Source: an uncultured Anaerolineales bacterium (GTDB lineage Bacteria > Chloroflexota > Anaerolineae > B4-G1 > SLSP01). From it: a DNA stretch of 64,000 nucleotides. Shown piece by piece: positions 1 to 64,000 of this stretch. How positions within the stretch are numbered: position 1 is the first letter of the stretch; each line of letters begins with the position of its first letter. The translations under genes and the position numbers were made by a program. The notes under the pieces were generated by a model, which saw only the letters and a program-made list of their open reading frames with translations, was not told where the DNA came from and did not search any database. Location of the stretch: positions 83,380 to 147,379 of the forward strand of contig CAZDDI010000003.1 of the NCBI GenBank assembly GCA_964504195.1, in the 5' to 3' direction.

Positions 1-105
1 ATAGATTTAGGTTACTGGTTGCTAGTTGCTGGTTGCCTGACGACAGACTACCGACCACGCTTTGCACACTTGAGGTCTGTAGTCAGTGGTCTACGACAAA
101 GTTGC

Positions 106-1278
106 CTACACGCTGCGATGCCGCTGCACGAAGCGCGCGATGCGCTCTAGGGCGATTTCCAGCTTCTCGTAAGCGGTGGCGTAGGAGATACGGACGTAGC
201 CCACGCCCGACGCCCCGAAGCCACGCCCCGGAATCAAGGCGACCCGCTCTTCTTGCAGTAGCTGCTCGGCGAAGTCGCTATCATCCATGCCGGTGCTTTG
301 TACACACGGGAAAGCGTAGAACGCGCCCTGCGGCTCCACACAGTTCAGGCCGATGTTGTTCAGCCCGGCAACGATGAGCTTCCGGCGGCGGTCGTATTCC
401 GCGCGCATCTCCTGCACAAACGGCTCGCCAATCTCCAGCGCCTTGAGCGCGGCCCACTGCGAGGGCGTCGGCGCGGACATGATGAGGTACTGGTGGATTT
501 TGCGCATCTCACCTACCAGCTCCGCTGGGCCGAGAATTTGGCCGATGCGCCAACCGGTCATTGCATACGCCTTCGAGAAGCCCTGCAAGACTACCGTGCG
601 CTGATACATCCCTGGCAGGCTGGCGAAGCAGGTATGCTCCACGCCATACACCAGGCGGTCATAGATTTCGTCGGAGATGACCATGAGGTTGTGCTTCTTG
701 GCGACGGTGGCGATTTCGTTCAGCCGTTCGCGGCTCAGCACCGTGCCGGTGGGGTTGTTGGGCGACGCGACAAAGATAACCTTCGTGCGCTCGGTCACAG
801 CGGCTTCGATGGCCTCTGCTGTGATTTGGAAGCCAGTATCTGCTGTAGTGGGTAGGGCTACCGGCTTCGCTCCCAATAACAGCGCCGTGGGAATATAAGA
901 CACGAAGCTGGGTTCAGGGAAGATGATCTCATCGCCCGGATCGAGCAGTGCCGCCATGACCAGGAACAGCGCCTCAGAGACGCCAACGGTGATGAGGATT
1001 TCGCTCACCGGGTTGTAGGTCTGCCCGTAGAGCTTATCCATCTGCTCGGCAATCGCGCGGCGCAGTTCCACCAGCCCGGAGTTCGAAGTGTAGTGCGTCT
1101 CACCCCGCTCCAGTGATTCGATGCCGGCCCGGATGATTGGCTCCGGCGTGTCGAAGTCCGGCTCGCCAATGCCCAAACTGATGACGTTCTCCATCGTTGC
1201 TGCGATGTCGAAAAACCGGCGAATCGCCGATGGCGGCATCGTCCTGACTCGATTAGAAATAAAGCGTTCTGGATCCAT
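106..1278 (-). CDS. Class I/II PLP-dependent aminotransferase (aspartate/aromatic aminotransferase-like)
   Basis: 390-aa ORF with an aminotransferase fold signature including SFSKAYAMTGWRIG (PLP-binding Lys). An AGGAG RBS lies before the MDPERF start on the minus strand. Confidence 0.8.
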   Translation of the reverse strand: MDPERFISNRVRTMPPSAIRRFFDIAATMENVISLGIGEPDFDTPEPIIRAGIESLERGETHYTSNSGLVELRRAIAEQMDKLYGQTYNPVSEILITVGVSEALFLVMAALLDPGDEIIFPEPSFVSYIPTALLLGAKPVALPTTADTGFQITAEAIEAAVTERTKVIFVASPNNPTGTVLSRERLNEIATVAKKHNLMVISDEIYDRLVYGVEHTCFASLPGMYQRTVVLQGFSKAYAMTGWRIGQILGPAELVGEMRKIHQYLIMSAPTPSQWAALKALEIGEPFVQEMRAEYDRRRKLIVAGLNNIGLNCVEPQGAFYAFPCVQSTGMDDSDFAEQLLQEERVALIPGRGFGASGVGYVRISYATAYEKLEIALERIARFVQRHRSV

Positions 1279-1295
1279 AGTGCCTCCTGAAAATC

Positions 1296-1350
1296 TCAAA
1301 TCTCAAATAGCAAATTTCGAATGGTGAATGGCGAATAGCGAATTTATGCG
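1296..1350. repeat. Degenerate heptanucleotide tandem array in a 5' leader
   Basis: The sequence reads AAATCTC AAATCTC AAATAGC AAATTTC GAATGGT GAATGGC GAATAGC GAAT, a period-7 array. It sits in the leader of the aminotransferase. Related GAATGGC/GCGAATG arrays occur at 2381-2412 and 63745-63775. Confidence 0.6.
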
Positions 1351-1377
1351 CTCGTGTTTACAAAAAAATCCAAAAAT

Positions 1378-2364
1378 CTAAAATCCACAATCGGAAGAAT
1401 CGCCCAGGTTGAGGCTGTGGAATGTCCCCGTGACTTTGGCCCAGCGGCCAATGAGCGATTCGGTCAACAGCGCGCCCTCAATCTGTGCATCCTCATCCAC
1501 GATGGTATCGTGCAACACGCTCTCGCGCACCTGCGCGCCTGCCCCGATGGACACATGCGGCCCGATGACCGACCGCTCGATCACCGCCTGCGGGTGGATG
1601 TAGACCGGCGGGATGAGCGTTGTGCCAGGGCGCAACGCCTCGAAGCTGTTATCGTAGCCGTGCTCCAGGATGTACCGGTGCGTCTCCAGCGTTGTCTCTG
1701 GCTTGCCTGTATCCAGCCACACGCCCACTTCACGGGTGGCGAAGTTCGCCCCCTGCTGAATCATCAGCGTGACTGCATCGGCCAGATAATACTCACCCTT
1801 CGTCTGGATGCGGCGCTCCATCAGCTCGCCGCACGCGCGCGCCAGCCACGCCCCATCCTGGAAGTAGTACAGGCCCATGAGGACCTTCTTGTTCTCCACC
1901 GATTCGGGCTTCTCGATGAGGCGCGTCGCCCGGCCCTGTGCATCAGTCTCCACCACGCCGAACCGGCGGGGGTCGTCTTCCTCTTTGGTGAAGATGATGC
2001 CATCCTGTCCGGGACGCTCCAATTTCGCGAAATTCGTGTCATCAAAGAGCGTATCCACGAACATCATAAACATCGGCCCGGTCAGATATTCGCGGGCGAG
2101 CCAGAGCGCGTGCGCCTGGCCCAGCATTTCCTTTTGCTCGACAAAATGCGCTGGTAACTGGTAATTCTCGCGCATATAGACATCCACCTGATCGCCCAGC
2201 CAGCCGGTGATGAAGACATATTCTTCGATGGGCAAATCGCGGAAACGCTCGAAGATATGCGCCAGCATCGGCTTCCCGGCGATGGGCAACAGCGGTTTGG
2301 GGCGCGTCCAAGTGTGGGGGCGCATCCGCGTCCCAAATCCGGCCATAGGAATAACGAGTTTCAT
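1378..2364 (-). CDS. Sugar-phosphate nucleotidyltransferase (glucose-1-P thymidylyl/guanylyltransferase-like) with C-terminal left-handed beta-helix
   Basis: N-terminal MKLVIPMAGFGTRMRP...KPLLPIAGKP is the NTP_transferase G-x-G-T-R motif. A C-terminal hexapeptide-repeat-like region follows. An AGGAG RBS is present. Confidence 0.7.
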   Translation of the reverse strand: MKLVIPMAGFGTRMRPHTWTRPKPLLPIAGKPMLAHIFERFRDLPIEEYVFITGWLGDQVDVYMRENYQLPAHFVEQKEMLGQAHALWLAREYLTGPMFMMFVDTLFDDTNFAKLERPGQDGIIFTKEEDDPRRFGVVETDAQGRATRLIEKPESVENKKVLMGLYYFQDGAWLARACGELMERRIQTKGEYYLADAVTLMIQQGANFATREVGVWLDTGKPETTLETHRYILEHGYDNSFEALRPGTTLIPPVYIHPQAVIERSVIGPHVSIGAGAQVRESVLHDTIVDEDAQIEGALLTESLIGRWAKVTGTFHSLNLGDSSDCGF

Positions 2365-2511
2365 AGTAGCTCCTGTTCAAATTTGCAAATAGCGAATGGC
2401 GAATGGCGATCTGAGTTACAAGTAATACGGTCAGGATTTTCTTCACGCATCACGTTTCACGTCTCTTTTTGTGTGGCTGGTCATGCGTGGGATGAGCATA
2501 CCCAACGCCTA

Positions 2512-3750
2512 TTAAAAATCCCAATCGAATTCCGGGACGGGCAGCCGCAGCACGCGATCCAGATCCCGCAGCAGCTCCGGTGGGCCGGCAAGCGCATCGG
2601 TCACGGCCAGGCGGGAGGGCTGCCGCACGCCCAGCCACATCCGGCTGAAGGCATTGACCGTCGCCACGAGCGTGGGGAGCGCCGGATCGTTGCCCGGTGC
2701 CGCGCTGGATTCCGGCCCTAACGTGACGATATACTCGCCGCCGATACCCTGCCAGGGAGCATCCTCTCCCAGGTGACGGGTGATCGGATCGGTGAGCGCC
2801 AGGTTGAAGCGCACCGTTTCGCCAGGTAGATGGGTCTTTGCCAGACAGCCCGCCAAATCGCAGATGCGCAGTTGGTGATAGCCATCGCCCCAAGCGCGAT
2901 TCTCGAACTTGCCCTTGGAGGTCAGTCTGCGGAAGCGGAACGGTTGCTTGAGCAAATCCTGGAACTGGATGCCATGTGGCTCGCGCAGATGGATCGCATG
3001 TACCTGATTGCCCAGATTCCGCATTAGGGCGACCAGCTCTAACAATTGCGTGCTGTTCTGATAAACCAATTGCCAGACCCAATACGGGCCGTCCTCCATA
3101 TTGTCACTGCTGAACCAAACGTAATGCGAAAGTGCGCCATCCGGGCCATCATCATAGCCCAGCCCGAAGCCGGTCTTGCTGAAAACCATATCCCCGCGCG
3201 TCATATTGGCGGATGCCAATGAACACGCACCATGCCCAGCCATGCGGGTCAAGCGCGCCGCATGGGCAGCTTCCCAATCATCAAGCGTGATGCGGCGCGG
3301 GATGCGCGCCGTGACCGGCACCTGGAGCTGCGCCGGATCGAAGGCTACCCAACGCACATAAGGCAGCGCGCCAAAGCCCAACTGATCGTAGTACCCCTGC
3401 TCGAACATCCCCAGGCCCGCCACCTGCACACCCGCAGCAACCTCTTCCGCGAGCAGTTGCGCGAGCAGCCGCGCCGCTAACCCTTGCTTGCGTGCGATGC
3501 GGCTTGTTGCCACCGCAGCCACACCGCCCAGTGTGAGCGTTTCATCGAGATATTGGAATGTGCCGGGAATGATAGAGACGGAACTTTCCGCCGTGCCATT
3601 GATTTCAGCCACTAACGTGCTTCCGGCGGCGAAGAAACGCCCTGCAGCCGCATCTATCTCCTCGCTGCGCTGAATCCAGCCCACCTCTTGCCAGATCCGG
3701 CAAACGGCGTCATGGTCTTTTTCGGCTTCATACGGGCGAATGGTAATCAA
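2512..3750 (-). CDS. GNAT family N-acetyltransferase, Eis-like (GNAT + C-terminal extension)
   Basis: 412 aa. The N-terminal GNAT core motif is QGLAARLLAQLL...GMFEQGYYDQLGFG. Length and architecture resemble Eis-type acetyltransferases. A TTG start follows a GGAG RBS. Confidence 0.6.
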   Translation of the reverse strand: MITIRPYEAEKDHDAVCRIWQEVGWIQRSEEIDAAAGRFFAAGSTLVAEINGTAESSVSIIPGTFQYLDETLTLGGVAAVATSRIARKQGLAARLLAQLLAEEVAAGVQVAGLGMFEQGYYDQLGFGALPYVRWVAFDPAQLQVPVTARIPRRITLDDWEAAHAARLTRMAGHGACSLASANMTRGDMVFSKTGFGLGYDDGPDGALSHYVWFSSDNMEDGPYWVWQLVYQNSTQLLELVALMRNLGNQVHAIHLREPHGIQFQDLLKQPFRFRRLTSKGKFENRAWGDGYHQLRICDLAGCLAKTHLPGETVRFNLALTDPITRHLGEDAPWQGIGGEYIVTLGPESSAAPGNDPALPTLVATVNAFSRMWLGVRQPSRLAVTDALAGPPELLRDLDRVLRLPVPEFDWDF

Positions 3751-3794
3751 AATAGTTTCTCCTTGTCAAATGGCGAATATCGTCTAAGGCGATG

Positions 3795-4037
3795 TTATCC
3801 TCGAGCGCGAGCCGGGATGCCTAGCAAGGGCGCGGATTCCCCAGTAGCGCGGCGGGTGTTGGCCTGTGTGGCCTGCTCTAGCGCGATTTCGGGGTTCAGA
3901 GTGATGTAGTCCTGCACGGTATCATCCACTGTTGCGATCCAGTCGAGCGGGGCCTGGGGGAGCGCAACGGCGGTCAGCGTCCCACTTGCCAACTGTGCCA
4001 GGGCTTCGTGGATGGTCAATGCTGGCGAGTTGAGCAT
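3795..4037 (-). pseudogene. gatA: gatA (Glu/Asp-tRNA amidotransferase subunit A) N-terminal remnant, 80 codons only
   Basis: The translation LTIHEALAQLASG...TGESAPLLGIPARARG matches the GatA N-terminus up to the conserved PL.GIP block. It then stops, and the amidase Ser-cisSer-Lys region is absent. It lies directly downstream of an intact gatC. Confidence 0.5.
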
Positions 4038-4042
4038 ACCGG

Positions 4043-4318
4043 TCAGCGGGTCGGCGGCGCGATAAAATAGCCGTCTTCAATGGCGGGCGCGTTAGCGAGC
4101 GTAGTTTCGCGGGCTAACCCGACATGCAGTGTATCCTCGCGCAAGACCGACCCTGGCGGTAGTGTTGGGGCCGCAGAATTAGTATCTAGCGTTTGCAACC
4201 ACGCGGCATACTCCAGAATCGCAGTGAGCTGATCTGGGTATAACATCAGTTCTGCCTCGCTCAATTCCAGTTGCGCTAATTTCGCGATGTGCGCAACATC
4301 GTCACAGGTCAAAATCAT
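4043..4318 (-). CDS. gatC: Asp/Glu-tRNA amidotransferase subunit C
   Basis: 91 aa. MILTCDDVAHIAKLAQLELSEAEL... is a typical GatC sequence, and its position immediately 5' of the gatA fragment fits. Confidence 0.75.
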   Translation of the reverse strand: MILTCDDVAHIAKLAQLELSEAELMLYPDQLTAILEYAAWLQTLDTNSAAPTLPPGSVLREDTLHVGLARETTLANAPAIEDGYFIAPPTR

Positions 4319-4539
4319 AGCTACTTCCTATAGTGACTAGTGAGCAGTTCGTCGAGAGATGGAGAAATTACTTCTCGTTGCTCATCGCTTACTGCTCACC
4401 TTGTGGTACTTCTCATTCCTTCTTCTCTATGCTATAATTTCCTGTGGATTTCACAAGTGAGGGGCTTCTACAATTAGGGTGACAAAGTTACCTCTTGTGA
4501 TGTTGGATTTGCGATTTACCGATTTTCAAGGGAGTGTTA

Positions 4540-5174
4540 TGTTCAATCTTGACCCACAAACCATTTTGCCGTCGTTGGCGATTGTACTACTCGCCATTCC
4601 CATCCACGAGTGGGCGCACTGTTGGGCAGCTTATATGCTAGGCGATCCTACGCCGGGTAGCGAGGGCCGGCTTACGCTCAACCCTTTGCTCCACCTCGAT
4701 CCTATCGGGACGCTGATGATTTTTGTAACCGGCTTTGGCTGGGGCCGCGCCGCGCGCGTCAATCCCTATCAGATGTGGCGCGTGAAAAATCCGCGCGTCG
4801 GGATGGCAATTACGGCCTTTGCCGGCCCTTTCTCCAACATTGTGCTGGCGCTGTTCTTTGCCTTACCGTTTCGCTTGGGTTTAATCAATCCGCAACAAGC
4901 AGGCTTCTTAACCAATTTTCTTTACTATATTATTGTGATCAATGTTGGCCTGGCGATGTTCAATTTGCTCCCTATCCCCCCGCTAGATGGATCGCGTATC
5001 TTGGCCGGTTTTGCCCCACCCGCTGTTGCCGATTTCATCGAAAGCCTTGAACCGGCTGCGCCCGTTATTTTAATGGTTGTGTTATTTTTGTTGCCGATGG
5101 TAGGGCTTGATCTGATCAATCTGTTACTCCGCCCGGCGATGACCTTCATGTTGCAGGCAATTTTCTGGTGGTAA
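4540..5174 (+). CDS. Site-2 protease family (M50) membrane zinc metalloprotease
   Basis: It has multi-TM hydrophobic segments, an HEWAH (HExxH) motif and an LNPLLHLDPIGT motif. A GGGAG RBS precedes an ATG at 4540. Confidence 0.7.
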
Positions 5175-5680
5175 ACCGCGCCCGTCCCGGCCATCGCATT
5201 ACGCAGTTTTTCGCTACTTTGTTCGCGCCGCTTTTGCCGGTTGATACAGCGTATGCGGCTGTTCAGCTCTCTCCGGTTCTGTTGACGTTGTTCCAACGTA
5301 TGGCCCGTGCCGAGCAACGGCACGGCATCGCGCTCTGCCGTCGGTTGGCGGAGCAAGGACACACTACCCCGGATTTACTGGCAGCGGCGCTACTCCATGA
5401 TGTGGGCAAGCTGTGCGCCCCACCGCGCCTCTGGGAACGGGTGTGGGTCGTACTGGCGGAAGCGTTCGCGCCGGAGCGTGCCGCGCGCTGGAGCGCCAGC
5501 ACGTCCCCGCGCTGGTGGCAACGCGCATTGGTGGCACGGCGTCAACATGCCGCCTGGGGGGCAGAACTGGCCGCCGAAGCCGGTGCAACGGCCCGCACCG
5601 TCTCCCTGATCCGCACCCACCACGACCCGCCCGGCGATGATGCAGATTTGCGCGCGTTACAAGTGGCCGACGAAACGTAA
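5168..5680 (+). CDS. HD-domain phosphohydrolase-like protein
   Basis: It carries an LLHDVGK HD motif. The start is uncertain (GTG at 5168 overlapping the M50 stop). Confidence 0.5.
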   Translation: MVNRARPGHRITQFFATLFAPLLPVDTAYAAVQLSPVLLTLFQRMARAEQRHGIALCRRLAEQGHTTPDLLAAALLHDVGKLCAPPRLWERVWVVLAEAFAPERAARWSASTSPRWWQRALVARRQHAAWGAELAAEAGATARTVSLIRTHHDPPGDDADLRALQVADET

Positions 5681-5723
5681 ATTTCAAGCTGCGGTTCATG
5701 CGCCTGGAGCAAAGGATACCCCT

Positions 5724-6575
5724 ATGAAAAACTTCGCCGTGTTGCAACTTTCGGGCTGCGCGGGATGTGAAGTCTCGCTCCTCAACGCCGATGCCTGGAT
5801 CAAGGACTACCGCCTGCTCTACATGCCGCTGGTGGTCTCTGCCCATGATGTGCCGGATGTGGATGTGTTGCTCATCAGCGGCGGGGTGCGCACGGATGAA
5901 GACCTCTACAAATTGCGGCGGGCGATCCACCACGCGCAGCAGGTCGTCGCCGTCGGCACCTGCGCCATCTCCGGCGGCGTCGCCAACCTGGGCGACCGCG
6001 ATGAGGTGCGCGCGCTCTTCATGGCCCACGCTGAAGAGCATCACGACCTGCCGCGCCTGCTGCCGCGCTCCCATCCCATTGATGCCATCGTGGAGGTGGA
6101 TCGCTACCTGCCCGGCTGTCCGCCTACGCCGGAGCTCTTCATGGCCGTGCTCTCCGATCCCGATGCGTTTGTGGCCGGGCGCACCGTCTGCCACGAGTGC
6201 GGGCGCAAGAAGCTCAAAGATATGCGCCCGCAAAAATTGCTTGGCTTCCAGCAAGGCCATGTTGACCCGGACATCTGCCTCATCAATCAGGGCTATCTTT
6301 GCATCGGCTCCTCGACGCGGGGCGGTTGCCGCGCCCCCTGCACGCGCGCGGGTCACCCCTGCGTGGGTTGTCGCGGCCCTTCGGATGCGTTCATCGAGAA
6401 GGAATCCGAGGCCTGGTTCACCAGCATCCAGCGCGTCTTCGCCGCCATGACCGACGTGCCGGAGGAAGACCTCACCGCTGGGCTACGTTCTCCGCAAATG
6501 GCCCTGTTCCTCTTCCAGTTCTCCGATTACGCTGGCGGCGGGCGTCCCGCGCGCCTGAAAGAGAAGGTGCTGTGA
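5724..6575 (+). CDS. [NiFe]-hydrogenase small subunit (NuoB-like 20 kDa fold + Cys-rich FeS region), cytoplasmic
   Basis: MKNFAVLQLSGCAGCE...LPGCPPTPE is the hydrogenase small-subunit / NADH-dehydrogenase 20-kDa signature. A C-terminal region carries about 8 Cys. There is no twin-arginine signal. The stop overlaps the large-subunit start (TGATG). Confidence 0.8.
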   Translation: MKNFAVLQLSGCAGCEVSLLNADAWIKDYRLLYMPLVVSAHDVPDVDVLLISGGVRTDEDLYKLRRAIHHAQQVVAVGTCAISGGVANLGDRDEVRALFMAHAEEHHDLPRLLPRSHPIDAIVEVDRYLPGCPPTPELFMAVLSDPDAFVAGRTVCHECGRKKLKDMRPQKLLGFQQGHVDPDICLINQGYLCIGSSTRGGCRAPCTRAGHPCVGCRGPSDAFIEKESEAWFTSIQRVFAAMTDVPEEDLTAGLRSPQMALFLFQFSDYAGGGRPARLKEKVL

Positions 6576-7885
6576 TGACCACATTGACTTTTCCCCTCAG
6601 CCGTATCGAAGGCCACGCGCGCGTGGTGATCGAAGTGCGCGAAGGCGCGGTGCTGTCCGCTCATTTCCAGGCCACCGAGCTGCGCGGGTTCGAGTACCTC
6701 ATCAAAGGCGCACCGGCGGAGCAAATGCCGGTCATCGTGCCGCGGATCTGCGGCGTTTGTTCGACTGCGCATCACGTCGCCGCCGTCAAGGCGCTGGAAG
6801 ACGCCTACGGCATCGAGCCGCCGCCGCTGGCGTTGCAGATCCGCGAGCTGTTGATGCTGGGCCAGTTGATTCAGAACCAGGCCACGTCGCTGTTCATCTT
6901 CACCATGCCCGACCGGTTGGGCGTGGCGAGTCTCTTCCAGGTGGATGCGGCCAGCGAGGCTGAGGCCGCATCTGGTATAGCCGTGCGCGCGCTGCAAGTC
7001 CGCAAGGCCGGCACCGATCTCATCGGGGTGGCCGGCGGACAATTCATCCACCCGGTCAAGGCCGTGATCGGCGGAGTGACGAGCGGCATCACGCCGAGCG
7101 CCGCCGCCCAGATGCGTGAGCAGTTGCAAGCCGCGCTCCCTATCGCCTGCGAGCTCTTCGATTATTACTGGGAGACCTCGGTAGCGCTGGGCGAGCGGTT
7201 GGGCACCTGGGGCGATGACGAACCGGCTTGTTACATCTCCGCCGTCTCCGGGCTGCGCCCCAACTTCTACGGTGACGCTATCCGGCTGGTGGGGTGTGAG
7301 GGTGATTCGTGTGCGCTCTTCCCGGCGCGGCATTTCCGCGAATATCTGAGCTACGACGACACCGATTACAGCTACGCGGCCAAATCCAGCTACCAGGGCA
7401 ATGTTCTGCGGGCCAACAGCCTGGCGCGCATCAACATCGTTGAGCAGCTGGGGACGCCCTGCGCTGATCGTTACCTTAAACAATTCAAGGCGACATTTGG
7501 CTCGCCCGCCCACGCGATTCTGCTCTTCGACCTGGCGCGCGGCATCGAACTGGTCTACGCGCTGGAGCGGGCCATCGAGCTGCTGGCCGCGCCGTTGGAT
7601 GTAGGCCCGGAAGCCGTGCCGTACACCCCCCGCGACGGCGAGGGTTACGGGCTGGTCGAAGCCCCGCGTGGGCCGCTCATCCATCACTACCGTATCGAAA
7701 ACGGCCTGATAGCGCAAGCCGAATTCATCATCCCTACCGTGCATAACGTGCTCGCCATCGAGCGTGCGCTGCGTGTGGCGGCGAACCGCTACATCACGGC
7801 AGATAGCGTCAACCTGGAGCTGGAGCGCGCGGTCGGGCGCGTTGTGCGGGCCTTCGATCCGTGCATTGCCTGTGCGACACACTAG
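6575..7885 (+). CDS. [NiFe]-hydrogenase large subunit; terminates at the His of DPCIACATH (no cleavable C-terminal extension)
   Basis: The N-terminal motif is RICGVCSTAHH and the C-terminal motif is DPCIACATH*. The protein is 437 aa and translationally coupled to the small subunit. Confidence 0.85.
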   Translation: MTTLTFPLSRIEGHARVVIEVREGAVLSAHFQATELRGFEYLIKGAPAEQMPVIVPRICGVCSTAHHVAAVKALEDAYGIEPPPLALQIRELLMLGQLIQNQATSLFIFTMPDRLGVASLFQVDAASEAEAASGIAVRALQVRKAGTDLIGVAGGQFIHPVKAVIGGVTSGITPSAAAQMREQLQAALPIACELFDYYWETSVALGERLGTWGDDEPACYISAVSGLRPNFYGDAIRLVGCEGDSCALFPARHFREYLSYDDTDYSYAAKSSYQGNVLRANSLARINIVEQLGTPCADRYLKQFKATFGSPAHAILLFDLARGIELVYALERAIELLAAPLDVGPEAVPYTPRDGEGYGLVEAPRGPLIHHYRIENGLIAQAEFIIPTVHNVLAIERALRVAANRYITADSVNLELERAVGRVVRAFDPCIACATH

Positions 7886-8020
7886 TGTCCTGCGGTATGG
7901 CCGTTCCAAGAATTAAAACCGTTCACCTTGCTCGGCGTGGATTGTCAAATCCACGCCTCTGAGCTACACAGGGCCCGGGAATCGCTGGAGTTAGCAATCC
8001 AGCGAGAGCAGGATGCGCCG

Positions 8021-8053
8021 TTCGCGTGCCCGCGAAGCCGCCGCTTCGCGCTA
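8021..8053 (+). terminator. Hairpin CGCGAAGC-cgcc-GCTTCGCG followed by a T-rich tract
   Basis: This is a perfect 8-bp stem with the T-rich tract CTATATCTATTTTC displaced 3'. The same stem sequence recurs at 18005-18024. Confidence 0.25.
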
Positions 8054-8088
8054 TATCTATTTTCAAGGAAACAGGAAAGGAGGCGCGG

Positions 8089-11001
8089 ATGCGCTGTTCG
8101 CAATGCGGCCAAGAGTGGCCGGAGACCTACATAGGTTGCCCTGAATGTTTCATCCCCTTTAGCGTCACCGCTTCCGGCGAGCGGGGTATCGCTATTGGCG
8201 GCAACGCTCATAATAACACCTTCAACCTCGGCGATACTTATGTATCGCCCGATGCTCCACCCGAAGAACTGCTCCACGCCTATTACCGCTCACTGGCCGC
8301 AGAGTGCGCGCGGCTGCCGCTGGGCGTGGTGGATCCCAAATTCGCTGCGCCGGGCCGCGAGGGGGAAGTGAGCCTGCACCAGGTCTACGTGGGGCTGGAT
8401 GTGGTCGTCCCCGTGCGCGAGGAAACCGAAGACACCCATGCTTGGGGACTGCGCCTGGCGCGCGGCGAGGGCGAGGGCCGCATGCCGTTGCTTGAAGCTT
8501 TGGCTGCGCCCGCCGCGATGCGCGCTGTGCTCCTGGGCGATGCCGGTTCCGGCAAGACCACCTTCGTCAACTACCTGGTCTACCGGCTGGCTGCTGCCGC
8601 CAGCGCCGGGGATGTTCACGTCGAAGATCTGCCGGCGGCATTCCAGGGCTTGTGGCCCGTACGCCTGCTGCTGCGTGAGGTAGCAACTCACATGCCGGCC
8701 GCGGTCACTTGCGGCACCGCGACCATGTTGTGGGAGGCGCTCCAGGCAGATATAGCCAGCCGGTTGGGGGCGGTGGCGGCGGAACGCCTGCTGCCCTACA
8801 TGCAGGCGCGAGTGTTGCGACGCGGCGGTTTCTTACTGCTGGATGGCCTGGATGAAGTGCCCGAAGCCGGACGGCGGCGCAAGTGCCTGCTGGAAGCGTT
8901 GCAAGCCCTGGCGGATAGCCTGCCCGCCGGTGCGCGGGTGCTGCTCACCGCGCGCCCCTACGCCTACGCTGACCCCGCCTGGCAACTAGGTGATTTCCCC
9001 ATCCTGGCGCTGGCGCCCTTTGATGAAACGCAAGTGGAACGCTTTGTCGCCCGCTGGTATCAGGCAGTGCGCCCGGCGTTGGGGTGGGATGCGGCGGCCG
9101 CCGCGGCGCGGGGTGCGCAGTTGACCCAGGCCTTGCAGGAGCGGACATACCTGGCAGACCTGGCCTCGCGCCCGTTGCTCCTCACCTTGATGGCGACCCT
9201 GCACAGCAGTTGGGGGCAGCTGCCGGAGGATCGCGCTGATCTGTACGAGGAATCGGTCAAATTGCTGCTTTCACGCTGGCAGCGGGGCCGCCTGGTGCGC
9301 GAGGGACAGCAAATAGTGACCGAACCGGGCATCGCGGCGGCGTTGGGTTGGGGGGAAGCCCGCATTCGCGCGGCGTTGGAGAAACTGGCGTTTAACAGCC
9401 ACCAGCGGCAGGGCAGCGAGGCCGAGCGTGAGGATGCCCCCGCCGATATTCCCCAGGCGGCGGTGTTGGCGGCCTTTGCCGGCGTGCCTGAAAACGTCAA
9501 TCCGTGCGTGGTGCTCACCTATCTGGAACAACGCGCCGGGCTGCTCATGGGCCGCCGCGAAGAGGTCTATGTCTTTCCGCATCGCTCCTTTCAGGAATAC
9601 CTGGCGGCGTGTTACCTGAATGCCGACCCGGAATCGGCCGGCCGCTTGCGGAAACTGGTCTATGCCGACCCGGCCTGGTGGCGGGAGGTTTTCCTGCTGG
9701 GGGTGGGCAAGAAACGGCTGGGCAGTCTGGGCGATGCCGTGAATACCGTGAATACCCTCTTGCCGTGCGATGTAGAGAAATGCGCCCCGCCGCAACCGGC
9801 GGATTGGCGCGCGGCGGTGCTGGCCGGCAAAGCCGTGTTGGAATTGCGCTTGCGCGAGCGGGGCGCGGCGCAGGAGCATAGCGCGGTGTTGGTGGAGCGC
9901 GTGCGCGACTGGCTGGCGGCTCTGGTGACGGGTGGGCAGTTGCCGGCCCCAGAACGCGCCGAGGCCGGTGACGTGCTGGGCGCGCTGGGCGACCCGCGTC
10001 CGGGGGTGGGCGTAAGGGCGCACGGCCCGGTGGGGGCGCACGGCCGTGCGCCCTTACCCGATATTGTCTGGTGTGCCGTGCCCGCCGGGTCGTTCCTGAT
10101 GGGAAGTGTGGCGGATGAACCGGAGACCTATCCTGATGAAAAGCCCCAACATGCGGTGGACTTGCCCGCGTTCTATCTCAGCCGGTATTTGGTGACCAAC
10201 GCGCAGTTCCGGCCCTTTGTGGAGGGGGATGGCTACCGCAACCCGGCTTACTGGACGCCGGAAGGTTGGGCCTGGCGGCAGGGCGCGGAACCGGATTTGA
10301 CGCCATTGGAGGGTATGAGCGAAGATTGGCAACGTCAATATCGTGAATGGTTGGCCGGGCGCTCGCTTGAAAAGCGCGGTTGCCCGTTTTATTGGGAGCA
10401 CCCACAATTAAGTGTGCCTAATCGCCCGGTGGTGGGGATTACCTGGTACGAAGCGGCGGCGTATGGCCGGTGGCTGGAGGAACAGTTGCGAGTTACGGGT
10501 TCGGAGTTGCGCGTGTGGCAGGAGAATGAATGCACAATTCGCAACTTGAAACTCGGCACCTTCAACGTGCAACTGCCTAGCGAAGCGGAGTGGGAGAAGG
10601 CGGCGCGGGGTGAAGATGGCCGACGGTATCCCTGGGGCGGGGAGTGGCAGGAAGATTGCGCGAATACGGAAACCACCGAGTTGGGCCAGACCAGCGCCGT
10701 GGGGTTATTCCCGGCGGGGGTTAGTCCTTATGGATGCCTGGATCTGGTGGGCAATATGTGGGAGTGGACGCGGAGTCGTTGGGGGTGCAATGTGTTGCGC
10801 CCGGATTTTGGATATCCGTATACTGCTAATGATGGCCGTGAAGCTGAAAGTAGCGCTGCTGTGCCGGTGCTTCGCGGCGGCTCCTGGCTCAACAGTCAGT
10901 GGAGCGCCCGGTGCGCTTCCCGCAACAGGAACGTACCTGCCAACTTCATTGACGATGTCGGGTTTCGGGTGCTGTTGTCCCTGGGGGATGCTGATTTCTG
11001 A
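8089..11001 (+). CDS. STAND/NACHT-family NTPase with N-terminal zinc ribbon and C-terminal FGE-sulfatase (SUMF1/EgtB-like) domain
   Basis: The domains in order are:
- Zn ribbon: CSQCG...CPEC.
- Walker A: GDAGSGKTT.
- Walker B: LLLDGLDEV.
- NACHT winged-helix motif: FPHRSFQEYLAACYL.
- C-terminal FGE motifs: YLVTNAQF, GITWYEAAAY, LPSEAEWEKAARG, YPWGG, GNMWEWT, RGGSW, VGFRV.
A strong AAAGGAGG RBS precedes the ATG at 8089. Confidence 0.8.
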   Translation: MRCSQCGQEWPETYIGCPECFIPFSVTASGERGIAIGGNAHNNTFNLGDTYVSPDAPPEELLHAYYRSLAAECARLPLGVVDPKFAAPGREGEVSLHQVYVGLDVVVPVREETEDTHAWGLRLARGEGEGRMPLLEALAAPAAMRAVLLGDAGSGKTTFVNYLVYRLAAAASAGDVHVEDLPAAFQGLWPVRLLLREVATHMPAAVTCGTATMLWEALQADIASRLGAVAAERLLPYMQARVLRRGGFLLLDGLDEVPEAGRRRKCLLEALQALADSLPAGARVLLTARPYAYADPAWQLGDFPILALAPFDETQVERFVARWYQAVRPALGWDAAAAAARGAQLTQALQERTYLADLASRPLLLTLMATLHSSWGQLPEDRADLYEESVKLLLSRWQRGRLVREGQQIVTEPGIAAALGWGEARIRAALEKLAFNSHQRQGSEAEREDAPADIPQAAVLAAFAGVPENVNPCVVLTYLEQRAGLLMGRREEVYVFPHRSFQEYLAACYLNADPESAGRLRKLVYADPAWWREVFLLGVGKKRLGSLGDAVNTVNTLLPCDVEKCAPPQPADWRAAVLAGKAVLELRLRERGAAQEHSAVLVERVRDWLAALVTGGQLPAPERAEAGDVLGALGDPRPGVGVRAHGPVGAHGRAPLPDIVWCAVPAGSFLMGSVADEPETYPDEKPQHAVDLPAFYLSRYLVTNAQFRPFVEGDGYRNPAYWTPEGWAWRQGAEPDLTPLEGMSEDWQRQYREWLAGRSLEKRGCPFYWEHPQLSVPNRPVVGITWYEAAAYGRWLEEQLRVTGSELRVWQENECTIRNLKLGTFNVQLPSEAEWEKAARGEDGRRYPWGGEWQEDCANTETTELGQTSAVGLFPAGVSPYGCLDLVGNMWEWTRSRWGCNVLRPDFGYPYTANDGREAESSAAVPVLRGGSWLNSQWSARCASRNRNVPANFIDDVGFRVLLSLGDADF

Positions 11002-11170
11002 TTTCTGGTTGCTGTGATTTCTGGATCTCTGAATCCTGGGGGGATTCCAAAGGGGGCGCGCCCCCTTTGGCCGCCGCGTAGCGGCGGAGCTCGCGGCAAT
11101 TGTGCTGGTTGCTGGAAGCTGGCTGCTTGAAACTTGAGGCTTGCTGCTTGTGACTTGCCGCTTTCTCGCC
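10996..11170. repeat. Two period-7 degenerate tandem arrays (TGATTTC units; GCTKGNN units) in the NACHT-partner intergenic region
   Basis: The first array is TGATTTC TGATTTC TGGTTGC TGTGATTTC. The second is GCTGGTT GCTGGAA GCTGGCT GCTTGAA ACTTGAG GCTTGCT GCTTGTG ACTTGCC GCTTTCT. Confidence 0.6.
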
Positions 11171-11193
11171 TAATCATTTTACGGAGGCTACTT

Positions 11194-11916
11194 ATGAAAA
11201 CTCAAGAACAGGAAATCGTGACGGTATTGGCGGAGCTCGTCCCGGATGGGGGAACGGCGCTGGCGCGGCGGGTGGGGCCGCAGGCGTTGGCCCACGCCCA
11301 GGCCATTCAGGGCGAAATCGTGCCCTGGCTGGAGGCCAATGAGTTGACGGCGCGGGCCTGGCAAGCCTTTCAACAATCGCCTCAGGCGCAGAAGCCAAAG
11401 TTGCTCACCGTTGTGCAACTCATTCTGGACGATGATGTGGATCTGGCGGCGCGGCTGGACGCGCTGTTGCGGGCCTATCAGCAGGCGCAGCCCGCCGGCA
11501 AGCAGGAGACGCGCACCGTGACCGCTTCCGGCGAGCGCAGCGTCGCCATCGGCGGGAATGCCCGCGGCAACACCTTCAATACAGGCGACCAGATCCAGAC
11601 CCTCCAACCCGGCCTGGATGCGGATGCTGTGACCCGGCTCTTCGCGCAGGCGTTGGACTTGGCCCGGCAACAGCCCGTGGAACTCCGCGAAGACGTGGCG
11701 GCAGCCGTGGAAACGGCGCAAGAAGAGGTTGCGGCTGGGCCAGATGCCGACAAAGCTTTGCTGAATAAGATGCTCGACGTGTTGCTTGATAAGGCCCCAG
11801 ACGTGCTGGAACTGGTCGTTGAGGCCATCCTCAACCCGGCTGCCGCAGTGGGCAAGGGCGCCAAACTGCTGGCGAAACAAGCGCGCGAGAGCTTGCAAAA
11901 GCAACGCTCCGCGTAA
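11194..11916 (+). CDS. Hypothetical alpha-helical protein sharing a 23-aa motif with the upstream NACHT protein
   Basis: The start is MKTQEQEIV after an ACGGAGG RBS. Its internal VTASGERSVAIGGNARGNTFNTGD motif matches VTASGERGIAIGGNAHNNTFNLGD in the NACHT protein. The DNA is also conserved (17/17 nt, ACCGCTTCCGGCGAGCG). The rest of the protein is predicted helical and Ala/Leu/Gln-rich. Confidence 0.6.
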   Translation: MKTQEQEIVTVLAELVPDGGTALARRVGPQALAHAQAIQGEIVPWLEANELTARAWQAFQQSPQAQKPKLLTVVQLILDDDVDLAARLDALLRAYQQAQPAGKQETRTVTASGERSVAIGGNARGNTFNTGDQIQTLQPGLDADAVTRLFAQALDLARQQPVELREDVAAAVETAQEEVAAGPDADKALLNKMLDVLLDKAPDVLELVVEAILNPAAAVGKGAKLLAKQARESLQKQRSA

Positions 11917-12139
11917 GGCTTACTGTATTGGTGCGTGTGCAGGAAAAACTCGTGTCTGAAGCAAAGGGGAGTCCACGGAAAAACCGCCAGCCGCTCACGT
12001 TCAGATGCACAATGCTAAGAAATTTCTGCTTCTAACGGATTCTCTTGAATATCAAAGATGCTGAATGAAGCGGATATTTGTTACTTGTTCACAATTGCAC
12101 CTGTGTTATACTCACGTTACAATTTAATAAGACTGTGCA

Positions 12140-12300
12140 TTTCCGAGTCTCTCTACCTACCGGCCAGTAGCCCAGGGGAGCGAGACCATTGGGTGTAGCG
12201 GGAAACGGCTACGCCTCCCGTATTTGAAAAGGAAGTGCGCCGCAGTGCCATAATACCTTTCCCCTAGGCAACAGCTTCATTGCTTGGGGGCAGGTAGTTA
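12140..12300 (+). ncRNA. Structured 5' leader / riboswitch candidate (possibly cobalamin-type) upstream of the BtuF/FecB-like ABC importer
   Basis: It shows nested helices: CTACCTACC...GGCAGGTAG, GTAGCC...GGCTAC, and a GGGAAAC-loop hairpin. The blocks AAGGAAGUGCG and CAGUGCCAU resemble the E. coli btuB leader. An intrinsic terminator follows just before the RBS. Confidence 0.35.
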
Positions 12301-12310
12301 TGTGTGTATT

Positions 12311-12341
12311 ACGGCGTCCTTTTCAGGACGCCGTTTTTTGT
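12311..12341 (+). terminator. Intrinsic terminator (expression-platform candidate) ACGGCGTCC-TTTTCA-GGACGCCGT + T6
   Basis: This is a perfect 9-bp stem followed by TTTTTT, about 95 nt upstream of the SBP start codon. Confidence 0.55.
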
Positions 12342-12436
12342 TGTCACCTGTCTGCATCTGCAATCGCGCGCGAAGGTTTACGCTGGTGAGTGGATGTGGA
12401 TACTGATCTCAAATCTATAGACGGAGGAAATAAGAG

Positions 12437-13990
12437 ATGTCGAAAATATGGAAACAACTGTGGATAGGGCTGTTATTGGTGGTGATATTGGCGAGCTGTG
12501 CGCCCACGCCGACCACGGCGCCGCCCGAACCCTCACCTGCCACGCTCAGCCCGGCGACCCCAGAGACGCCCGCTGCAACTTTGCAAGTAAGTGGCGCGAT
12601 GGCCTCAGAACGCGCCTTTACGACGGAAGACCTCACGGCGCTGGGACTGCAAGAGTCCTTGTATACCAACCGTGATGGAGAATCTACGACCTATACGGGC
12701 GTCTCCATAGCTCTCTTGCTAAACACTGTGACGCCAGCCGCCGACGCTACCACCCTGGTCTTAGTGGCTAGTGATGGTTATGAGGCGCAAGTCCCGCTCG
12801 CTGATGCACTGGTCTGTGCGGAGTGCATTGTGGCATTTGAAGCGGATGGTAGCTTCCGCGCCGTATTGCCGGACTTCCCCGGTAATGTCCAGGTGCGCGA
12901 TTTGGTCGCGCTCCAGGTGCTGAGCGCTGCCGAAGCTCAACCCGAACCGCCCCCCACTTCCGAGGACACCATTCCCAATGATGGGCCGGTGACGATTACC
13001 GATGCTGCCGGGCGCACCGTGAGTCTGGAACAACTCCCGCGGCGCATTGTGGTCGTCGGGCGCGGCCCGTTTATGGCCCTCCATCTACTCTACATGTTCC
13101 CTGAAGGCCGTACCCGGTTGGTCGGGGCAGAAAGTCGCAGCGCCACCCCTAGCGATTTTCTACCTTACGTCCAACCGGATTTTCTGGAGCGCATCGTGGG
13201 CATGGCCGCCAATCCCAACGCGGAACAGATTGCTACGCTTGAGCCAGATTTGGTGATAATCAAGAGTGTCGCATTGGAGCAAATAGGCGAGTCCCTGGCG
13301 CAGGTCAACATTCCGGTCGTGTACCTGGGGCTGGAAACACCGGAGCAATTCTTCCAGGATGTGACCAATCTGGGGGCGTTGTTGGGCAATCCCACCCGCG
13401 CGCAGGGGATCATCGCTTTCTATCAAGCGCGCCTGGAGCGCATCGAAGCCGGCGTCGCGGATATTCCTGAGAACGAACGCCCGCGCGTGTTGCTGTTGGA
13501 GCATTCTGACCGGAGCGGGGAAGTTGCAGGCCGGGTGCCTCCGTTGGTGTGGATGCAGACCATTCAAGTCGAGGCCGCCGGCGGCGTCCCGGTGTGGCGC
13601 GAGGCTGTGCAAGTGACGGATGGCTGGACGGTGGTGAATTTCGAACAGATTGCCGCCTGGGATCCGGATAAAATTTTCATGGTGATCTCATACCAGCTCG
13701 ATCCCCAAGAGGTGATAGATGGTTTCAAAGCGGATCCGCAATGGCGTGCTCTGAGCGCGGTGCAAAATGAAGAGCTATACGCCTTCCCCGGAGACATCTT
13801 CGGCTGGGACACCCCCGAAGCCCGGTGGTTGCTCGGCGTGAACTGGTTAGCCACCCGTCTGCACCCCGAGGTTTTTGCGGATTTAGACCTCGAAACGGAG
13901 ATTTACACCTTTTTTGGCGAACTCTATGACATGGAACGGGATGTGATAGATTCTGCTATCTTGTCCCAAGTGTATCTGGATGTCCATTAG
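12437..13990 (+). CDS. ABC transporter periplasmic substrate-binding lipoprotein, FecB/BtuF (class III SBP) family, with extra N-terminal domain
   Basis: It has a signal peptide plus lipobox (LLLVVILASCAP). The C-terminal half (RIVVVGRGPFM...EPDLVIIKS...) matches iron-siderophore/cobalamin binding proteins. The roughly 200-aa N-terminal domain is of unknown function. Confidence 0.7.
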   Translation: MSKIWKQLWIGLLLVVILASCAPTPTTAPPEPSPATLSPATPETPAATLQVSGAMASERAFTTEDLTALGLQESLYTNRDGESTTYTGVSIALLLNTVTPAADATTLVLVASDGYEAQVPLADALVCAECIVAFEADGSFRAVLPDFPGNVQVRDLVALQVLSAAEAQPEPPPTSEDTIPNDGPVTITDAAGRTVSLEQLPRRIVVVGRGPFMALHLLYMFPEGRTRLVGAESRSATPSDFLPYVQPDFLERIVGMAANPNAEQIATLEPDLVIIKSVALEQIGESLAQVNIPVVYLGLETPEQFFQDVTNLGALLGNPTRAQGIIAFYQARLERIEAGVADIPENERPRVLLLEHSDRSGEVAGRVPPLVWMQTIQVEAAGGVPVWREAVQVTDGWTVVNFEQIAAWDPDKIFMVISYQLDPQEVIDGFKADPQWRALSAVQNEELYAFPGDIFGWDTPEARWLLGVNWLATRLHPEVFADLDLETEIYTFFGELYDMERDVIDSAILSQVYLDVH

Positions 13991-15005
13991 GGCGCAAGCA
14001 GCCGCCGCGCGTTCCCGGCGTTTCCGGCGGCAATTATGGAGTCTGGCAGGGTTGCTATTGCTGACCATTTTGCTCTCGCTGCTTCTGGGCCGCTATCCCG
14101 GCCCATACTTTACGCCCCTGGCGACCTTGCGCGAGAATGCGTTAGCACGCACCGTGGTGCTGAACTTGCGCCTCCCGCGCATTTTGGCCGCCGTTTTTCT
14201 GGGAGCGACGCTGGCCGCTGCCGGCACGACCTTTCAGCTCATCTTCCGCAATCCGCTGGTGGATGCTGGCTTTTTAGGGGTTTCACAAGGCGCGGCCTTT
14301 GGCGCTTCCCTGGCGATTGTTTTTCTGGGCGGCACGGCTGCGGCGGTGCAGGGGAGCGCGGCAGCCTTTGCTTTTGTGGGGCTTGCCGCTAGCTACCTGA
14401 TGGCGCAGCGCTTGCGCTTGGGAGATTGGGTGCTCCGTTTGGTCATGGCGGGAATTGGAGTCTCCGCCTTCTATGCTGCCGGCACCGGGGTGATCAAATA
14501 TCTGGCCGATCCCTTAAAGCAACTGCCAGACATCACCTTTTGGTTGTTGGGCGGCTTGTGGGCTATCACCTGGCGCGATATCCTGCATATCTTGCCCGTC
14601 GTGGCGCCGGCGCTCATCATCATCTACTTGATGCGCTGGCGGCTGAATTTACTCGCGCTTCAGGATACTACGGCTTTTGCGTTAGGGGCAGTGCCGGGGC
14701 GGGAACGGCTGGTCATGCTGATAGCCGCGACGGCTGCGACCGCCGCGGTGGTCTCCAAAGCCGGGCAAATCGGTTGGGTGGGCCTGATTGTACCCCATAT
14801 CGCCCGCCGGGTGCTCGGCGCGGATGCGCAATTGACCGTACCTGGCGGGATGTTCATCGGCGCGTTGTTTGTGCTGGGTTGTGATAATCTGGCGCGCACG
14901 GTGCTCTCCGGTGAAATCCCGTTGGGCATCCTCACCTCACTCATTGGCGCATTGGTTTTCTTTAGCTTGCTGTTGCGCAATGACCTGGAGCTGAAAAAAC
15001 GATGA
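13980..15005 (+). CDS. ABC transporter permease, FecCD/BtuC family
   Basis: About 9 TM helices with a typical FecCD fold. It overlaps the upstream SBP gene. Confidence 0.8.
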   Translation: MSIRAQAAAARSRRFRRQLWSLAGLLLLTILLSLLLGRYPGPYFTPLATLRENALARTVVLNLRLPRILAAVFLGATLAAAGTTFQLIFRNPLVDAGFLGVSQGAAFGASLAIVFLGGTAAAVQGSAAAFAFVGLAASYLMAQRLRLGDWVLRLVMAGIGVSAFYAAGTGVIKYLADPLKQLPDITFWLLGGLWAITWRDILHILPVVAPALIIIYLMRWRLNLLALQDTTAFALGAVPGRERLVMLIAATAATAAVVSKAGQIGWVGLIVPHIARRVLGADAQLTVPGGMFIGALFVLGCDNLARTVLSGEIPLGILTSLIGALVFFSLLLRNDLELKKR

Positions 15006-15778
15006 CCCCCGCAGTATCACTCACAGACCTGGCTTTTCGCTATACTCCGACCGCGCCCGATGTGGTGCAAAACATCACCCTGGACTTGCCCTCACGCGCA
15101 GTGACAGCAATTTTAGGCCCTAATGGTTCAGGAAAAACCACGTTGCTGCATCTCATCTTGGGGCTGCTCACGCCACAGCAGGGGCGCATCGCGTTGAATG
15201 GTACACAGCACACCGGCTACGCGCGTCGGGAGGTCAGTCATATTCTGGGATTGGTACCCCAAGAAGAACCGCCAGCGTTCAACTTGAATGTGCTGGAAAC
15301 GGTGCTGTTAGGCCGCGCCCCCTATCTCAAACTGCTCCAGCGGCCCAGCGAACGTGATTACACGACCGCTTTTCGCTCATTAGAGCAGGTCGGCATCGCG
15401 GATTTATGGGCGCGCCCGGTGCCCGCGTTGAGCGGCGGCGAACGACAGTTAGCCGTGTTAGCCCGCGCCTTGACGCAAGAACCGGACATTCTGTTGTTGG
15501 ATGAACCGACTTCACATCTGGACGTGAACAACGCGCGCCAGATTTTAAGCCTCATGCGTGACTTACGAACGCAAGGCAAAACCATTGTCTTTACCACACA
15601 TGATCCTAATGCGGCTGCCGCTACGGCGGATTATGTGGTGCTGATGCGTCAGGGCCGGGTGTTGTATGCCGGCACCGCCCACGAAACTTTGACCGGAGAA
15701 CATCTGAGCGCCACCTATGATGTGCCCATTGAAGTGGTGCGCGATCATCTGGGCCGTTTATTGGTGGTAGTCTATTAA
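15002..15778 (+). CDS. ABC transporter ATP-binding protein (FecE/BtuD-like)
   Basis: Walker A GPNGSGKTTLL, signature LSGGERQ, and Walker B LLLDEPTSHLD. There is a 4-nt overlap with the permease. Confidence 0.85.
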   Translation: MTPAVSLTDLAFRYTPTAPDVVQNITLDLPSRAVTAILGPNGSGKTTLLHLILGLLTPQQGRIALNGTQHTGYARREVSHILGLVPQEEPPAFNLNVLETVLLGRAPYLKLLQRPSERDYTTAFRSLEQVGIADLWARPVPALSGGERQLAVLARALTQEPDILLLDEPTSHLDVNNARQILSLMRDLRTQGKTIVFTTHDPNAAAATADYVVLMRQGRVLYAGTAHETLTGEHLSATYDVPIEVVRDHLGRLLVVVY

Positions 15779-15791
15779 GAGGAGCCTGATT

Positions 15792-16643
15792 GTGGAATCT
15801 ATACCTGATTGGTTGACCTTATGGCGAGAATTAGCCGAAGCCCATGCCCACAACTATCCGCAAGCCAGCGGCGCTGCTGCGCCCGATGCCTGGGCTACCC
15901 GGGCGCGCAGCTATCACGAATCCGTCCAACAGCGGTGGGCGCAACCGGATTCCAGCCGCGATTTTCTTGCGGCTGATTTACGACAGCATCCCCACAACAC
16001 GGTCGTAGATATTGGCGCTGGCACCGGCGCGTGGGCGATTTTCCTGGCCCGGCACGCGCGCCAGGTGACGGCGGTGGATCCTTCCCCCGCGATGCTGGAA
16101 ATACTGCGGGAGAATGTCGCGGCCAGCGGTTTGACCAACATCACCATCACCGAAGGCGGCTGGCCCACCGTGACCGTGCCGCAGCATGATGTGACCTTCT
16201 GTTCCCATGCGCTCTACAGCATTGCAGATTTCACGGCGCTTGTGCGCAAGATGGAGGCGACCGCGCGCCGGCGCTGCTATCTCCTGTTGCGCGTCTTCCT
16301 CCCCCACAGCATCATGGCGCAAGCCTCGCAACGTATTTGGGGTCAGCCTTACGATAGCCCCAACTTCCAGATCGCTTACAATGCTCTGTTGCAACTGGGC
16401 ATCTTTGCTAATGTTCTGTTAGAAGACAGTGGTCTGTGGCAACCGTGGACCAATGCGAATCTCGATGAAGCCTTTGCCGAAGTCAAACGCCGGTTTGGTT
16501 TGGAGCAAGATACCACCCACGATCAATTCTTACGCGAATTGCTGCGCCAACATTTGACCGAAGTAGCTGGTCGGGTAGTATGGCCGCGCGGCACCCGCTC
16601 GGCCCTGGTGTATTGGGATCTGGGCAAGCCGCGTTGTGAATAG
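15792..16643 (+). CDS. Class I SAM-dependent methyltransferase
   Basis: VVDIGAGTGAWAIFLA is SAM-binding motif I. It is the last gene of the ABC transporter operon. Confidence 0.65.
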   Translation: MESIPDWLTLWRELAEAHAHNYPQASGAAAPDAWATRARSYHESVQQRWAQPDSSRDFLAADLRQHPHNTVVDIGAGTGAWAIFLARHARQVTAVDPSPAMLEILRENVAASGLTNITITEGGWPTVTVPQHDVTFCSHALYSIADFTALVRKMEATARRRCYLLLRVFLPHSIMAQASQRIWGQPYDSPNFQIAYNALLQLGIFANVLLEDSGLWQPWTNANLDEAFAEVKRRFGLEQDTTHDQFLRELLRQHLTEVAGRVVWPRGTRSALVYWDLGKPRCE

Positions 16644-17567
16644 CCTGACCTATCACGAAGCGGTGACGTTGTTTGAACAGTGGGGCTTGCAAGTAGCACC
16701 GGGTCCCCGCGCGGGCGAAGTAACCCTGATGTTAGTTGCAGAGGATGCACATACTTATGCCGCCCACCCGCAATACTGCTTACCGCAGATGGCCGCAGTG
16801 ATTTGGGCCGCGCGCTGGCAGAATGGAAGCATCGGTTGTGGGCGGGTTGCCATGTCGGGCATACAGTGTGGTTAATGCGGAAGGAGAGTTACAGCTCAGC
16901 ACAAAAAAACTATTCTGGTTCTATCAAATACCCAATCTACCGATAGCTCTTTTGCGGTGGATTAAAAGACTGTAAAAGTATAATTTCCCGTTATAGCCGT
17001 GTTTTAACGGTAAAATTCGGGAACTTATAAATTTACGAACTTTAAGATGAATGGCCCACAGACATTTCTGGTGACCTAGTGGCGCGGTAAATCATAGTGC
17101 AATTACGCGCTGCGCTGGCATAACAAGCCATGACTTTTTTTGAAGTTGCAACATTAAACTTCATGTTGATTTGTTCTGATGAGGTGTTTTTTGGCAGCCG
17201 CGCTTTCCATAAGCGCGGCTGCTAACGCATTTGAAACATACCCACAACAAATTGGTTTAATGGTTATTAAATTACACCTCTCACATACGAAAAGTGTATT
17301 ATGACATTAGTGTAGTGTATGACGATAGGCTATAATAAACAGAATTTTAACATCTTTTAGTACTTATTGGCGTGGCTAGATCTACCGGCGGATTTCGCCA
17401 TTCCCTGCGCGGTTCCGTCATGGCTCTACCACACCAACAGTAACGCAAATGCGGGTAACTGGCGTCCCTCTCAGAGTCAGCTGCTCAGAGTGGATCCTTA
17501 GATCCACGACCGGTCAAATTTTTAGATTTGCCACTCGTTATTTGTTGTTTTAGGAGGGCCTTAATCC

Positions 17568-17930
17568 ATGAAGAGCTTAGAAGAATTGCGGAAGATAAAA
17601 GAACGGGCGTTGGAGCGGCGACAGCTGGCAGGGGCGGGGGCGCGCGCGCGGGTGACGGTGGCGATGGGCACGTGCGGTATCGCGGCGGGCGCGCGGGACA
17701 CCATGACGGCCATCCTCAACGAGATGGAGAAGCGCCAGCTGACCGATGTGGTGGTCACGCAGACCGGGTGCATGGGCCTGTGCGAGTACGAGCCGCTGGT
17801 GCAGATCCAGGTGGGTGAGGAAGAAGTGGTCACTTACGGCAAAATTGATCCCTCTCGCGTCCCCGACCTCATCGAGGCGCACCTGGTCAAGGGCGAACCG
17901 GTTGCAGCGTGGCAGGTACAGACGCAATAA
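17568..17930 (+). CDS. Small thioredoxin-like [2Fe-2S] ferredoxin-domain protein (HndB/NuoE-N-like), copy 1
   Basis: 120 aa with MGTCGI...TGCMGLCEYEP. A GGAGGG RBS is present. It is 97% identical to 28701-29063. Confidence 0.7.
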   Translation: MKSLEELRKIKERALERRQLAGAGARARVTVAMGTCGIAAGARDTMTAILNEMEKRQLTDVVVTQTGCMGLCEYEPLVQIQVGEEEVVTYGKIDPSRVPDLIEAHLVKGEPVAAWQVQTQ

Positions 17931-18069
17931 GCCCGCGTTTCCATGTGCCATTGGCATACCAACGCTGACGAAAATGTAATGCGAACTATTAGTTCGCAAC
18001 CACGCGAAGCAGACGCTTCGCGCTACGTCAGGCTTGATTTGTGATTTGCAGATTTTTTGAGGAGGTAGT

Positions 18070-19842
18070 ATGGTTTACCGCGCACATGTCTTGATCTGCG
18101 GGGAACCCCGTTGTGTTGAAAAGGGCGCGCGGGATGTTGAGGCGGCGCTGACCCAAAAAATACAGGAGCTGGGCCTGGAAAACGAGGTCCAAATTCTGGA
18201 AGCCAGCGCGCTAGGGCATGGCGAACAAGGCCCGGAACTGGTGGTCTACCCCGAAGGCGTCCATTACGTCAACCTGCGCCCGGAAGACGCCACGCGCATT
18301 GTTGAAGAGCATCTGTTCAAGGGACGCCCCATCGCGGAATTGCAGTACAAAGAACCGCCTTCGGAGCCGCTGCCCGCGCCATCCCACAAAGAAATCCGCG
18401 TGGTGCTGGATAAAATCGGCAAAATTGATCCCGAAAATATTGATGATTACATCGCGCTGGATGGCTATGCCGCGCTGGCGAAAGTGCTGGGCGGGATGTC
18501 CCGCGACGAGGTGCTGGTCGTGCTCAAAACGTCCGGGCTGCGCGGGCGCGGCGGGGCGGGCTTCCCTACCCACCTCAAGTGGAGTTTCGCCAAGAACGCG
18601 CCCGGCGATGTGAAATACGTCATCTGTAACGCTGATGAGGGCGACCCCGGCGCGTTCATGAACCGGCGCGTGCTCGAAGGCGACCCGCACGCCGTCATCG
18701 AAGGTATGGCGATTGCGGCGTATGTCATCGGCGCGCGGCAGGGCTATATCTATGTTCGCGCCGAGTACCCCATCGCCATCAGCACTTTGCGCGTGGCATT
18801 GGCACAGGCCCGCGAGTATGGTCTGCTGGGGGAAAACATCCTCGACACTCATTTTAGTTTCGATCTGGAAATCCGCATGGGCGCGGGGGCCTTCGTCTGT
18901 GGCGAAGAGACCGCGCTGATGAAATCCATCGAAGGCGTGCGGGGGATGCCGACCACCCGCCCGCCCTTCCCGGCCACGTCGGGCCTGTGGGGCAAGCCCT
19001 CCAACATCAACAACGTAGAGACCTACGCCAACGTGCCGCAGATTTTGCTCAAGGGCGGCGCGTGGTTTGCCTCGATGGGCACGGAGAAGAGCAAGGGCAC
19101 CAAGACCTTTGCGGTGGCCGGAAAAGTGGCGCGCACTGGCTTGATCGAAGTGCCGCTGGGCATCACCATTCGCGAAATCGTCTACGATGTGGGCGGCGGT
19201 GTGCTCGATGGCAAGAAGTTCAAGGCCGTGCAGACCGGCGGCCCGATGGGCGGTTGTATCCCAGAGAAGTATCTTGACCTGCCGGTGGATTACGAAAACC
19301 TGGCGGCCGTCGGCTCGATCATGGGTTCGGGCGGCTTCGTCGTGATGGATGAAGAAACCTGTATGGTGGATATCGCTCGCTTCTTCATGGAGTTCACGCA
19401 GGAAGAATCGTGCGGTAAATGTGTGCCGTGCCGCGTGGGCACCCGGCGGATGTTGGAGATTCTCGAACATATCTGCGCGGGCAAGGGCAAGCCCGGTGAT
19501 ATCGAGATGCTGGAAACCCTGGCCGAGAAGATCGGTTTTGGCTCGTTGTGCGGGCTGGGTCAGGGAGCGCCAAATCCGGTGCTCAGCACGCTAGAGCACT
19601 TCCGTGACGAGTACGAGGCACACATCTACGAGAAGCGCTGCCCGGCGAAGGTCTGCAAGGCCCTGATCGAGTACCGCATCGAGGCCGAGACCTGTATCGG
19701 CTGCACACGCTGCGCTCGTAACTGCCCGGTCAACGCCATTAGCGGCAAGGCCAAACAGGTGCATGTGATTGATCCTGAGACCTGCATCCGCTGCGGTATC
19801 TGCGCGCAGGTTTGTCCGGTAGACGCCGTGAAAGTTGAGTGA
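18070..19842 (+). CDS. NuoF-like NAD(P)H-binding flavoprotein subunit (HoxF/HndC/HydB-type) with N-terminal Trx-like domain and C-terminal 2x[4Fe-4S] ferredoxin domain, copy 1
   Basis: The motifs are GRGGAGFPTHLKWSF (NADH/FMN site) and ESCGKCVPCRVG ([4Fe-4S] N3). The C-terminal CIGCTRCARNCP and CIRCGICAQVCP are two ferredoxin motifs. Confidence 0.85.
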   Translation: MVYRAHVLICGEPRCVEKGARDVEAALTQKIQELGLENEVQILEASALGHGEQGPELVVYPEGVHYVNLRPEDATRIVEEHLFKGRPIAELQYKEPPSEPLPAPSHKEIRVVLDKIGKIDPENIDDYIALDGYAALAKVLGGMSRDEVLVVLKTSGLRGRGGAGFPTHLKWSFAKNAPGDVKYVICNADEGDPGAFMNRRVLEGDPHAVIEGMAIAAYVIGARQGYIYVRAEYPIAISTLRVALAQAREYGLLGENILDTHFSFDLEIRMGAGAFVCGEETALMKSIEGVRGMPTTRPPFPATSGLWGKPSNINNVETYANVPQILLKGGAWFASMGTEKSKGTKTFAVAGKVARTGLIEVPLGITIREIVYDVGGGVLDGKKFKAVQTGGPMGGCIPEKYLDLPVDYENLAAVGSIMGSGGFVVMDEETCMVDIARFFMEFTQEESCGKCVPCRVGTRRMLEILEHICAGKGKPGDIEMLETLAEKIGFGSLCGLGQGAPNPVLSTLEHFRDEYEAHIYEKRCPAKVCKALIEYRIEAETCIGCTRCARNCPVNAISGKAKQVHVIDPETCIRCGICAQVCPVDAVKVE

Positions 19843-19854
19843 CAAGGAGGCAGC

Positions 19855-20343
19855 ATGGATAAAGCGTTGACCCAAACGATACATCGGGCGCTCACGCGCC
19901 ACGCTAACAGTCAGGAATCTCTGGTGGAAATGCTGCGCGAGATCAACGCCGAGCTAGGCTATTTGAGTGCGGAGACGTTGGGCGGGTTGGCCGATGCGCT
20001 GAAATTGCCGCGCAGCCAGGTGCTCAGCGTTGCTAGCTTCTACAGTATGCTCGATTTGGAACCGCGCGGGACGCACGTCATCAAGCTGTGCCAGGACGCG
20101 CCGTGCCACGTCGCCGGCGGACAGGAGATTTGGGAGACCCTGGAGCGTGAGTTGGGGATCAGCTTTGGCGCGACTACACCGGATGGCAAATGGACGCTGC
20201 TGACGACCAGCTGCATCGGCGCGTGCGCGGTCGGGCCGGTGATGATGGTGGATGACGACATCTACGGCAATCTCACCCCGGAGCGGGTGCGGGAGATTCT
20301 CGCGCAGGTTGCCGACCAAGACCGGGCAGGAGGTAGAACATGA
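19855..20343 (+). CDS. NuoE-like [2Fe-2S] subunit (HoxE/HndA-type)
   Basis: CQDAPCHVAGG...TTSCIGACAVGPV is the NuoE 2Fe-2S cysteine pattern. A GGAGG RBS is present. Confidence 0.85.
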   Translation: MDKALTQTIHRALTRHANSQESLVEMLREINAELGYLSAETLGGLADALKLPRSQVLSVASFYSMLDLEPRGTHVIKLCQDAPCHVAGGQEIWETLERELGISFGATTPDGKWTLLTTSCIGACAVGPVMMVDDDIYGNLTPERVREILAQVADQDRAGGRT

Positions 20344-21920
20344 TACGCGCGCATGTGTTGATTTCCGGGGATGCGCTGAGCCTCTCGCGCGGCGCAGAGG
20401 AAACCCGGCTTGCCATCGAGGCAGAGCTCTCGTTTCTGGGGCTAGATAAGGAAGTGCTGGTGAGCTACACTAGCCAGGTAGAGCGCACGGATGAGTTGCC
20501 GATGGTGATGGTCTTCCCAGAGGGGATCCGGTATGGCTCAGTTCATCCGGAGGACGGTGCGTACATTGTCCAGGAGCATCTCTACAAAGGGCGTATTGTT
20601 GAACATTTGCGGTTGCCTCCGGAAATACTCTCTGGTCACATTGTACATATACCTGGCAAACTTGGCGCGCTCTACGCGCAGAAGCGCGTGGTCTTGCGCC
20701 GTGCCGGTCTGATTGATCCCACTAGTATTGAAGACTACATCGCCCACGACGGCTACTTTGCGCTGGGCAAAGCCCTCACCGAGATGCAATCGGCTGACGT
20801 GCTGCAAGCGGTAAAAGATTCCGGCTTGCAAGGTCGCGGCGGCGCGGGTTTCCCCACCGGCTTGAAATGGAGCTTCGCAGTGAACCAGCCGGGCGAGAAG
20901 TACATCGTCTGCAACGCGGATGAATCCGAGCCGGGCACGTTCAAGGATCGCCTGATCCTGGAGGGCGACCCGCACGCCGTGTTGGAAGGCATGGCCCTCG
21001 CCGGGTATGCCTGTGGCGCGGCGCAGGGCTGGATTTACATTCGCGGTGAGTATGTGCAGGCGCGCGAACGGCTCGAGCACGCCATCAAGCAGGCGGAAGA
21101 GTACGGGCTGCTGGGCGACAACATCATGGAGACCGGGTTCTCCTTCCACATCCATGTCCACGCGGGCGCGGGCGCGTATGTCTGCGGTGAGGAAACGGCT
21201 CTGCTGGAAAGCCTCGAAGGCAAACGCGGCACGCCGCGCATCCGTCCGCCGTATCCCACAGTGCGCGGTTTTCGCGATCAACCGACGCTGGTCAACAACG
21301 TGGAGACGCTAGCGAATGTGCCGGCCATTATCCTCAACGGGTCGGACTGGTTCCGCTCCATTGGGACGCACACCAGCCCTGGCACCAAGGTCTATACCAT
21401 GCTGGGCGATGTCAACATCACCGGTTTGATCGAAGTGCCGATGGGCATCACTCTCCGCGAAGTCATCGAAATCTACGGCGGCGGCGTGAAGAACGGCAAG
21501 GCCTTCAAGTGCGCGCAGACGGGCGGCGCTTCCGGCAGCATCATCCCGGCAGCGTTGCTGGATGTGCCGATGGATTTTGCTTCGATGCAGGCGCAGGGCG
21601 CGTCCCTGGGCAGCGGTGCGCTTCTGGTGTGTGACGAGGATACCGATGTGGTAGACCTGGCTTATGTGCTGGTGCGCTTCTTTGCAACTGAATCGTGCGG
21701 CAAGTGTGTGCCCTGCCGGGTGGGGTCAGCGCAAATGTTGGAGGCGCTGGAACGGCTGCGCAAGGGCTATGCCAAACCTGCCGATTTGCAGCGGCTTGAA
21801 GAGATTGCCACCCATGTTCAGGAAACCTCATTCTGCGGCCTGGGGCAGGCCGCGCCAGTGCCGATTCTTACCGGGCTACGCTTCTTCCGCGCCGAGTTCG
21901 AGGCCCGCGTACAAGCCTAG
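20340..21920 (+). CDS. Second NuoF-like flavoprotein subunit (no C-terminal ferredoxin domains; degenerate Cys-less N-terminal Trx-like domain)
   Basis: GRGGAGFPTGLKWSF and ESCGKCVPCRVG motifs. ATGA overlap with the upstream gene. Confidence 0.85.
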   Translation: MIRAHVLISGDALSLSRGAEETRLAIEAELSFLGLDKEVLVSYTSQVERTDELPMVMVFPEGIRYGSVHPEDGAYIVQEHLYKGRIVEHLRLPPEILSGHIVHIPGKLGALYAQKRVVLRRAGLIDPTSIEDYIAHDGYFALGKALTEMQSADVLQAVKDSGLQGRGGAGFPTGLKWSFAVNQPGEKYIVCNADESEPGTFKDRLILEGDPHAVLEGMALAGYACGAAQGWIYIRGEYVQARERLEHAIKQAEEYGLLGDNIMETGFSFHIHVHAGAGAYVCGEETALLESLEGKRGTPRIRPPYPTVRGFRDQPTLVNNVETLANVPAIILNGSDWFRSIGTHTSPGTKVYTMLGDVNITGLIEVPMGITLREVIEIYGGGVKNGKAFKCAQTGGASGSIIPAALLDVPMDFASMQAQGASLGSGALLVCDEDTDVVDLAYVLVRFFATESCGKCVPCRVGSAQMLEALERLRKGYAKPADLQRLEEIATHVQETSFCGLGQAAPVPILTGLRFFRAEFEARVQA

Positions 21921-21975
21921 CAGCGCTACCTGAAGCTGCTTCACAGAAGATTTATTTCAAGGAGTGAAGGAACTC

Positions 21976-23673
21976 ATGAGCGAGATACATTTGAACATTA
22001 ACGGGCAGGACGTTGTGGCGCAGAGCGGCCAGACGGTGCTGGAGGCTGCGAAGTCTGCCAGCATTGAGATTCCGGTGCTTTGTCATCATCCGGCGCTCAC
22101 CAACTGGGGCGCATGCCGCATGTGCGTGGTCGAAGTGGAAGGGATGCGCACGGTGCAGACTGCCTGTACGCTTCCGGTGTCCGAGGGTATGAAGGTCACA
22201 ACGCATACCGAAAAAACCACCAGCCTGCGCAAGTTCGTGCTGGAGCTGCTGTTCTCTGAGCGCAACCACTATTGCATGTACTGCCAGATGAGCGGTGATT
22301 GTGAGCTGCAAGATCAGGCTTACGCGCACGGTCTGGATCACTGGACTTATCCGCGCCCTTACGAGAAATTGAGCGTGGATGCGTCACGCAAATACTTCAT
22401 CATGGATCACAATCGCTGTATCCTCTGCTCGCGCTGTGTCCGTGCGTGTAGCGAGGTGGCGGCGAATCACACCCTGAACCTGCGCAATCGCGGGGCCAAG
22501 ACGATGATTGTGGCCGACCTGGATGTGCCGTTTGGCGAATCCAGCTGCGTGGAGTGCGGCTCCTGTTTGCAGGTGTGTCCCACCGGCGCGCTGGTGGATG
22601 CCAAGAGCGCCTACGGTGGGCGCGAGAAGGACGTGACGCACACCATCACGACCTGTATGCAGTGCAGCATTGGCTGTGAGCTGGATGTGGTGACGCGCTA
22701 CAGCCGCCTGCTCCGCGTGGACGGCGTCTGGGGGGCTGACCCCAACGGCGGCCTGCTGTGTGTGGATGGCCGCTTCAAGCCGCTGTACGAAGAGCGCAAG
22801 CGCATCACCGCCCCGATGCTCCGCAAGGATGGCAACCTGGTCGAGGCTTCCTGGGATGAGGCGCTCGCGCTGGTCGCCGAGAAGCTCCAGGGCGGCGAGT
22901 GCCAGGGCCTGGCCGCGTGCGCCACCACCAACGAGGCGTTGGCGGCCTTCGCGCAGCTCATCGCCAAAGTGGGTGGCAAGGCCGGGCGGCTCGAACCGGT
23001 CGCCCCGACGTTGGGCTACGGCACACCCGCCAAAGTTACGGACGTGCTCGACGCCGATTTCATCATCGTGGCCGGGGCGCAACCGCTGGATTACCAGCGC
23101 GTCGTCGGCTACTTCATCCATCGTGCTGCCGACAAGAAAGTGCCGGTCGCGGTCATCAGCGACTCAGAGAACGCCCTCAGCCCGCGCGCAGCTATGACGG
23201 TCGCCTCAGCGCAGGCAGGTGTAGTGGCGCAGGCCGCTGCCGCCGCCGCGAAGGTCGTGCTGGTCTACAGCGTGGGCCTCAAGCCGGAAGTGATTGCCGC
23301 GCTCAAGCCGCTGGGCGACAAAGTCCACTTCCTGGCGCTCGACCCGGCGCGGAATGGCAAGGGGGCGGAAGCTGCAGGTCTCAAGCCGCAAGCCCCAAGC
23401 AAAGTGGATGTGGGATATTTCCTGTTGGGTGAACAACTGCTGGATGAGACGCTCCAGCCGAAGGCGGGCTTCAAGGTGGTGCAGGCTGCGTACTTCTCGC
23501 CGCTGGCGGAGCAGGCCGATGTGGTGCTGCCCACGCCGATTTGGTCGGAGCGTAGCGGGCACATCACCAATCTCGATGGGACGGTCAAGCCGTTGAATGT
23601 GGTGTTGCCCGCGCCCGCCGGCGTCCGCGACGAGGTGGAAGTCCTGGCGCAGCTGGCCGCACTGTTGGCATAA
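21976..23673 (+). CDS. NuoG/HoxU-like FeS subunit (N-terminal 2Fe-2S + 4Fe-4S domains, truncated molybdopterin-oxidoreductase-like C-terminus lacking a catalytic domain)
   Basis: The N-terminus is INGQDV...CHHPALTNWGACRMCVVEV, a 2Fe-2S ferredoxin-type sequence. A His(Cys)3 cluster follows, then CxxCxxC ferredoxin motifs and CMQCSIGC (the MopB N-terminal 4Fe-4S). Confidence 0.8.
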   Translation: MSEIHLNINGQDVVAQSGQTVLEAAKSASIEIPVLCHHPALTNWGACRMCVVEVEGMRTVQTACTLPVSEGMKVTTHTEKTTSLRKFVLELLFSERNHYCMYCQMSGDCELQDQAYAHGLDHWTYPRPYEKLSVDASRKYFIMDHNRCILCSRCVRACSEVAANHTLNLRNRGAKTMIVADLDVPFGESSCVECGSCLQVCPTGALVDAKSAYGGREKDVTHTITTCMQCSIGCELDVVTRYSRLLRVDGVWGADPNGGLLCVDGRFKPLYEERKRITAPMLRKDGNLVEASWDEALALVAEKLQGGECQGLAACATTNEALAAFAQLIAKVGGKAGRLEPVAPTLGYGTPAKVTDVLDADFIIVAGAQPLDYQRVVGYFIHRAADKKVPVAVISDSENALSPRAAMTVASAQAGVVAQAAAAAAKVVLVYSVGLKPEVIAALKPLGDKVHFLALDPARNGKGAEAAGLKPQAPSKVDVGYFLLGEQLLDETLQPKAGFKVVQAAYFSPLAEQADVVLPTPIWSERSGHITNLDGTVKPLNVVLPAPAGVRDEVEVLAQLAALLA

Positions 23674-23683
23674 GGAGTCACGC

Positions 23684-24238
23684 ATGGGTAAAATTAAAGT
23701 TGCAACGGGGTGGTTGGAGTCGTGCGCCGGCTGCCACATGTCGTTTTTGGATATTGACGAGCGCATTGTCGAGTTCTTTAAGCACGTCGAGCTGACCTCT
23801 TCGCCGATTACCGATCTGAAACACCCGCCCATAGAGGGCGTGGATGTGGGCATCCTCACCGGCGGTATCGGCAATGAGGATCAGATTCACGAGGCCAAAG
23901 AGATGCGCGAGCGGAGCAAAATCCTCATCGCGCTGGGCGATTGCGCGGTCACGGGCGGTATCTGTACCATGCGCAACTTCTTCCCCCTGGAAGAGGTGCT
24001 GCGGCGCGGGTACATCGAGACCGAGAGCACGGTGGATGGCGAGATTCCGGCACACGAGGATCTAGCCGTGTTGACAGACCAGGTCAGCGGCATAGATGAG
24101 GTTGTGCCGGTAGACATCTATCTGCCCGGCTGCCCGCCCACCGCCGACGCGATCTGGTTTGTGTTGACCGAATTGTTGGAGGGCCGGATGCCGAAGTTGG
24201 AAGGCAAGGTCCTGAAGTATGGTATGGATGGGGGGTAA
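23684..24238 (+). CDS. hoxY: [NiFe]-hydrogenase small subunit, HoxY-type (group 3)
   Basis: MGKIKVATGWLESCAGCHMSF...LGDCAVTGGI...LPGCPPTADAI is the short NuoB-like small subunit typical of bidirectional hydrogenases. Confidence 0.8.
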   Translation: MGKIKVATGWLESCAGCHMSFLDIDERIVEFFKHVELTSSPITDLKHPPIEGVDVGILTGGIGNEDQIHEAKEMRERSKILIALGDCAVTGGICTMRNFFPLEEVLRRGYIETESTVDGEIPAHEDLAVLTDQVSGIDEVVPVDIYLPGCPPTADAIWFVLTELLEGRMPKLEGKVLKYGMDGG

Positions 24239-24246
24239 AACATAGT

Positions 24247-25671
24247 ATGGCTGAGAAAATTACCATTTCACCCGTGACCCGTATCGAGGGCCACGCGAAA
24301 ATCACGATCTACGTTGGCGATGACGGGAAGGTGACGGATTCGTACTTCCATGTGGAACAGTTCCGGGGCTTCGAGAAGTTCAGCGAAGGCCGCATGTTCT
24401 ACGAAATGCCCCAGATCACGCCGCGCACCTGCGGCATCTGCCCGGTGAGCCATCACCTGGCTTCGACCAAAGCTTGTGACGTGATCGCCGGCACCGCGCC
24501 GACGCCCACCGCGCACAAGCTGCGCGATCTGATGCACATGGGGCAGATGATCCAGTCGCACGGGATGCACTTCTTCGAGCTGGCCGGCCCGGACTTCATC
24601 ATGGGCTTCGACGCCGACCCGAAGGTGCGCCATGTGGGCGGCGTCATCGGCGTGAACCCTGATCTGGCCGTGAAGGCGGTCAAGTTGCGCGCCTTCGGGC
24701 AGGAGATCATCCGCAAGCTGGGCGAGCGGCGCGTGCATCCGATCTTCGGCGTGCCGGGCGGGGTGACCCGCCCGCTCGATCCCGCCGACCGCGAGTGGAT
24801 TTTGCGCGAGGTGGACAATCACATCGCCACGACGATGGTGGGCATCTCGTTCCTCAAGAGCTGGATGCAGGATAACCACCAGATGATGGAGGAGTTCGCC
24901 GTGTTCCCCTCGGCCTACATGGGGCTGGTGCAGCCGGATGGCGCGCTGGAGCTCTATGATGGGCAGCTGAAGATGGTGGACGCGGACGGTTCATTCCTGG
25001 AGCAGTTCGATCCGGCGGACTACCTGGACTACATCGCCGAGCACGTCAATCCCTATACCTATCTCAAGGCCCCGTACTACAAAAAGCGTGGCTACGAGAA
25101 GGGCATCTATCGCGTTGGCCCGCTGGGGCGGTTGAACGTCGCCACCCACATTAACACGCCGATGGCGCAGAGCGAGATGCGGCTGTGGAAGCAGCTCAAC
25201 GGCGGTAAGCCCGTCGAGGGGACGCTGTACTTCCACTACGCGCGGCTCATCGAGACGGTGTATGCTCTGGAGCATGTGAAGGGGCTGATGGATGATCCCG
25301 ACATCCTGGGGACGGATGTGGTGGCCCCGCCCGGACACATCACCGGCGAGGGCGTGGGTGTGCTCGAGGCGCCGCGCGGTACGCTCTTCCATCACTACTG
25401 GACCGACAGCAATGGCGTAATCCAAAAGGTGAACATGATCGTCGCCACCGCCGGCAACGCCTGGGCGATGAACCACTCAGTCAACATGGCCGCCAAGCGC
25501 TATGTTGACGGCACGCAGCTCACCGAGGGGATGCTCAACCGCGTTGAGCACGCCATCCGCGCGCATGACCCGTGCCTCTCCTGCTCGACCCACGCGATAG
25601 GGCAGATGCCTATCCAGATCGAGCTCATCGGGTCAGATGGAGCTGTGCTGGATGTGTTGAAGCGGGATTAG
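24247..25671 (+). CDS. hoxH: [NiFe]-hydrogenase large subunit, HoxH-type, with cleavable C-terminal extension
   Basis: The N-terminal motif is RTCGICPVSHHLAS and the C-terminal motif is DPCLSCSTHAIGQMPIQ... The tail after His is the substrate of the maturation protease. Confidence 0.85.
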   Translation: MAEKITISPVTRIEGHAKITIYVGDDGKVTDSYFHVEQFRGFEKFSEGRMFYEMPQITPRTCGICPVSHHLASTKACDVIAGTAPTPTAHKLRDLMHMGQMIQSHGMHFFELAGPDFIMGFDADPKVRHVGGVIGVNPDLAVKAVKLRAFGQEIIRKLGERRVHPIFGVPGGVTRPLDPADREWILREVDNHIATTMVGISFLKSWMQDNHQMMEEFAVFPSAYMGLVQPDGALELYDGQLKMVDADGSFLEQFDPADYLDYIAEHVNPYTYLKAPYYKKRGYEKGIYRVGPLGRLNVATHINTPMAQSEMRLWKQLNGGKPVEGTLYFHYARLIETVYALEHVKGLMDDPDILGTDVVAPPGHITGEGVGVLEAPRGTLFHHYWTDSNGVIQKVNMIVATAGNAWAMNHSVNMAAKRYVDGTQLTEGMLNRVEHAIRAHDPCLSCSTHAIGQMPIQIELIGSDGAVLDVLKRD

Positions 25672-25778
25672 CTTTTACAAATTCCACGCGAAGCCTTGGC
25701 GGACTGAGTCTACCAGGGCTTTTGCTTTTCCAATTTAGTGATATACAATGCGCTACAGGCGAAAGTAAGGGGAGTAAT

Positions 25779-26870
25779 ATGCGCTTAAGCAAAATCTCTG
25801 TAGAAGGTTTCAAATCTCTCCAGGAAGTTAAGGACTTAAAACTGCGCAATCTTAATGTGCTTATCGGTGCAAATGGTGCAGGAAAGAGCAATTTTATTGC
25901 GCTATTTAGGCTTCTCAACCAGATGGTAAGCGGCAACTTCCAAACAGCGGTGCTGCAGCAGGGCGGAGCAAATGCGTTACTATACCTGGGTGAAAAAACC
26001 ACGCCACAAATCACCGTGCAATTAGATTTTGAGCGCAACGCTTATTATTGCGTTTGGATCCCCACTGTAGATGAACGTCTCATTTTTGCGAAGGAAACAT
26101 GCATATTCTATGGTGATCGCGTACCACAATGGGAGAAACAATTAGGAAGCGGCCATCTGGAAAGCCGGTTGCCCCAAGCCGCTCAGGAAACCAAAGAACC
26201 TGTGCTGGATTATGTTTTGCAGGGTTTGAATGCCTGGAAGGTCTATCACTTCCACGATACCAGTGACAGTGCCCTGGTTAAAAAGAGCCGTGCTCTGAAT
26301 GACAATCTATACTTGCGGCCTGATGCTGCTAATCTGGCGGCTTTTCTCTACAGGCTACAACAAAGCGCGCCTCAATATTATGCAGCTATTCGGGAGACAG
26401 TACAGCTGGTGTTCCCAGTTTTTGATGATTTCCTGCTGCGCCCGCAGCCGGAAAATGAAAATCTGATTCGGCTCGAGTGGCGCGAGCAAGGCTCAGATTA
26501 TCCATTCATGGCCTACCATTTATCCGATGGTACGTTACGTTTCATCTGTCTGGCAACTTTATTGTTACAACCGGAACTACCCCCTACCATCCTGATTGAT
26601 GAACCGGAATTGGGATTGCATCCTTATGCCATAGAAGTTTTAGCCTCGCTAATGCGCAGCGCGGCAGAGCGCACCCAATTGATTGTCGCCACGCAGTCAG
26701 TCACACTGGTCAACCATTTTACGCTGGAAGATATACTCGTTGTGGAAAACCGCAAGCGAGCAACAACGATAGAACGGTTAGACTCGGAACAGCTGAGCGA
26801 TTGGTTGGAGGATTACGCACTCGGCGAACTATGGGAAAAGAACGTCTTTGGCGGGAGGCCAACTCGATGA
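25779..26870 (+). CDS. ABC/AAA-type ATPase of the OLD/AAA_21 (SMC-like) family; candidate defense ATPase
   Basis: N-terminal Walker A NVLIGANGAGKSNF. A C-terminal Walker B/D-loop region ILIDEPELGLHP. Low GC relative to its flanks. ATGA overlap with the downstream gene. Confidence 0.75.
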   Translation: MRLSKISVEGFKSLQEVKDLKLRNLNVLIGANGAGKSNFIALFRLLNQMVSGNFQTAVLQQGGANALLYLGEKTTPQITVQLDFERNAYYCVWIPTVDERLIFAKETCIFYGDRVPQWEKQLGSGHLESRLPQAAQETKEPVLDYVLQGLNAWKVYHFHDTSDSALVKKSRALNDNLYLRPDAANLAAFLYRLQQSAPQYYAAIRETVQLVFPVFDDFLLRPQPENENLIRLEWREQGSDYPFMAYHLSDGTLRFICLATLLLQPELPPTILIDEPELGLHPYAIEVLASLMRSAAERTQLIVATQSVTLVNHFTLEDILVVENRKRATTIERLDSEQLSDWLEDYALGELWEKNVFGGRPTR

Positions 26871-27553
26871 GCGACAGTTATGCGCGCGTGAACATCATCG
26901 TTGAAGGCCATACCGAAGAAACATTCGTGCGTGATGTGTTGACGGAGCCATTGGCAGCGCAGCACGTGTTCATCACAGCTCGCCGCGTGGAAACGGGACG
27001 TTCTTCCAGGCAGATTTATCGCGGCGGCATGACCACTTATGCCAAGGCCCGCCGCGATATCATGCGCTGGTTGGCTCAAGATCGTCAAGCATATGTCACT
27101 ACCATGTTCGACCTTTACCGAATCCCACTGGATTTCCCCGATGTGCGCTTAATTCCACCAGGCATTGAACCTTACGCCAGAATTACAGCATTGGAGAAGG
27201 CATTGGAGGCTGATATCGGCATTGAGCGGTTCATCCCCTACCTGCAATTACACGAATTCGAAAACCTACTGTTCAGTGATGTGCAAGCAATTGATACAGT
27301 ATTGGGATTAAGACGCTCTCAACTACAGGCATTACAAGCCCTTCGCGAAGAGTTTACCTCACCGGAGTTGATTGATGATGGGGAGGACACGGCACCCTCC
27401 AAAAGGTTGCAGAAGCTCTACGAAGGATACGATAAATTGGCTTTCGGGCCGCGCATCGCAACCCATATTGGACTGGCAAAACTGCGCCAGGAGTGTCCTC
27501 ATTTCAATGCCTGGTTTTCTAGATTGGAAAATCTGCAATTTAGTAACCTTTAG
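26867..27553 (+). CDS. DUF4276-like small protein with Toprim-like N-terminal motif (candidate nuclease partner of the ATPase)
   Basis: The start VNIIVEGHTEETFVRDVL resembles the conserved Toprim IVEG-x-TE acidic motif. About 228 aa. Translationally coupled to the ATPase. Low GC. Confidence 0.6.
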   Translation: MSDSYARVNIIVEGHTEETFVRDVLTEPLAAQHVFITARRVETGRSSRQIYRGGMTTYAKARRDIMRWLAQDRQAYVTTMFDLYRIPLDFPDVRLIPPGIEPYARITALEKALEADIGIERFIPYLQLHEFENLLFSDVQAIDTVLGLRRSQLQALQALREEFTSPELIDDGEDTAPSKRLQKLYEGYDKLAFGPRIATHIGLAKLRQECPHFNAWFSRLENLQFSNL

Positions 27554-27558
27554 AAGCT

Positions 27559-28068
27559 ATGAACCACGCACGACGCATTCTCATCGTAGGATTCGGCAAT
27601 CAGTACCGGCGGGATGACGGCGTTGGGCCGTATGTGATCAATCTGGTGCGCGCGGCGCTGGCCCGTTCGCCTTTCGATCCGCTTGATGATGGCTTCGACA
27701 CGCTGGGTGAAACGGTGGATACCATCGTGCTGCATCAACTCGTGCCGGAGCTGGCGGAGACCTTCAAGGATTACGATCAGCTGATCTTCGTGGATGCGCA
27801 TGTGGGCGACCTGCCCGAACCCATCCGCGAGGAGCGGCTCGATGCGGCGTACACGCAGCCCTTCGTCTCGCATCAATTCCACCCCTCGACGGTGCTGGCG
27901 CTGACGCAACAGCTCTACGGGCGCGCGCCGCAGACTGTGCTGCTCTCTATTCGTGGGCACGATTTCGACTTCGGCGAGGGACTTTCGCCCGAAACTGAGG
28001 CCCTCGCGCAGGAAGTCGCGGCGCGGATTATACAGAGTATCACGGATTCTGCTTTCCCCGCACGTTGA
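27559..28068 (+). CDS. hoxW: Hydrogenase maturation endopeptidase (HoxW/HycI/HybD family)
   Basis: ILIVGFGNQYRRDDGVGPYV is the GNxxxxDDGxG motif. VDAH gives the Glu/Asp/His metal ligands. About 169 aa. Confidence 0.8.
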   Translation: MNHARRILIVGFGNQYRRDDGVGPYVINLVRAALARSPFDPLDDGFDTLGETVDTIVLHQLVPELAETFKDYDQLIFVDAHVGDLPEPIREERLDAAYTQPFVSHQFHPSTVLALTQQLYGRAPQTVLLSIRGHDFDFGEGLSPETEALAQEVAARIIQSITDSAFPAR

Positions 28069-28700
28069 AGTAGAACTGCCTCGTGCAAGTCCCCCGCGCC
28101 CCCGTGAAAAACACAGGAGCGCGCTTTTTTGCCCCCCACGCTCTTCGCGTATCATGCTTGCTCAATCCCTCAAGGTGGATGTCTTAACGACATCATTCAA
28201 GTTGCCACCCGCACTTTTGACCACAGTCGGCTGACAACGGACGACCTTTGGAATGTAAAACGTGGTCTGTCATCACTGGTCGGTGGTCTACGTCTAGAAA
28301 GTAACAATTTGGTTTAACATATCCACACTCGGTCATTCAAAACGGAATTTGGCAAGGCATTGGTATGACCTTTGCAAGGTTTAACTGTATCGGTGGAATA
28401 ATGTCACTATGCCGTTAGGTGAGATTGCGGTATAATGAACGGTGGTATTTTGTAAGCGGGAAAGCAGGTATTGGAAATGAAGCGAGACGACATCTTGCAC
28501 GCCTTAGCTCAATTTCAAGAGCTAACCCAGGTCGAATTTGGCATCACGCACAGTCGAGATTTTTAGCCACGAATCACACGAATTTTACGAACTTAGCTGA
28601 TGTTTTCGCGTTAATTTGTGAAATTCGTGGCAAATTCTGGAAAATGTCGGTAGTGAATTCGTAACTTGTCATTTGTAATCTTACAGGAGGAACTTAGTCC

Positions 28701-29063
28701 ATGAAGAGCTTAGAAGAACTACGGAAGATCAAAGAACGGGCGTTGGAGCGTCGGCAGCTGGCCGGGGCGGGGGCGCGCGCACGGGTGACGGTGGCGATGG
28801 GCACGTGCGGTATCGCTGCGGGCGCGCGGGACACCATGACGGCCATCCTCAATGAGATGGAGAAGCGTCAACTCAGCGATGTGGTGGTCACACAGACCGG
28901 ATGCATGGGCCTGTGCGAGTATGAGCCGCTGGTGCAGATCCAGGTAGGTGAGGAAGAAGTGGTCACTTACGGCAAAATTGATCCCTCTCGCGTTCCCGAA
29001 CTCATCGAGGCGCACCTGGTCAAGGGCGAACCGGTTGCAGCGTGGCAGGTGCAAACTGCCTAG
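28701..29063 (+). CDS. Small thioredoxin-like [2Fe-2S] ferredoxin-domain protein, copy 2
   Basis: 117/120 aa identical to 17568-17930. Confidence 0.7.
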   Translation: MKSLEELRKIKERALERRQLAGAGARARVTVAMGTCGIAAGARDTMTAILNEMEKRQLSDVVVTQTGCMGLCEYEPLVQIQVGEEEVVTYGKIDPSRVPELIEAHLVKGEPVAAWQVQTA

Positions 29064-29202
29064 AGCGCAGGGCGCGCGTGAGCATTCATCCGGTACAGCC
29101 CTGATGATGGGAATAGCAGCCTGAGAGCGAACTAAAGTTCGCGTTATGTTTGCTACATTGATTTGTGATCCGCTGATTTGCAGATTTTCTTGAGGAGGTA
29201 TT

Positions 29203-30975
29203 ATGGTTTACCGCGCACATGTCTTGATCTGCGGGGAACCCCGCTGTGTCGAAAAGGGCGCGCGGGACGTCGAGGCGGCGCTGACCCAAAAAATACAGGA
29301 ACTGGGCCTGGAAAACGAGGTCCAAATTCTGGAGGCCAGCGCGCTGGGGCATGGCGACCAAGGGCCGGAGCTGGTCATCTACCCCGAAGGCGTCCATTAC
29401 GTCAACGTGCGTCCGGAAGATGCGGCGCGCATTGCTGAGGAGCATCTGCTCAAAGGGCGTCCCATCGCGGAATTGCAGTACAAAGAGCCGCCGAGCGAAC
29501 CGTTGCCTGCGCCTTCTGTCAAAGAAATTCGCGTGGTGCTGGGCAAAATCGGCAAAATTGACCCGGAAAACATTGAGGATTACATCGCGCTGGATGGCTA
29601 CGCCGCACTGGCGAAGGTGTTGGGCGGCATGTCCCCCGATGATGTGCTGGCCGAGCTTAAAACATCCGGGCTGCGTGGCCGTGGTGGTGCGGGTTTCCCC
29701 ACGCACCTCAAGTGGAGCTTCGCCAAGAATGCACCCGGCGATGTGAAATACGTCATCTGTAACGCTGATGAGGGTGACCCCGGTGCGTTTATGAACCGGC
29801 GTGTGCTCGAAGGCGACCCGCACGCCGTCATCGAGGGGATGGCGATTGCGGCGTATGTCATCGGCGCGCGGCAGGGCTACATTTACGTCCGTGCCGAGTA
29901 CCCCATCGCTATCAGCACCTTGCGCGTGGCGCTGGCGCAGGCCCGCGAGTATGGGTTGCTGGGAGAGAACATCCTCGGTACCGATTTCAGCTTTGACCTG
30001 GAAATCCGCATGGGGGCCGGCGCCTTCGTCTGTGGTGAAGAGACCGCGCTGATGCAATCTATCGAAGGCGCGCGCGGGATGCCCACCACGCGCCCCCCGT
30101 TCCCCGCCACCAAGGGTTTGTGGGGCAAGCCTTCCAACATCAATAACGTGGAGACCTACGCCAATGTCCCGCAGATTTTGCTCAAGGGCGGTGCGTGGTT
30201 CGCCTCGATGGGTACGGAGAAAAGCAAGGGCACCAAGACCTTCGCCATTGCGGGGAAAGTGGAACGCACCGGGCTGGTGGAAGTGCCGTTGGGGATGACC
30301 ATCCGCGAAATCGTCTATGATGTGGGCGGTGGCGTGCTCGATGGCAAAAAGTTCAAGGCCGTGCAGACCGGCGGGCCGATGGGTGGTTGTATTCCGGAGA
30401 AGTACCTGGATTTGCCTGTGGATTACGAGAATCTTGCCGCAGTGGGTTCTATGATGGGGTCGGGCGGTTTTGTCGTGATGGACGAAGAAACCTGTATGGT
30501 GGACATCGCCCGCTTCTTCATGGAGTTCACGCAGGATGAGTCGTGCGGCAAGTGTGTGCCGTGTCGCATCGGTACGCGGCGGATGCTGGAGATTCTCAAC
30601 GATATTTGCGCGGGCAAGGGCAAGTCGGGTGATATCGAGATGCTGGAACAGTTGAGCCGCTATATCAACAAAGGCTCGTTGTGCGGCCTGGGTCAGGGTG
30701 CGCCGAACCCCGTGCTCAGTACGTTGGAACACTTCCGCGATGAGTATGAGGCGCACATCTTCGAGAAGCGCTGCCCGGCGAAAGTTTGCAAGGCCCTGAT
30801 CGAGTACAAGATCGAGCCGGACGCCTGTATCGGCTGCACGCGCTGCGCGCGCAACTGCCCGGTCAACGCCATTGCGGGTTCGCCCAAGCAAGTGCATGTG
30901 ATTGACCCTGAGACGTGCATCCGCTGTGGCATCTGCAAGCAGGTCTGCCCGGTCAACGCGGTCTACATCGAGTAG
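29203..30975 (+). CDS. NuoF-like flavoprotein subunit with C-terminal 2x[4Fe-4S] domain, copy 2 (FDH-associated)
   Basis: About 93% aa identical to 18070-19842 and has the same motifs. Confidence 0.85.
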   Translation: MVYRAHVLICGEPRCVEKGARDVEAALTQKIQELGLENEVQILEASALGHGDQGPELVIYPEGVHYVNVRPEDAARIAEEHLLKGRPIAELQYKEPPSEPLPAPSVKEIRVVLGKIGKIDPENIEDYIALDGYAALAKVLGGMSPDDVLAELKTSGLRGRGGAGFPTHLKWSFAKNAPGDVKYVICNADEGDPGAFMNRRVLEGDPHAVIEGMAIAAYVIGARQGYIYVRAEYPIAISTLRVALAQAREYGLLGENILGTDFSFDLEIRMGAGAFVCGEETALMQSIEGARGMPTTRPPFPATKGLWGKPSNINNVETYANVPQILLKGGAWFASMGTEKSKGTKTFAIAGKVERTGLVEVPLGMTIREIVYDVGGGVLDGKKFKAVQTGGPMGGCIPEKYLDLPVDYENLAAVGSMMGSGGFVVMDEETCMVDIARFFMEFTQDESCGKCVPCRIGTRRMLEILNDICAGKGKSGDIEMLEQLSRYINKGSLCGLGQGAPNPVLSTLEHFRDEYEAHIFEKRCPAKVCKALIEYKIEPDACIGCTRCARNCPVNAIAGSPKQVHVIDPETCIRCGICKQVCPVNAVYIE

Positions 30976-30995
30976 CCGAGATTGCGAGGGATAGG

Positions 30996-31475
30996 ATGAC
31001 AATGAATACAACTTTGATGGACACTGTTTTTGAGCGTTACGGGAGCGATGCAGAAGCGCTGGTCGAAATCCTCCGTGATCTGAACCAGGCTGAGGGCTAC
31101 CTCTCCCAAGAACTGATGATAGCCGTAGCTGACCGGCTGCGCTTGCCGCGCGGTCATGTGTTTAGTGTGGCTTCGTTCTATAGTATGATGAATGTAAAAC
31201 CGCGTGGGCAGCATGTGGTGCTGATGTGCCAGGATGCGCCCTGTCATATAGCTGGCGGGCGCGAGGTCTGGGACGCGCTGGAAGAGACACTGGGCATCGC
31301 CTTTGGCGAGACCTCGCCCGATGGCAAGTGGACGCTGGAAGTCGCCAGCTGCCTGGGTCTGTGCGCGGTTGGCCCGGTGGTGCAGATTGATGGTGAAGTG
31401 TACGGCAATATGACCCCAGACAAGGTGCGGGCATTGCTGGTGCGCTTCGATGGGGATGCAGGAGGTGCAGCATGA
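30996..31475 (+). CDS. NuoE-like [2Fe-2S] subunit (paralog of 19855-20343)
   Basis: CQDAPCHIAGG...ASCLGLCAVGPV. About 55% identical to the hydrogenase-operon paralog. Confidence 0.8.
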   Translation: MTMNTTLMDTVFERYGSDAEALVEILRDLNQAEGYLSQELMIAVADRLRLPRGHVFSVASFYSMMNVKPRGQHVVLMCQDAPCHIAGGREVWDALEETLGIAFGETSPDGKWTLEVASCLGLCAVGPVVQIDGEVYGNMTPDKVRALLVRFDGDAGGAA

Positions 31476-33133
31476 TCCGCGCCCGTGTGATGATTTCTGG
31501 CGACCCCATCAGCCTGGCCCATGGCGCTGAGGCGCTCAAGCTGGCGATGGAAGCGGAACTGGCTTATTACGGCCTGGAAAACGAGGTGCAGGTGGGCTTC
31601 ATCGGGCAGGTGGGCCGCCGCGACGTGCTGCCGTTTGCGCTGGTCTATCCTGAAGGTACGCTGTATGGCCCGCTGCGGCTGAGCGATGTGCCGTTCCTGG
31701 TGCAGGAGCATCTCTACAAGGGGCGCGTGGCCGAAGCGCTGTTGGCCCCGCCCGATGTATTGTCCGGTAAAATTGCCCGTCTGCCCCGGCGCGAGGGCGT
31801 GCTTTACGGGCAGCAGCGCGTGGTCTTGCGCCGCGCGGGTTTGATTGACCCCAAGAATATCGAAGAGTACATCGCGCACGATGGATATTTCGCGCTGGGT
31901 AAGGCCGTCACCGAGATGACGCCCGCCGAGGTGCTGCAAACCGTGAAAGATTCCGGCTTGCAGGGACGCGGCGGCGCAGGTTTCCCCGCCGGGGTGAAGT
32001 GGGGCTTTGTAGCTGCGCAACCGGGCGATGAGAAGTACATTGTCTGTAACGCGGATGAATCTGAGCCGGGCACGTTCAAGGATCGCCTGATCCTGGAAGG
32101 CGACCCCCACGCGGTGCTGGAAGGTATGGCCCTGGCCGGGTATGCCTGTGGCGCATCGCAGGGCTGGATTTACATTCGCGGCGAGTACACGCTGGCGAAA
32201 GAGCGCATCGAGCTGGCAATCCAGCAGGCTGAAGAGCTGGGTGTGCTGGGCAACAACCTCTTTGAGAGCGATTTCTCGTTCCATATTCACGTCCACGCGG
32301 GTGCGGGCGCGTATGTCTGCGGCGAGGAGACGGCGCTGCTGGAGAGCCTCGAAGGCAAGCGCGGCATCCCGCGCATCCGTCCGCCGTATCCACCAGTGCA
32401 GGGCTATCACCAGAAGCCCACCGCTGTCAACAACGTGGAAACGCTGGCGAACGTACCGGCGATTATCCAGAATGGCGCGGCGTGGTATCGCGGCATCGGC
32501 ACGGAAAAAAGCCCCGGCACCAAGGTCTATACTATGCTGGGCGATGTGAATGTGACGGGCCTGATCGAAGTGCCGATGGGCATTACCCTGCGCGAAGTCA
32601 TCGAAGTCTACGGCGGCGGCATGAAGGGCGAGCTGGCGTTCAAGTGCGCGCAGACCGGCGGCGCGGCGGGCAGCATCATCGCCCCGGCGCTGCTGGATGT
32701 GCCGATGGATTTCGCTACGATGCAGGCGAACGGCGCCTCTTTGGGCAGCGGCGCGTTGCTCGTCTGCGGCGAGGATAAGTGTATCGTAGACCTGGCTTAC
32801 GTCTTGATGCGCTTCTTTGCGACCGAATCGTGCGGCAAGTGCGTTCCCTGTCGTTTGGGCACGCGCCGCATGGTGGAGATTCTGGATCGCCTGCGACATG
32901 GACATGGCACGCTGGAAGACCTGGATGCGCTCGAAATAATGGCGCCGCAAGTCATTGCGACCTCGTTCTGCGGGTTGGGGCAGGGCGCGCCGGTTTCAAT
33001 CATTACCGCGCTACGCCACTTCCGCGCCGAGTTCGAGGCCCACGTCGCCGGGACCTGTCCCGCGGGCGTTTGTCCTATGCACAGTCCGGTGGCCGAGCAA
33101 CCGGTATCGCACGCCTACCTGGCGTTTGCTTAA
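31472..33133 (+). CDS. NuoF-like flavoprotein subunit (paralog of 20340-21920)
   Basis: GRGGAGFPAGVKWGF and ESCGKCVPCRLG motifs. ATGA overlap with the upstream gene. Confidence 0.85.
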   Translation: MIRARVMISGDPISLAHGAEALKLAMEAELAYYGLENEVQVGFIGQVGRRDVLPFALVYPEGTLYGPLRLSDVPFLVQEHLYKGRVAEALLAPPDVLSGKIARLPRREGVLYGQQRVVLRRAGLIDPKNIEEYIAHDGYFALGKAVTEMTPAEVLQTVKDSGLQGRGGAGFPAGVKWGFVAAQPGDEKYIVCNADESEPGTFKDRLILEGDPHAVLEGMALAGYACGASQGWIYIRGEYTLAKERIELAIQQAEELGVLGNNLFESDFSFHIHVHAGAGAYVCGEETALLESLEGKRGIPRIRPPYPPVQGYHQKPTAVNNVETLANVPAIIQNGAAWYRGIGTEKSPGTKVYTMLGDVNVTGLIEVPMGITLREVIEVYGGGMKGELAFKCAQTGGAAGSIIAPALLDVPMDFATMQANGASLGSGALLVCGEDKCIVDLAYVLMRFFATESCGKCVPCRLGTRRMVEILDRLRHGHGTLEDLDALEIMAPQVIATSFCGLGQGAPVSIITALRHFRAEFEAHVAGTCPAGVCPMHSPVAEQPVSHAYLAFA

Positions 33134-33167
33134 GCTTACATCGAATTATTGAGTTAAGGAGGACTGC

Positions 33168-35897
33168 ATGTCTCAAATGATCAATCTAACCATTGATGGC
33201 AAGCGCGTCGCCGTGCCAGGTGGTTCAACGGTATTGGAAGCGGCCCAGGCCGCCGGTATTGAAATCCCGACCTTGTGCCATCATCCCGCGCTCACGCCCA
33301 CCGGCTCGTGCCGCCTGTGCGTGGTTGCGGTTGAGGGGATGCGGGGGCCGACGACGGCCTGCACCCTGCCCGCAAACGAGGGCATGGTGGTCAACACGCA
33401 CACCGACGAGGTAGTGACGCTGCGCAAGTTCGTGCTCTCGATGCTGCTCACCGATCACCCTAACGATTGTATGAAGTGTGAGGTGGACGGCAACTGCGAG
33501 TTGCAGCGCTGGGTCTATGAGTACGATGTGGAATGGCCGGTGCATAGCGGTGCGCGCCACGCCTATCCTATAGATTCTGACCCCAATCCGGTGGTCTTTG
33601 TGGATATGAATAAGTGTATCCTGTGCGGGCGCTGTGTGCGCACCTGTCAGGAGATTCAGGGCTGCGACGTGTGGAACTTCTCGCAGCGCGGGTTCGATAC
33701 GCACGTTGTCGCCGGGGCTGAGCAGCTGATGCTCGATTCCGGCTGCGAGTCCTGCGGTAACTGTGTTGCAATCTGCCCCGTCGGCGCGCTGTTCGACAAG
33801 CCTTCGATTGGGTGGGGACGCGCGGCCTATCAAGAGAAAGTCCGCACGACCTGCACCTACTGCGGCGTCGGTTGCCAGTTCGATTTCAACGTCAAAGACG
33901 GCAAGATCACGCGCGTTACCTCCGCTGAGGATGCGCCGGTCAACGGGCTGGCGTTGTGCGTGAAGGGCCGCTATGGGTGGGACTTCATCCATCGCGAGGA
34001 TCGCCTGACCGCTCCGCTTATCCGCGACGAGAGCGTGACCGACGGCCCTTGGCCGGGCTTCCGCGAGGCGAGTTGGGACGAGGCACTCGATCTGGTCGCC
34101 AGCAAGCTGACACACTACCGCGACACGACCGGCCCGGATAGCGTAGGCTATCTGAGTTCGGCGAAATGCACGAACGAAGAGAATTATTTGATGCAGAAGA
34201 TCGCGCGTGGTATCGGCAAGACCAATAACGTAGATCACTGCGCGCGCCTGTGCCACGCCTCCACGGTGGCGGGCCTGGCGACGACGTTGGGCAGCGGTGC
34301 GATGACCAACTCGATTGAAGATAGCACGATGCAGAGCAAAGTGCTCTTTGTCATCGGCTCGAACACCACCGAGCAGCACCCGGTCATCGGCACGAAGATG
34401 CGCAAGGCTGTGCGCGAGAACGGCACGAAGATCATCGTGGCCGACCCGCGCCGCATCAGCCTGACGCGCCTGCCGGGCTGCCTGCACTTGCAGCAGCGGC
34501 CTGGTACGGATATCGCGCTGGTCAACGGCCTGATGCGCGAAATCCTGGTCAACGGCTGGGAGGATGCGGAGTACATCGCCGCGCGCACGGAAGGTTTTGA
34601 GGAACTCAAAACTGTGGTGATGACGTACACGCTGGAGAAGACTGAGGAAATTACTGGTGTCCCGGCGGCGAAAATTGCTGAGGCAGCGCGCATCCTGGGC
34701 GAGAACAAGCCCGGCGCGGTCTTCTGGTCTATGGGTATCACGCAGCACACCACCGGTGTCTACAACGTGATGTCGCTCTCGAATATGCAGATGCTTTTGG
34801 GCAACCTGGGCGTCGCGGGCGGCGGTGTGAACCCGCTGCGCGGGCAGAACAATGTACAGGGTGCGTGCGACCTGGGCTGTCTGGTCAACGTCTACCCCGG
34901 CTATCAGGCCGTTACCAATCCCGATTTCAAGGCCAAGTTCGAGAAGGCCTGGGGTGTTGAGGGGCTGTCGGATAAAGTGGGTTTGACTGTGGTTGAGCAG
35001 ATGCACGCGGCGCACGATGGCCGGGTCAAAGCATTGTTCATCATGGCTGAAAACCCAATGACCTCCGACCCTGATCTCAACCATGTCAAAGAGGCGCTGG
35101 AGACGGTGGACTTCCTGGTGGTGCAGGAAATCTTCATGAGCGAGACGGCCAAGTTCGCGGATGTGATTCTGCCGGGTCTGTCGTTCGCGGAGAAAGAAGG
35201 CACGTTTACCAATACTGAGCGCCGCATCCAGCTGATTCGCAAGGCGGTGGAAGGCCCAGGCATCGCGCGCGCCGACTGGGAAATTCTCTGCGATCTGGCG
35301 ACGCGCATGGGCTATCCCATGCACTACAACAGCCCGGCGGAGATCATGGATGAGATGGCGCAGGTAACGCCGATTTATGCGGGCGTCCACTTCTCCCGTC
35401 TGGAGGCTGGTGAGCAGCTCTGCTGGCCGGTGAAGGGCGACGAGCATCCCGGCACACCGATCCTGCACATCGGACAGTTCTCGCGGGGCAAGGGCCTCTT
35501 CAAGGCGCTTGAGCACATCGAGCCGCAGGAAGCGCCCGATGCCGAGTATCCGTTCACGATGACGACAGGGCGCGTGATCTACCACTGGCACGGCGGCGAG
35601 CAGACGCGCCGTTCGGAGAGCCTGATGGCGCTCTATCCAGGGCCGCGTGTGGAAATCAACCCGGCGGACGCTTCGCGGCTGGGCGTCGTCGAAGGGGACG
35701 ACCTCAAGGTGGCCTCGCGGCGCGGCGAGTTCCACGCCAAGGCGGAAGTGACGGAGCGCGTAGAGCCAGGCATCATCTTCGGCACCTTCCACTTCCCGGA
35801 GGGTAACGTCAACTGGGCCACCGGCGCGTTCCTCGACCCCATCGCCAAGATTCCGGAGTTCAAGGTCACGGCGGTGAAAGTGGAGAAGGTCGCGTAA
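33168..35897 (+). CDS. fdhA: Formate dehydrogenase catalytic (alpha) subunit, molybdopterin-dependent, Cys-type, with fused NuoG-like N-terminal 2Fe-2S/4Fe-4S domains
   Basis: 909 aa. The N-terminus parallels the HoxU-like gene (INLTIDGKRV...CHHPALTPTGSCRLCVV). The catalytic-site block NNVDHCARLCHASTVAGL has Cys at the position occupied by Sec in FdhF-type enzymes. MopB and molybdopterin dinucleotide-binding regions are present. Confidence 0.85.
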   Translation: MSQMINLTIDGKRVAVPGGSTVLEAAQAAGIEIPTLCHHPALTPTGSCRLCVVAVEGMRGPTTACTLPANEGMVVNTHTDEVVTLRKFVLSMLLTDHPNDCMKCEVDGNCELQRWVYEYDVEWPVHSGARHAYPIDSDPNPVVFVDMNKCILCGRCVRTCQEIQGCDVWNFSQRGFDTHVVAGAEQLMLDSGCESCGNCVAICPVGALFDKPSIGWGRAAYQEKVRTTCTYCGVGCQFDFNVKDGKITRVTSAEDAPVNGLALCVKGRYGWDFIHREDRLTAPLIRDESVTDGPWPGFREASWDEALDLVASKLTHYRDTTGPDSVGYLSSAKCTNEENYLMQKIARGIGKTNNVDHCARLCHASTVAGLATTLGSGAMTNSIEDSTMQSKVLFVIGSNTTEQHPVIGTKMRKAVRENGTKIIVADPRRISLTRLPGCLHLQQRPGTDIALVNGLMREILVNGWEDAEYIAARTEGFEELKTVVMTYTLEKTEEITGVPAAKIAEAARILGENKPGAVFWSMGITQHTTGVYNVMSLSNMQMLLGNLGVAGGGVNPLRGQNNVQGACDLGCLVNVYPGYQAVTNPDFKAKFEKAWGVEGLSDKVGLTVVEQMHAAHDGRVKALFIMAENPMTSDPDLNHVKEALETVDFLVVQEIFMSETAKFADVILPGLSFAEKEGTFTNTERRIQLIRKAVEGPGIARADWEILCDLATRMGYPMHYNSPAEIMDEMAQVTPIYAGVHFSRLEAGEQLCWPVKGDEHPGTPILHIGQFSRGKGLFKALEHIEPQEAPDAEYPFTMTTGRVIYHWHGGEQTRRSESLMALYPGPRVEINPADASRLGVVEGDDLKVASRRGEFHAKAEVTERVEPGIIFGTFHFPEGNVNWATGAFLDPIAKIPEFKVTAVKVEKVA

Positions 35898-35917
35898 GAC
35901 GGATTTCTCGTATAGTA

Positions 35918-35956
35918 ACGTCCTGGCAGAGGCTTCTGCCAGGACGTTTGTTTTTG
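35918..35956 (+). terminator. Intrinsic terminator after fdhA
   Basis: ACGTCCTGGCAGA-GGCT-TCTGCCAGGACGT is a 13-bp stem followed by TTGTTTTTGTG. Confidence 0.6.
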
Positions 35957-36132
35957 TGAGAGGGAAGTGAGAAGTAAACTTACCTTAAAATTGACAAAGC
36001 CGATGGTTATTTTACAATAGAAATGTGGGACGGCAGGCAAAGGCGTGACCTGAAGCGATAATGAAGGGCTGAAATTTTGCTATCTAGCGCTCTTTGCGCT
36101 GGATAGCGCCAGTCTGAAATAGGAGGGGAAGG

Positions 36133-36600
36133 ATGAAACTTTCCAAGACCATGAGACGATTCGGCTGGTTGGCATTTGTGCTCATGTGGATCCCTTTCGT
36201 CACCCTGGTTACTCTCCCCCCTGGTGACCATGCCTGGTCAGAATTACCTTCGTTCATTCGCTATTCCCTTACGGTTAGCGGGGGATTGTGTATTGTCTCG
36301 AACTTGCTCTTGGTTGGTGCACCCATCATCAGCGCCATCCATCATCACAACCTCCTCACCAATGGGGTGCCAGCTCAGGCCACTATCCTCGAAGTGTCCG
36401 ACACCGGTACCACCATCAACGATGATCCGGTAGTGCGGCTGCTGCTGGAAGTCGAACCATCCGGTCAACCAATCTTCCAGGCTGAAACTGAGCGCGTGAT
36501 GTCTCGTGTGCAGCTCTCCCAATTCCAGCGGGGGACGGTCGTGCAGGTGAAGTACAACCCTGCCAGTCGTGCTGTGGCGTTGCTGGTTGAAAGCGATTAG
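36133..36600 (+). CDS. Hypothetical membrane-anchored protein
   Basis: 155 aa with two N-terminal TM segments and a GGGGAAGG RBS. No recognisable catalytic motif. Confidence 0.45.
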   Translation: MKLSKTMRRFGWLAFVLMWIPFVTLVTLPPGDHAWSELPSFIRYSLTVSGGLCIVSNLLLVGAPIISAIHHHNLLTNGVPAQATILEVSDTGTTINDDPVVRLLLEVEPSGQPIFQAETERVMSRVQLSQFQRGTVVQVKYNPASRAVALLVESD

Positions 36601-36723
36601 GTCCTTGGATGAGTTTTTTTGCGGTGTGGCTCCTAACCTTGTGGATGGGGTGAAGTGGGGCAGCACATGACACTGGCTTTGATTTGAGATTTGCTGATTT
36701 GTAGATTTTCAAGGGGGTGACTT

Positions 36724-37401
36724 ATGCAAGACCGCATTCTGGCCTGGGATGGATGTATCAATGTCCGTGATCTTGGAGGACTGCGGATTGGCGATGGTCG
36801 CGCGACGCTGTTGGGGTCCCTGGTGCGCTCGGATACGCCCGCCCGGCTTACCGAGGCAGGCTGGGCGGCGCTCTATGCGTATGGCATCCGCACGATGATC
36901 ACGCTCCACACAGTGGGCATGGTGGAAAATGAGCTTGATTTCACGTCACCATACCCTGATATCGCCACCGTGCGCGTGGCAATAGAGGATGTTACGGATA
37001 TGGAATTTGCGCGTCGGTGGGCTGTGTCTGATCTTTGGTGTACGCCGCTCTATTACCCGGATGCGCTGCAACGCTGGCCGGAGCGCCACGCGGCTGTGAT
37101 GACAGCTATTGCCCAGGCGCAACCTGGCGGCGTGCTGTTCCATTGCGCTCGCGGCCATGATCGCACCGGCATCATTACGCTGCTACTGCTCGCGCTCGCC
37201 GGTGTGACGCTTGATGACATTGTTGCGGATTATGAGCTGAGCACTGATCCCGCGCGCGATAAGCTGCTGGCGGATGAGCATACCTCGGTCCGCGAGGTCT
37301 TCCTCGGCATATTGGCTGGGCTTGATATTGACAAATACCTGACTATGGGCGGAGCAAGCCAGGCTGATCTAGTCGCTGTTCGCAAGCGGCTGCTGGGGTG
37401 A
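36724..37401 (+). CDS. Tyrosine/dual-specificity protein phosphatase family protein
   Basis: FHCARGHDRTG is the CX5R P-loop motif. 225 aa. Confidence 0.6.
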   Translation: MQDRILAWDGCINVRDLGGLRIGDGRATLLGSLVRSDTPARLTEAGWAALYAYGIRTMITLHTVGMVENELDFTSPYPDIATVRVAIEDVTDMEFARRWAVSDLWCTPLYYPDALQRWPERHAAVMTAIAQAQPGGVLFHCARGHDRTGIITLLLLALAGVTLDDIVADYELSTDPARDKLLADEHTSVREVFLGILAGLDIDKYLTMGGASQADLVAVRKRLLG

Positions 37402-37465
37402 AGTCGCTGCTGATGAGGACTGTAGCCAGGCTTATGGGCAAAGAATTACCTACACGGAGGCACTC

Positions 37466-38098
37466 ATGGATATTTTAGTCGAACAAACCCGCGCGACCCG
37501 CGCAACGTGTTATCAGAACGAAGCCGCGCTGATGGCGGAACTAGCGCAGGGTCAGCACCCCGGGCTGCTGTACATCGGTTGTTCCGACTCGCGGATTCTG
37601 CCCTCACACATCCTCGATGCACACCCCGGCACGGTGTTCACCACGCGCAACATCGCCAACATCGTGCCGCCCTACGCGGCGTTGGAACAGGGTGAAACGG
37701 CGGTCGCTGCCGTGCTGGAGTATGCCGTGCTGCACCTCAAGGTCAGCGATATTGTGTTGTGTGGGCATAGCTGTTGCGGTGGGATGCAGGCGTTGGCCCA
37801 CGCGCACGCGCTTGAACCGGGTTTGCGCGCCTGGTTGACCTACGCGGAGGACGCTCAAGAGCGTGTGCCAGCCGATCTTTCCGGTGCCGCGCAGCTGGAT
37901 GCGCTTATCGAAGCGAATGTGCTGTTGCAAGTGGAACATCTGCGCAGCTACCCGTTCATTGCGGAGGCCGAACAAGCCGGGACGCTGCGCTTGCACGCCT
38001 GGGTGTACGATCTCGCTACTGAGCAGGTACGGGCTTATGATGAGGCGGAAGATCACTTTGTGGAAGAGCCGCCGTTTAGCAAGGACGGGCAATTGTGA
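37466..38098 (+). CDS. Beta-class carbonic anhydrase
   Basis: YIGCSDSR and CGHSCCGG are the beta-CA zinc-ligand motifs. Confidence 0.8.
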   Translation: MDILVEQTRATRATCYQNEAALMAELAQGQHPGLLYIGCSDSRILPSHILDAHPGTVFTTRNIANIVPPYAALEQGETAVAAVLEYAVLHLKVSDIVLCGHSCCGGMQALAHAHALEPGLRAWLTYAEDAQERVPADLSGAAQLDALIEANVLLQVEHLRSYPFIAEAEQAGTLRLHAWVYDLATEQVRAYDEAEDHFVEEPPFSKDGQL

Positions 38099-38691
38099 CA
38101 CATCTAGCCTTTCCTAGCCATCTTCCTGAAAACTACAACGAAGTGTTGTACTGGAAATTGTCCCACCACAAAAAATTACTCATCGTACTGAACGTGGTCG
38201 GCATCGTATTGATGGGATTGGCATTTGTATTGTTTTCCGCCTGGGCGCAATTGTGGCATGTAGTCACTGGGGGGGAAATCTATGCCGCGCAAATGCTATT
38301 GGCAATCGTTATGATTGTTCTGACTGTCGTGCTGCACGAACTAACGCACGGTCTCGCGCTGCGCTACTATGGTGCCACGCCCACCTATGGGGTGCTGTGG
38401 AAAGAAATGATGTTCTACGCAACTGCGGCCGGCCATGCCTTTCCCCGTAATGCCTATGTGGTCATCGCGCTCGCACCGCTAGGGGGATTGAGCGCGCTTG
38501 CGATGGTCTTACTGGCGCTGCCCTTGCCGCTGTGGCTCGTGATGACGGTTATCTTATGTGCTGCGTTTAACGTCGGCAGTGCCATCGGGGATATGTGGTT
38601 GGTGCGGGTGGCGTTGGGTTATCCACGAGCAGCTTACATCGTTGACGAGAAAGATGGCTTGCGCGTGTTTATGCCGCTGGCGGAGGGGTGA
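38095..38691 (+). CDS. Membrane protein with HExxH motif (DUF3267-like putative zincin)
   Basis: About 4 TM segments and an HELTHGLA HExxH motif embedded in a membrane region. It overlaps the carbonic anhydrase stop. Confidence 0.45.
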   Translation: MTHLAFPSHLPENYNEVLYWKLSHHKKLLIVLNVVGIVLMGLAFVLFSAWAQLWHVVTGGEIYAAQMLLAIVMIVLTVVLHELTHGLALRYYGATPTYGVLWKEMMFYATAAGHAFPRNAYVVIALAPLGGLSALAMVLLALPLPLWLVMTVILCAAFNVGSAIGDMWLVRVALGYPRAAYIVDEKDGLRVFMPLAEG

Positions 38692-38744
38692 GTACGGGAA
38701 GAATTACTCTTCATCAGCGAAGTATAAAATGCTAATATAGCAAA

Positions 38745-38769
38745 CACCCCCGCTCTGTGCGGGGGTGTT
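38745..38769. terminator. Bidirectional terminator hairpin between convergent genes
   Basis: ACACCCCCGC-TCTGT-GCGGGGGTGT is a perfect 10-bp stem. It has an A/T-rich flank on the focA side and TGTGGTTG on the other. Confidence 0.45.
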
Positions 38770-38791
38770 GTGGTTGCGGTGATGAATGAGA

Positions 38792-39658
38792 TTACTTCTT
38801 GCGCAGATAGATGAACCAGTAAACTACACCGACCATGACTGCGCCGCCGATGATGTTGCCGATGGTGACGGGGAGCAGGTTCTTGATGAAGAAGTTGCCC
38901 CAAGTCAGATTCTGGAAATCAGCCGCCGTCTTGCCAATAGCAGTCCAGAAGCTTTGATCCGCACCGCTCTTGATAAACAATGCTATAGGGATGAAGTACA
39001 TATTGGCGATGCTGTGCTCGAAGCCAGCCGCCACAAAGGCAGAGATCGGGAAGATAATGGAGAGGATTTTATCAGTGGTGCTGCGGGCCGAGAAGCACAA
39101 CCACACTGCCATACAGACTAGCGCATTACACATAATACCCAGGGCTACCGCCGGGAGGAAATCGAGGCCAGATTTGGCATTGCCGATATTGAGCGCGGTG
39201 AGGCCCATCGCGCCACCACCGAAGGTGTACTGCTTGCTGTAGAACATGATGATGGCGGTAGCCAGGGAGCCGACGAAGTTGCCTGCATAAACAATGCCCC
39301 AGTTGCGGAGTAGTTGTGCCGTGGTAACTTTCTTGTTCGCCCAGGCCATGATGATGAGGTTGTTGCCCGTGAATAGTTCTGCTCCACCTACAATCACCAG
39401 GATGAGGCCGAGAGAGAAGACTGTGCCGGCCATCAAGCGCTGCACGCCGTAAGGCAACGAGCCGGAGCCAGCCAGAACGGTGGTGCAATAGATACCGCCC
39501 AGACTGATGAACGCGCCGGCTAGAATTGCCAATGCAAAGAGCTGCAGGGCATCGCCGGTGGCTTTTTTAACGCCGACGGTTTCAGCCTTCGCCGCCATTT
39601 CGCCCGGCAACAGAGCATCGAGTTTGACCTCGGGTACAGAGTGATTGGGATTCGCCAT
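38792..39658 (-). CDS. Formate/nitrite transporter (FNT family, FocA/NirC-like)
   Basis: Six TM segments. FTGNNLI and the family-typical GAELFTGN loop motifs are present. Confidence 0.8.
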   Translation of the reverse strand: MANPNHSVPEVKLDALLPGEMAAKAETVGVKKATGDALQLFALAILAGAFISLGGIYCTTVLAGSGSLPYGVQRLMAGTVFSLGLILVIVGGAELFTGNNLIIMAWANKKVTTAQLLRNWGIVYAGNFVGSLATAIIMFYSKQYTFGGGAMGLTALNIGNAKSGLDFLPAVALGIMCNALVCMAVWLCFSARSTTDKILSIIFPISAFVAAGFEHSIANMYFIPIALFIKSGADQSFWTAIGKTAADFQNLTWGNFFIKNLLPVTIGNIIGGAVMVGVVYWFIYLRKK

Positions 39659-39891
39659 TTTTTTTCCTCCTATGAAATGAATAAGTTATTGGAAATTCCC
39701 AATACTATTATAACCGGTTAGGGGTTTTGTCAAATGGTTAAATATCATGTTTGCATTTGATACTATTCTGCTATTGGCTAAACAGCTTATAAGAGTGTCT
39801 TTTACAAATCGTGGACATAGAAACTGCGTAGCTGCAAAATTCGCAGTCGTGGTAAAATGGTTATGACAATCGTGTAGATTGAGGAGATGAT

Positions 39892-40500
39892 TTGAACTAT
39901 AGTGGGGTAATTTTAGCCGGCGGCAGTGGTACCCGTATGGGTATGGATAAGCGTTTTTTACAACTGCATGGCAAACCGTTGGTGTTATGGGTTGTAGAGA
40001 GCCTCCGCCCATTAGTGGATGAGGTCGTGCTGGCAGTTCAAGACGTGACCCACTTCGCTGATTACGGTTTGCGTCTGGTTGTGGATCACTACCCTGGACA
40101 GGGTGTCTTGGCTGGGATGCATGCTGGCCTGGCTACCGCGCAGGGCGCGTGGGCTGTGGTTGTGGGGGGCGATATGCCCTTGCTCAATCCAGACTTGCTG
40201 ACGGCTATGCTGCAACTCACCTCCACCGCAGCGGCGGATGTCATTGTGCCAGAATGGCAGGGCAATCTTGAACCCCTCCATGCCCTCTATCGGACTGCGG
40301 TCTGTGCGCCAGCGGCGGAGGCGGCGTTACAAGCCGGTAAGCGGCGTATTGTGGCTTTCTATCCAGCGGTGCGGGTTAAGGTGTTCCCCCAGGCCGAAGT
40401 TGCCCGTTGGGATCCAGACGGGCTTTCGTTCTTCAATATTAACACTATGGATGATTGGACTGCAGCTGTGCAGTATTTGAACAAGCAGCACGTGCTTTGA
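39892..40500 (+). CDS. mobA: Molybdenum cofactor guanylyltransferase
   Basis: GVILAGGSGTRMGMDKRFL is the MobA N-terminal nucleotide-binding motif. TTG start after a GAGGAG RBS. Confidence 0.7.
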   Translation: MNYSGVILAGGSGTRMGMDKRFLQLHGKPLVLWVVESLRPLVDEVVLAVQDVTHFADYGLRLVVDHYPGQGVLAGMHAGLATAQGAWAVVVGGDMPLLNPDLLTAMLQLTSTAAADVIVPEWQGNLEPLHALYRTAVCAPAAEAALQAGKRRIVAFYPAVRVKVFPQAEVARWDPDGLSFFNINTMDDWTAAVQYLNKQHVL

Positions 40501-40578
40501 AAATTGAAATGATACATATTCATTGGACATGGTTGCGAAATTGGATCTGGCATCACGCGATCATAGAATAGAGGGGCT

Positions 40579-40920
40579 ATGCACGAACTACCCGTAACCG
40601 AAGAAATCCTGCGCATTGCAGCGCAACACGCCAGCGAGCAGCGCATCACGGACATCCATCTGGTGATTGGCGAGCTGAGCAGCTTTATTGATGACTCCAT
40701 TCAGTTCTATTTCGATTTGCTCGCGCCAGGGACAGTCGCCGAGGGTGCGACGTTGCACTTCAAGCGTATCCCGGTGCGCTTCCGCTGCCGGGCGTGCGCA
40801 GCGGAATTTGCACCCACCGCGCTGGATTGGCATTGTCCGGTGTGCAACGCCTTGGGCGGTGATGTCATCGCGGGCAAAGAATTCTATGTCGAAAGCATTG
40901 AAATCACCAGCAACCAGTAA
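40579..40920 (+). CDS. hypA: Hydrogenase nickel incorporation protein HypA
   Basis: The start MHELPVTEEIL is the MHE Ni-binding N-terminus. It has a CxxC...CxxC zinc finger and is 113 aa. Confidence 0.8.
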   Translation: MHELPVTEEILRIAAQHASEQRITDIHLVIGELSSFIDDSIQFYFDLLAPGTVAEGATLHFKRIPVRFRCRACAAEFAPTALDWHCPVCNALGGDVIAGKEFYVESIEITSNQ

Positions 40921-40930
40921 AGGAGGAACT

Positions 40931-41632
40931 ATGTGCGATCATTGCGGTTGTGAAGATCACGAACATGAGCATGAGGAAGCCCGGCGCATTCCTGTTGTCC
41001 AAAGAATTCTGAGTGCCAACGATGAGGCGGCGCTGGGAAACCGGCAGTATTTGCGGGCGCATGGAATCTCGGCGATCAATATCATGTCCTCGCCAGGCGC
41101 GGGGAAGACGACGCTGCTACTGGCGACGATTGCCGCGCTGGGCGAGCAGATGCGCCTGGGCGTCATCGAGGGCGATACCGCCTCGCAGGTGGATGCGGAG
41201 CTCATCGCGGATACGGGTACGCCGGTGGTGCAGATCAACACGGGCGGCGGCTGCCACCTCGATGCGCCGATGGTGCATAATGCGCTCCACGCGCTACCGC
41301 TCGATGCGCTCGATGTGCTCTTCATCGAGAACGTGGGCAACCTCATCTGCCCGGTCTCGTTCGATCTGGGGCAAGACTACAAGGTAGCGCTCCTCAGTGT
41401 GCCGGAGGGCCACGATAAGCCCTACAAATACCCGGCGATCTTCGAGGCGGTGGATCTGGTCGTGATTACCAAAGCTGATCTGATGCCCTATCTCGATTTC
41501 GACCTGGTGAAGTTCAAAGAACTGGTACATGGGCTGAACCCCCACGCGCCAGTGCTGATGCTTTCGGCTAAAACTGGTGAGGGGCTGGCTGCGTGGCTTG
41601 CCTGGGTGCAGGAGCGCTGGGGCGTGCAGTGA
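40931..41632 (+). CDS. hypB: Hydrogenase nickel incorporation GTPase HypB
   Basis: His/Cys-rich N-terminus MCDHCGCEDHEHEHEE. P-loop GAGKTTLL. CH...C metal site (GGGCHLD). A C-terminal G-domain with NKAD-like ITKADL. Confidence 0.85.
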   Translation: MCDHCGCEDHEHEHEEARRIPVVQRILSANDEAALGNRQYLRAHGISAINIMSSPGAGKTTLLLATIAALGEQMRLGVIEGDTASQVDAELIADTGTPVVQINTGGGCHLDAPMVHNALHALPLDALDVLFIENVGNLICPVSFDLGQDYKVALLSVPEGHDKPYKYPAIFEAVDLVVITKADLMPYLDFDLVKFKELVHGLNPHAPVLMLSAKTGEGLAAWLAWVQERWGVQ

Positions 41633-41652
41633 GCATCGCTGCTGTACAATGT

Positions 41653-41692
41653 AACCTGGATGGGGAAAACCTCATCCAGGTTTTGTTTTTGG
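41653..41692 (+). terminator. Intrinsic terminator after hypB
   Basis: AACCTGGATG-GGGAAAACCT-CATCCAGGTT is a 10-bp stem followed by TTGTTTTTGG. Confidence 0.6.
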
Positions 41693-41867
41693 TTGACGTT
41701 TCACGTTTCACGCATCTTATGTTATAATTTTAACAACAATCTTGCGTGATTGCATATTAGACATCCATGAACGAGCAACCAATTTGCGACCATCAGCCCT
41801 GTGCTGTCAGTAATGCTACTGACAGGCCGGGCTTTTTTTTGTCTATACCCCCAGAAGTGAGTGATCT

Positions 41868-43262
41868 ATGAATCTGTCTGTCGTGATTCTAGCCGCTGGA
41901 ATGAGCACCCGGTTTAAGTCTGCTACGCCCAAAGTGCTGCATCCGCTGGTGGAACAGCCCTTGCTGGCCTACTCGCTTGATCTGGCAGAGCAATTATCCA
42001 CCGAGCTGCCGGTGCTGATCGTCGGCCCAGAGACCGAGGCCGAAATCCGCGCCTGGGCGGGGGGGCGCGCGCGCTGTGTGGTGCAGGAGCCACGCCTGGG
42101 CACCGGCCACGCAGCGATGCAGGCTGCGCCGATGCTGGCCGGACATGCGGAACAGGTGCTCGTCCTCTATGGCGATATGCCGTTGTTGCGTGAAAGCACG
42201 CTGCGCGCGCTGGTGGAGCAGCAACAGCAGTGCCAGGCTGCCGTCGCGGTGCTGACCGTCGAGCGGGACGATCCGCGCGGGTTTGGGCGCATCGTCCGCA
42301 ACAGCGCCGGCGACATCATGGCTATCATCGAAGATCACGAGGCTACGCCGGAGGTGCTGGCGATTCGGGAGCTCAACACCGGCGTTTACACTTTCCGGGC
42401 GGATTTTCTGTGGGGCGCGTTGCCGCAACTGCAACCCAGCCCGCGCAAGGGGGAATACTACCTTACCGATCTGATCGCGCTGGCGGCAAACGTGGGGGAG
42501 CGGGTGATAGGGGTGCAGGTGGAAGATGCGACCGAGGGCATGGGCATCAACACGCGCGCGGATATGGCGCTGGCAGCGGCAGCGTTGCGCGAGCGCATCA
42601 ATCTGCACTGGATGCTGGCCGGCGTCACCATCGTTGACCCGGCGACCACCTACATCGGCCCGCGCGTCACGCTCGGCATGGATACTGTCATCCACCCCAA
42701 CACGCACCTGCGCGGGCAGACCGCTATCGGCGCGGGGTGCGCTATCGGCCCAAACAGCATTATTGAGGATTGCACGCTTGGCAATCGCTGCCAGGTGGTG
42801 GCTTCGGTGTTGGAGCAGGCGGTGATGGAGGAGGAGAGCCATATCGGGCCGTTCGGCCATCTGCGCAAGGGCGCGCGGCTGTGTGTGGGCGCGCACATGG
42901 GCAACTTCGGCGAGATGAAGAACAGTACGCTTGGCCCGGGTGCGAAGATGGGGCATTTCAGTTATCTCGGCGATGCGGAGATAGGCCCGAATGCCAACAT
43001 TGGCGCAGGGACGATTACCTGCAATTACGATGGGACACGCAAACACGCGACGGTGGTTGAGGCCGGCGCGTTTATTGGATCGGATACGATGCTGGTGGCG
43101 CCGGTGCGCGTGGGCACGGGCGCGAAGACGGGCGCGGGGGCGGTGGTGACGCATGATGTGCCGCCGGGTGCAGTAGTGTATGGGGTCCCGGCGCGTATCG
43201 TCGGGACGGTTACAACGGATCAAGAGACAGACAAGGAGAAAGGAGACTGTGGACGACGGTAA
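41868..43262 (+). CDS. glmU: Bifunctional UDP-GlcNAc pyrophosphorylase / GlcN-1-P N-acetyltransferase
   Basis: N-terminal VVILAAGMSTRFKSATPKVLHPL. A C-terminal left-handed beta-helix hexapeptide repeat region. 464 aa. Confidence 0.85.
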   Translation: MNLSVVILAAGMSTRFKSATPKVLHPLVEQPLLAYSLDLAEQLSTELPVLIVGPETEAEIRAWAGGRARCVVQEPRLGTGHAAMQAAPMLAGHAEQVLVLYGDMPLLRESTLRALVEQQQQCQAAVAVLTVERDDPRGFGRIVRNSAGDIMAIIEDHEATPEVLAIRELNTGVYTFRADFLWGALPQLQPSPRKGEYYLTDLIALAANVGERVIGVQVEDATEGMGINTRADMALAAAALRERINLHWMLAGVTIVDPATTYIGPRVTLGMDTVIHPNTHLRGQTAIGAGCAIGPNSIIEDCTLGNRCQVVASVLEQAVMEEESHIGPFGHLRKGARLCVGAHMGNFGEMKNSTLGPGAKMGHFSYLGDAEIGPNANIGAGTITCNYDGTRKHATVVEAGAFIGSDTMLVAPVRVGTGAKTGAGAVVTHDVPPGAVVYGVPARIVGTVTTDQETDKEKGDCGRR

Positions 43263-43269
43263 TTTATGG

Positions 43270-44529
43270 TGGTTGTTAGTTTTGTTAGCGGGGCAATTTA
43301 TGCTTTCATTGGCACGTGCAACATTGCATCGTGCGCGCCGGGAGACCAACGAGGAGCGCATTGGAATGCTCCCGAATATTACACATCTGAGCATCGCGCT
43401 CGATTTTGCCCACTTGTTGATGCTGGGCGGTTATTTTATCCTCGGCGCCCGTTATGGGCATCCAGTCTTGCTGCATGTGTTTTCGACTCCCCTAGAGCCG
43501 TCGCCTGTGTGGCTGGCCCCTATCACTTATGGTGTGCTGCTGCTGCTGCTGGCGTGGGTTAGTTTGAGCGTCGGGTGGCTCGCGCCAGAAGCTATCGGTT
43601 ATGAGCTCGCTCAGCCTACCGCCGAGCGGATCACGCGTCTGGCGCAGTTTATTTCTGGCCTGCTCAAGCCATTTACGCTTACCGCGCTGGCGTTGGGTAA
43701 TGCCATCTCGCGCTGGTTGGGGGGCGCGTCGTTGCAGCGTTTCGCGCTCATTACCGAAGAGGAAATCAAGACTCTGGTCATCGCTGGCGAGCATGAAGGC
43801 GTGATTGAAGAGGGTGAGCGGGAGATGATTTATTCGATCTTCCGGTTGGGGGATATGATTACCCGTGAGATCATGATTCCACGCATTGACTTGGTTGCCT
43901 TTGATGTGGATACGCCGATTCACGAGACTCTTGAGGTTATCGTGGCGAGTGGGCATTCGCGTATTCCCATCTACGCCGACACAATTGATAACATCATCGG
44001 GGTTCTGTATGTCAAGGATTTGATCCCCTATCGGAGCCGGGGTGACGCTTTACCGACGTTGCGTGATATTTTGCGCCCGACTTACTTCGTCCCTGAATCC
44101 AAACGGTTGGATACGCTGCTCCGAGAGATGCAGGAGGCCAAAATCCAGTTGGCGATTGTGGTGGATGAGTATGGTGGTGTCTCGGGCATGGTAACGCTGG
44201 AGGATATTGTCGAGGAGATTGTGGGTGAGATTCAGGATGAGTACGACCGCGAGGAACCAGAAGTCACCGCGTTGGAAGCTGGTGGGTATCTCTTTGATGC
44301 GCGCATCCCGTTGGATGATGTGCAGGAGATTCTAGATATCCCGTTGCCGCTGGAGGAAGCTGATTCGTTGGGGGGGTTCGTCTACAATCAATTGGGGCAT
44401 ATTCCTACGGCCAAAGAGCAACTTACGTTTGACGGTATCGTTTTTGAAGTCGCTGAGATTACCGGTCGCCGTATTCGTAAGGTGAAAGCGACCAAAATTA
44501 CCACACCAGAGGAGGCAATGGAAACATGA
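43270..44529 (+). CDS. CNNM/CorC-HlyC family membrane protein (DUF21 TM domain + CBS pair + CorC_HlyC C-terminal domain)
   Basis: N-terminal TM helices are followed by CBS-like MIPRIDLVAFDVD...GHSRIPIY and a C-terminal transporter-associated domain. The start codon is uncertain (TTG/ATG near the glmU stop). Confidence 0.65.
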   Translation, partial: WLLVLLAGQFMLSLARATLHRARRETNEERIGMLPNITHLSIALDFAHLLMLGGYFILGARYGHPVLLHVFSTPLEPSPVWLAPITYGVLLLLLAWVSLSVGWLAPEAIGYELAQPTAERITRLAQFISGLLKPFTLTALALGNAISRWLGGASLQRFALITEEEIKTLVIAGEHEGVIEEGEREMIYSIFRLGDMITREIMIPRIDLVAFDVDTPIHETLEVIVASGHSRIPIYADTIDNIIGVLYVKDLIPYRSRGDALPTLRDILRPTYFVPESKRLDTLLREMQEAKIQLAIVVDEYGGVSGMVTLEDIVEEIVGEIQDEYDREEPEVTALEAGGYLFDARIPLDDVQEILDIPLPLEEADSLGGFVYNQLGHIPTAKEQLTFDGIVFEVAEITGRRIRKVKATKITTPEEAMET

Positions 44530-44927
44530 CCACTTCTTTACAGCCAGAATTGTTGATTTCGCGGGCCATTGAGGCCCGCGAAATGGCCTACGCGCCCTAC
44601 TCCCACTACCAGGTAGGGGCGGCTCTGCTTACCGAAGACGGCGAAATTTTCTCCGGCTGCAATGTCGAGAACGCCGTCTACCCACTGGGTATCTGCGCCG
44701 AGCGTAATGCTGTCTCGCTGGCGGTGCTCCAGGGCCAGCAGCGCATCCTGGCCGTGGCCGTCGCCACGCATAACGGGGGGACGCCCTGCGGTGCCTGCCG
44801 ACAAACCCTGCGGGAGTTTGCTGATCCGAGTATTCCTATTTACATCGCGCGCCCCGATGGGAGCTATCGTACTACGACACTAGAGGCGCTGCTGCCGGAG
44901 AGTTTTTCGGTAGCGGATCTGGCATAA
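44526..44927 (+). CDS. cdd: Cytidine deaminase
   Basis: CAERNAV and PCGACRQ are zinc-ligand motifs. 133 aa. 4-nt overlap with the upstream gene. Confidence 0.75.
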   Translation: MTTSLQPELLISRAIEAREMAYAPYSHYQVGAALLTEDGEIFSGCNVENAVYPLGICAERNAVSLAVLQGQQRILAVAVATHNGGTPCGACRQTLREFADPSIPIYIARPDGSYRTTTLEALLPESFSVADLA

Positions 44928-45078
44928 AATGTAATAGTGCAAAGGAGCAGCCCGGTGGCTGAGCCTGCCGAAGCCTCTCCCGGTGGCCCTCCGGCATTGC
45001 CTTTGACCGCAATCGCGCCAAAGTCGCCCTGTCACAGCCGTCAATAGGCGTGTTTTGAGCAACCTACCGGGTTAGTTT

Positions 45079-46806
45079 TTAGGGGGCTGTCATCAGCGGT
45101 AGGTATATCCTCCAGCGTATGTCACCCATGATCGCCCATACTGGCCCGTGGAAGGTGCGGATGCCGGAGATGTCCATATCTTCCAGGCGATAGTAGTAGG
45201 TGACGCCGGGTAGCGCGGTGGTGTCGAGGTACGCGTACTCCCCCCCGTGGGCTTGACCGGGGAACTGTGGCGGGATGAGTGCGGTATTGAGCCGCATCCA
45301 CGGGCCACGCGTGGTTGCCCCCCGATAGAGATTGAACCCCAGGTTATCCAGCTCTGCCGCAGTTTCCCAAGTGATGAGAATTGCCTCGGCTTGCGGCGTA
45401 GCGGTGAAGTCCACGAGCGTGACGGCGGTGGGCTGGTTCATGATGATGCTGGTATGGGTAGGCCCGATTTGTATTTTCCCCACGCGCCCGTAGCTCTGTT
45501 GGGTATAAGTGCCGTTGACAGCGGGCACGTTGACTTTGAAAATCAGGCGCAATTCTCCGGGATTGTTCGGGCCGCTCGCCGCCGGCACGCGGTATGACGT
45601 TCCCGCAATCCCACGCCAGAGCAAGGTCCTGCCTGCGCCGCTGGCGGGATAGCGGCTGGAAGTGCTTTCGTCCACATCACTGGTAGCGGCGATGCTATCG
45701 AAGGTTAGCCCGGAGGCCAGGGTTACGGTGATGGTGTTGAGCTTCACCGGCTGGGTAAAGACATTGGTGAAGCGTACCGTGTAGGTCACCACCCCGGCAT
45801 GATTCAATTGTGTGGGTGTCACCTCACTCGTGACCTGTAAAGACAGGCTGGCCTCGGGGAAAGTGGTGAAGTAGACGCCATATCTATTTGAGTATTTACC
45901 CGGTTGACCGATGCCGCTATTTGTCCATGGGGTTGAAGTCGTTGCCGCCTGGCATTGCGCCTGCCAGAAGTACACGGCTGTTAGCTGCCGATTTTGTGCC
46001 GTAGGGGTAACCTGGGGGAAGTACAATTGATTGCGCGTTCCAATTGGCATGTTTGCCACATTCGAAGCCGTAATTTCAGTACCTAGCAAACGAAAACATG
46101 CATCCGCAAAACCCACATCACCGGTAGGCTGTAAAAGAACGCCTTGAAGGTTGGGGTGGAATTGATAGGTCACTGTTTGGGTAAAAATTTGACCGATGGC
46201 AATGGTACTGCCTCGACTGGATGTGATAACATCGGTGCCGCCAACGCCTTCTGATAAACGGGTGGTAAGGTGTCCGGTATATTGGGCTGGCGCATTCAGA
46301 TTGTTTGCTGTCACCGTGAGTGTGTAGGCATCAGTTAGCCCTGCGTAAGGCGTGCTCTGGCAGGCGCCGCTATAATCTACATACCAGTAGCCATAATATA
46401 CTGCCCCGGGGGCGAGATTGCCTATATAGCGCAGCGGATCGGCCGTCAACTTATAGTGATTGGAAGTGAAGCCGGTGAGTTCAACCCTTACCTCCGTCAA
46501 AGTCTCGGTAGTGTGATTGTTGGTGACGGCGATTCCTAACCACAGCGCGCGTGGGCCTTCAGGGGCCGTGGCGCACGCCTCCGCCGCATCCATCCAAGCG
46601 ATGTTGCCGCTGAGGAGCGTGAACTCGATATGTGTCGGCTCCGCGTGCAGGTCTGCTCCGACCACCACAACAGGGCTGACGCTCAACAGCGCCAGCCATA
46701 ACATAGCCAGACCTATTGCCGCCAGACAGCCGGTAGTAATAAATTTTCTTGCCATAGTTTTTGATACTCCTTTGAGGTGCAACGCACTTGTATGAGTGCG
46801 TTGCAC
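45079..46806 (-). CDS. Secreted protein with N-terminal signal peptide and a conserved ~110-aa C-terminal domain shared with 47360-50074
   Basis: It has a signal peptide/TM (LAAIGLAMLWLALL). The C-terminus AVTLVDFTATPQAEAILITWETAAELDNLGFNLYRG...GVTYYYRLEDMDISGIRTFHGPV is about 85% identical to the C-terminus of the neighbouring gene. Confidence 0.6.
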   Translation of the reverse strand: MQRTHTSALHLKGVSKTMARKFITTGCLAAIGLAMLWLALLSVSPVVVVGADLHAEPTHIEFTLLSGNIAWMDAAEACATAPEGPRALWLGIAVTNNHTTETLTEVRVELTGFTSNHYKLTADPLRYIGNLAPGAVYYGYWYVDYSGACQSTPYAGLTDAYTLTVTANNLNAPAQYTGHLTTRLSEGVGGTDVITSSRGSTIAIGQIFTQTVTYQFHPNLQGVLLQPTGDVGFADACFRLLGTEITASNVANMPIGTRNQLYFPQVTPTAQNRQLTAVYFWQAQCQAATTSTPWTNSGIGQPGKYSNRYGVYFTTFPEASLSLQVTSEVTPTQLNHAGVVTYTVRFTNVFTQPVKLNTITVTLASGLTFDSIAATSDVDESTSSRYPASGAGRTLLWRGIAGTSYRVPAASGPNNPGELRLIFKVNVPAVNGTYTQQSYGRVGKIQIGPTHTSIIMNQPTAVTLVDFTATPQAEAILITWETAAELDNLGFNLYRGATTRGPWMRLNTALIPPQFPGQAHGGEYAYLDTTALPGVTYYYRLEDMDISGIRTFHGPVWAIMGDIRWRIYLPLMTAP

Positions 46807-46929
46807 GATAGTTTCTACACGGTAAAACGGTCTCTCTCAGACGTGGCAGGTTTCACAAACTGCCACGTCTGCCATAAAAGCCGGTCAGACGGGTATAGGA
46901 TAAATTATTGGAGATTTTCCCCTTATCCC

Positions 46930-47066
46930 CCTGCCCCCTTTTCTCCGCTTGCGCGGGAAAGGGGGGCTGTTTTTGAAGGTGTTTTGGACTGCGGCGAAGC
47001 CGCCGTCCAAAACACCTGTTATTTTCGCCCCCTCCCCGCGCCGCATAGCGGCGTGGGGAGGGGGCC
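46930..47066. repeat. Cluster of three GC-rich imperfect hairpins (REP-like)
   Basis: The three hairpins are GCCCCCTTTTCTCCGC/GCGGGAAAGGGGGGC, GGTGTTTTGGACTGCGGCG/CGCCGTCCAAAACACC and CCCCTCCCCGCGCCGC/GCGGCGTGGGGAGGGG. Confidence 0.4.
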
Positions 47067-47296
47067 AGGGGAAGGGGCAAAATTCTCAACATGAGACAGC
47101 CGACAAGTCTGGGAGGTATTTTTCAGATAAGAATCGTTCTTTATTCAATAATTTGTTGTATATCCCGGTAAGACTTTCATGGCGTATGGCTGGTCATGCG
47201 CAGCAGCGCATATCCGACGCCCTACTTCCTTACCATACCATAACCTTAGGCCCTTGTGACTGTACTTTTAGTACAGTCAAAGTACAGTCTTGCGAC

Positions 47297-47335
47297 AAAA
47301 AAACCCACCCGTCCCCTGAAACAGGGACGGGTGGG
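47297..47335 (-). terminator. Rho-independent terminator of the 904-aa surface protein gene
   Basis: On the minus strand it reads CCCACCCGTCCC-TGTTTCAG-GGGACGGGTGGG followed by TTTTTTT, a perfect 12-bp stem. Confidence 0.65.
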
Positions 47336-47359
47336 TAAGAGAATGGTTAGTTTTGCCGT

Positions 47360-50074
47360 TTAGCGTGCTTTAGCGAGTGTTGCCGGGGCGGATGCAGGCG
47401 CGCACGACACTAACGGCATATAAACCTGCCAACGCACTTCACCCATGACCGCCGATACTGGCCCGTGGAAGGTGCGGACGCCGAAGATGTCCACATCTTC
47501 CAGGCGATAGTAGTAGGTGACGCCGGGCAGCGCGGTGGTGTCGAGGTACTCGTACTCCCCGCCGTGGGCTTGACCGGGGAACTGTGGCGGGATAAGCGCG
47601 CTCGTGAGTTGCGCCCATGGGCCAGTGGCGGACTCGCTGCGGTGGAGGTGGAAGCCGAGGTTGTCGAGCTCCGCGGCGGTCTCCCAGGTGACGCGGATGC
47701 CTTCAGGTTGCGGGGTCGCAGCGAAGCTGACGAGGGTGACGGCGGTGGGCTGGTTGCCGCCGGTGAAATCAGAGAAGGCGGTCAATCCGCTGAAGGAGAT
47801 TTGATTGGTGCTAGTATCAATGCTGCCGCCCGTGCTAGACCAAGAGGCAGCATGTCGCCGATATGCCTGGATACTGCTTTCAGTTCCATTGATGTCAGCA
47901 TCCAGGTAATCGAATGTTGCGCTTGCGCTGAAGCCAGTGATACCAGAGGCAGTTACACTCCAAAAACGGGAAAGATAGTGTGTAGGACTATTGTTATTAG
48001 GGTGTCTAGCGTCTCGCAAATTGACACAAGCTTGTCCAGAAGCGAACGTGCCAGAGGCGAAATTCACAGTGGCGGGAGAATACTCCGCTGTGCCGGTGGC
48101 ATCGCCGACGGGGAAGAAGTATGAGCCATCTGCGCTGTAATTTTTACACAGCGTTCCCGCTCCATCGGCCACAATCATAGTAGCATCATTAAATGTTCCT
48201 GCAATAGCAGGAGCGCTATCGCCCAACGTGAGCTTGTAACTGCCCAGCGTGAGCCGTCCGCTCGTGAGCGTCAACTGATTGGCGACGGTTTGCGCCCTGC
48301 CCAGGCTCGCGCCGGTGCTGTTGTTGAGCGTGAGGTTGTAGAAGTCGGTGGTCGCGTTTCCGCCAATGGTCTGTGCAGTCGAGCCGTTGAAGATGACGGT
48401 GCCGTCGTTGTTGTGGGTGAAGGTGCCGTGGTTGGTCCAGTTGCCGCCAACGGTAAGCGTTCGTGCTTGTCCACTTTCGCTTACTAATGTTGCCCCACTC
48501 TTAATTAGCACATTGCCGGTGGCTGTTGTTTGGTCAATGAAGGTACCTATTCCAGCCGAAACGTATATATGCCGAATGGGTATAACTTCTCCCCCCATAT
48601 CACTGGAATAATTACTAGTAATATCAAAGTTGCGAGTTTGACTACTATTATAATCCCAGATTCTTTCCGTGCGCACAGCAACCCCACTACCCATGCTGGC
48701 AAATCCGGCCTGTGTGCGATAGCGGTTGTCAGAGGTAGTAGGTGGATCAATTCCTAAAGAAGTTTGCCACTCCCCACTACTATTAGCTATCCAAAAATAA
48801 AGTCCAAATTCACCAGTTTTATTCAATCCAACACTAGATCTTGGTATTCGCCAATGAGTTTTATTAGTTGTTCCACTGATTGTGCGATATAATTCTGTAG
48901 CCGCATACATATTAGTAGCGGTGCCCCATCCAGTGTCACTCCGGGTGAACAAATCAAGATTTGTGTTGTTCAGAGAACGTATAATATACTCCGGTGTTAA
49001 ATAGCCAGCAAATGAAACACCAGCAAAATCTGCTGTTGTGATTCCTGAATCTATGCCTGGATTTACATCAACCGCTACATTAAGTTGAGCAGTGTTATCA
49101 TCATATCCGCCATCGAAATAGATATACAGGTAGCGATCATCCCAAGTGGCGTAAAAATTAGCGTTTCCATTGTCATCTCCTACTTTTTCGTTGGAACGCC
49201 AAATATTAAAATTGCTACTAATGTTAATAGAGTGATTTGTTGTTGTTGCATTACTAACATAAAGATACAGATAGTTTGTTTCTGTATTTCCAGTATTTCC
49301 CATAAAATCAGTATATTGGGCGCGTAAGCGATATACCCCTTCGCTGAAAGAAGGATTAGTTAAGCGATAACTCCAGTTATTACCTTCATCAGAATACCAA
49401 CTAAAATTAGTTCCATAGGTGCTCAAATCAGACCAATTGCTTCCTGTGACACTCCACTTTTCATATTCTATTTGTACAAGGATAGGTGAGATGGTGACAT
49501 CACTGGCTGCACTACTAGCATTTGTCAGTCCATTGGCGTAAACCTCTACATCAATAGTAAAATTTTCGCCGACATTCACATGCTTGTTCGTTGAGCCATT
49601 AAAATCTTGGTTCCCTATAAAGGTTACTCCGCTAAAATCTAATTGAGCAGCATCGCAACTGACAGATGCATAGGGATCGGCACCATCATTGATAGTGATT
49701 CCGTAGGGATTGCCCTGGGCTAGCATATAGGTGTTACAAGAACCTATGCTGTCAAATGTTAAATTGGCTCCAGAAGCGGGGAACCATTGTGTAGTATCAC
49801 TGCGATAAAACTTGTACTCATCATTGTTTTCAAGTGGGCTGTTAATAGTAAGATTTAGAGAATGGATATAATCCCCTGAAAACTGGTCTCCGTTCGTGCC
49901 ATCGTCGTAGAGCTGACAACCCGAATCCCAATTACATTGTTCACCACGCAGATAATAGGTTCCACCTGCAGCCATAAGTGGTATTTGTAACATGACCAAA
50001 GACAATAGTAAAGCTCCAGAGAAGAGTAAAAATAAACCATACACAGCGATTTTGTTAGTTGCCTGTTTCATCAC
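47360..50074 (-). CDS. Large secreted Asn/Ser/Thr/Gly-rich surface protein (adhesin/S-layer-like) with shared C-terminal domain
   Basis: 904 aa with a signal peptide. The N-terminal two-thirds are low-GC and Asn/Thr-rich. The C-terminal ~110 aa are high-GC and near-identical to the C-terminus of 45079-46806. Confidence 0.6.
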   Translation of the reverse strand: MMKQATNKIAVYGLFLLFSGALLLSLVMLQIPLMAAGGTYYLRGEQCNWDSGCQLYDDGTNGDQFSGDYIHSLNLTINSPLENNDEYKFYRSDTTQWFPASGANLTFDSIGSCNTYMLAQGNPYGITINDGADPYASVSCDAAQLDFSGVTFIGNQDFNGSTNKHVNVGENFTIDVEVYANGLTNASSAASDVTISPILVQIEYEKWSVTGSNWSDLSTYGTNFSWYSDEGNNWSYRLTNPSFSEGVYRLRAQYTDFMGNTGNTETNYLYLYVSNATTTNHSINISSNFNIWRSNEKVGDDNGNANFYATWDDRYLYIYFDGGYDDNTAQLNVAVDVNPGIDSGITTADFAGVSFAGYLTPEYIIRSLNNTNLDLFTRSDTGWGTATNMYAATELYRTISGTTNKTHWRIPRSSVGLNKTGEFGLYFWIANSSGEWQTSLGIDPPTTSDNRYRTQAGFASMGSGVAVRTERIWDYNSSQTRNFDITSNYSSDMGGEVIPIRHIYVSAGIGTFIDQTTATGNVLIKSGATLVSESGQARTLTVGGNWTNHGTFTHNNDGTVIFNGSTAQTIGGNATTDFYNLTLNNSTGASLGRAQTVANQLTLTSGRLTLGSYKLTLGDSAPAIAGTFNDATMIVADGAGTLCKNYSADGSYFFPVGDATGTAEYSPATVNFASGTFASGQACVNLRDARHPNNNSPTHYLSRFWSVTASGITGFSASATFDYLDADINGTESSIQAYRRHAASWSSTGGSIDTSTNQISFSGLTAFSDFTGGNQPTAVTLVSFAATPQPEGIRVTWETAAELDNLGFHLHRSESATGPWAQLTSALIPPQFPGQAHGGEYEYLDTTALPGVTYYYRLEDVDIFGVRTFHGPVSAVMGEVRWQVYMPLVSCAPASAPATLAKAR

Positions 50075-50429
50075 TAAACCTCCTGTAGATATTCAAATAC
50101 ACAAAAACCGGCCCACCGATCAAAGTCCCTCGATCAGCGGCCGGTTTCAATCATACCTTTGCAGCACTATGCTTTTGCACCCACACGACTCCATCACGGG
50201 CTAAACGCCGCATCCAACAAGGCAGGGTCTGCCCACAGTTTGGATGAGAAGAGTATCAGAGAGGCTCATTTTAATTATTATACCAGCAAAATGGAGGCAT
50301 TGCAAGTACTCGTAATCTATATTGCAGTTGCAGACACGCTATCCGCAAAACGTGACCGCAAACAAAACCGCCCTGGGAGCCGTGCGACTCCCAGGGCGGT
50401 GAAGCTAAGCGTCCGCGCTATTGCGCCCG

Positions 50430-53400
50430 CTACCGCGCCCGCGCGCGGTGTAAGGTTAGCGTGAGTGTGTACTCGCGCAGCACGGCGGGCAGGTAGATGA
50501 AGTATGCGTCATCGTTCTGGGTGAAGGTGGCCGTGCAGGTCTTGTCTGCGTCCATCGTGACCGCGCCATCTGCGCAGTCGGGAGCGCCGCTCCACCCGGC
50601 GAAGCTGGAACCGGCGTCCGGGGTGGCGTTCAACGTGATGACCGTTCCGGAGATGTATGTATACGTCCCCGGCAGTGGCGTGACCACGCCGCTGCCCGTG
50701 CCCGCCGTGGTGATGGTTAACGTATAGGTAATCGGCGGCGTCTCCATGAACGTGGCATGAATGGTGTGATCGGCGGTGACATTGTGGAACGTGTACGCGC
50801 TCACCACGCCCAGCGCCACCTCATCCACGAAGACGTTGGCGATGTAGTAGCCGGGATCGGTCTGGATGGTGAAACTGACAGTGTCGCCGTGGTTGACCGT
50901 CTGCGGTATCGCCGGGATGATGCTCCCGCCGGTTTCTGCCGTCGGTGTGATCGTGTAGGTGCGGAGCGTGAACGTCGCGGTGATGACCAGCGGGGCCTCA
51001 AACCAAATCGCCACCGGGTTCTGGGTGCTTTCCAGACCGCCCGACCAGCCCGCAAAAACCGAGTCTGCATTGGCCTGCGCGCGCAGTGTGACCCAGCGTG
51101 GTTCTGGATACGTATGGACTCCCACCGTCGGGCTGATGACGCCGTTGCCGTTGCCGTCCACGCGCATGGTGAGGGTGAACAAAGGTTGATCCTGTGTGAA
51201 CGTGGCCGTGCAGGTCTTGCTCGCATCCATCGTCACCGAGCCGTCTGCACAGTCGGGATCGCCGCTCCAGCCGCCAAAGGTTGAGCCGGGATGCGGCGAC
51301 GCGCTCAGCGCAACCACCGTGCCTTCATCGTATACATGCGTACCTACCGTAGGCGTGACCACGCCGCTGCCCGTTCCTGCTGTGGCGATCGTCAGCACCA
51401 CGCCGGTGCGCGCCGCCGCGTGAATGGCGAACGCATCCAGCGCGCCTAGCGTGGTGTTCACAATGTTTCCCGTGCTGTTGATGCTGATCGTGCGCCCGGT
51501 GCAGCCGGAGGCGTCCGGCAGCAGCTCGCCCTGGGTCACATCGCAATAGGTCCCGGCGGGCAGGCTCGTCTGATAGGTCGTGGTCGCCTGGCTGCCCGTG
51601 CCGTTGATGGCGACAAAGCCCTGATCACCGCGCCCAAATGCGATGTGGTCGCTGCTCACGTTGATCCAGTCGGTCACGGGTTCGCCGTCCGTGACCTGGC
51701 GGAACTGCACCATATTGGCCGTTTCCGGGCGGCGATGCTCGCAGGCCCACTTACCCCAGGTAAAAGTCGCTGCGCAGTTAGCCGGGTCCCCGTTCACGTA
51801 GACCGGCAACGTCGCCCCACTGCTCCCCGGCCCGCCATTGACCGTGGGCGGCCCCAGGCTATCGCCCGTATCATCGTTTGGGTCGCTCTGCCAGTAGTAG
51901 CTCGACATCACCGAAGGGTAGCCATAGGGATGGGCCAGCGCGAAGATGTTGGCGAGGCTATGCGCTTGCCCGTCCCGGTGATCCACGATGCAGCGCCCCG
52001 GCCCTACGCCGTGCCCGCGCTGATTGTCGTGATTGTCCGTGAAGACCACTGCAAAGCGCGAGTCTAACAGCCCGCCGGTGAACGCTTGCAGTCCGCTCAA
52101 CGTGCCGGCGCAGCCACTATCGAAGGCATCCCCCAGCGCATACGAATAATCGAACTCCGTGACATCGCCGTAGGGCGTGTACTCCCAATCGCGGATGCGC
52201 TCTGTGGGGTCCTGATCAATCACTTCCTGGAAAACGTAGAAATCGCCCGTGATGCCCTCCAGAATCGCGCCCACCTCATAAGCGGCGACGTGCTTCGCGC
52301 CATCGAGCCGGAACCCGGCCACCCCGGCATCCACGAGCGCCTGGAAGTAGTTACGCAACTGCGCTTGCACATAGCTCTGCCCGGTATCGAGATCGGGCAG
52401 GCCCGAAAGCGCGCAGTTCTGCACCTCAGCGCGATCCTTGTAGTTGCTGATGGTACAATCCTCATGGAAATGCGCGCTGGTGTACTGCGTTCCATAGTAG
52501 CGCGCGGCCTTCGGCGAGGAGAGGTAGGGCGTTCCGTGCGTGCCCACATCCGCCACGCCGACCGGATACAGCCCCATGTGGTTGATGACCGCATCCACAT
52601 AGATGTCTACCCCCAGCGCGTTACAAGTCTGTACCATGCTCTCGAACTCGGTCCACGTCCCGCTGCGGCTGGTCATCGTGCTGATGAGATGGGTCACGGG
52701 CTGGTACCGCACCCACCAGGGATAATCGTTGGCCGGATCGAGCATATTCTCCACCGGCACGATGTGCTCATTGGGCGGTGAAACCTGCACGGCGCTGTAG
52801 CCCTTCTCCGCCAGGAACGTACATTCTTGTTCGATATCGGCCCAGCGCCACTCGAAGAGGTGAACGAAGACACCGCCGGGAGGGGCTGGGCGCGGATCGC
52901 CCGCCGGGATGATGGTAATCAGCCCATCGCCCTGGTCGTCGTCGAGCGGATCGCTGCCAATGTCGTAGGTATCCTCTTTCCACTGCGGCCCTTCGCCGTC
53001 TTTCTGGCAATAGGTCGTAAAGCCATACGTTCCCGGCTCCAGCGCATTGAGCGCCGCCTGTGGAAGCGTGGCCTTGTATTCATCGTTATCGCCGATGTCG
53101 CCGTTGTAGCTCATGACCAGATCGCTCCACGGTTCGCCATACGCGCCCCAATGCAGATAGCACGCGATACCTGCGCCCTGGCCTGGCCCTGGCGTCACAC
53201 CGGTCTCATAGACCTGCACAAAAACATCGAAGCCGGTCGGCCCAAAGGCGTCCTCCTGGATGGCGTGAGCGACGCCGCCGCGCGGCCACATCAGCCCCAC
53301 CCAATCCAACGAGCTGGGCGCGGTCAACAGATGCGTAGAAACAAAGACCACGGTGGTGCGCGCCGGAATGGTGAATGCGCCGGTGCTGTTGTTGAAGGTC

Positions 53401-56400
53401 GCGCCGCCCGTAATCACCGGGTCGTCATCCAGCCCGTCCGTATGTACCGGGTGTAGCGTGAAGCTCTTCCCGACGGCTTCGGGAATCGTATAGGTCTGGA
53501 CGATCTTGTGGGCGTTGAAGAAAACCAGGATGGTCTCCAGATTCGGGTCGAGATCGGGTGCCGGGCCGTCGGAGAGGTGCATGACGAGCAGCCCCGCGTG
53601 CGTGTTGGCGGTGTTGTAGTGTGAGGTACGCGCGTTGATGTCGGCGCGGGTACGCAGGCGGAACAACGGGGAGCTGTAGCGCAGCCGCAGGAGCTCGCGG
53701 AATTGCGCCGCCGCGAAAGTGATGTCGCTGGAGGCCGGATCGAGCGCGGTGTTTGCCAGTAGCGGCGACATGATGGGCCACCGGCTGCTGTTGTCCCAGG
53801 CTGGCGGCAAGCCCTGCCCGAAGTTGTTGTGGCTGTAATCCCAATAGACGCGGTTGAACCAATCGCCGGAATCGTAGGAGTTGCGGTCGAGCGATTTGGA
53901 GCGCAGCATATCGCTGCTCATGTGGAAGAAGGGCACGCCCTGCGCCAGCGCCATGATGCTCAGCCCCACATTCTGCGCGCGCACCCGCTCGGTCATACTG
54001 ACACTGCTGGGCAGCTTGAAGATGTTTTGATCGAACAGCGTCTCGTTATCATGCTTGGAGACATACGGGATGGATTCCTGCGGGTCGGCAGCGAAAGGCC
54101 CGCCTTGCCCGTTCCAGTCATCGCCGCTGCCGCGCAACGCGCTGCGCAGCGTATCCATGGCCGCGTGCAGGTCGCTCTCGAAGCGGCGGTCGTACTCGTA
54201 GCCGTTCCAATCGTAGCTCAGGCCGTTGCTGAAACCCTGCCGCCGAATTTGCAGCGAGTCCTGCTCGTATCCGCCGTGCGTGGCGTCGCGGATGATGTCG
54301 TTGAAGAGGCCGATGCCCATGCCGGTCATGTTGTACTTGTGCGCGTAGCACCAGCCATCGGTGCAATTCGTCAGCCCCTTATCTTTGGCCGAGCCGAAAT
54401 CCCAGCCCTCGCCGTAGAGATAGATTTTGCTGCCGTCCACGCCATGCGCGCCCGGTGTCAACGCCGCAATTGCCGTCTGCACATTGAGCATGTTCCCCTG
54501 CGTGTGCAGATTCATCAGGTCGAAGCGGAAGCCATCTACCTTGTAATCCACCGCAAAGCGGATGAGCGTATCAATCATCAGCTTTTCCATCATGGCGTAC
54601 TCGCAGGCGGTGTCCGGGCAACAACTGGATTGTTGCAAGACGCCGTCGCGGTCGTAGCGGTAGTAGTAGCCCGGCACGACCTTGTCTAGCACGGATTGCG
54701 CGTATTGCCCGCTGGCCGAGGTGTGATTGTAAACCACGTCCATCACCACCCGCAGCCCATTTTCGTTGAGGCGCTGCACCATCTCGCGGAATTCGATGAT
54801 GCGCTGCACGCCATCGGGATCGGTGCTGTAGGAGCCTTCCGGCACGCCGTAGTGATAGGGATCGTAGCCCCAGTTGAACCCGTCAAGCGTGCGGGAAATA
54901 GCGATGGTCGCCTGCTGTTGATCGCTATCGCGGGCATGTCCCGTAGGATTGGGCCAGACCTCGCGGGGCACGTTGGCTTCCAGCACAGAGGCAATGTCGA
55001 AAATCGGCATCAAATGCACATGGGTCAACCCGGCGTCTTGCAGGGCCAGCACGTGCGTCATCCCGGCGGATAGCGTGCGCCCGTCGCGCCCATCATAAGT
55101 GAACGCCATGTAGGTACCCCGATCAGCCTGTGCCACGGTGCTATCGTTGATGCTGAAATCGCGGACGTGCATCTCGTAGATGGTGATATCCTCGAAAGCC
55201 GCCAGCGCGGGCTTGGCGAGGCTCGTCCAGCCTACCGGCATCAGATCGCTATCGGCCAGATTCACGAACTGGCTGCGCGCGCTGTCGGTGGAGAGGCTTA
55301 CCGCGTAAGGGTCGGTGACGAGGTTGTTGAGGACGGCATCCTCACTGGGGACATAGACCTCCACATCTAGCAGGTAGTATTGGCGATCCCAACTCGCCGC
55401 GCCGGTGACGCTCCACACGCCAGAGGCCGTAGCTTCAGTCAACGTATGGGTCGTATAGGTGCTCGTGGTGGAATCGGCATACCGGCGCAGTGTGACCGAT
55501 CTGGCGGTGGGCGCCCACACGCGCAGCGTGGGCACGCCCGCGCTATAGCTTACGCCGAGCGTCTGCGTCTTGGCGCTGTCCGCGTAGAGCGCATCGAGTA
55601 CGCTCTGAATTTGCACGTGGCTGATATCGAGCAACGCAGTGCTCCCATCGTAGCTGGCGACTACCACCTGCCCCTTGAGCAAGTGCTTGGCATTGGCCGC
55701 AGAGAGTCCCGTCAACAGGCGCGGCAGTCCCGTGGCGTTGGGGTTTTTGGGGTAGCCGCTCACCGTACCGCTGGCTGTGAGGTTTACGTGGCAGGGCGCG
55801 GTAGGTGCGGGGAAGGTGCAAACCGTCGCCCCGGCGACCGCCGGATCCAGCGCGCCGTCGGGATCGTAGAGCAGCTTGTAGCTCGTGCCGGCCGCGCCGT
55901 TCCAGCCGATGGTGTTAGTATCGAGCCAGAACGCGCGCATTCCGGTGGGCGTGCCGCTGGGCGGGTTGACAGTAATCCGGCCATTGCCGATGTCGTCGCC
56001 ACCATCTTGCTTCCAAATATCTATTCCATCAGAGGTGCAATACGCCGAGAACTCATACAGGCCGGCGCTTGGGGTGATGGTGCCTTTGTACTCATCGTTG
56101 TTCACCTGATCGGCATGGTAACTCATCGGCGTATGGGTAATAACGCCCCAGGGGGCGCCGAAGTAGCTTACCTCACTCCAGGCGAGTGTGCAGGTAATCC
56201 CCGGTCCTTGTCCTGGCCCAGGCGTCACGCCATCTTTCCAGACCTGGATGTAGACATCGTAACTGGTCCCTTGGGTGATCGTTTCATGCGTGCCGCCGCG
56301 CGGCCACATCCACCCGACCCACCCCCAGGTCATCGCCTGTACCGGCCCTGGCGCGCTCAACAGCGCGGGGAACAGGCTTGTCAACAAGGCCAAAGCCAAC

Positions 56401-56429
56401 ATGATATGCAACCAACGTCTCTGTCCCAT
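50430..56429 (-). CDS. Giant secreted amylopullulanase: pullulanase-type GH13 + alpha-amylase-type GH13 catalytic domains, duplicated N-terminal binding-like domains and four C-terminal InlB-B-repeat-like domains
   Basis: The domain evidence is:
- An N-terminal signal peptide.
- Pullulanase motif: [18 protein letters not shown] (YNWGYDP).
- GH13 region II: [10 protein letters not shown].
- [10 protein letters not shown] (region IV-like).
- Four C-terminal ~70-aa repeats: [10 protein letters not shown]...[24 protein letters not shown]. Confidence 0.85.
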
Positions 56430-56656
56430 GATTTACCTCCTGATGAAAATAGTAAATTACCTCGTACATCCCGTCAAATTTTCGTTAGCGTGGGTGTGGC
56501 ATAAGCCATAGGAGAACCCTGTGATTAGCACTGATGTGCCTGAGCAGCGGCGTGCTGGGGAGATCGTAGCTACGGCCTCCATTTGTGTACGAGACCGGCC
56601 TGCGGTAGTTACAAAACGGCTGTGATAGCGCGGAATAAGGGAATGCTTTGTACCTG

Positions 56657-59600
56657 CTAAGCCCTTGCGGAGTCAGGTGGCGCGGTTTCAGCTGGAAGCG
56701 TGAACCAGAACGAACTGCCGCCGTCCGGGAGGCTTTCGACGCCGACTTCGCCATCGAGTTTTTTAACGATGCGCTCAACGATGGATAATCCCAAACCATG
56801 ACCTTCGGCGCGCATTTCGTGCAATCGGGTGAACTGGGTAAACAACTGGGCTTGTTCTTCCTGCGTCAGTCCCGGGCCATTATCTCGCACCCAGAATTTG
56901 ATGCTGGATACTGGAATCTGGTCAGACGATTCCCCAGCTTCTGGCAACGAAGTTTTAGCCTCCAGCATCGTGTAGCCCAATTTTACCTGTGGTGGCTGCC
57001 CGCCATACTTGAGGGCATTGCTGATGTAATTGATCCAGACTTCCTCTATCCACGGCGCGTGTCCTAGCGCTACCGGCCAATTTGTAGGGACAATAAGGTG
57101 GGTCTCATACTCCGCCAGCATGGACATCAGCCGTTTTTGCACTTCAGTAATAATCTCACCCATATCCAAAGGCCGGCGCGGTACATCTTCGATTTTGCGA
57201 ATGCCAGAGAGCAACAACAGCTCATTGATGATACTGACCATCTTGTGGCCGGTAGTTGTGATACGGTCAAGGTTTTCGCGCACAATCTGCGGGGAGAGTG
57301 CTTCCAAGCGTTGGCTCAGCAGTTCGCTAAATCCCACCACCACCGTCAGCGGATTTTTAAGGTCATGCGCAACCGTATGCGCGAACGCATCTAATTCTGT
57401 ATTGCTGGCCTGCAATTCCTCGGCATAGCGGCGCAGAGCAGCTTCAGATTCCTTACGCTCAGTAATATCTTCTTTGACTGCAACATAGTGAGTGATGGCT
57501 CCCACGTTATTCGTCAGTGGTGCGATGGTGGCTGTTTCCCAGAACAAGGTACCATCTTTGCGCCGATTGAGGAATTCACCGTGCCAGATTTTTCCGGTGC
57601 TGATGGTGTTCCACAGCGTTTTGTAATACGCCGCATCATGTTCACCTGATTTCAAAATCCGGGGGGTGTTTCCCAGCGCTTCGGCGCGCGAGTAGCCAGT
57701 CAATTCTTCAAAGCGGGGGTTGGCGTATTCAATCGCGCCCTCTGTATCTGTAATTACAACAGTGTTACCGCTTTGCTCCAGGGCCAGGAAGTATTTCCGC
57801 ATTTCATCACGGCTCCGCACTGCCCGGTCGCGTACCTCCGCCAAATCACGGGTCCGCTCAACCACGCGCCCTTCGAGCAAGTCGCGTTCCTGTTGTAACA
57901 AATTCAGAGCTTGGGTTTCCTGTTGCCAAGCTTTGTTGATACTACGCAATAGGACGCTACTTGTCATTAATAAGGTGGTTGCAGTGGCTAAGAAAACCAG
58001 CAGATTGGCTAGGCCAAACTCAATCGTTCGGGGTGCGATGGGCGTATCCACGGCGCTGGGAGGAATGTAATGGCCTCGCCCAATTTGCCAGCCAAAGCTG
58101 GCCAGGGTAAACAGACTGATGCCTAGCATAATCAAGCCGTTGCGCTGGCCGCGCAGCAGTACCGCCAGGGCGACCAGGACCAAGAAATACATAAATGCTT
58201 CGACCGAATACCCATAATATACAACTTCAGCCAAGGCTAATGTGTAGAACAACAACAAGAAGATGTTCGTGCGATAGTTGAAATTGATCTGACGTGCCAG
58301 GCTAAGTCCCCAGAGCAAGATGAGAATACAACCAAACAACAACAATATACCGATTTTGCTGGCCTCTGGAAGAATCGTGGGCGCGTGGACGAGCAGTGCC
58401 AGGGTTCCGAATAGCGCTGCGAAGCGCAGCATGATGGTAAAGGCGCGTTCCAGCGATTGGGTGAGGAGTGGGTTTGTGCCGGGGGGCGTGGTAAGATTGG
58501 GCTTTATCGCTGGCAATAACCATTTAATCAGTACCCCAAAACGGCCTAATTGAGGAATCGGTAACGGTTCCGCTGGGGGGGTAACTTCTACAGCCGGTGT
58601 CGGGGATTCATGCAGCGGTGGCTCAATCAAAGTCGCCGCGGATATAATCACCTCACGGATGACCGCAACGCGCCCCAACAAGCGTTGTTGGCGATCCTGG
58701 AGTGGCGTTATGCGCACGGCATAGCGCCGTTGCGTTTCTCCTTGCCCGACAGTAATTTCATCCTGCCCTTCCAGAACAGCTTTGAACCGTTTTGCCAGGT
58801 GCGGCCAGGGCGCCAACGCCTCCTCCACGGTTTTACCTAGCACCTGCCGGGTAGGTAGTCCAATCATGTGTGCAGCCGCAGGATTGATGTCGGCAATGCG
58901 TCCCTGGATGTCCAGCACGATCATGCCTTCACGTAAGCCTTCGATAACCAGATCCCGAGCAATCGGCGCGATATCGCCTAGGCGATAGCCGAAAACAGCC
59001 CAGGTAAGTGCAATCAGGGTGAGGGTAAAAGCGAAGGGGGTTGGGTCGAGTTCGGGGATGGGGCTAAGCCCGCTCAAATGTACGATATTGCCTAGCCAGG
59101 TGAAGATGACCGCGATAATTACAGCTACCGCTTGGGCGCGGTATAATTGCTGGCCCTGGCGTAGCGCGGATAACAAGATATAAGCACCAACCACCAGGAA
59201 GGTGTATGAAAATACCACATTGATCCAGAATCCCAGACCATAAGTGATGTCTAACACCAACAACGTATCGGTTTGCTTCAGTGCGGTTGCGCTCCAAATC
59301 AAACCATGCCATGGGTTGGTCAAAGCCAGGATCAGGGTCGTAAGCGGCCATACTATCAACCAGCGCCAATGACCAAGTGGTAAAGGGCGGAACTGATGGG
59401 TGTATGCGCGCGCAAACAGCAGCCACAAGTAGGGGATGAAGGCGATCCCCAGATACTGGAACTGGCCCCAGAAATATTTGGTGGGTAGGTCGGTCCCGGC
59501 AATCTCCAAAGCGTAGCCTAGTGCCCATAACGCAATAGCAATGGAAATTTCTACTAAGGCCATGGCTCCTTGCGCGCGGCGGCGTGGCAATACATACGCA

Positions 59601-59707
59601 GCGATCAACAGAGCAATCGCAGTAGCGACAAGTAAGGGCAGGATAAAGGGTGTATAGGTAAAATTTAACACGGTGTTCCTATAAATTCGACAAACGCAGG
59701 CCTTCAT
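56657..59707 (-). CDS. Membrane-bound multi-PAS sensor histidine kinase (7TM-type N-terminal sensor, PAS/PAC, HisKA, HATPase_c)
   Basis: Multiple TM helices at the N-terminus. PAS-like regions. H-box HDLKNPLTVVVGFSELL. Phospho-acceptor + ATPase G-boxes (GHGLGLSIV). No receiver domain. Confidence 0.8.
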   Translation of the reverse strand: MKACVCRIYRNTVLNFTYTPFILPLLVATAIALLIAAYVLPRRRAQGAMALVEISIAIALWALGYALEIAGTDLPTKYFWGQFQYLGIAFIPYLWLLFARAYTHQFRPLPLGHWRWLIVWPLTTLILALTNPWHGLIWSATALKQTDTLLVLDITYGLGFWINVVFSYTFLVVGAYILLSALRQGQQLYRAQAVAVIIAVIFTWLGNIVHLSGLSPIPELDPTPFAFTLTLIALTWAVFGYRLGDIAPIARDLVIEGLREGMIVLDIQGRIADINPAAAHMIGLPTRQVLGKTVEEALAPWPHLAKRFKAVLEGQDEITVGQGETQRRYAVRITPLQDRQQRLLGRVAVIREVIISAATLIEPPLHESPTPAVEVTPPAEPLPIPQLGRFGVLIKWLLPAIKPNLTTPPGTNPLLTQSLERAFTIMLRFAALFGTLALLVHAPTILPEASKIGILLLFGCILILLWGLSLARQINFNYRTNIFLLLFYTLALAEVVYYGYSVEAFMYFLVLVALAVLLRGQRNGLIMLGISLFTLASFGWQIGRGHYIPPSAVDTPIAPRTIEFGLANLLVFLATATTLLMTSSVLLRSINKAWQQETQALNLLQQERDLLEGRVVERTRDLAEVRDRAVRSRDEMRKYFLALEQSGNTVVITDTEGAIEYANPRFEELTGYSRAEALGNTPRILKSGEHDAAYYKTLWNTISTGKIWHGEFLNRRKDGTLFWETATIAPLTNNVGAITHYVAVKEDITERKESEAALRRYAEELQASNTELDAFAHTVAHDLKNPLTVVVGFSELLSQRLEALSPQIVRENLDRITTTGHKMVSIINELLLLSGIRKIEDVPRRPLDMGEIITEVQKRLMSMLAEYETHLIVPTNWPVALGHAPWIEEVWINYISNALKYGGQPPQVKLGYTMLEAKTSLPEAGESSDQIPVSSIKFWVRDNGPGLTQEEQAQLFTQFTRLHEMRAEGHGLGLSIVERIVKKLDGEVGVESLPDGGSSFWFTLPAETAPPDSARA

Positions 59708-59848
59708 CAGTTATTATGCCAGCATTTGTGATTTTGACAAGACATATCATCATATCTCTAAAGGGATTCTATTTCTATTGTTGACTTTACTGGAACTACT
59801 TTGAATTAGAGCAGGCAGCAACTTGCGTTGTGATATCTTGTGCTAAAA

Positions 59849-59995
59849 CGTAAGGAAATCGTAAGGAAGCCGTCAAGTAAAGGCTCCTCCCGTTTGTTAT
59901 AATATAGTCAGTATTGAGAACGGGGCCGCGATGAGATTCTCCTCCTTCTGCGAAACCGGGGGCTTTTGAAAGCCCCCGGTTTTACGTTGTCTACG
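59849..59995 (+). ncRNA. Candidate small-RNA gene unit A (direct repeats CGTAAGGAA x2, -10 TATAAT, CU-rich anti-SD-like core, intrinsic terminator)
   Basis: The elements in order are: ACGTAAGGAAATCGTAAGGAAGCCGTCAAG ... TTGTTATAATAT ... GGGGCCGC..TTCTCCTCCTTCTG ... AACCGGGGGCT-TTTGAA-AGCCCCCGGTT + TTTAC. It is repeated in tandem at 60009-60152. Confidence 0.4.
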
Positions 59996-60008
59996 TTTGT
60001 TCCATAGA

Positions 60009-60152
60009 ACGTAAGGAAATCGTAAGAAATCCGTCAAGCACAGGCTGGGTGCATGTGGTATAGTAATCTCAGATATGGGATTTGGGGCCGCACATGTTCT
60101 CCTCCTTCTGAGAAAACCGGGGGCTGGGGGAGCCCCCGGTTTTACTTTGTCT
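60009..60152 (+). ncRNA. Candidate small-RNA gene unit B (tandem copy of 59849-59995)
   Basis: ACGTAAGGAAATCGTAAGAAATCCGTCAAG ... TATAGTAAT ... GGGGCCGC..TTCTCCTCCTTCTG ... AACCGGGGGCT-GGGGG-AGCCCCCGGTT + TTTAC. Confidence 0.4.
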
Positions 60153-60166
60153 CCTTTCCGCGCCGC

Positions 60167-60194
60167 TTGACATCCACGCAGCACTCTTTACAAT
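60167..60194 (+). promoter_or_regulatory. Near-consensus sigma70-type promoter TTGACA-N16-TACAAT
   Basis: TTGACATCCACGCAGCACTCTTTACAAT. It sits about 230 nt upstream of the 60428 start codon. Confidence 0.35.
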
Positions 60195-60427
60195 GGCCTA
60201 TGGAGCAAAATTACTGGAAGGCCTTAGGTATGTATCCGAAAATTCCGTTGGCGGTGGGGTTAGGCGGGCGGTAGTGGGGTTCGGCAGGCTCACCCACCGC
60301 CTGCCGAACCCCACCATCACCTTTACGAGTTTTCGGATAGATGCTTAGCCGAGGAGATGGCTGTGCGCGTTGAGAATCCAATGCCTGTTGCTTGCTTGTG
60401 CCTGCTGAGCGCGCGAGGTGGTAAGCC

Positions 60428-61771
60428 ATGACCCCCCGCCAAACGCGCTTGTTGGTTGTGATGGCGCTGGCCGTTTTAGCCATGCTGGGCTTCTTAGGTT
60501 GGACTGTGTGGAGCACGCTTAATGCTCCTGTAAACACGGTGTCGCTCTTGCCCACGCCACTGCCGCCTTCACCCACGCCTACACCTACCCGTGATCCGTT
60601 TACCCTGACCCCTTCGCCTACACCGCCCTTTGAGATGCGCGAAACTGGCGAGATTGCCGCCGCTGTGGCTCAGGCGCGCGAACTGCTCCCCCGTTGGGAA
60701 ACCCCTTTCAACTTCGTGTCCGAGTATGAACTTAGTATCATTCTCCACTATCGTTACCAGACCGTACAACCCTTCCCCGTGCGCGAGCAGCGCACGTTGC
60801 AAATTCTCGATCTCTGGCCTGAAGGGCCGGTAAGCGTAGATGCGGTGGCTCAGGCAAAGTCTGCTGCGGCACTCTATTTACCTGAAGAGGAACAACTTTA
60901 TCTGCGCCGCGATTGGACTGGCTCCGCCGATAACTTGCGTAAATTGCTTGCCTATAGCTTCGCGCGTGCTATCCCGGAACAGCACGGCAACCTCCAACGG
61001 TTGCGCGCGGACGCTCCTACACTCGATCAACGGTTGGCCTTGGATGCGGTGGCCGAGGGGGATGCCTGGTTTTCTCTCACGCGCTATGTGGGCCTTGCTC
61101 CGGATGATCCTGCTACGGCGGAACTGTCTGCGCTTATCGCGCGGGCCGCCTATCCGCAATGGCGCGCACAAGATCCGCTGGTTTTCGACTTGAATTGGCT
61201 CGCGCTCAAGATGGGGGCGCACTTTGCTGCTGCTCGCTACGCTCAGGGGGGCATCCCCGCACTTGATGAAGCCCTGCGCCGTCCACCACGCTCTACCGAG
61301 CAGCTGTTATATCCTGACCGTTATGCCGCCGATGATCGCCCGATGCTGGTCGAACCCGTCACGCCGCCTCTGGGCCGGGGATGGCAAATTACACTGACCG
61401 AAACTCTCGGTGCAGCGATGATGCAGGTGATGTTGGAGACAGTTTTGCCGCCCAACAGCTTTGCCGTGGAAGGCTGGGGGGGCGACCTGATCCAGGTGTG
61501 GGAAGGGCCGGATGGTGCGCGTCTTTATATCTGGCAGACTGTCTGGGACAGCGGCAGCGCAGCTGCCGTGATGGTGTCACCGTTCAAGACACTGTTGCCA
61601 CAGCGCGTCGCCGCCACCGGCACGAGTGTGCTGCCCGCTGGATTGCCACGCGGACAATGGTGGACAGGGCGGCGTGGTGGGGCGTTTTTCTACCGCACCG
61701 CTAACCATATTTGGCTGATCTGGGGCGATGATCCTGATGTGGTCAAAGCTGCCACGAGCATCATTCCATGA
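60428..61771 (+). CDS. Hypothetical membrane-anchored/secreted protein with Pro/Thr-rich linker
   Basis: N-terminal TM (LLVVMALAVLAMLGFLGW), then a PTPLPPSPTPTPT linker. The remaining ~380 aa have no recognised motif. Confidence 0.5.
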   Translation: MTPRQTRLLVVMALAVLAMLGFLGWTVWSTLNAPVNTVSLLPTPLPPSPTPTPTRDPFTLTPSPTPPFEMRETGEIAAAVAQARELLPRWETPFNFVSEYELSIILHYRYQTVQPFPVREQRTLQILDLWPEGPVSVDAVAQAKSAAALYLPEEEQLYLRRDWTGSADNLRKLLAYSFARAIPEQHGNLQRLRADAPTLDQRLALDAVAEGDAWFSLTRYVGLAPDDPATAELSALIARAAYPQWRAQDPLVFDLNWLALKMGAHFAAARYAQGGIPALDEALRRPPRSTEQLLYPDRYAADDRPMLVEPVTPPLGRGWQITLTETLGAAMMQVMLETVLPPNSFAVEGWGGDLIQVWEGPDGARLYIWQTVWDSGSAAAVMVSPFKTLLPQRVAATGTSVLPAGLPRGQWWTGRRGGAFFYRTANHIWLIWGDDPDVVKAATSIIP

Positions 61772-61780
61772 GGTACGTAT

Positions 61781-62452
61781 ATGGAAACCCTTAAAGAGCA
61801 CCCCTTCTGGCGCTATCGCTGGTTCTTTGTGTTGGATTTTCTTCTCATCAGTGCGGGCGTGCTGGCCTGGACATTGTGGACGTTGACCATACGCTTCGAG
61901 TATCTTATCTTCCGCGCGCCGGAGTACGTCCCGGAACGCCCGGTGGCGGTTGTCTTTGGTGCGGGCTACTGGCCCGATGGACGGCTTAGTCCAGTATTGC
62001 AAGATCGCATTGATTCTGGCATTGAGCTCTACCGGGCCGGGCGCGTGCAAAAGCTACTCTTCAGCGGTGATAATCGCTTCGAGCATTATGACGAGCCGGG
62101 ACGTATGTTGGAGTACGCGCTGGAACAGGGTGTGCCTCGTGAGGCCATCGTGCTTGATTATGCTGGGCGGCGTACCTATGATACGTGTTATCGCGCCCGC
62201 GATATTTTCCAGGTGCAGCAGGTGGTGCTGGTTACGAATCGCTACCACTTGCCGCGCGCACTGGAAACCTGCCAGGCGCTGGGCCTGGATGCGGTGGGCT
62301 ATGCCGCTGATCGGCAACCTTACATCCGCCGCTATCTTGCCTGGTACTGGGCGCGGGAATTCCCCGCAATATGGCGTGGCTGGTGGGATGTGTATGTCGC
62401 CCGCCCCTTGCCCGTTCTCGGTGATCCGCTGCCGATTTTCCCTTCACAATAA
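61781..62452 (+). CDS. DUF218 / SanA-YdcF family protein
   Basis: N-terminal TM, then VVFGAGYWPDG...LLFSGDN...VTNRYHLPRA, typical of the DUF218 (SanA/ElyC) fold. Confidence 0.65.
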   Translation: METLKEHPFWRYRWFFVLDFLLISAGVLAWTLWTLTIRFEYLIFRAPEYVPERPVAVVFGAGYWPDGRLSPVLQDRIDSGIELYRAGRVQKLLFSGDNRFEHYDEPGRMLEYALEQGVPREAIVLDYAGRRTYDTCYRARDIFQVQQVVLVTNRYHLPRALETCQALGLDAVGYAADRQPYIRRYLAWYWAREFPAIWRGWWDVYVARPLPVLGDPLPIFPSQ

Positions 62453-62522
62453 CTTCTGTGCGTGGTATATCTTATGGGACTTATTCTCGATGTGCTAGTT
62501 GTAATTTGAAAGGAGTCCCCCG

Positions 62523-63557
62523 ATGGTATCAGAGGAAACACAGCCCACAAGAAAACCCTCCAAACCTGATTGGTTGAAGGATCTCATGCCTTATCAAAAG
62601 GCAGACCTCAAAAAGTCGCTTTGGCAGTTGACGCACACACTTATTCCATACTTTGCCCTGCTCGTGTGGATGGTTTACACTGTACAGCAGGGCTACTCCT
62701 ACTGGCTCACCCTGGCGTTGGCCGTACCTGCCGGTGGGTTGCTCGTGCGGATTTTTATTTTCTTTCACGATTGTGGACATGGCTCGTTTTTCGCACAGCG
62801 CTGGGCCAACACGCTCGTAGGCTATATTACTGGCATTCTTACCTTTACGCCTTATGAGGATTGGCGACACGCGCATGGTATTCATCACGCGGCAGCGGGC
62901 AATCTGGATAAGCGTGGGGTGGGTGATGTGCTGACGCTGACAGTAGCCGAGTACCTGGCGTTACCCCGATTGCAACGGCTGGGGTATACGCTATTTCGTA
63001 ACCCGTTTATTATGTTCGGGCTAGGGCCGGCGTTTATCTTCTTGCTTAGTTCCCGACTGCCTGGCAAACGTACCACGGCGGCTGGTCGGCGTAGCGTCTT
63101 TATCACGAATAGCGCACTCCTGGTGATCATCGCTGTTTCCAGTCTTACCATTGGGTTGCGCACGTATCTGCTAGTGCAGTTACCGGTCATCTTAATCGCT
63201 GCGGGGATGGGTGTGTGGCTGTTTTATGTACAGCATCAATTTGTCGGGGTCTATTGGGCGCGACAGGAGACATGGGATGCGGTGCGTGCCTCGCTGGAGG
63301 GGAGTTCCTACTACCGGTTGCCTGGCGTGTTGCGTTGGTTCACCGGTAACATCGGCTTGCACCATATTCATCACTTACGCCCGCGCATCCCCAATTACAA
63401 CCTACAAGCCTGTTATGATGCCATACCCGAAGTACGCGCCGTCAAGCCGTTGACGCTTCGCGCCAGCCTTGCGTCGTTGCGGCTCAATCTGTGGGATGAA
63501 ACGGCTCAAAGGCTGGTCAGCTTTAGCGATTTACGCCGGATGCGCGTGAAGGCGTAA
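62523..63557 (+). CDS. Membrane fatty-acid (acyl-lipid) desaturase
   Basis: Three His boxes: HDCGH, HAHGIHH and HHIHH. Four TM helices. 344 aa. Confidence 0.8.
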   Translation: MVSEETQPTRKPSKPDWLKDLMPYQKADLKKSLWQLTHTLIPYFALLVWMVYTVQQGYSYWLTLALAVPAGGLLVRIFIFFHDCGHGSFFAQRWANTLVGYITGILTFTPYEDWRHAHGIHHAAAGNLDKRGVGDVLTLTVAEYLALPRLQRLGYTLFRNPFIMFGLGPAFIFLLSSRLPGKRTTAAGRRSVFITNSALLVIIAVSSLTIGLRTYLLVQLPVILIAAGMGVWLFYVQHQFVGVYWARQETWDAVRASLEGSSYYRLPGVLRWFTGNIGLHHIHHLRPRIPNYNLQACYDAIPEVRAVKPLTLRASLASLRLNLWDETAQRLVSFSDLRRMRVKA

Positions 63558-64000
63558 CCGAGTCATGAAGTTAAGACCGGGCAGGTTTCGCCCAAATTGG
63601 GTGGGGTAGTATTCTATCAGTGAATAACAGCTTCAAGGCCTTGAAACCTGCCAGGTCTATGGCCTAAACTTAATGACATTGAATTGCAACTACACAGCCG
63701 TTGTCATTGTGATTGGTATCTGTAGCGCAATCTCATCTGAAAATGGCGAATAGCGAATGGCGAATCTCAAATACTTGACCTGTAGTGGGTCTCAAAAGCG
63801 CTGACATCTGGGAACGGATTGTAGAGCAGCGGTTGCCGGGCTTCTGCCCTCTTGGAACAGGCAACCTCAAGCCGGTATTTTTGAGCGGTGCGGACTTGCG
63901 TCGGCACATCAACCACGTCAAACAAGAGCGACACCTGCTAAATTATCACGAAATTGCCCTGCGTTTCAAGGTGAAATCTACAGTGGTCGCTCGCTGGATT

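Follow-up and report, generated by a model that had tools for sequence, protein, structure and literature searches.

Can a [NiFe]-hydrogenase be translated directly at the length that other hydrogenases attain only through endoproteolysis? This question is raised by two adjoining genes in a 64,000-nt stretch of an uncultured Anaerolineales genome (contig CAZDDI010000003.1; hereafter, the window), in which the large subunit stops exactly at its C-terminal histidine. The analysis described here answers it in the affirmative: the large subunit is indeed made without a cleavable extension, and this trait is fixed in the whole clade to which it belongs, being present in every member examined. The gene pair probably specifies a [NiFe]-hydrogenase heterodimer that is soluble, cytoplasmic and stand-alone and that belongs to an Anaerolineae-specific lineage, the "group 3e" clade already named in a 2021 preprint (bioRxiv 10.1101/2021.08.23.457424).

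Organization of the gene pair

The features of the pair are as follows.

5724..6575, + strand: small subunit gene; 283 aa, cytoplasmic, three predicted [4Fe-4S] clusters
6575..7885, + strand: large (catalytic) subunit gene; 436 aa, C-terminus at His436, without C-terminal extension
6573..6577, + strand: TGATG stop/start overlap of the two genes, read directly in the sequence
7883..7885, + strand: TAG stop directly after the terminal His codon, its position kept in 81 loci
7934..7957, + strand: inverted repeat, perfect over 10 bp with a 4-nt loop, 49 nt past the large subunit stop

The small subunit gene ends with TGA at 6573-6575 and the large subunit gene starts with ATG at 6575-6577, so that the two overlap by one base. 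A Shine–Dalgarno-like stretch, GAGAAGGTG, lies before this start at about 6560-6568, and most related loci have TGAGATG or a comparably tight arrangement at this junction. The start of the small subunit was set at ATG 5724, instead of 5637 as in the open reading frame list, because homologues begin with M-K-x-F-A-V-L-Q and an AAAGGA sequence is located 7 nt upstream. The resulting N-terminus is MKNFAVLQLSGCAGC. Its residue 12 is the first cluster cysteine, which leaves no space for a Tat signal, and no signal peptide was found in this subunit. The large subunit closes with ...AFDPCIACATH, followed by TAG. The first-pass annotation of this DNA had described a minimal two-gene hydrogenase with genes overlapping in TGATG, a large subunit ending in DPCIACATH before a stop, and a cytoplasmic, Cys-rich, group-3-like small subunit devoid of a Tat signal, and its description holds on each of these points. 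The inverted repeat downstream may represent a terminator hairpin; no T-run accompanies it, and a terminator scan gave no call there.

Identity of the hydrogenase

The group assignment relies on nearest neighbours from the PDB, NCBIfam and a neighbour-joining tree. Judged by profile, motif and fold, the pair is a real and conserved cytoplasmic [NiFe]-hydrogenase of the group 3 type. The large subunit matches the Pfam family NiFeSe_Hases (PF00374) with 127.8 bits (cut-off 25.8), and its best sequence match is MvhA (221 bits over the full length, E 1.7e-64); with the NCBIfam model of VhuA it reaches 234.2 bits, below the cut-off of 800. The small subunit matches Pfam Oxidored_q6 (PF01058) with 86.6 bits and aligns with MvhG (5odc_E) over residues 4-227 (E 2.4e-44), while its best NCBIfam match, VhuG, scores 156.7 bits, below the cut-off of 450.

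Four cysteine ligands are supplied by the N-terminal motif R57-ICGVC-STAH66 and the C-terminal motif D428-PCIACATH436 of the large subunit, and these cysteines (C59, C62, C430 and C433) do not vary across 81 loci. Together with E12, R37, H66, R365 and D428, they are also kept in 18 sequences of the clade, in 7 sequences of its sister clade and, with few exceptions, in the remaining group 3 representatives. In the small subunit, C12, C15, C80, C132, C156, C159, C185, C193, C202, C206, C213 and C216 occur in each of those among 82 sequences that cover them, the first four being the conserved cysteines of the proximal cluster. Since the catalytic residues are conserved, as are the 12 cysteines of the FeS clusters, the pair can be read as a working hydrogenase that would mature without proteolysis and deliver its electrons to a partner specified at another locus.

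The AlphaFold2 model of the large subunit (pLDDT 89.2, pTM 0.91) superimposes on MvhA, HydL and HoxH with TM-scores of 0.90-0.91, and on group 3 large subunits overall with 0.84-0.91. The model of the small subunit, built with 30 close homologues, is poor (pLDDT 45.9) and thus uninformative on its C-terminal region or docking surface.

Conservation of the truncated C-terminus

Among the closest 120 database proteins (71-100 % identity), 119 end at the same histidine, and the remaining one ends with ...ATQH; a further 98 proteins (56-74 % identity) likewise end at this position. In 81 species-level loci, a stop follows the same residue, encoded as TGA in 40, TAG in 25 and TAA in 16. Peptides obtained by reading past the stop in these loci are mutually unrelated, and the downstream frame is not conserved. 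A sequencing error or a read-through tail is therefore ruled out. The first-pass annotation had also considered such an error, which about 220 proteins and 81 loci contradict; it had further allowed that the nearest relatives might belong to groups that normally carry extensions, and this is the case: MvhA, HydL and HoxH, which the large subunit most resembles in sequence and fold, are all made as tailed precursors.

Another explanation of the stop would be a sequencing or assembly fault, or a recent truncation in a decaying gene; its probability is practically nil. The identical protein is encoded on several independent contigs, and the stop keeps its position across species despite the use of three different codons. 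Purifying selection is strong, with 164 of the 436 positions of the large subunit at least 97 % conserved in the 81 loci. In the 80 best species-level loci, frameshifts are absent and amino-acid identity ranges over 64-77 %; no point in favour of an artefact or of decay was found.

A direct comparison is offered by a second hydrogenase in the same window.

18070-25671: NAD-linked group 3d-type hydrogenase with NuoE-, NuoF- and NuoG-like partners; large subunit at 24247-25671
27559-28068: hydrogenase maturation protease gene (TIGR00072, 76 bits, cut-off 47.45; no Pfam match at E 1e-3)

The paralogous large subunit shares the fold family of the tail-less one and 31 % of its residues, yet it ends with DPCLSCSTH followed by a 25-residue tail, AIGQMPIQIELIGSDGAVLDVLKRD. 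It is accompanied by a 213-aa, HoxY-type small subunit with a single cluster and by a dedicated maturation protease gene. That the paralogue carries about 25 extra residues, and that the only maturation protease gene of the window lies in its operon, had been proposed earlier; reading of the tail and the TIGR00072 match bear this out. Group 3d enzymes are recognized by an adjacent HoxEFU diaphorase and a short, single-cluster small subunit, whereas the tail-less pair has a three-cluster small subunit and no NuoE, NuoF or NuoG genes beside it.

Phylogenetic placement

On the neighbour-joining tree, the gene pair is placed in a divergent, monophyletic clade of group 3 that is almost entirely composed of Anaerolineae. 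The tail-less clade has 98.5 % bootstrap support, and the node joining it to a tailed sister has 100 %. In a set of representatives clustered at 50 % identity, the boundary also shows as a drop in bit score from 628 to 368 and then to 257. Labels of Anaerolineae, Chloroflexota or similar are attached to 77 of the 80 best species loci, including the isolate Longilinea arvoryzae; the three others are short contigs of 3-11 kb.

[quoted passage not shown] The match rests on the description and the list of context genes. It extends to the taxon, to the position near groups 3c and 3d and to the same kinds of unrelated neighbours, which in the preprint comprise FGE-sulfatase, inositol monophosphatase, ADP-ribosylglycohydrolase, UDP-glucose 4-epimerase and peptidase M23; no difference in kind was noted. 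The text of the preprint makes no mention of the missing extension, the variant with terminal glutamine in place of histidine, or the tailed sister clade. Similarly, a literature search for a tail-less group 3 enzyme or a characterisation of the clade returned nothing beyond this preprint, and the papers available contained no mention of the missing tail, of the His-to-Gln change in Anaerolineaceae or of the relaxed "RGFE" glutamate.

The tailed sister clade (representatives P0122 and P0271-P0276) comes from metagenome-assembled genomes of Actinobacteria and Candidatus Aquicultorales. Its members are 43-46 % identical to the tail-less enzymes and have the same stand-alone pair of small and large subunit genes, with RICGVCSTAH and the C-terminal motif of the small subunit in common. 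They differ in having DLC instead of DPC, in keeping the "RGFE" glutamate without exception (7 of 7), and in carrying 7-24 residues after the histidine (e.g., EIKIIRN). The existence of this sister shows a single loss of the tail, at the root of the tail-less clade. An open reading frame downstream of the sister-clade genes (165-172 aa), a candidate for the missing maturation protease, had no NCBIfam match. The small-subunit motif LFLFQF...KVL is not special to the tail-less clade, as it occurs in the sister clade too, and the KVL end also in the other small subunit of the window.

Genomic neighbourhood

Three features precede the pair in the window.

4410..4438, + strand: sigma-70-like promoter match upstream of the M50 gene; TTCTCA, 17-nt spacer, TG-TATAAT
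4479..5174, + strand: M50-family membrane metalloprotease gene (Pfam Peptidase_M50, 46.7 bits)
5168..5680, + strand: HD-domain protein gene; 170 aa, LLHDVGK; local context, not a conserved part of the system

The M50 gene overlaps the start of the HD gene by 4 nt (GTGGTAA) and may head a local operon. The promoter is a consensus match only, at 10 of 12 positions, and shuffled sequence averages 1.2 such matches. The HD gene product is weakly related to Pfam HD (25.1 bits, cut-off 22, E 2.3e-5) and scores 24 bits with HDIG, below the cut-off of that model.

The HD, M50 and NACHT-FGE genes were rejected as functional partners: a BLAST search against all open reading frames of 86 loci recovered them on the window's own contigs only, and in 0 of 80 other genomes. 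Only the gene pair itself is conserved across genomic contexts; upon clustering of neighbouring open reading frames, any one neighbour was shared by at most 16 of 80 loci. Pfam surveys covered 131 immediate and 138 second or third neighbours (269 in total, from about 66 genomes). The commonest families, Inositol_P (14/131) and ADP_ribosyl_GH (9/131), indicate local synteny only, as does ComEC, and no hydrogenase-related, kinase, regulator or HD family was enriched in either set. Response_reg was found in 3/138 and PAS or GAF in 2/131 neighbours, with no consistent partner.

Possible functions

The closest characterized relatives raise the possibility that the pair is a hydrogenase module docking in trans, that is, an Mvh-like (group 3c-type) H2 oxidiser acting on a flavin-based bifurcating complex of the HdrA/MvhD type or of another kind. 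In sequence and fold, the best matches are MvhA and MvhG, which belong to the Mvh-Hdr complex, VhuA and VhuG are the best NCBIfam models, and the three-cluster small subunit resembles MvhG, unlike the single-cluster HoxY-type subunit of the window. Like the present pair, MvhAG/VhuAG (PDB 5ODC, TM 0.90) are cytoplasmic and have the same active-site motifs and three [4Fe-4S] clusters in the small subunit. Moreover, Hdr-linked 3c enzymes are reported in the same class of bacteria; the preprint that reports them, however, sets 3e apart from them (bioRxiv 10.1101/2021.08.23.457424). Identity to MvhAG/VhuAG is only about 28-30 %, the VhuA and VhuG scores (234 vs. 800 and 157 vs. 450) are far under their cut-offs, and the clade lies well apart from all Mvh-like representatives, with at most 38 % identity. 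The deposited MvhA has 473 residues, 25 of them beyond its histidine at 448, whereas the present protein stops at the histidine. Hdr and MvhD are absent from the 25 commonest Pfam families among the 269 neighbours, and no MvhD or HdrABC gene occurs in the window flanks of the pair, although such genes may lie elsewhere in the genome. An Mvh-like role is unlikely.

A regulatory hydrogenase, turning H2 over slowly and signalling through a protein partner, here perhaps the HD protein, is very improbable. The large subunit retains a histidine, His14, in the RIEGH motif (17 of the 18 sampled members of the clade have it), at a position that we take to be that of Asp15 in the Ralstonia sensor HoxC. 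In HoxC, Asp15 is described as taking the place of a histidine present in standard enzymes (PMC10073562, citing Gebler 2007). The missing extension is indeed common to the group 2b and 2d sensors (PMC7294309, PMC6769069), and the first-pass annotation took it as a pointer to H2 sensing. It is not diagnostic of sensing, however, as some 3b-like and Vhu-like representatives are tail-less as well, and the affiliation of the pair is with group 3: the best group 2 structure, Huc (7utd), aligns over residues 5-175 only, with 78.8 bits, whereas MvhA reaches 221 bits over the full length. The group 2b enzymes HoxBC and HupUV are likewise cytoplasmic, composed of two subunits, naturally free of an extension and matured by Hyp proteins without a protease; in contrast to the present pair, they belong to group 2, and their genes adjoin those of a histidine kinase and a response regulator (HoxJ/HoxA, HupT/HupR), while no conserved signalling partner accompanies the pair. 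Electron-transfer subunits are not encoded nearby, and PAS/GAF, GGDEF and response-regulator genes are scattered near some loci, both as a sensor might have it, but no signalling family has more than 2-3 representatives among over 130 neighbours. The HD gene does lie upstream, as had been noted, and is probably co-transcribed; its adjacency is unique to this organism, which argues against the signalling role once suggested for it. A sensing or signalling function of the tail-less pair is accordingly not supported.

The C-terminal metal site suggests one more possibility. Residue 40 of the large subunit (the "RGFE" glutamate) and the terminal histidine occupy positions that bind a Mg/Fe ion near the C-terminus in textbook structures. 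Both are unusually variable in the clade: of 81 loci, no more than 35 have glutamate at residue 40, and 21 have glutamine in place of the terminal histidine, a change found in Anaerolineaceae. No position covaries cleanly with the terminal His/Gln alternation. This variability could mean altered or reduced activity. Loss of the tail might also be part of a remodelled metal site, with an active site that closes itself without a protease or the canonical Mg/Fe ion, yielding a free two-subunit H2 module that is ferredoxin-coupled or redox-sensing. Such a combination is distinctly unlikely, although, if true, it would imply a physiological role outside groups 3a-3d.

Maturation and significance

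For the stand-alone heterodimer favoured here, the Hyp machinery would insert the NiFe(CN)2CO cofactor, and maturation would end with no proteolytic step, by analogy with the naturally tail-less groups 2b, 2d, 4c, 4e and 4g. The enzyme would then turn over H2, its distal cluster exchanging electrons with a partner not encoded alongside. This partner could be a complex specified at another locus or, as the lack of partner genes might suggest, a diffusible low-potential carrier such as a ferredoxin. Anaerolineae are abundant in digesters, sediments and mats; in fermentative members, the enzyme could vent or recapture H2. The canonical Hyp system does mature enzymes that naturally have no tail, but nickel is missing from some group 1 and group 3d enzymes whose tail was removed by engineering (PMC7294309), so that tail-independent maturation cannot be taken for granted.

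Naturally tail-less [NiFe]-hydrogenases have been reviewed as the sensors of groups 2b and 2d together with 4c, 4e and 4g enzymes (PMC7294309). A widespread, whole clade of group 3 can now be added to this list. The label "F420-non-reducing hydrogenase" assigned by annotation pipelines implies a methanogen-type, Hdr-linked role, to which the gene contexts give no support. A soluble two-gene hydrogenase with neither a dedicated protease nor partner subunits is also an attractive minimal target for heterologous expression. Because the close sister clade keeps its tail, the two clades form a natural comparison for the contribution of the extension and its protease to cofactor insertion. A link to nickel insertion is seen in one related locus (L032), where hypA and hypB begin 9 nt past the stop of the large subunit gene.

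Organization of the Locus

The stand-alone [NiFe]-hydrogenase small and large subunit genes, hereafter the pair, lie in a run of four co-directional genes identified from the ORF list and the raw sequence, with families assigned using Pfam and NCBIfam.

Co-directional genes of the hydrogenase locus
4479-5174, + strand, M50-family membrane protease (Pfam Peptidase_M50)
5168-5680, + strand, HD-domain protein, 170 aa (Pfam HD, weak, 25.1 bits)
5724-6575, + strand, hydrogenase small subunit, 283 aa (Pfam Oxidored_q6)
6575-7885, + strand, hydrogenase large subunit, 436 aa (Pfam NiFeSe_Hases)

The raw sequence agrees with the first-pass annotation on the architecture of this region, including an HD gene upstream of the pair, translational coupling of the two subunits and a large subunit that stops right after its terminal His. 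The GTG start of the HD gene overlaps the M50 stop codon (GTGGTAA), and the TGA of the small subunit shares one base with the ATG of the large subunit (TGATG). The ATG at 5724, preceded by AAAGGA, is the true small-subunit start because homologues begin M-K-x-F-A-V-L-Q. The encoded protein opens with MKNFAVLQLSGCAGC and therefore lacks a Tat signal, as had also been proposed. The large subunit ends with ...RAFDPCIACATH, directly followed by TAG, and thus has no removable C-terminal extension (tail) after the final His. On the + strand, the window has a single promoter-like site, upstream of the M50 gene (4410-4438), and a perfect 10-bp hairpin is found 3' of the large subunit (7934-7957); at the level of consensus matching, these elements suggest a local four-gene transcript.

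Directly downstream of the hydrogenase, a 991-aa protein (8026-11001) combines a NACHT NTPase domain with a C-terminal FGE-sulfatase (SUMF1-like) domain. This fusion gave no PADLOC match.

Family and Group Assignment

The best solved relative of the large subunit by sequence is MvhA of the Mvh-Hdr complex (5odc_F, E 1.7e-64), followed by HydL of the bifurcating HydABCSL complex (7t2r_D), VhuA, the 3d enzyme HoxH (5xf9) and the 3b enzyme SHI, and the small subunit is nearest to MvhG and VhuG. The best NCBIfam models, VhuA (234 bits) and VhuG (157 bits), remained below their cut-offs of 800 and 450. A confident AlphaFold2 model of the large subunit (pLDDT 89.2, pTM 0.91) superposed on MvhA, HydL and HoxH with TM 0.90-0.91 and on SHI with 0.84-0.86. 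When representatives clustered at 50% identity were searched exhaustively, the family proved sharply bounded, with its own cluster at 628 bits, one sister cluster at 368 bits and all others at 257 bits or less (at most 38% identity). In neighbour-joining analysis of 106 group 3 sequences, bootstrap values were 98.5% for the tail-less clade and 100% for this clade with its sister. The enzyme is thus of group 3, in line with the earlier description of its small subunit as group-3-like.

A preprint (bioRxiv 10.1101/2021.08.23.457424) proposes a "group 3e" clade "unique to the Anaerolinea", places its large subunit proximal to groups 3c and 3d, and shows a context figure with FGE-sulfatase, inositol monophosphatase, ADP-ribosylglycohydrolase, UDP-glucose 4-epimerase and peptidase M23. 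The present loci share these features: an FGE-sulfatase fusion lies directly downstream of the pair in the window, Inositol_P and ADP_ribosyl_GH head the list of neighbour families in the tail-less clade, and epimerase and Peptidase_M23 occur on the flanks of a more distant tail-less subfamily of 433 aa. By description and context gene list, the locus is thus an ordinary member of group 3e, a clade already named but uncharacterised. In the literature searched, the name was used for a hydrogenase clade only in this preprint, and the phrase "C-terminal extension" is absent from its text. To the published account of group 3e, the present analysis adds a fixed tail-less state, a tailed sister clade and a relaxed C-terminal site.

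Three short contigs of 3-11 kb carrying the pair (L058, L060, L085) were binned in Desulfobacterales, Proteobacteria and Nitrospiraceae metagenome-assembled genomes, which probably reflects mis-binning of Anaerolineae contigs, not horizontal transfer.

Conservation of the Tail-Less State

Among the 120 closest proteins from a 5.8-billion-sequence collection (71-100% identity, 431-457 aa), 119 end at the His and the other ends in ...ATQH. A second search added the 433-aa subfamily (56-64% identity), and all clade members found in this search (98/98) lacked a tail. Contigs taken as one genome per species encode a relative in 186 stretches, the best 80 of which are 64-77% identical. The stop follows the same residue in 81 loci, using TGA in 40, TAG in 25 and TAA in 16, which speaks against the sequencing error that the first-pass annotation had considered. 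Hypothetical read-through peptides from the 81 loci showed no kinship with one another or with known tails. Positions conserved at 97% or more number 164 of 436 in the large subunit and 76 of 283 in the small one. Judged by these sequence comparisons, the stop is genuine and the tail-less state is a character of the clade.

The last residue itself is less fixed. In 21 of the 81 tail-less loci, Gln replaces His and the C-terminus reads ...DPCIACATQ; these loci belong to Anaerolineaceae, including Longilinea arvoryzae KOME-1, Brevefilum and Ornatilinea. Elsewhere, the terminal His is near-universal.

Loci with Gln-ending large subunits
L056, L057, L061, L065, L067, L069-L075, L077-L080, L082-L084, L086 (e.g., L084, about 9309-9314)

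The "RGFE" glutamate (E40, window 6692-6694) is Glu in 35 of the 81 loci, the others having R, Q, D, S and further residues; it is kept in 77/81 other group 3 representatives and in 7/7 sister-clade proteins. In textbook group 1 structures, the side chains presumed to correspond to E40 and the terminal His bind the Mg/Fe ion beside the C-terminus. Changes at the two positions show no strict covariation.

The sister cluster (P0122, P0271-P0276), from Actinobacteria and Candidatus Aquicultorales metagenome-assembled genomes, is 43-46% identical and likewise consists of a stand-alone small and large pair. Its tails are kept, at 7-24 residues (EIKIIRN, EVEIVAKR and others), and its downstream ORF (165-172 aa) is not recognisable as a protease. 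Since the same pair occurs there with the tail retained, the two-gene architecture is older than the tail loss, and a single loss at the base of the Anaerolineae clade follows. Elsewhere in group 3, tails measure 4-34 aa, and nine other full-length representatives clustered at 50% identity stop exactly at the C-terminal His: P0181, P0184, P0198, P0222, P0223, P0243, P0253, P0255 and P0268. Tail loss has therefore been repeated within group 3. In reviews, naturally tail-less enzymes are recorded for groups 2b, 2d, 4c, 4e and 4g alone (PMC7294309; see also PMC6769069).

Genomic Context and Probable Function

The survey covered about 17 kb per genome. Gene tables of five independent contigs showed different neighbours every time, and when all flanking ORFs of 80 loci were clustered in search of a conserved neighbour, no family reached beyond 16 loci. 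Of the 131 ORFs immediately next to the pair, Pfam assigned 14 to Inositol_P, 9 to ADP_ribosyl_GH and at most 4 to any other family; among 138 second and third neighbours, no family exceeded 5. Beyond the pair itself, nothing in the context is conserved. The only one of 81 loci with adjoining hydrogenase maturation genes is L032, in which a gap of 9 nt separates the stop of the tail-less large subunit from hypA (85 bits) and then hypB (266 bits) (9321-10380); this is the only direct link of the pair to nickel-insertion machinery.

The missing tail and the HD neighbour had earlier been read as possible signs of H2 sensing or signalling, and a cognate kinase or regulator was proposed as a test. 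A sensor now appears unlikely. Of the nine other tail-less representatives, seven resemble sulfhydrogenases (3b-like) and two resemble Vhu, and a missing tail is therefore not sensor-specific. The HD protein lends no support to a signalling context either, as the window's HD, M50 and NACHT-FGE proteins adjoin the pair only in contigs of this same organism, and no kinase or regulator is tied to the pair among the 131 immediate and 138 second and third neighbour ORFs. Moreover, the large subunit has His14 of the RIEGH motif, a position which presumably corresponds to residue 15 of HoxC. This Ralstonia sensor has Asp15 where standard enzymes have His (PMC10073562).

Residues E12, R37, C59, C62, H66, R365, D428, C430 and C433 are kept in the 18 clade and 7 sister-clade sequences compared and in nearly all other group 3 representatives, the four cysteines being invariant in 81/81 loci. 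With twelve conserved cysteines, the small subunit could hold three [4Fe-4S] clusters, the number in MvhG. Together with His14 and the lack of an associated kinase or regulator, this conservation favours a working hydrogenase. The distal cluster of such an enzyme would exchange electrons with a diffusible carrier or with a partner whose genes lie elsewhere; possibly, the pair serves an Hdr/MvhD-type complex in trans.

The Second Hydrogenase and Neighbouring Features

The other large subunit of the window (24247-25671; 432 bits on the VhuA model) ends in DPCLSCSTH plus 25 residues, and ORF 27559-28068, missed by Pfam alone, encodes a protease of the hydrogenase maturation family TIGR00072 (76 bits vs. 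a cut-off of 47.45); both had been annotated correctly at first pass. Between this group 3d-type gene (end 25671) and its protease gene, AAA_21/AAA_15 ATPase and DUF4276 genes occupy 25572-27553. PADLOC scores the two as HEC-01A (498.6 bits) and HEC-01B (257.7 bits), a candidate pair for defence, and the arrangement looks like a defence cassette inserted into the hydrogenase operon.

Two paralogous sets of NuoF-like (590 aa, with a 2x[4Fe-4S] tail), NuoE-like and NuoF-like genes occur at 18070-24238 and 29203-35897. One set stands ahead of the tailed hydrogenase along with a NuoG-like protein of 569 aa bearing molybdopterin-domain remnants; the second comes before a formate dehydrogenase alpha subunit (TIGR01591, 850 bits). 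The tailed operon is as similar to HydABCSL-type bifurcating enzymes as it is to classical HoxEFUYH. Upstream of an ABC transporter operon (12437-15778; Peripla_BP_2, FecCD, ABC_tran), the window also carries a molybdenum/tungsten cofactor riboswitch at 12132-12250 (RF01055, 63.8 bits; gathering score 36), and formate dehydrogenase genes are found further along.

Follow-up and report, generated by a model that had tools for sequence, protein, structure and literature searches.

A NACHT-FGS protein and an adjacent two-domain helical protein share a BASS6-type motif in a candidate bacterial NLR/effector pair

Two adjacent genes in the window (the whole 64-kb stretch of Anaerolineales DNA analysed here) are, on balance, best read as an NLR and its effector, linked through a shared amyloid signalling motif of BASS6 type, judging from sequence comparison. 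Because the NTPase and the neighbouring helical protein have this known motif in common, they probably represent a known type of receptor/executioner pair, in this case with a lectin-type sensor and an unusual two-domain partner. The first-pass annotation had suggested a possible two-component system in immunity or signalling, in which the FGE-like domain might be a ligand sensor or an effector; the comparative evidence below backs the core of that reading, with the domain taken as the sensor.

Table 1 Features of the gene pair (positions in the window)
Feature	Position	Strand	Basis or remarks
NLR-type gene, 970 aa	8089..11001	+	ATG 8089, stop 11001; Pfam domains, AlphaFold2
Four-cysteine Zn ribbon, NTPase residues 1-22	8089..8154	+	CxxC...CxxC, MRCSQCGQEWPETYIGCPEC
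NLR-side BASS6-type motif, NTPase residues 26-49	8164..8235	+	VTASGERGIAIGGNAHNNTFNLGD; 19/24 vs partner copy
NACHT domain, NTPase residues 147-325	8527..9063	+	Pfam PF05729, 46.0 bits, cut-off 26.7
FGE-sulfatase/FGS domain (C-type lectin fold), NTPase residues 663-962	10075..10974	+	Pfam PF03781, 181.3 bits, E 3.5e-53
Stretch with homology to the variable repeats (DGR) in related NACHT-FGS genes	10873..10980	+	RGGSWLNSQWSARCASRNRNVPANFIDDVGFRVLLS
Perfect 24-nt GC-rich palindrome	11047..11070	.	CCAAAGGGGGCGCGCCCCCTTTGG; read from sequence
Shine-Dalgarno GGAGG	11183..11187	+	six bases upstream of partner ATG
Partner gene, 240 aa	11194..11916	+	ATG 11194, stop 11916; 32 homologues
Bell-like N-terminal helical domain, partner residues 1-100	11194..11493	+	hhalign; pLDDT above 90
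Partner-side BASS6-type motif, partner residues 109-132	11518..11589	+	VTASGERSVAIGGNARGNTFNTGD; best BASS6-HMM match in window
TCAD2-like C-terminal helical domain, partner residues 143-240	11620..11913	+	Pfam PF19971

The NTPase is a NACHT-FGS protein

The NTPase is ordered as zinc ribbon, BASS6 motif, NACHT domain, helical spacer and an FGS domain of C-type-lectin fold (Table 1). Orthologues share the same first Met, the gene call on metagenome contigs is identical, and the AlphaFold2 model has a mean pLDDT of 86.9 and a pTM of 0.83. The canonical NACHT domain noted at first pass matches Pfam above the cut-off and carries Walker A GDAGSGKT(T), Walker B LLLDGLDE (DGLDEV) and FPHRSFQEYLAA; residues G150, G153, G155, K156, D252, G253, L254, D255 and E256 are invariant across 68 homologues. 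The proposed C-terminal FGE/SUMF1-type domain was likewise recovered by Pfam. Its PDB relatives are EgtB, OvsA, ToxD, CalU17 and FGE (E 1e-25 to 1e-17), and it is presumed to be the ligand sensor. The N-terminal zinc ribbon is visible as four cysteines (C3-x2-C6...C17-x2-C20) with sub-threshold Pfam support (DZR, E 0.08) and a pLDDT of ~70, and is kept in orthologues P0189-P0192 and at loci L005 and L017.

Contrary to what the first-pass annotation implied, the architecture itself is not unusual. At least 1274 proteins match at E<=1e-20, and such proteins are abundant and already described as STAND NTPase-FGS conflict systems, which are often diversified by diversity-generating retroelements (DGRs) and many of whose N-terminal extensions were called uncharacterised (Kaur et al. 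2021, PMC8195603; Dore et al. 2024, PMC10907252). Like these systems, the present gene joins NACHT to a C-terminal FGE-sulfatase domain, its relatives have several NACHT-FGS paralogues per locus together with DGR parts, and its own 3' end remains homologous to variable repeats. Set against the template repeat of a related locus (L013), this segment gives a gap-free alignment with 87/108 identical positions, template adenines accounting for 10 of the 21 mismatches. Related loci contain RVT_1, bAvd and a template repeat whose differences from the variable repeats are adenine-specific; the window differs in that its 64 kb yielded neither a reverse transcriptase nor Avd, nor a template repeat matching this segment.

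The partner combines a Bell-like and a TCAD2-like domain

The downstream reading frame was confirmed as a helical protein, and its AlphaFold2 model (mean pLDDT 84.7) contains two confident helical domains: a Bell-like domain, then a flexible linker bearing the BASS6 motif, then a TCAD2-like domain. Compared by hhalign with 40 small BASS6-bearing Bell-type proteins, the partner matched with a probability of 99.1% (E 8e-19). The match persisted when the motif was removed from the partner (95.1%, E 3.3e-8, 90 columns), and the N-terminal domain is therefore Bell-like. At one related locus (L004), a partner-type Bell-like domain with its motifs forms the N-terminal part of a NACHT-FGS protein, a direct fusion of ‘all-in-one’ type.

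The isolated C-terminal domain scores 20.1 bits against PF19971, under the cut-off of 27, and two aligned homologues exceed it (P0012, 60.7 bits; P0027, 31.0 bits); by these family-level matches the domain is assigned to TCAD2. Earlier the protein had been described as lacking an enzymatic motif, and indeed neither an enzymatic nor a membrane-disrupting signature was detected in either domain. No Pfam EAD or Death-like domain was detected in the NTPase or the partner.

The shared peptide is conserved, flexible and of BASS6 type

The two motif copies are identical at 19/24 residues, a little below the 20/23 first given, and at 52/72 nucleotides, including the 17-nt exact run already noticed. 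With the partner as phmmer query, the NTPase was found at E 3.2e-7 among 651 ORFs, so the likeness is far beyond chance; the 64-kb window holds no third copy. The first-pass annotation had offered recent exchange or strong constraint as the origin of this likeness. The 24 motif codons comprise 10 identical ones, 9 with synonymous and 5 with non-synonymous differences, and synonymous change is nearly saturated. The peptide is therefore held by purifying selection and constraint stands, whereas recent DNA exchange is not supported, given the synonymous differences at 9 of the 19 codons whose residue is conserved.

In the AlphaFold2 models both copies lie in low-confidence segments between confident folds, with pLDDT below 50 over residues 21-49 of the NTPase and over residues 103-110 and 114-141 of the partner linker. 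Both are thus modelled as flexible, and the earlier analogy with a globular effector-associated domain gives way to a short flexible motif.

The peptide matches Bell-side BASS6 sequences of the published data set, in which BASS6 was defined on Bell-domain/NLR gene pairs (Dyrka et al. 2020; data in PMC8086366). We built an HMM from 82 of these published instances only (cluster C09, BASS6 by the authors' README), among which actinobacterial sequences dominate. Among 849 six-frame segments of the window, the partner ranked first (31.4 bits, E 5.7e-9) and the NTPase second (12.5 bits, E 0.0046, against this mostly actinobacterial HMM). Among the 651 ORFs of the fetched loci, matches were confined to motif-bearing partners and NLRs. 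By these profile matches, the shared peptide is placed in BASS6, a published bacterial amyloid signalling family.

The motif also occurs well beyond these two proteins, in at least 755 cluster representatives. The first-pass annotation had counted such wide occurrence against a coupling role; the stretch is indeed common, yet its carriers are mostly small Bell-like proteins, which supports coupling. At locus L022, for example, the peptide (ETRTVTASGERSVAIGGN...) lies at the C-terminus of a 151-aa Bell-type protein, whose gene overlaps a downstream P-loop NLR gene with a product that begins with the matching motif.

The peptide might instead be a non-amyloid docking element, in which the partner is held to the NLR by a stoichiometric beta-hairpin or strand-augmentation contact, made either between the two motif copies or by one copy with a globular domain, without templated polymerisation and much as by an EAD. 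We regard this as unlikely, though with some points in its favour: a short, low-confidence beta-hairpin (E35-39, E42-46) is modelled in the NLR tail; the ‘EAD principle’, by which the NTPase has one module and its neighbours another, fits (PMC8195603); and both the zinc ribbon before the motif and the internal position of the partner copy are atypical of amyloid signalling motifs. Against it, the peptide falls by sequence within a family defined as amyloid signalling sequences, it is rich in G, N, V and I and free of K, P and L, a composition known from BASS and also from beta-solenoids (bioRxiv 10.1101/2020.01.06.895854), and Pfam detects no EAD or Death-like domain in either protein. The BASS paradigm draws on fibril and prion assays on BASS1 and BASS3, the only families that the abstract of that work names as tested.

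Motif repertoires track neighbouring genes

NACHT-FGS genes adjoin partner homologues in 9 of 10 distinct loci, in answer to the co-occurrence check proposed earlier. Across the 10 related loci the partner linker carries a cassette of up to three short motifs (A, B and/or C), and in 9/10 every partner motif is present on an adjacent protein; at the remaining locus (L017), where the contig ends early, motif A alone was matched on the neighbour. The window has motif A only, on the partner and on its sole NLR. The presence or absence of motifs in the partner thus tracks the neighbouring proteins. Counting against the pair reading, motif identity within a locus is clearly above that between loci only in L004. 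Adjacency, recurrence on neighbours and BASS6 membership together support the suggestion that the peptide is a co-assembly site.

The recurrence of up to three partner motifs on up to three neighbouring NLRs would also suit a negative regulator or hub adaptor, whose cassette caps and silences the N-terminal motifs of a single NLR or several paralogues, or else directs them to an effector whose gene lies elsewhere. Some loci have EAD7, patatin or bDLD1 proteins nearby, which agrees with such a role, as does the lack of a detected membrane-disrupting or enzymatic signature in either partner domain. We nevertheless consider it improbable, given that the partner N-terminal domain is homologous to Bell-type domains, which are execution domains in the literature, and that no further candidate effector flanks the pair in the window, where it follows a hydrogenase and precedes a riboswitch-controlled ABC transporter.

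Least probable is a passive glycine-rich linker spread by domain shuffling, or a protease or modifying-enzyme site, with no part in NLR–partner contact: predicted disorder, the 755 representatives and the visibly shuffled N-terminal modules of related NLRs would fit, but the peptide has kept its sequence while synonymous change came close to saturation, the HMM of the published family is specific, partner motifs follow those of their neighbours, and no protease or modifying enzyme conserved across related loci was found.

Proposed mechanism and closest known systems

Under the preferred reading of an amyloid-coupled NLR/effector pair, the NACHT-FGS protein would act as receptor, its C-type-lectin-fold FGS domain binding a ligand, presumably from phage or another invader. 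By analogy with STAND/NLR proteins, binding would release NTP-dependent NACHT oligomerisation, clustering the flexible N-terminal tails, each with one BASS6 motif behind its zinc ribbon. The clustered motifs may then adopt a cross-beta fold that templates the near-identical motif in the partner's flexible linker. This would bring the Bell-like and TCAD2 domains into an active state that leads to death or arrest of the cell; that state would probably be oligomeric and might target the membrane.

The nearest precedents are the Bell/NLR BASS6 pairs (bioRxiv 10.1101/2020.01.06.895854), likewise adjacent collinear genes in which a ~24-residue G/N/V/I-rich motif occurs both in the N-terminal part of a NACHT NTPase and on a small helical protein. 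The present pair shares with them the BASS6-profile match, the homology of the partner N-terminal domain to the Bell-type domain and the filamentous Chloroflexota lineage (closest named relatives Anaerolineae). It differs in its FGS/C-type-lectin-fold sensor, where theirs are TPR or WD repeats, in the zinc ribbon ahead of the NLR-side motif, in the multi-motif cassettes of relatives' partners, and in a partner whose 240 aa exceed the 200-aa limit of the published screen. Further observations speak against the amyloid reading. The partner motif is internal rather than C-terminal, with the TCAD2 domain after it; the NLR gene comes first, 192 nt from the partner, whereas published pairs are mostly tight (57% of collinear genes <=10 bp apart); the partner's first helix is acidic amphipathic, in place of the conserved LAPFLPYL type of canonical Bell; the NLR-side copy reaches just 12.5 bits; PADLOC returned no match; and fold searches on the partner gave generic helical bundles only, with no HeLo, MLKL or Bab-like match. 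The palindrome lies inside the 192-nt spacer and has no T run after it, and no terminator was called there.

That such motifs relay an activation signal in bacteria has been proved experimentally with Bab/Agp, an E. coli antiphage abortive infection system with a BASS11 motif (Ibarlosa et al. 2024, bioRxiv 10.1101/2024.11.07.622273). It too consists of two adjacent genes, one for a small helical executioner related to Bell and one for a large sensor, whose products have a short amyloid motif in common, but the motif family is another one, and Bab has 109 aa, a C-terminal motif and no second domain. In the fungal NWD2/HET-S and related NLR/HeLo pairs, whose motifs are prion-forming amyloids, an NLR N-terminal motif similarly templates the same motif on an adjacent helical executioner, and ‘all-in-one’ fusions of execution domain and NLR recall L004; they belong to a different kingdom, their motif sequence is unrelated, and their effectors carry the motif at the C-terminus, often as a pseudo-repeat of one motif where the partner family has a cassette of several.

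Relative to the STAND NTPase-FGS systems, N-terminal coupling here would run through a short motif of BASS type in place of a globular domain (EAD or Death-like). BASS6 pairing and NACHT-FGS proteins are each known, and the pair appears to combine them in an FGS sensor with an internal-motif TCAD2 partner. Around the pair, neither the window nor the related loci examined contain MoxR, vWA or VMAP genes, a difference from the ternary NTP-dependent conflict systems (Kaur et al. 2020, PMC7159879); the likeness to those systems is that their accessory domain TCAD2 (PF19971) matches the C-terminal domain of the partner family and that FGS domains are among their components.

Domain architecture of the NACHT-FGS receptor and its partner

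Both open reading frames proposed in the first-pass annotation are real, and several metagenome contigs carry identical called genes. The larger encodes a tripartite NLR-like NTPase, with residues 1-49 taken up by a putative zinc ribbon and the shared motif, NACHT and helical domains from 147 to ~640, and an FGE-sulfatase (FGS) domain of C-type-lectin fold at 663-962. Pfam confirmed NACHT (PF05729, residues 147-325, 46.0 bits against a cut-off of 26.7) and FGE-sulfatase (PF03781, residues 663-962, 181.3 bits against 23.3), and the Walker A (GDAGSGKT) and Walker B (DGLDE) motifs are invariant across 68 NTPase homologues. The zinc ribbon is visible as a CxxC...CxxC arrangement at the N-terminus, with profile matches that are sub-threshold only. 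The AlphaFold2 model (68 homologues; mean pLDDT 86.9, pTM 0.83) is confident from residue 50 onwards, with pLDDT < 50 at residues 21-49, motif included.

In the PDB, relatives of the FGS domain are EgtB, OvsA, ToxD, CalU17 and FGE (E 1e-25 to 1e-17). The closest solved relatives of its C-terminal half are the non-FGE members (ToxD, CalU17), and scores against NCBIfam equivalog models are far under their cut-offs. NCBIfam otherwise gave no useful assignment, only a weak partial match to EruA (25 bits, where the cut-off is 1000). PADLOC returned no family at E ≤ 0.01 for the NTPase or the partner, and neither protein matched profiles of EAD1-EAD11 or bacterial Death-like domains; the module that the two share is a flexible 24-residue peptide, not a globular adaptor domain. 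EAD7 and bDLD1 proteins are present near some related loci. The combination of NACHT with FGE-sulfatase is very common, with at least 1274 proteins at E ≤ 1e-20, and that layout is found in 120/120 of the best 120 of these matches.

The NLR gene is richer in G+C than its flanks, and its orthologues at two related loci, L005 and L017, adjoin integrase or transposase genes, that of L017 also lying beside BREX genes (PglZ, BrxL) and AbiEii. The contrast in G+C and the orthologues' neighbours are consistent with a mobile defence island.

Coordinates of features in the window and, where prefixed, at related loci
Feature	Location	Strand	Remarks
NACHT-FGS (NLR) gene	8089-11001	+	ATG to stop; 970 aa
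G+C-rich interval, NLR gene	8001-10000		66.5%, against 57-64% in flanking hydrogenase and transporter genes
Shared peptide, NLR copy	8164-8235		residues 26-49
Variable-repeat-like 3' end of NLR gene	10873-10980		homologous with the related loci's variable and template repeats
Palindrome in NLR-partner spacer	11047-11070		CCAAAGGGGGCGCGCCCCCTTTGG; perfect, 24 nt, GC-rich, without T run
Partner gene	11194-11916	+	ATG start; 240 aa
Shared peptide, partner copy	11518-11589		residues 109-132
Moco riboswitch RF01055	12132-12250	+	63.8 bits, E 5e-13
Terminator-like hairpin	12311-12334		with T run, after the riboswitch
ABC transporter operon	12437-15778		Peripla_BP_2, FecCD, ABC_tran; downstream of riboswitch and hairpin
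Large paralogous duplications	17552-19839 and 28685-30972 (also 20664-21194, 31796-32329)		NuoF-like / Complex1_51K clusters; 83-93% identical over 300-nt blocks
ORF	45082-46806	-	575 aa
ORF	47363-50074	-	904 aa
Repeat common to the two ORFs	45122-45438 / 47439-47755		317 nt, 82% identity
Two tandem units	59844-60157		~160 nt each; upstream of ORF at 60428
Gene after partner	L005 8900-9781; L006 1992-2891; L017 10900-11781		helical N-domain ending at P-loop (NACHT profile positions 1-20)
Tandem direct repeats	L008 10212-10483		~90% identical; immediately upstream of NACHT-FGS gene
Non-NLR protein in NLR's place	L009 6373-7101		242 aa; 8-nt overlap with partner gene
ORF with BASS6 motif at its end	L021 6001-6177		58 aa

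The partner gene is preceded by GGAGG six bases before its ATG. Its AlphaFold2 model (mean pLDDT 84.7) shows helical domains with confidence at residues 1-100 and 143-240; the linker between them holds the motif, and within this linker residues 103-110 and 114-141 have pLDDT < 50. In both models, therefore, the motif lies in an exposed, flexible stretch.

Fold searches with the partner gave only generic helical bundles, and its homologues are few (32 found). Profile-profile comparison (hhalign) of the partner family with 40 Bell-type proteins (Bell being the N-terminal helical domain of small proteins that bear bacterial amyloid signalling sequences, BASS) yielded a probability of 99.1% (E 8e-19); with the motif columns taken out it was still 95.1% (E 3.3e-8, 90 columns). 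The N-terminal domain is thus assigned by profile similarity as Bell-like. The partner differs from canonical Bell proteins in that it has 240 aa, not < 200 aa, in that a second domain comes after its motif, which is thus internal and not C-terminal, and in its first helix, QEQEIVTVLAELVP, which is more acidic than the conserved hydrophobic LAPFLPYL of Bell domains. Against TCAD2 (PF19971, gathering score 27) the partner scores 16.8 bits at full length and its C-terminal domain, taken by itself, 20.1 bits; two aligned homologues exceed the cut-off (P0012, 60.7 bits; P0027, 31.0 bits). From these matches we read the partner as three parts in this order: Bell-like domain, linker with the motif, TCAD2-like domain.

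A shared peptide matching BASS6

The peptide reported as common to the two proteins is present, with an identity of 19/24 in place of the 20/23 first given. The 17-nt exact DNA run within its coding region was reproduced; overall, the DNA is 52/72 identical. The two genes lie on the same strand, 192 nt apart, and phmmer with the partner as query recovers the NTPase (E 3.2e-7, 651 ORFs). The peptide's 24 codons comprise 10 that are identical, 9 that differ synonymously and 5 that differ non-synonymously, which argues that the peptide is kept by protein-level selection and not by recent DNA exchange. Of the two explanations offered earlier, recent exchange or strong constraint, the first is not supported; recent gene conversion was rejected on the synonymous divergence. 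The 64-kb window holds no third copy, and the motif is retained in the orthologous pairs of L005, L017 and L004. A weak match to YadA_head (E 0.08 and 0.013) was taken as a likeness in composition with beta-roll repeats, not as homology.

Bell-side training sequences for the ten BASS families are given in the supplement of Dyrka et al. 2021 (PMC8086366). Strings in their cluster C09, which is BASS6 according to the authors' README, include LQRDERAVTASGERSVAIGGDNSGVVSTGDD; two others, AGVNVIASGNRSVAIGGNVSGSTIITGDQNQ and LGERSVAIGGDVTGSVIVTGD, come from Chloroflexus and Roseiflexus. We built a BASS6 HMM from 82 published C09 fragments and scored it on 849 six-frame window segments and 651 locus ORFs. 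The partner ranked first of the 849 segments (31.4 bits, E 5.7e-9) and the NTPase N-terminus second (12.5 bits, E 0.0046), ahead of a third segment at E 0.021. The model is specific: among the 651 ORFs of the fetched loci it matched motif-bearing partners and NLRs only. By sequence, then, the shared peptide is a predicted BASS6 amyloid signalling motif. The same model scored ≥ 10 bits in 17/120 of the best NACHT-FGS matches, and the NLR subfamily with both zinc ribbon and BASS6 is small (four orthologues, 77-80% identity).

Only 12 short fragments came from a word-indexed protein search with the motif-only alignment, which did not recover known carriers. An exhaustive search with the profile, over 1.84 billion cluster representatives, found 755 motif carriers at E ≤ 1e-3, mostly small Bell-like proteins; 100 of them reach E ≤ 1e-10. 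Longer carriers bear caspase/CHAT, trypsin-nSTAND1, DUF4062, AAA_35 or pentapeptide domains. P0060, from the Bell-type reference set, has a 24-residue string in common with the published Bell-side sequence A0A1U7GWN1. L022 encodes a 151-aa protein with ETRTVTASGERSVAIGGNVSGSTISTGD at its end; the gene overlaps that of a P-loop NLR, which lies downstream and starts MTENSKSAEASGPRSVAVGGDVSGNIHTGD. This is the canonical Bell/NLR arrangement, and the peptide is the one that the window's partner carries. At L021, the 58-aa ORF has a 1718-aa DEAD/Helicase_C/MZB protein on one side and two protein-kinase-like genes on the other, next to AbiEii, and none of the called neighbours has a BASS6 motif at its N-terminus.

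A motif cassette in the partner linker

A 10-sequence partner alignment used as locus query gave 2 genome and 4 metagenome loci only; ten distinct loci with usable flanks entered the comparison. The co-occurrence that the first-pass annotation put forward for checking is seen in 9/10 of them, where between one and three NACHT-FGS genes lie next to the partner, and the partner's motifs reappear on neighbouring proteins across loci. The partner linker forms a cassette with at most three modules: A, ETRTVTASGERSVAIGG..G.TFN.GD; B, I[ND]TGGGAYVGG.V...GGDFVGRD; and C, ITGDGNVIG.....TV.

Linker modules of the partner and motifs of neighbouring proteins
Locus	Partner	Neighbours
Window	A	one NLR with zinc ribbon + A
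L005	A+B+C	one NLR with zinc ribbon + A, one NLR with B; neighbours scored for A, B
L017	A+B+C	one NLR with zinc ribbon + A; contig stops after next gene
L013	B+C	B-type motifs on two NLRs, in the first with a C-like stretch behind; A on none
L015	B	one NLR with B
L019	B+C	B on one NLR, a C-like motif on another
L010, L011	B+C	one NLR with B; neighbour scored for B
L004	A+B	one NLR, a direct fusion of Bell-like domain + A + B; two more NLRs with B
L009	B+C	non-NLR protein starting with motif B, TEGGAYVADDVDTGGGDFIGRD

The L009 neighbour extends the rule of motif sharing beyond NLRs. Within-pair co-variation of motif A is clear in L004 only (22/24 inside the locus against 12-16 between loci), not in the window or L005. 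The core of motif B, GxF[VIT][GA]RD, stands upstream of Walker A in 44/120 of the best NACHT-FGS matches. Motif B (TGGGAYVGG...GDFVGRD) was not recovered with a rough profile of BASS2 built from 29 published sequences and is therefore kept as an unclassified BASS-like motif, although GxF[VI]GRD is found in some BASS2 entries.

Three independent assemblies (L005, L006, L017) end ~95-155 nt past the P-loop gene that follows the partner, which suggests a third NLR interrupted by an assembly-breaking repeat or insertion element. At L008 the partner-like match is partial (query residues 134-205), possibly a degraded partner gene.

Diversity-generating retroelements at related loci

Genes for RVT_1 and bAvd occur in L004, L013 and L019, and template repeats matching NLR gene 3' ends in these loci and in L008. 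In the three loci compared, nearly all mismatches between template and variable repeats are at template adenines (9/10, 13/14, 13/14 and 21/21). These elements are canonical diversity-generating retroelements (DGRs). The homologous 3' end of the window's NLR gene is mismatched at 40% of template adenine sites against 13% of others, the template here being non-cognate. The 64-kb window has no template repeat of this 3' end and, by tblastn and Pfam, no reverse transcriptase or Avd; a DGR located elsewhere in the genome could yet serve the gene.

STAND-FGS systems with N-terminal EADs and DGRs were described by Kaur et al. 2021 (PMC8195603). The STAND-lectin 'antigen sensors' of Dore et al. 2024 (PMC10907252) are diversified by DGRs and have N-terminal extensions that are for the most part uncharacterised. 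Neither text links amyloid signalling motifs to these receptors. The BASS paper (10.1101/2020.01.06.895854), in which Bell candidates were limited to < 200 aa, makes no mention of FGE or sulfatase domains.

Proposed function of the pair

The BASS6 match and the associations at related loci support the two-component reading of the first-pass annotation, which was essentially right. We consider it probable that the two proteins form an NLR/executioner pair coupled through the BASS6 motif. Ligand binding by the lectin-fold domain would be followed by NACHT oligomerisation, whereupon the N-terminal motifs would cluster into a cross-beta nucleus; this could template the partner's motif and activate its helical domains. 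Every dynamic step is drawn from fungal and bacterial precedents, our own observations being only those of architecture, homology, the motif's flexible context, selection on the peptide and genomic association.

An unlikely alternative is that the proteins dock stoichiometrically, without amyloid. That the partner is a regulator or hub appears more doubtful still, and a passive linker or processing site is very improbable for a peptide under protein-level selection.

We tentatively propose that the partner family may be a multi-motif hub, its linker carrying a different short amyloid-type motif for each neighbouring NACHT-FGS paralogue, so that several DGR-diversified lectin-type receptors might converge on one Bell-like/TCAD2 executioner via prion-like templating. 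If true, this would for the first time tie targeted hypermutation of receptors to amyloid signalling in bacteria, and would account for the N-terminal extensions described as uncharacterised in DGR-diversified STAND targets. NLR/Bell amyloid signalling and the retroelement-diversified NACHT-lectin receptors of multicellular bacteria have so far been separate lines; the window locus and its relatives suggest that both are parts of one pathway, in which the variable lectin domain would sense, NACHT would switch and a BASS-type motif would relay to the helical partner. The components (NACHT-FGS receptors, BASS6, Bell-like domains, TCAD2) are already known, while their combination and the multi-motif cassette of the partner family appear to be new. 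Confirmation would show what the hitherto uncharacterised N-termini in a very large family of receptors do, and would provide a compact two-gene, retroelement-free system for testing amyloid signalling and the role of TCAD2.

Other features of the window

The long non-coding stretch past the partner gene is accounted for by the Moco riboswitch and the hairpin. Further on, the 575- and 904-aa ORFs have no Pfam match at E ≤ 1e-5. Four related NuoF-like / Complex1_51K copies lie near hydrogenase and formate-dehydrogenase-like genes. Each of the two tandem units near the end of the window consists of a 68-nt segment and a 61-nt segment with a GC-rich hairpin (CCGGGGGC...GCCCCCGG).

Follow-up and report, generated by a model that had tools for sequence, protein, structure and literature searches.

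The leader of a four-gene ABC importer operon in the window (the whole 64-kb stretch of DNA analysed here) is a genuine riboswitch, a new member of the known and curated Moco/Tuco class. The explanation we favor for the locus as a whole, with a probability of roughly 80%, is that a Moco/Tuco OFF switch of the type without stem P3 works through a terminator and an anti-terminator to control a MolBC-A-like operon for the import of molybdenum or tungsten. The RNA belongs to the family, its leader contains alternative pairings, and RNAs of the same family recur upstream of homologous transporters.

The leader occupies a non-coding gap of 520 nt (11917-12436) that runs from a stop codon at 11916 to the ATG at 12437, close to the 500 bp or so given in the original prediction. 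The gene on its upstream side (11134-11916) has no family match in Pfam or NCBIfam and shows no connection with the riboswitch. A long structured leader had been predicted as well, and folding agrees: the segment 12125-12345 has an energy of -94.6 kcal/mol against a mean of -68.9 for 200 dinucleotide-preserving shuffles (z = -5.5), none of which equals it. Reading by eye, we suggest a candidate promoter on the forward strand at 12085-12112, made of a -35 element TTGTTC (12085-12090), a 16-nt spacer and an extended -10 element TGtTATACT (12104-12112). It would put the start of the transcript about 10 nt 5' of the aptamer. A consensus promoter scan returned nothing at the scan's own threshold, so the candidate is offered as a suggestion only. 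At the other end of the gap the first gene has a Shine-Dalgarno sequence, GGAGG at 12423-12427, in front of its ATG (12423-12439 together, forward strand).

The family assignment comes from an Rfam 15 scan, in which RF01055, the Moco/Tuco riboswitch, is the only match in the whole 64-kb window. It covers 12132-12250 of the forward strand with 63.8 bits (gathering score 36; E 5e-13) and spans model positions 1-135, so it is not truncated. When the region 11900-12450 is searched permissively, at E<=10, RF01055 is again the best match and what remains is noise: an L10 leader at 20 bits against the 44 needed, and three small-RNA models far below threshold, two of them bacterial sRNAs and the third a snoRNA. 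The original prediction had allowed that no Rfam model might score above threshold; RF01055 stands 28 bits above its own. The same prediction had tentatively named cobalamin as the ligand and proposed a search with RF00174. Neither RF00174 nor any other cobalamin model matches 11900-12450 at E<=10, and none reaches its gathering score in the 64-kb window.

A cobalamin riboswitch in front of a BtuFCD-like corrinoid importer is a natural first guess for such a locus. The permease and the ATPase do score against BtuC/BtuD-type NCBIfam models, far below the cutoffs, and the methyltransferase of the operon gives weak partial matches to CbiT and CpaM. Against this stand the silence of every cobalamin model at E<=10, the full-length match of the leader to RF01055, and the place of the BtuF structures among the weakest matches listed for the binding protein (E about 1e-4). 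The supposed resemblance to the btuB leader is spurious, since the blocks in question are the 3' strand of P1 and its flank. We regard the cobalamin riboswitch as refuted at the level of both sequence and structure, and give the reading as a whole next to no chance. What survives of the original idea is a terminating riboswitch that controls an importer of the FecCD/BtuCD type, with RF01055 as its sole family.

The alignment to the Rfam model defines the aptamer on the forward strand. P1 pairs 12134-12144 with 12231-12244, P2 (12147-12186) carries the bulge for a tetraloop receptor, and P4 (12191-12216) ends in a GAAA tetraloop (12201-12204); all three are also present in the minimum free energy (MFE) fold. 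P5 (12217-12227) is a helix of two pairs. Stem P3 is absent, with model positions 59-73 deleted and 4 nt left between P2 and P4. We compared the junctions with the RF01055 consensus (CCGAG, CCUCCC and UUUGGAAAGGA) and all are present, as uCCGAG at 12143-12148, CCUCCC at 12214-12219 and UUUGAAAAGGA at 12223-12233 (UUUGaAAAGGA). The core deviates from consensus once, where a conserved G is replaced by A at 12227. The receptor in P2 is degenerate, CCUAC...CAGGG against the canonical CCUAAG...UAUGG; near-canonical receptors occur in two aptamers from homologous loci, that of L002 and L003m, a second aptamer at 99-222 on the minus strand of L003.

Several helices had been proposed for this region before, and they fare unequally. 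The hairpin with a GGGAAAC loop is real: it is stem P4 at 12191-12216 with its GAAA tetraloop. An inner helix of GTAGCC with GGCTAC is mis-paired: GGCTAC (12207-12212) is paired, within P4, to GTAGC at 12195-12199, and the GTAGCC at 12167-12172 is not its partner. A closing helix of CTACCTACC (12153-12161) with GGCAGGTAG (12289-12297) fails, because forcing it costs 19 kcal/mol (-75.4 against -94.6). It also conflicts with the family consensus, in which CTACCTACC is the 5' strand of P2 together with the receptor bulge; GGCAGGTAG is part of another element, the spacer hairpin at 12249-12302.

The RNA is like the P3-lacking subtype of RF01055 described in 2008 (PMC2408646) in its P1, P2, P4 with GAAA loop, P5 and junctions as well as in the missing P3. 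It also resembles the known examples of the family in having its expression platform 3' of the aptamer and in its Mo/W-related genomic context. The differences are a degenerate receptor and the G to A change in the core at 12227, a host from the Anaerolineae of the Chloroflexota, a phylum that the 2008 paper does not list, and a FecCD-type importer as the regulated operon in place of the usual targets, which are modABC, tupABC, moa genes or a Mo/W enzyme.

Between aptamer and terminator lies the spacer hairpin (12249-12302, forward strand), in which CAUAAUACCU...AGGUAGUUAUG encloses CCCCUAGGCAA/UUGCUUGGGGG. It forms in both of the alternative conformers and is enclosed by the anti-terminator helix. 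The intrinsic terminator follows at 12311-12341 on the same strand, with the stem ACGGCGUCCU / AGGACGCCGU, the loop UUUC and a U-tract. The terminator scan describes the hairpin at 12311-12334 as 10 pairs, 7 of them G-C, around a 4-nt loop and followed by TTTTTGTTGT. A terminator about 95 nt before the start codon had been predicted, and we find it there, 5' of the ATG at 12437, as a 10-bp stem and then UUUUUUGUUGU.

The anti-terminator uses the 3' end of the aptamer. Its 5' strand (12225-12242, forward strand) consists of UGAAAAGG at 12225-12232, which is conserved aptamer core plus the start of the 3' strand of P1, and GCGCCG at 12237-12242. The first block forms 8 Watson-Crick pairs with CCUUUUCA at 12318-12325 and the second forms 6 pairs, one of them G-U, with CGGCGU at 12312-12317, for a total of 14 pairs across a 4-nt bulge. 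The 5' arm and loop of the terminator (12312-12325) therefore double as the 3' strand of the anti-terminator, and the change of G to A at 12227 makes the complementarity to the terminator loop perfect. Taken in isolation the anti-terminator duplex has an energy of -19.2 kcal/mol, the terminator hairpin -17.7 and P1 -14.7. The anti-terminator fold becomes the MFE when the 5' strand of P1 is omitted (-50.7 against -49.4). A nascent transcript that ends at 12326 has the anti-terminator conformer as its MFE, and one that ends at 12334 has aptamer plus terminator. All of this is thermodynamic folding, which does not demonstrate kinetic switching.

We conclude that the hairpin at 12311-12334 with its U-tract is the riboswitch's own expression platform. 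Since the three energies are similar, a ligand that stabilizes P1 and the core should tip the balance toward termination, and the complementarity of the aptamer's 3' core and P1 strand to the 5' arm and loop of the terminator points the same way, to an OFF switch. In an abundance of cofactor, the ligand would bind the aptamer and lock P1 and the UUUGaAAAGGA core; the hairpin at 12311-12334 would then form and RNA polymerase would terminate at the U-tract, upstream of the operon. When the cofactor is scarce, the freed 12225-12242 would pair with 12312-12325, no terminator would form and the four genes would be transcribed. Such a circuit would be ordinary end-product feedback on the uptake of a metal.

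Could the hairpin at 12311-12341 instead terminate transcription of the upstream gene (11134-11916), or have arisen by chance, with the aptamer acting in some other way such as on translation? In a region this large the terminator scan would report about 0.8 sites of this kind by chance, and a distance of about 95 nt to the start codon could be taken in favor of this reading too. We consider it very improbable. The hairpin lies 395 nt past the upstream stop codon and 3' of the aptamer, so it can act only on transcripts that include the aptamer. Fourteen bases of the hairpin are complementary to the aptamer in its conserved 3' core and P1 strand, and no aptamer segment pairs with the Shine-Dalgarno sequence at 12423. 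The same arrangement is also found at L002, a homologous locus whose binding protein is 65% identical, with GGCGGCGUCCUUUUCCGGGACGCCGCUUUUG in the equivalent position.

Other homologous loci have comparable platforms. L003 has a different terminator platform, the 5' arm of which pairs with the 3' strand of P1. L004 has a platform that sequesters the Shine-Dalgarno sequence, where CUCCUUUCC can pair either with the aptamer core or with the Shine-Dalgarno. These loci come from a set of 80 that encode homologues of the binding protein, taken from species-representative genomes; the product of the first gene has close relatives in metagenome assemblies of Anaerolineae and other Chloroflexota. A search of the 80 loci by nhmmer with a single aptamer was too insensitive (2 clear matches) and was replaced by Rfam scans and by a covariance model built from three P3-less aptamers. 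RF01055 lies upstream of the binding-protein homologue, on the coding strand, in 10 of the 80 (L002, L003, L004, L013, L018, L021, L026, L028, L034 and L041), and all ten score above the gathering threshold. They span the Chloroflexota, Aminicenantes, Acidobacteriota and unclassified bins.

The helices are supported by covariation, which had been named as a check on the original prediction. In an alignment of 14 homologous leaders, standard pairs fill 83.7% of the pair cells; the share falls to 41-49% once the partners are slid by 1-3 columns. Both sides have changed in 26 of the 37 pairs, and none of 500 shuffles reaches the observed values; these figures lean toward the structure, as the leaders were aligned by fitting them to the model. 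A MAFFT alignment that mixed P3-containing and P3-less aptamers was wrong in the 5' half, and for this reason the model was built from P3-less aptamers only. That model in turn put the P3 stems of other aptamers in the wrong insert columns, and P3 status was therefore read from the Rfam alignments. Only three aptamers lack P3: that of the window, L002 and L003m. The other nine homologous leaders keep it, often enlarged.

It is important to realize that the transporter family is not uniformly tied to this riboswitch. The closest homologous locus, L001, is without a riboswitch. Among 150 ORFs that neighbor the homologous operons, the commonest families are PadR regulators (20) and NTPase_1 proteins (15), and many of the operons adjoin a PadR regulator instead of a riboswitch. 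From this we argue that not every member of the family need transport molybdenum or tungsten.

The absence of P3 bears on which cofactor is sensed. Regulski et al. (2008, PMC2408646) found that 58 of 176 Moco RNAs were without P3 and that tungsten-related genes were present in 17 of the 19 organisms carrying P3-lacking RNAs. They proposed the P3-less RNAs as sensors of the tungsten cofactor, a link that is correlative, with exceptions, and not biochemical. In 2024 all five riboswitches of Eubacterium limosum, an organism that depends on tungsten, were found to be P3-less and were treated as Tuco riboswitches (PMC11725836). On this correlation we assign the RNA of the window to the Tuco type, and believe it somewhat more probable that it senses the tungsten cofactor than the molybdenum cofactor. 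Two of the genes in the window encode Mo/W-related proteins: an FdhA-type Mo/W bis-MGD formate dehydrogenase (33168-35897), which could use either metal, and a MobA-like protein (39892-40500). A formate channel is also encoded in the window. Moco and Tuco are too unstable for routine tests in vitro.

A Moco ligand, or an RNA of the same family and mechanism that does not discriminate between the two metals, with the importer as a molybdate uptake system, is a real if lesser possibility. The P3-less/Tuco link is a correlation with exceptions even in the paper that proposed it (PMC2408646). Nine other loci of the same transporter family are under P3-containing RNAs, and two of these have ModA fusions. 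A search of the 64-kb window for the tungsten-specific genes tupA, wtpA and aldehyde:ferredoxin oxidoreductase found none. These points have to be set against the 17 of 19 organisms with tungsten-metabolism genes (PMC2408646) and the five P3-less riboswitches of the tungsten-dependent E. limosum (PMC11725836), and for us the latter weigh more.

The regulated operon, all on the forward strand, has the order binding protein, permease, ATPase and methyltransferase that was originally predicted, with Peripla_BP_2, FecCD, ABC ATPase and methyltransferase domains found downstream of the leader. The first gene (12437-13990) encodes a lipoprotein substrate-binding protein of 517 aa with a PruR-like N-terminal domain and a C-terminal class III domain (Peripla_BP_2, PF01497 at 82 bits). 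It is followed by a FecCD/BtuC-type permease of a type II ABC importer (13980-15005; PF01032, 247 bits), an ABC ATPase of the FecE/BtuD/HmuV type assigned by Pfam and NCBIfam searches (15002-15778), and a class I SAM-dependent methyltransferase assigned by Pfam, NCBIfam and PDB searches and by synteny (15792-16643).

The nearest solved relatives of the C-terminal domain are the structural-genomics proteins 4ovk, 4pag and 4hn9, and after them MolA (HI_1472). The family profile finds MolA with an E of 1e-20, and in Foldseek MolA is rank 3 (E 1.3e-18, TM 0.74 normalised to the target), with a query model of pLDDT 92.4. MolA is the binding protein of MolBC-A, an established type II importer of molybdate and tungstate (PMC4031551). 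The system of Haemophilus influenzae (HI1470/71/72; PDB 3psa/3psh) is like ours in combining a permease of FecCD fold, an ATPase and a class III binding protein. It differs in that MolA is only about 19% identical to the binding protein of the window, to which 4ovk, 4hn9 and 4pag are closer, and is without an extra N-terminal domain. PMC4031551 describes no riboswitch for molABC and refers to its regulator as an unknown factor.

The homologous loci under riboswitch control give further evidence on the substrate. The proteins regulated in L028 and L034 have a true ModA domain fused to the class III domain (TIGR01256 at 162 and 170 bits; cutoff 62.5). The regulated operon of L003 includes the Moco chaperone XdhC and DUF364, which genome context ties to molybdate/tungstate transporters (PMC2954201). 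In L013 and L021 the stretch from the riboswitch to the binding protein includes a TonB-dependent receptor and a MobB-like NTPase_1 protein. The homology to MolA, the ModA fusions and the XdhC/DUF364 neighbors together point the riboswitch-controlled members of the transporter family to molybdenum and tungsten, and the OFF logic also fits the uptake of a cofactor's own precursor. The importer is MolBC-A-like and most likely brings in the metal of the cofactor, as tungstate and/or molybdate.

A different conclusion was reached for E. limosum, where Tuco riboswitches precede two "Fe ABC-type" operons that were read as iron importers (PMC11725836). One of these, fetABC1, resembles the operon of the window in its P3-less aptamer, a hairpin with poly-U and an "iron-type" ABC transporter downstream. 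The cargo is taken as iron in that paper, and it describes neither a PruR-like domain nor a methyltransferase. Under such a view the riboswitch of the window would control an importer of iron or an iron chelate and couple the supply of iron to the production of Mo/W enzymes. The source annotations call the homologues "iron complex transport system substrate-binding protein", the annotations of the closest solved relatives, MolA aside, name iron or siderophore binding, and YiuA, CeuE, FeuA and other iron-chelate binders are structural neighbors. We nevertheless find the iron reading quite unlikely. An OFF switch represses when the cofactor is plentiful, which is when the demand of tungsten enzymes for iron should peak. 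The terminator-controlled fetABC1 rises under tungsten limitation (PMC11725836), which would be the behavior expected of an OFF switch on a tungsten uptake system and is the better fit to tungsten acquisition. The ModA fusions, XdhC, DUF364 and the homology to MolA all favor molybdenum or tungsten, and the "iron complex" names are automatic labels at the level of the family.

The N-terminal domain of the binding protein (about aa 44-172, nt 12566-12952) is what sets it apart. Judged by profile and model comparisons, it has a minimal SUOX fold and resembles the periplasmic pterin-binding protein PruR. In Pfam it gives a borderline match to Oxidored_molyb (24.8 bits against 24), and its profile matches PruR structures 7kom (E 2.5e-5) and 7kos (E 3.5e-5). 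An AlphaFold (AF2) model of the domain has a pLDDT of 93.5, and Foldseek finds as its best matches the PruR structures 7kos, 7kou and 7kom (TM 0.69-0.73 normalised to the query, E 6e-7), followed by the Moco domains of sulfite dehydrogenase and YedY. The fold is without the Mo-binding cysteine hairpin, and the alignment of the domain has no invariant cysteine. Opposite the N-D-Y of 7kom (the N-x-Y of PruR) the domain has an invariant DGY, so that the stacking Tyr is kept and the Asn has become Asp.

PruR of Agrobacterium tumefaciens (7kos, 7kou, 7kom, 7kp2, 7rkb; PMC11194511) contacts its pterin through N102, Y104 and W160. It shares with the domain of the window a truncated SUOX fold, an extracytoplasmic location and the pterin-stacking Tyr. 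The two differ in that PruR is a free protein partnered with the signalling enzyme DcpA and comes from a proteobacterium, whereas the domain of this Chloroflexota bacterium is fused to the binding protein of a transporter; the Asn contact of PruR is Asp here, and PruR has the further contacts of W160 and a PW motif. Stand-alone versions of the PruR-like domain also exist. In the three contexts we examined they lie near ECF-type transporters, and two of the three have them as tandem pairs beside a PF01663 phosphodiesterase.

The methyltransferase is kept in the operon across phyla, at L001, L002, L003, L006, L011, L036 and L070, and in L036 its gene sits between those of the permease and the ATPase. 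Sequence searches against Pfam, NCBIfam and the PDB returned generic class I matches and no specific function.

The PruR-like domain and the methyltransferase leave room for another reading of the operon, in which it would salvage a metal-pterin compound, be it Moco, Tuco, molybdopterin or one of their breakdown products, and not free tungstate or molybdate. The PruR-like domain would capture the pterin extracellularly, the importer, being of the type II that also transports bulky cofactors (B12, heme, siderophores), would take the compound up, the methyltransferase would process it, and the cofactor-sensing riboswitch would shut the system down in a replete cell. To our knowledge, no system by which bacteria take up cofactors of the molybdopterin type is on record. 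Relatives have a ModA domain fused at this position, which speaks for the capture of an oxyanion and against the import of a pterin. We think salvage unlikely, and prefer a MolBC-A-like importer of tungstate and/or molybdate.

As an RNA the riboswitch is unremarkable: it scores well in a curated family and lies within reach of automated annotation; the novelty is low for the RNA and moderate for the architecture and annotation of the transporter. What changes is that a plausible call of B12 as ligand is corrected to a Mo/W cofactor, and that comparative evidence is added for a Mo/W role of ABC importers which form a widespread group and are labelled "iron complex". This evidence bears on the recent reading of the Tuco-controlled "iron transporters" of Eubacterium limosum. 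The fusion of a PruR-like domain to a class III binding protein, in an operon with an embedded methyltransferase, is an undescribed architecture, and it gives a testable lead on the bacterial uptake of pterin-bound tungsten or molybdenum.

The binding protein of the importer operon carries an additional domain at its N-terminus (aa 44-172, window positions 12566-12952), whose nearest likeness is to PruR, the periplasmic pterin-binding protein of Agrobacterium tumefaciens, and which has the same truncated SUOX fold. The N-x-Y motif with which PruR contacts the pterin aligns with a DGY that is invariant in the N-terminal domain. We know of no description of a PruR-like domain fused to a class III binding protein (Peripla_BP_2), though we made no targeted search of the literature.

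The PruR-like domain also occurs free-standing, at about 150 aa, in three loci examined for such versions: L083 (2252-3289), L085 (5446-6468) and L086 (3611-4105). L083 and L085 each have it as a tandem pair adjoining a PF01663 phosphodiesterase, and L086 has one copy. In L085 and L086, genes for ECF-type (CbiQ) transporters lie close to the stand-alone domains, a hint of a distinct system for scavenging cofactors.

A different fusion is found in two homologous loci, L028 (399-2354) and L034 (5128-7035), where the class III binding domain encoded by a riboswitch-controlled gene is fused to a genuine ModA domain, matched by TIGR01256 above its cutoff. This places two different binding-protein folds in one polypeptide. 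The class I SAM methyltransferase that closes the operon in the window (15792-16643) is kept at the end of the transporter operon in 7 loci from several phyla, and in L036 (8600-9442) it sits between the permease and ATPase genes. The methyltransferase gene is followed by about 900 nt of AT-rich sequence (16644-17567), reaching to a small gene at 17568-17930; ORFs of at least 60 aa are absent over most of this stretch, and it has no Rfam match at gathering score.

Elsewhere in the window there are two paralogous NuoE/NuoF-type electron-input modules (18070-25671 and 29203-35897), each with a NuoF-like protein of 590 aa (at 18070 and 29203). The large subunit of a NiFe hydrogenase and a truncated subunit of molybdopterin type are joined to one module, and a complete FdhA formate dehydrogenase is joined to its counterpart. 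Between these clusters, at 25572-27553, lie genes for a 432-aa AAA_21 ATPase and a 250-aa DUF4276 protein, possibly a defence-type pair that was inserted here. In a 991-aa protein (8026-11001), a NACHT NTPase domain is paired with an FGE-sulfatase domain, resembling formylglycine-generating enzyme, at the C-terminus. Three very large ORFs lie on the minus strand, of 1999 aa (50430-56429), 575 aa (45079-46806) and 904 aa (47360-50074); for the products of the latter two, Pfam gives no hit at E<=1e-6.

The homologous locus L003 has two RF01055 (Moco/Tuco) aptamers back to back, on the minus strand (99-222) and the plus strand (364-565), one of them P3-less and the other with an enlarged P3. Downstream of the plus-strand aptamer are two tandem transporter copies (657-10151), separated by genes for DUF364 and XdhC; the stretch analysed ends before the gene that the minus-strand aptamer controls. 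Among 150 same-strand ORFs flanking the transporter in loci L001-L051, the commonest neighbour families are PadR-family regulators (20/150) and NTPase_1 P-loop proteins (15/150). These counts suggest that most homologue operons may be regulated by proteins rather than by riboswitches.
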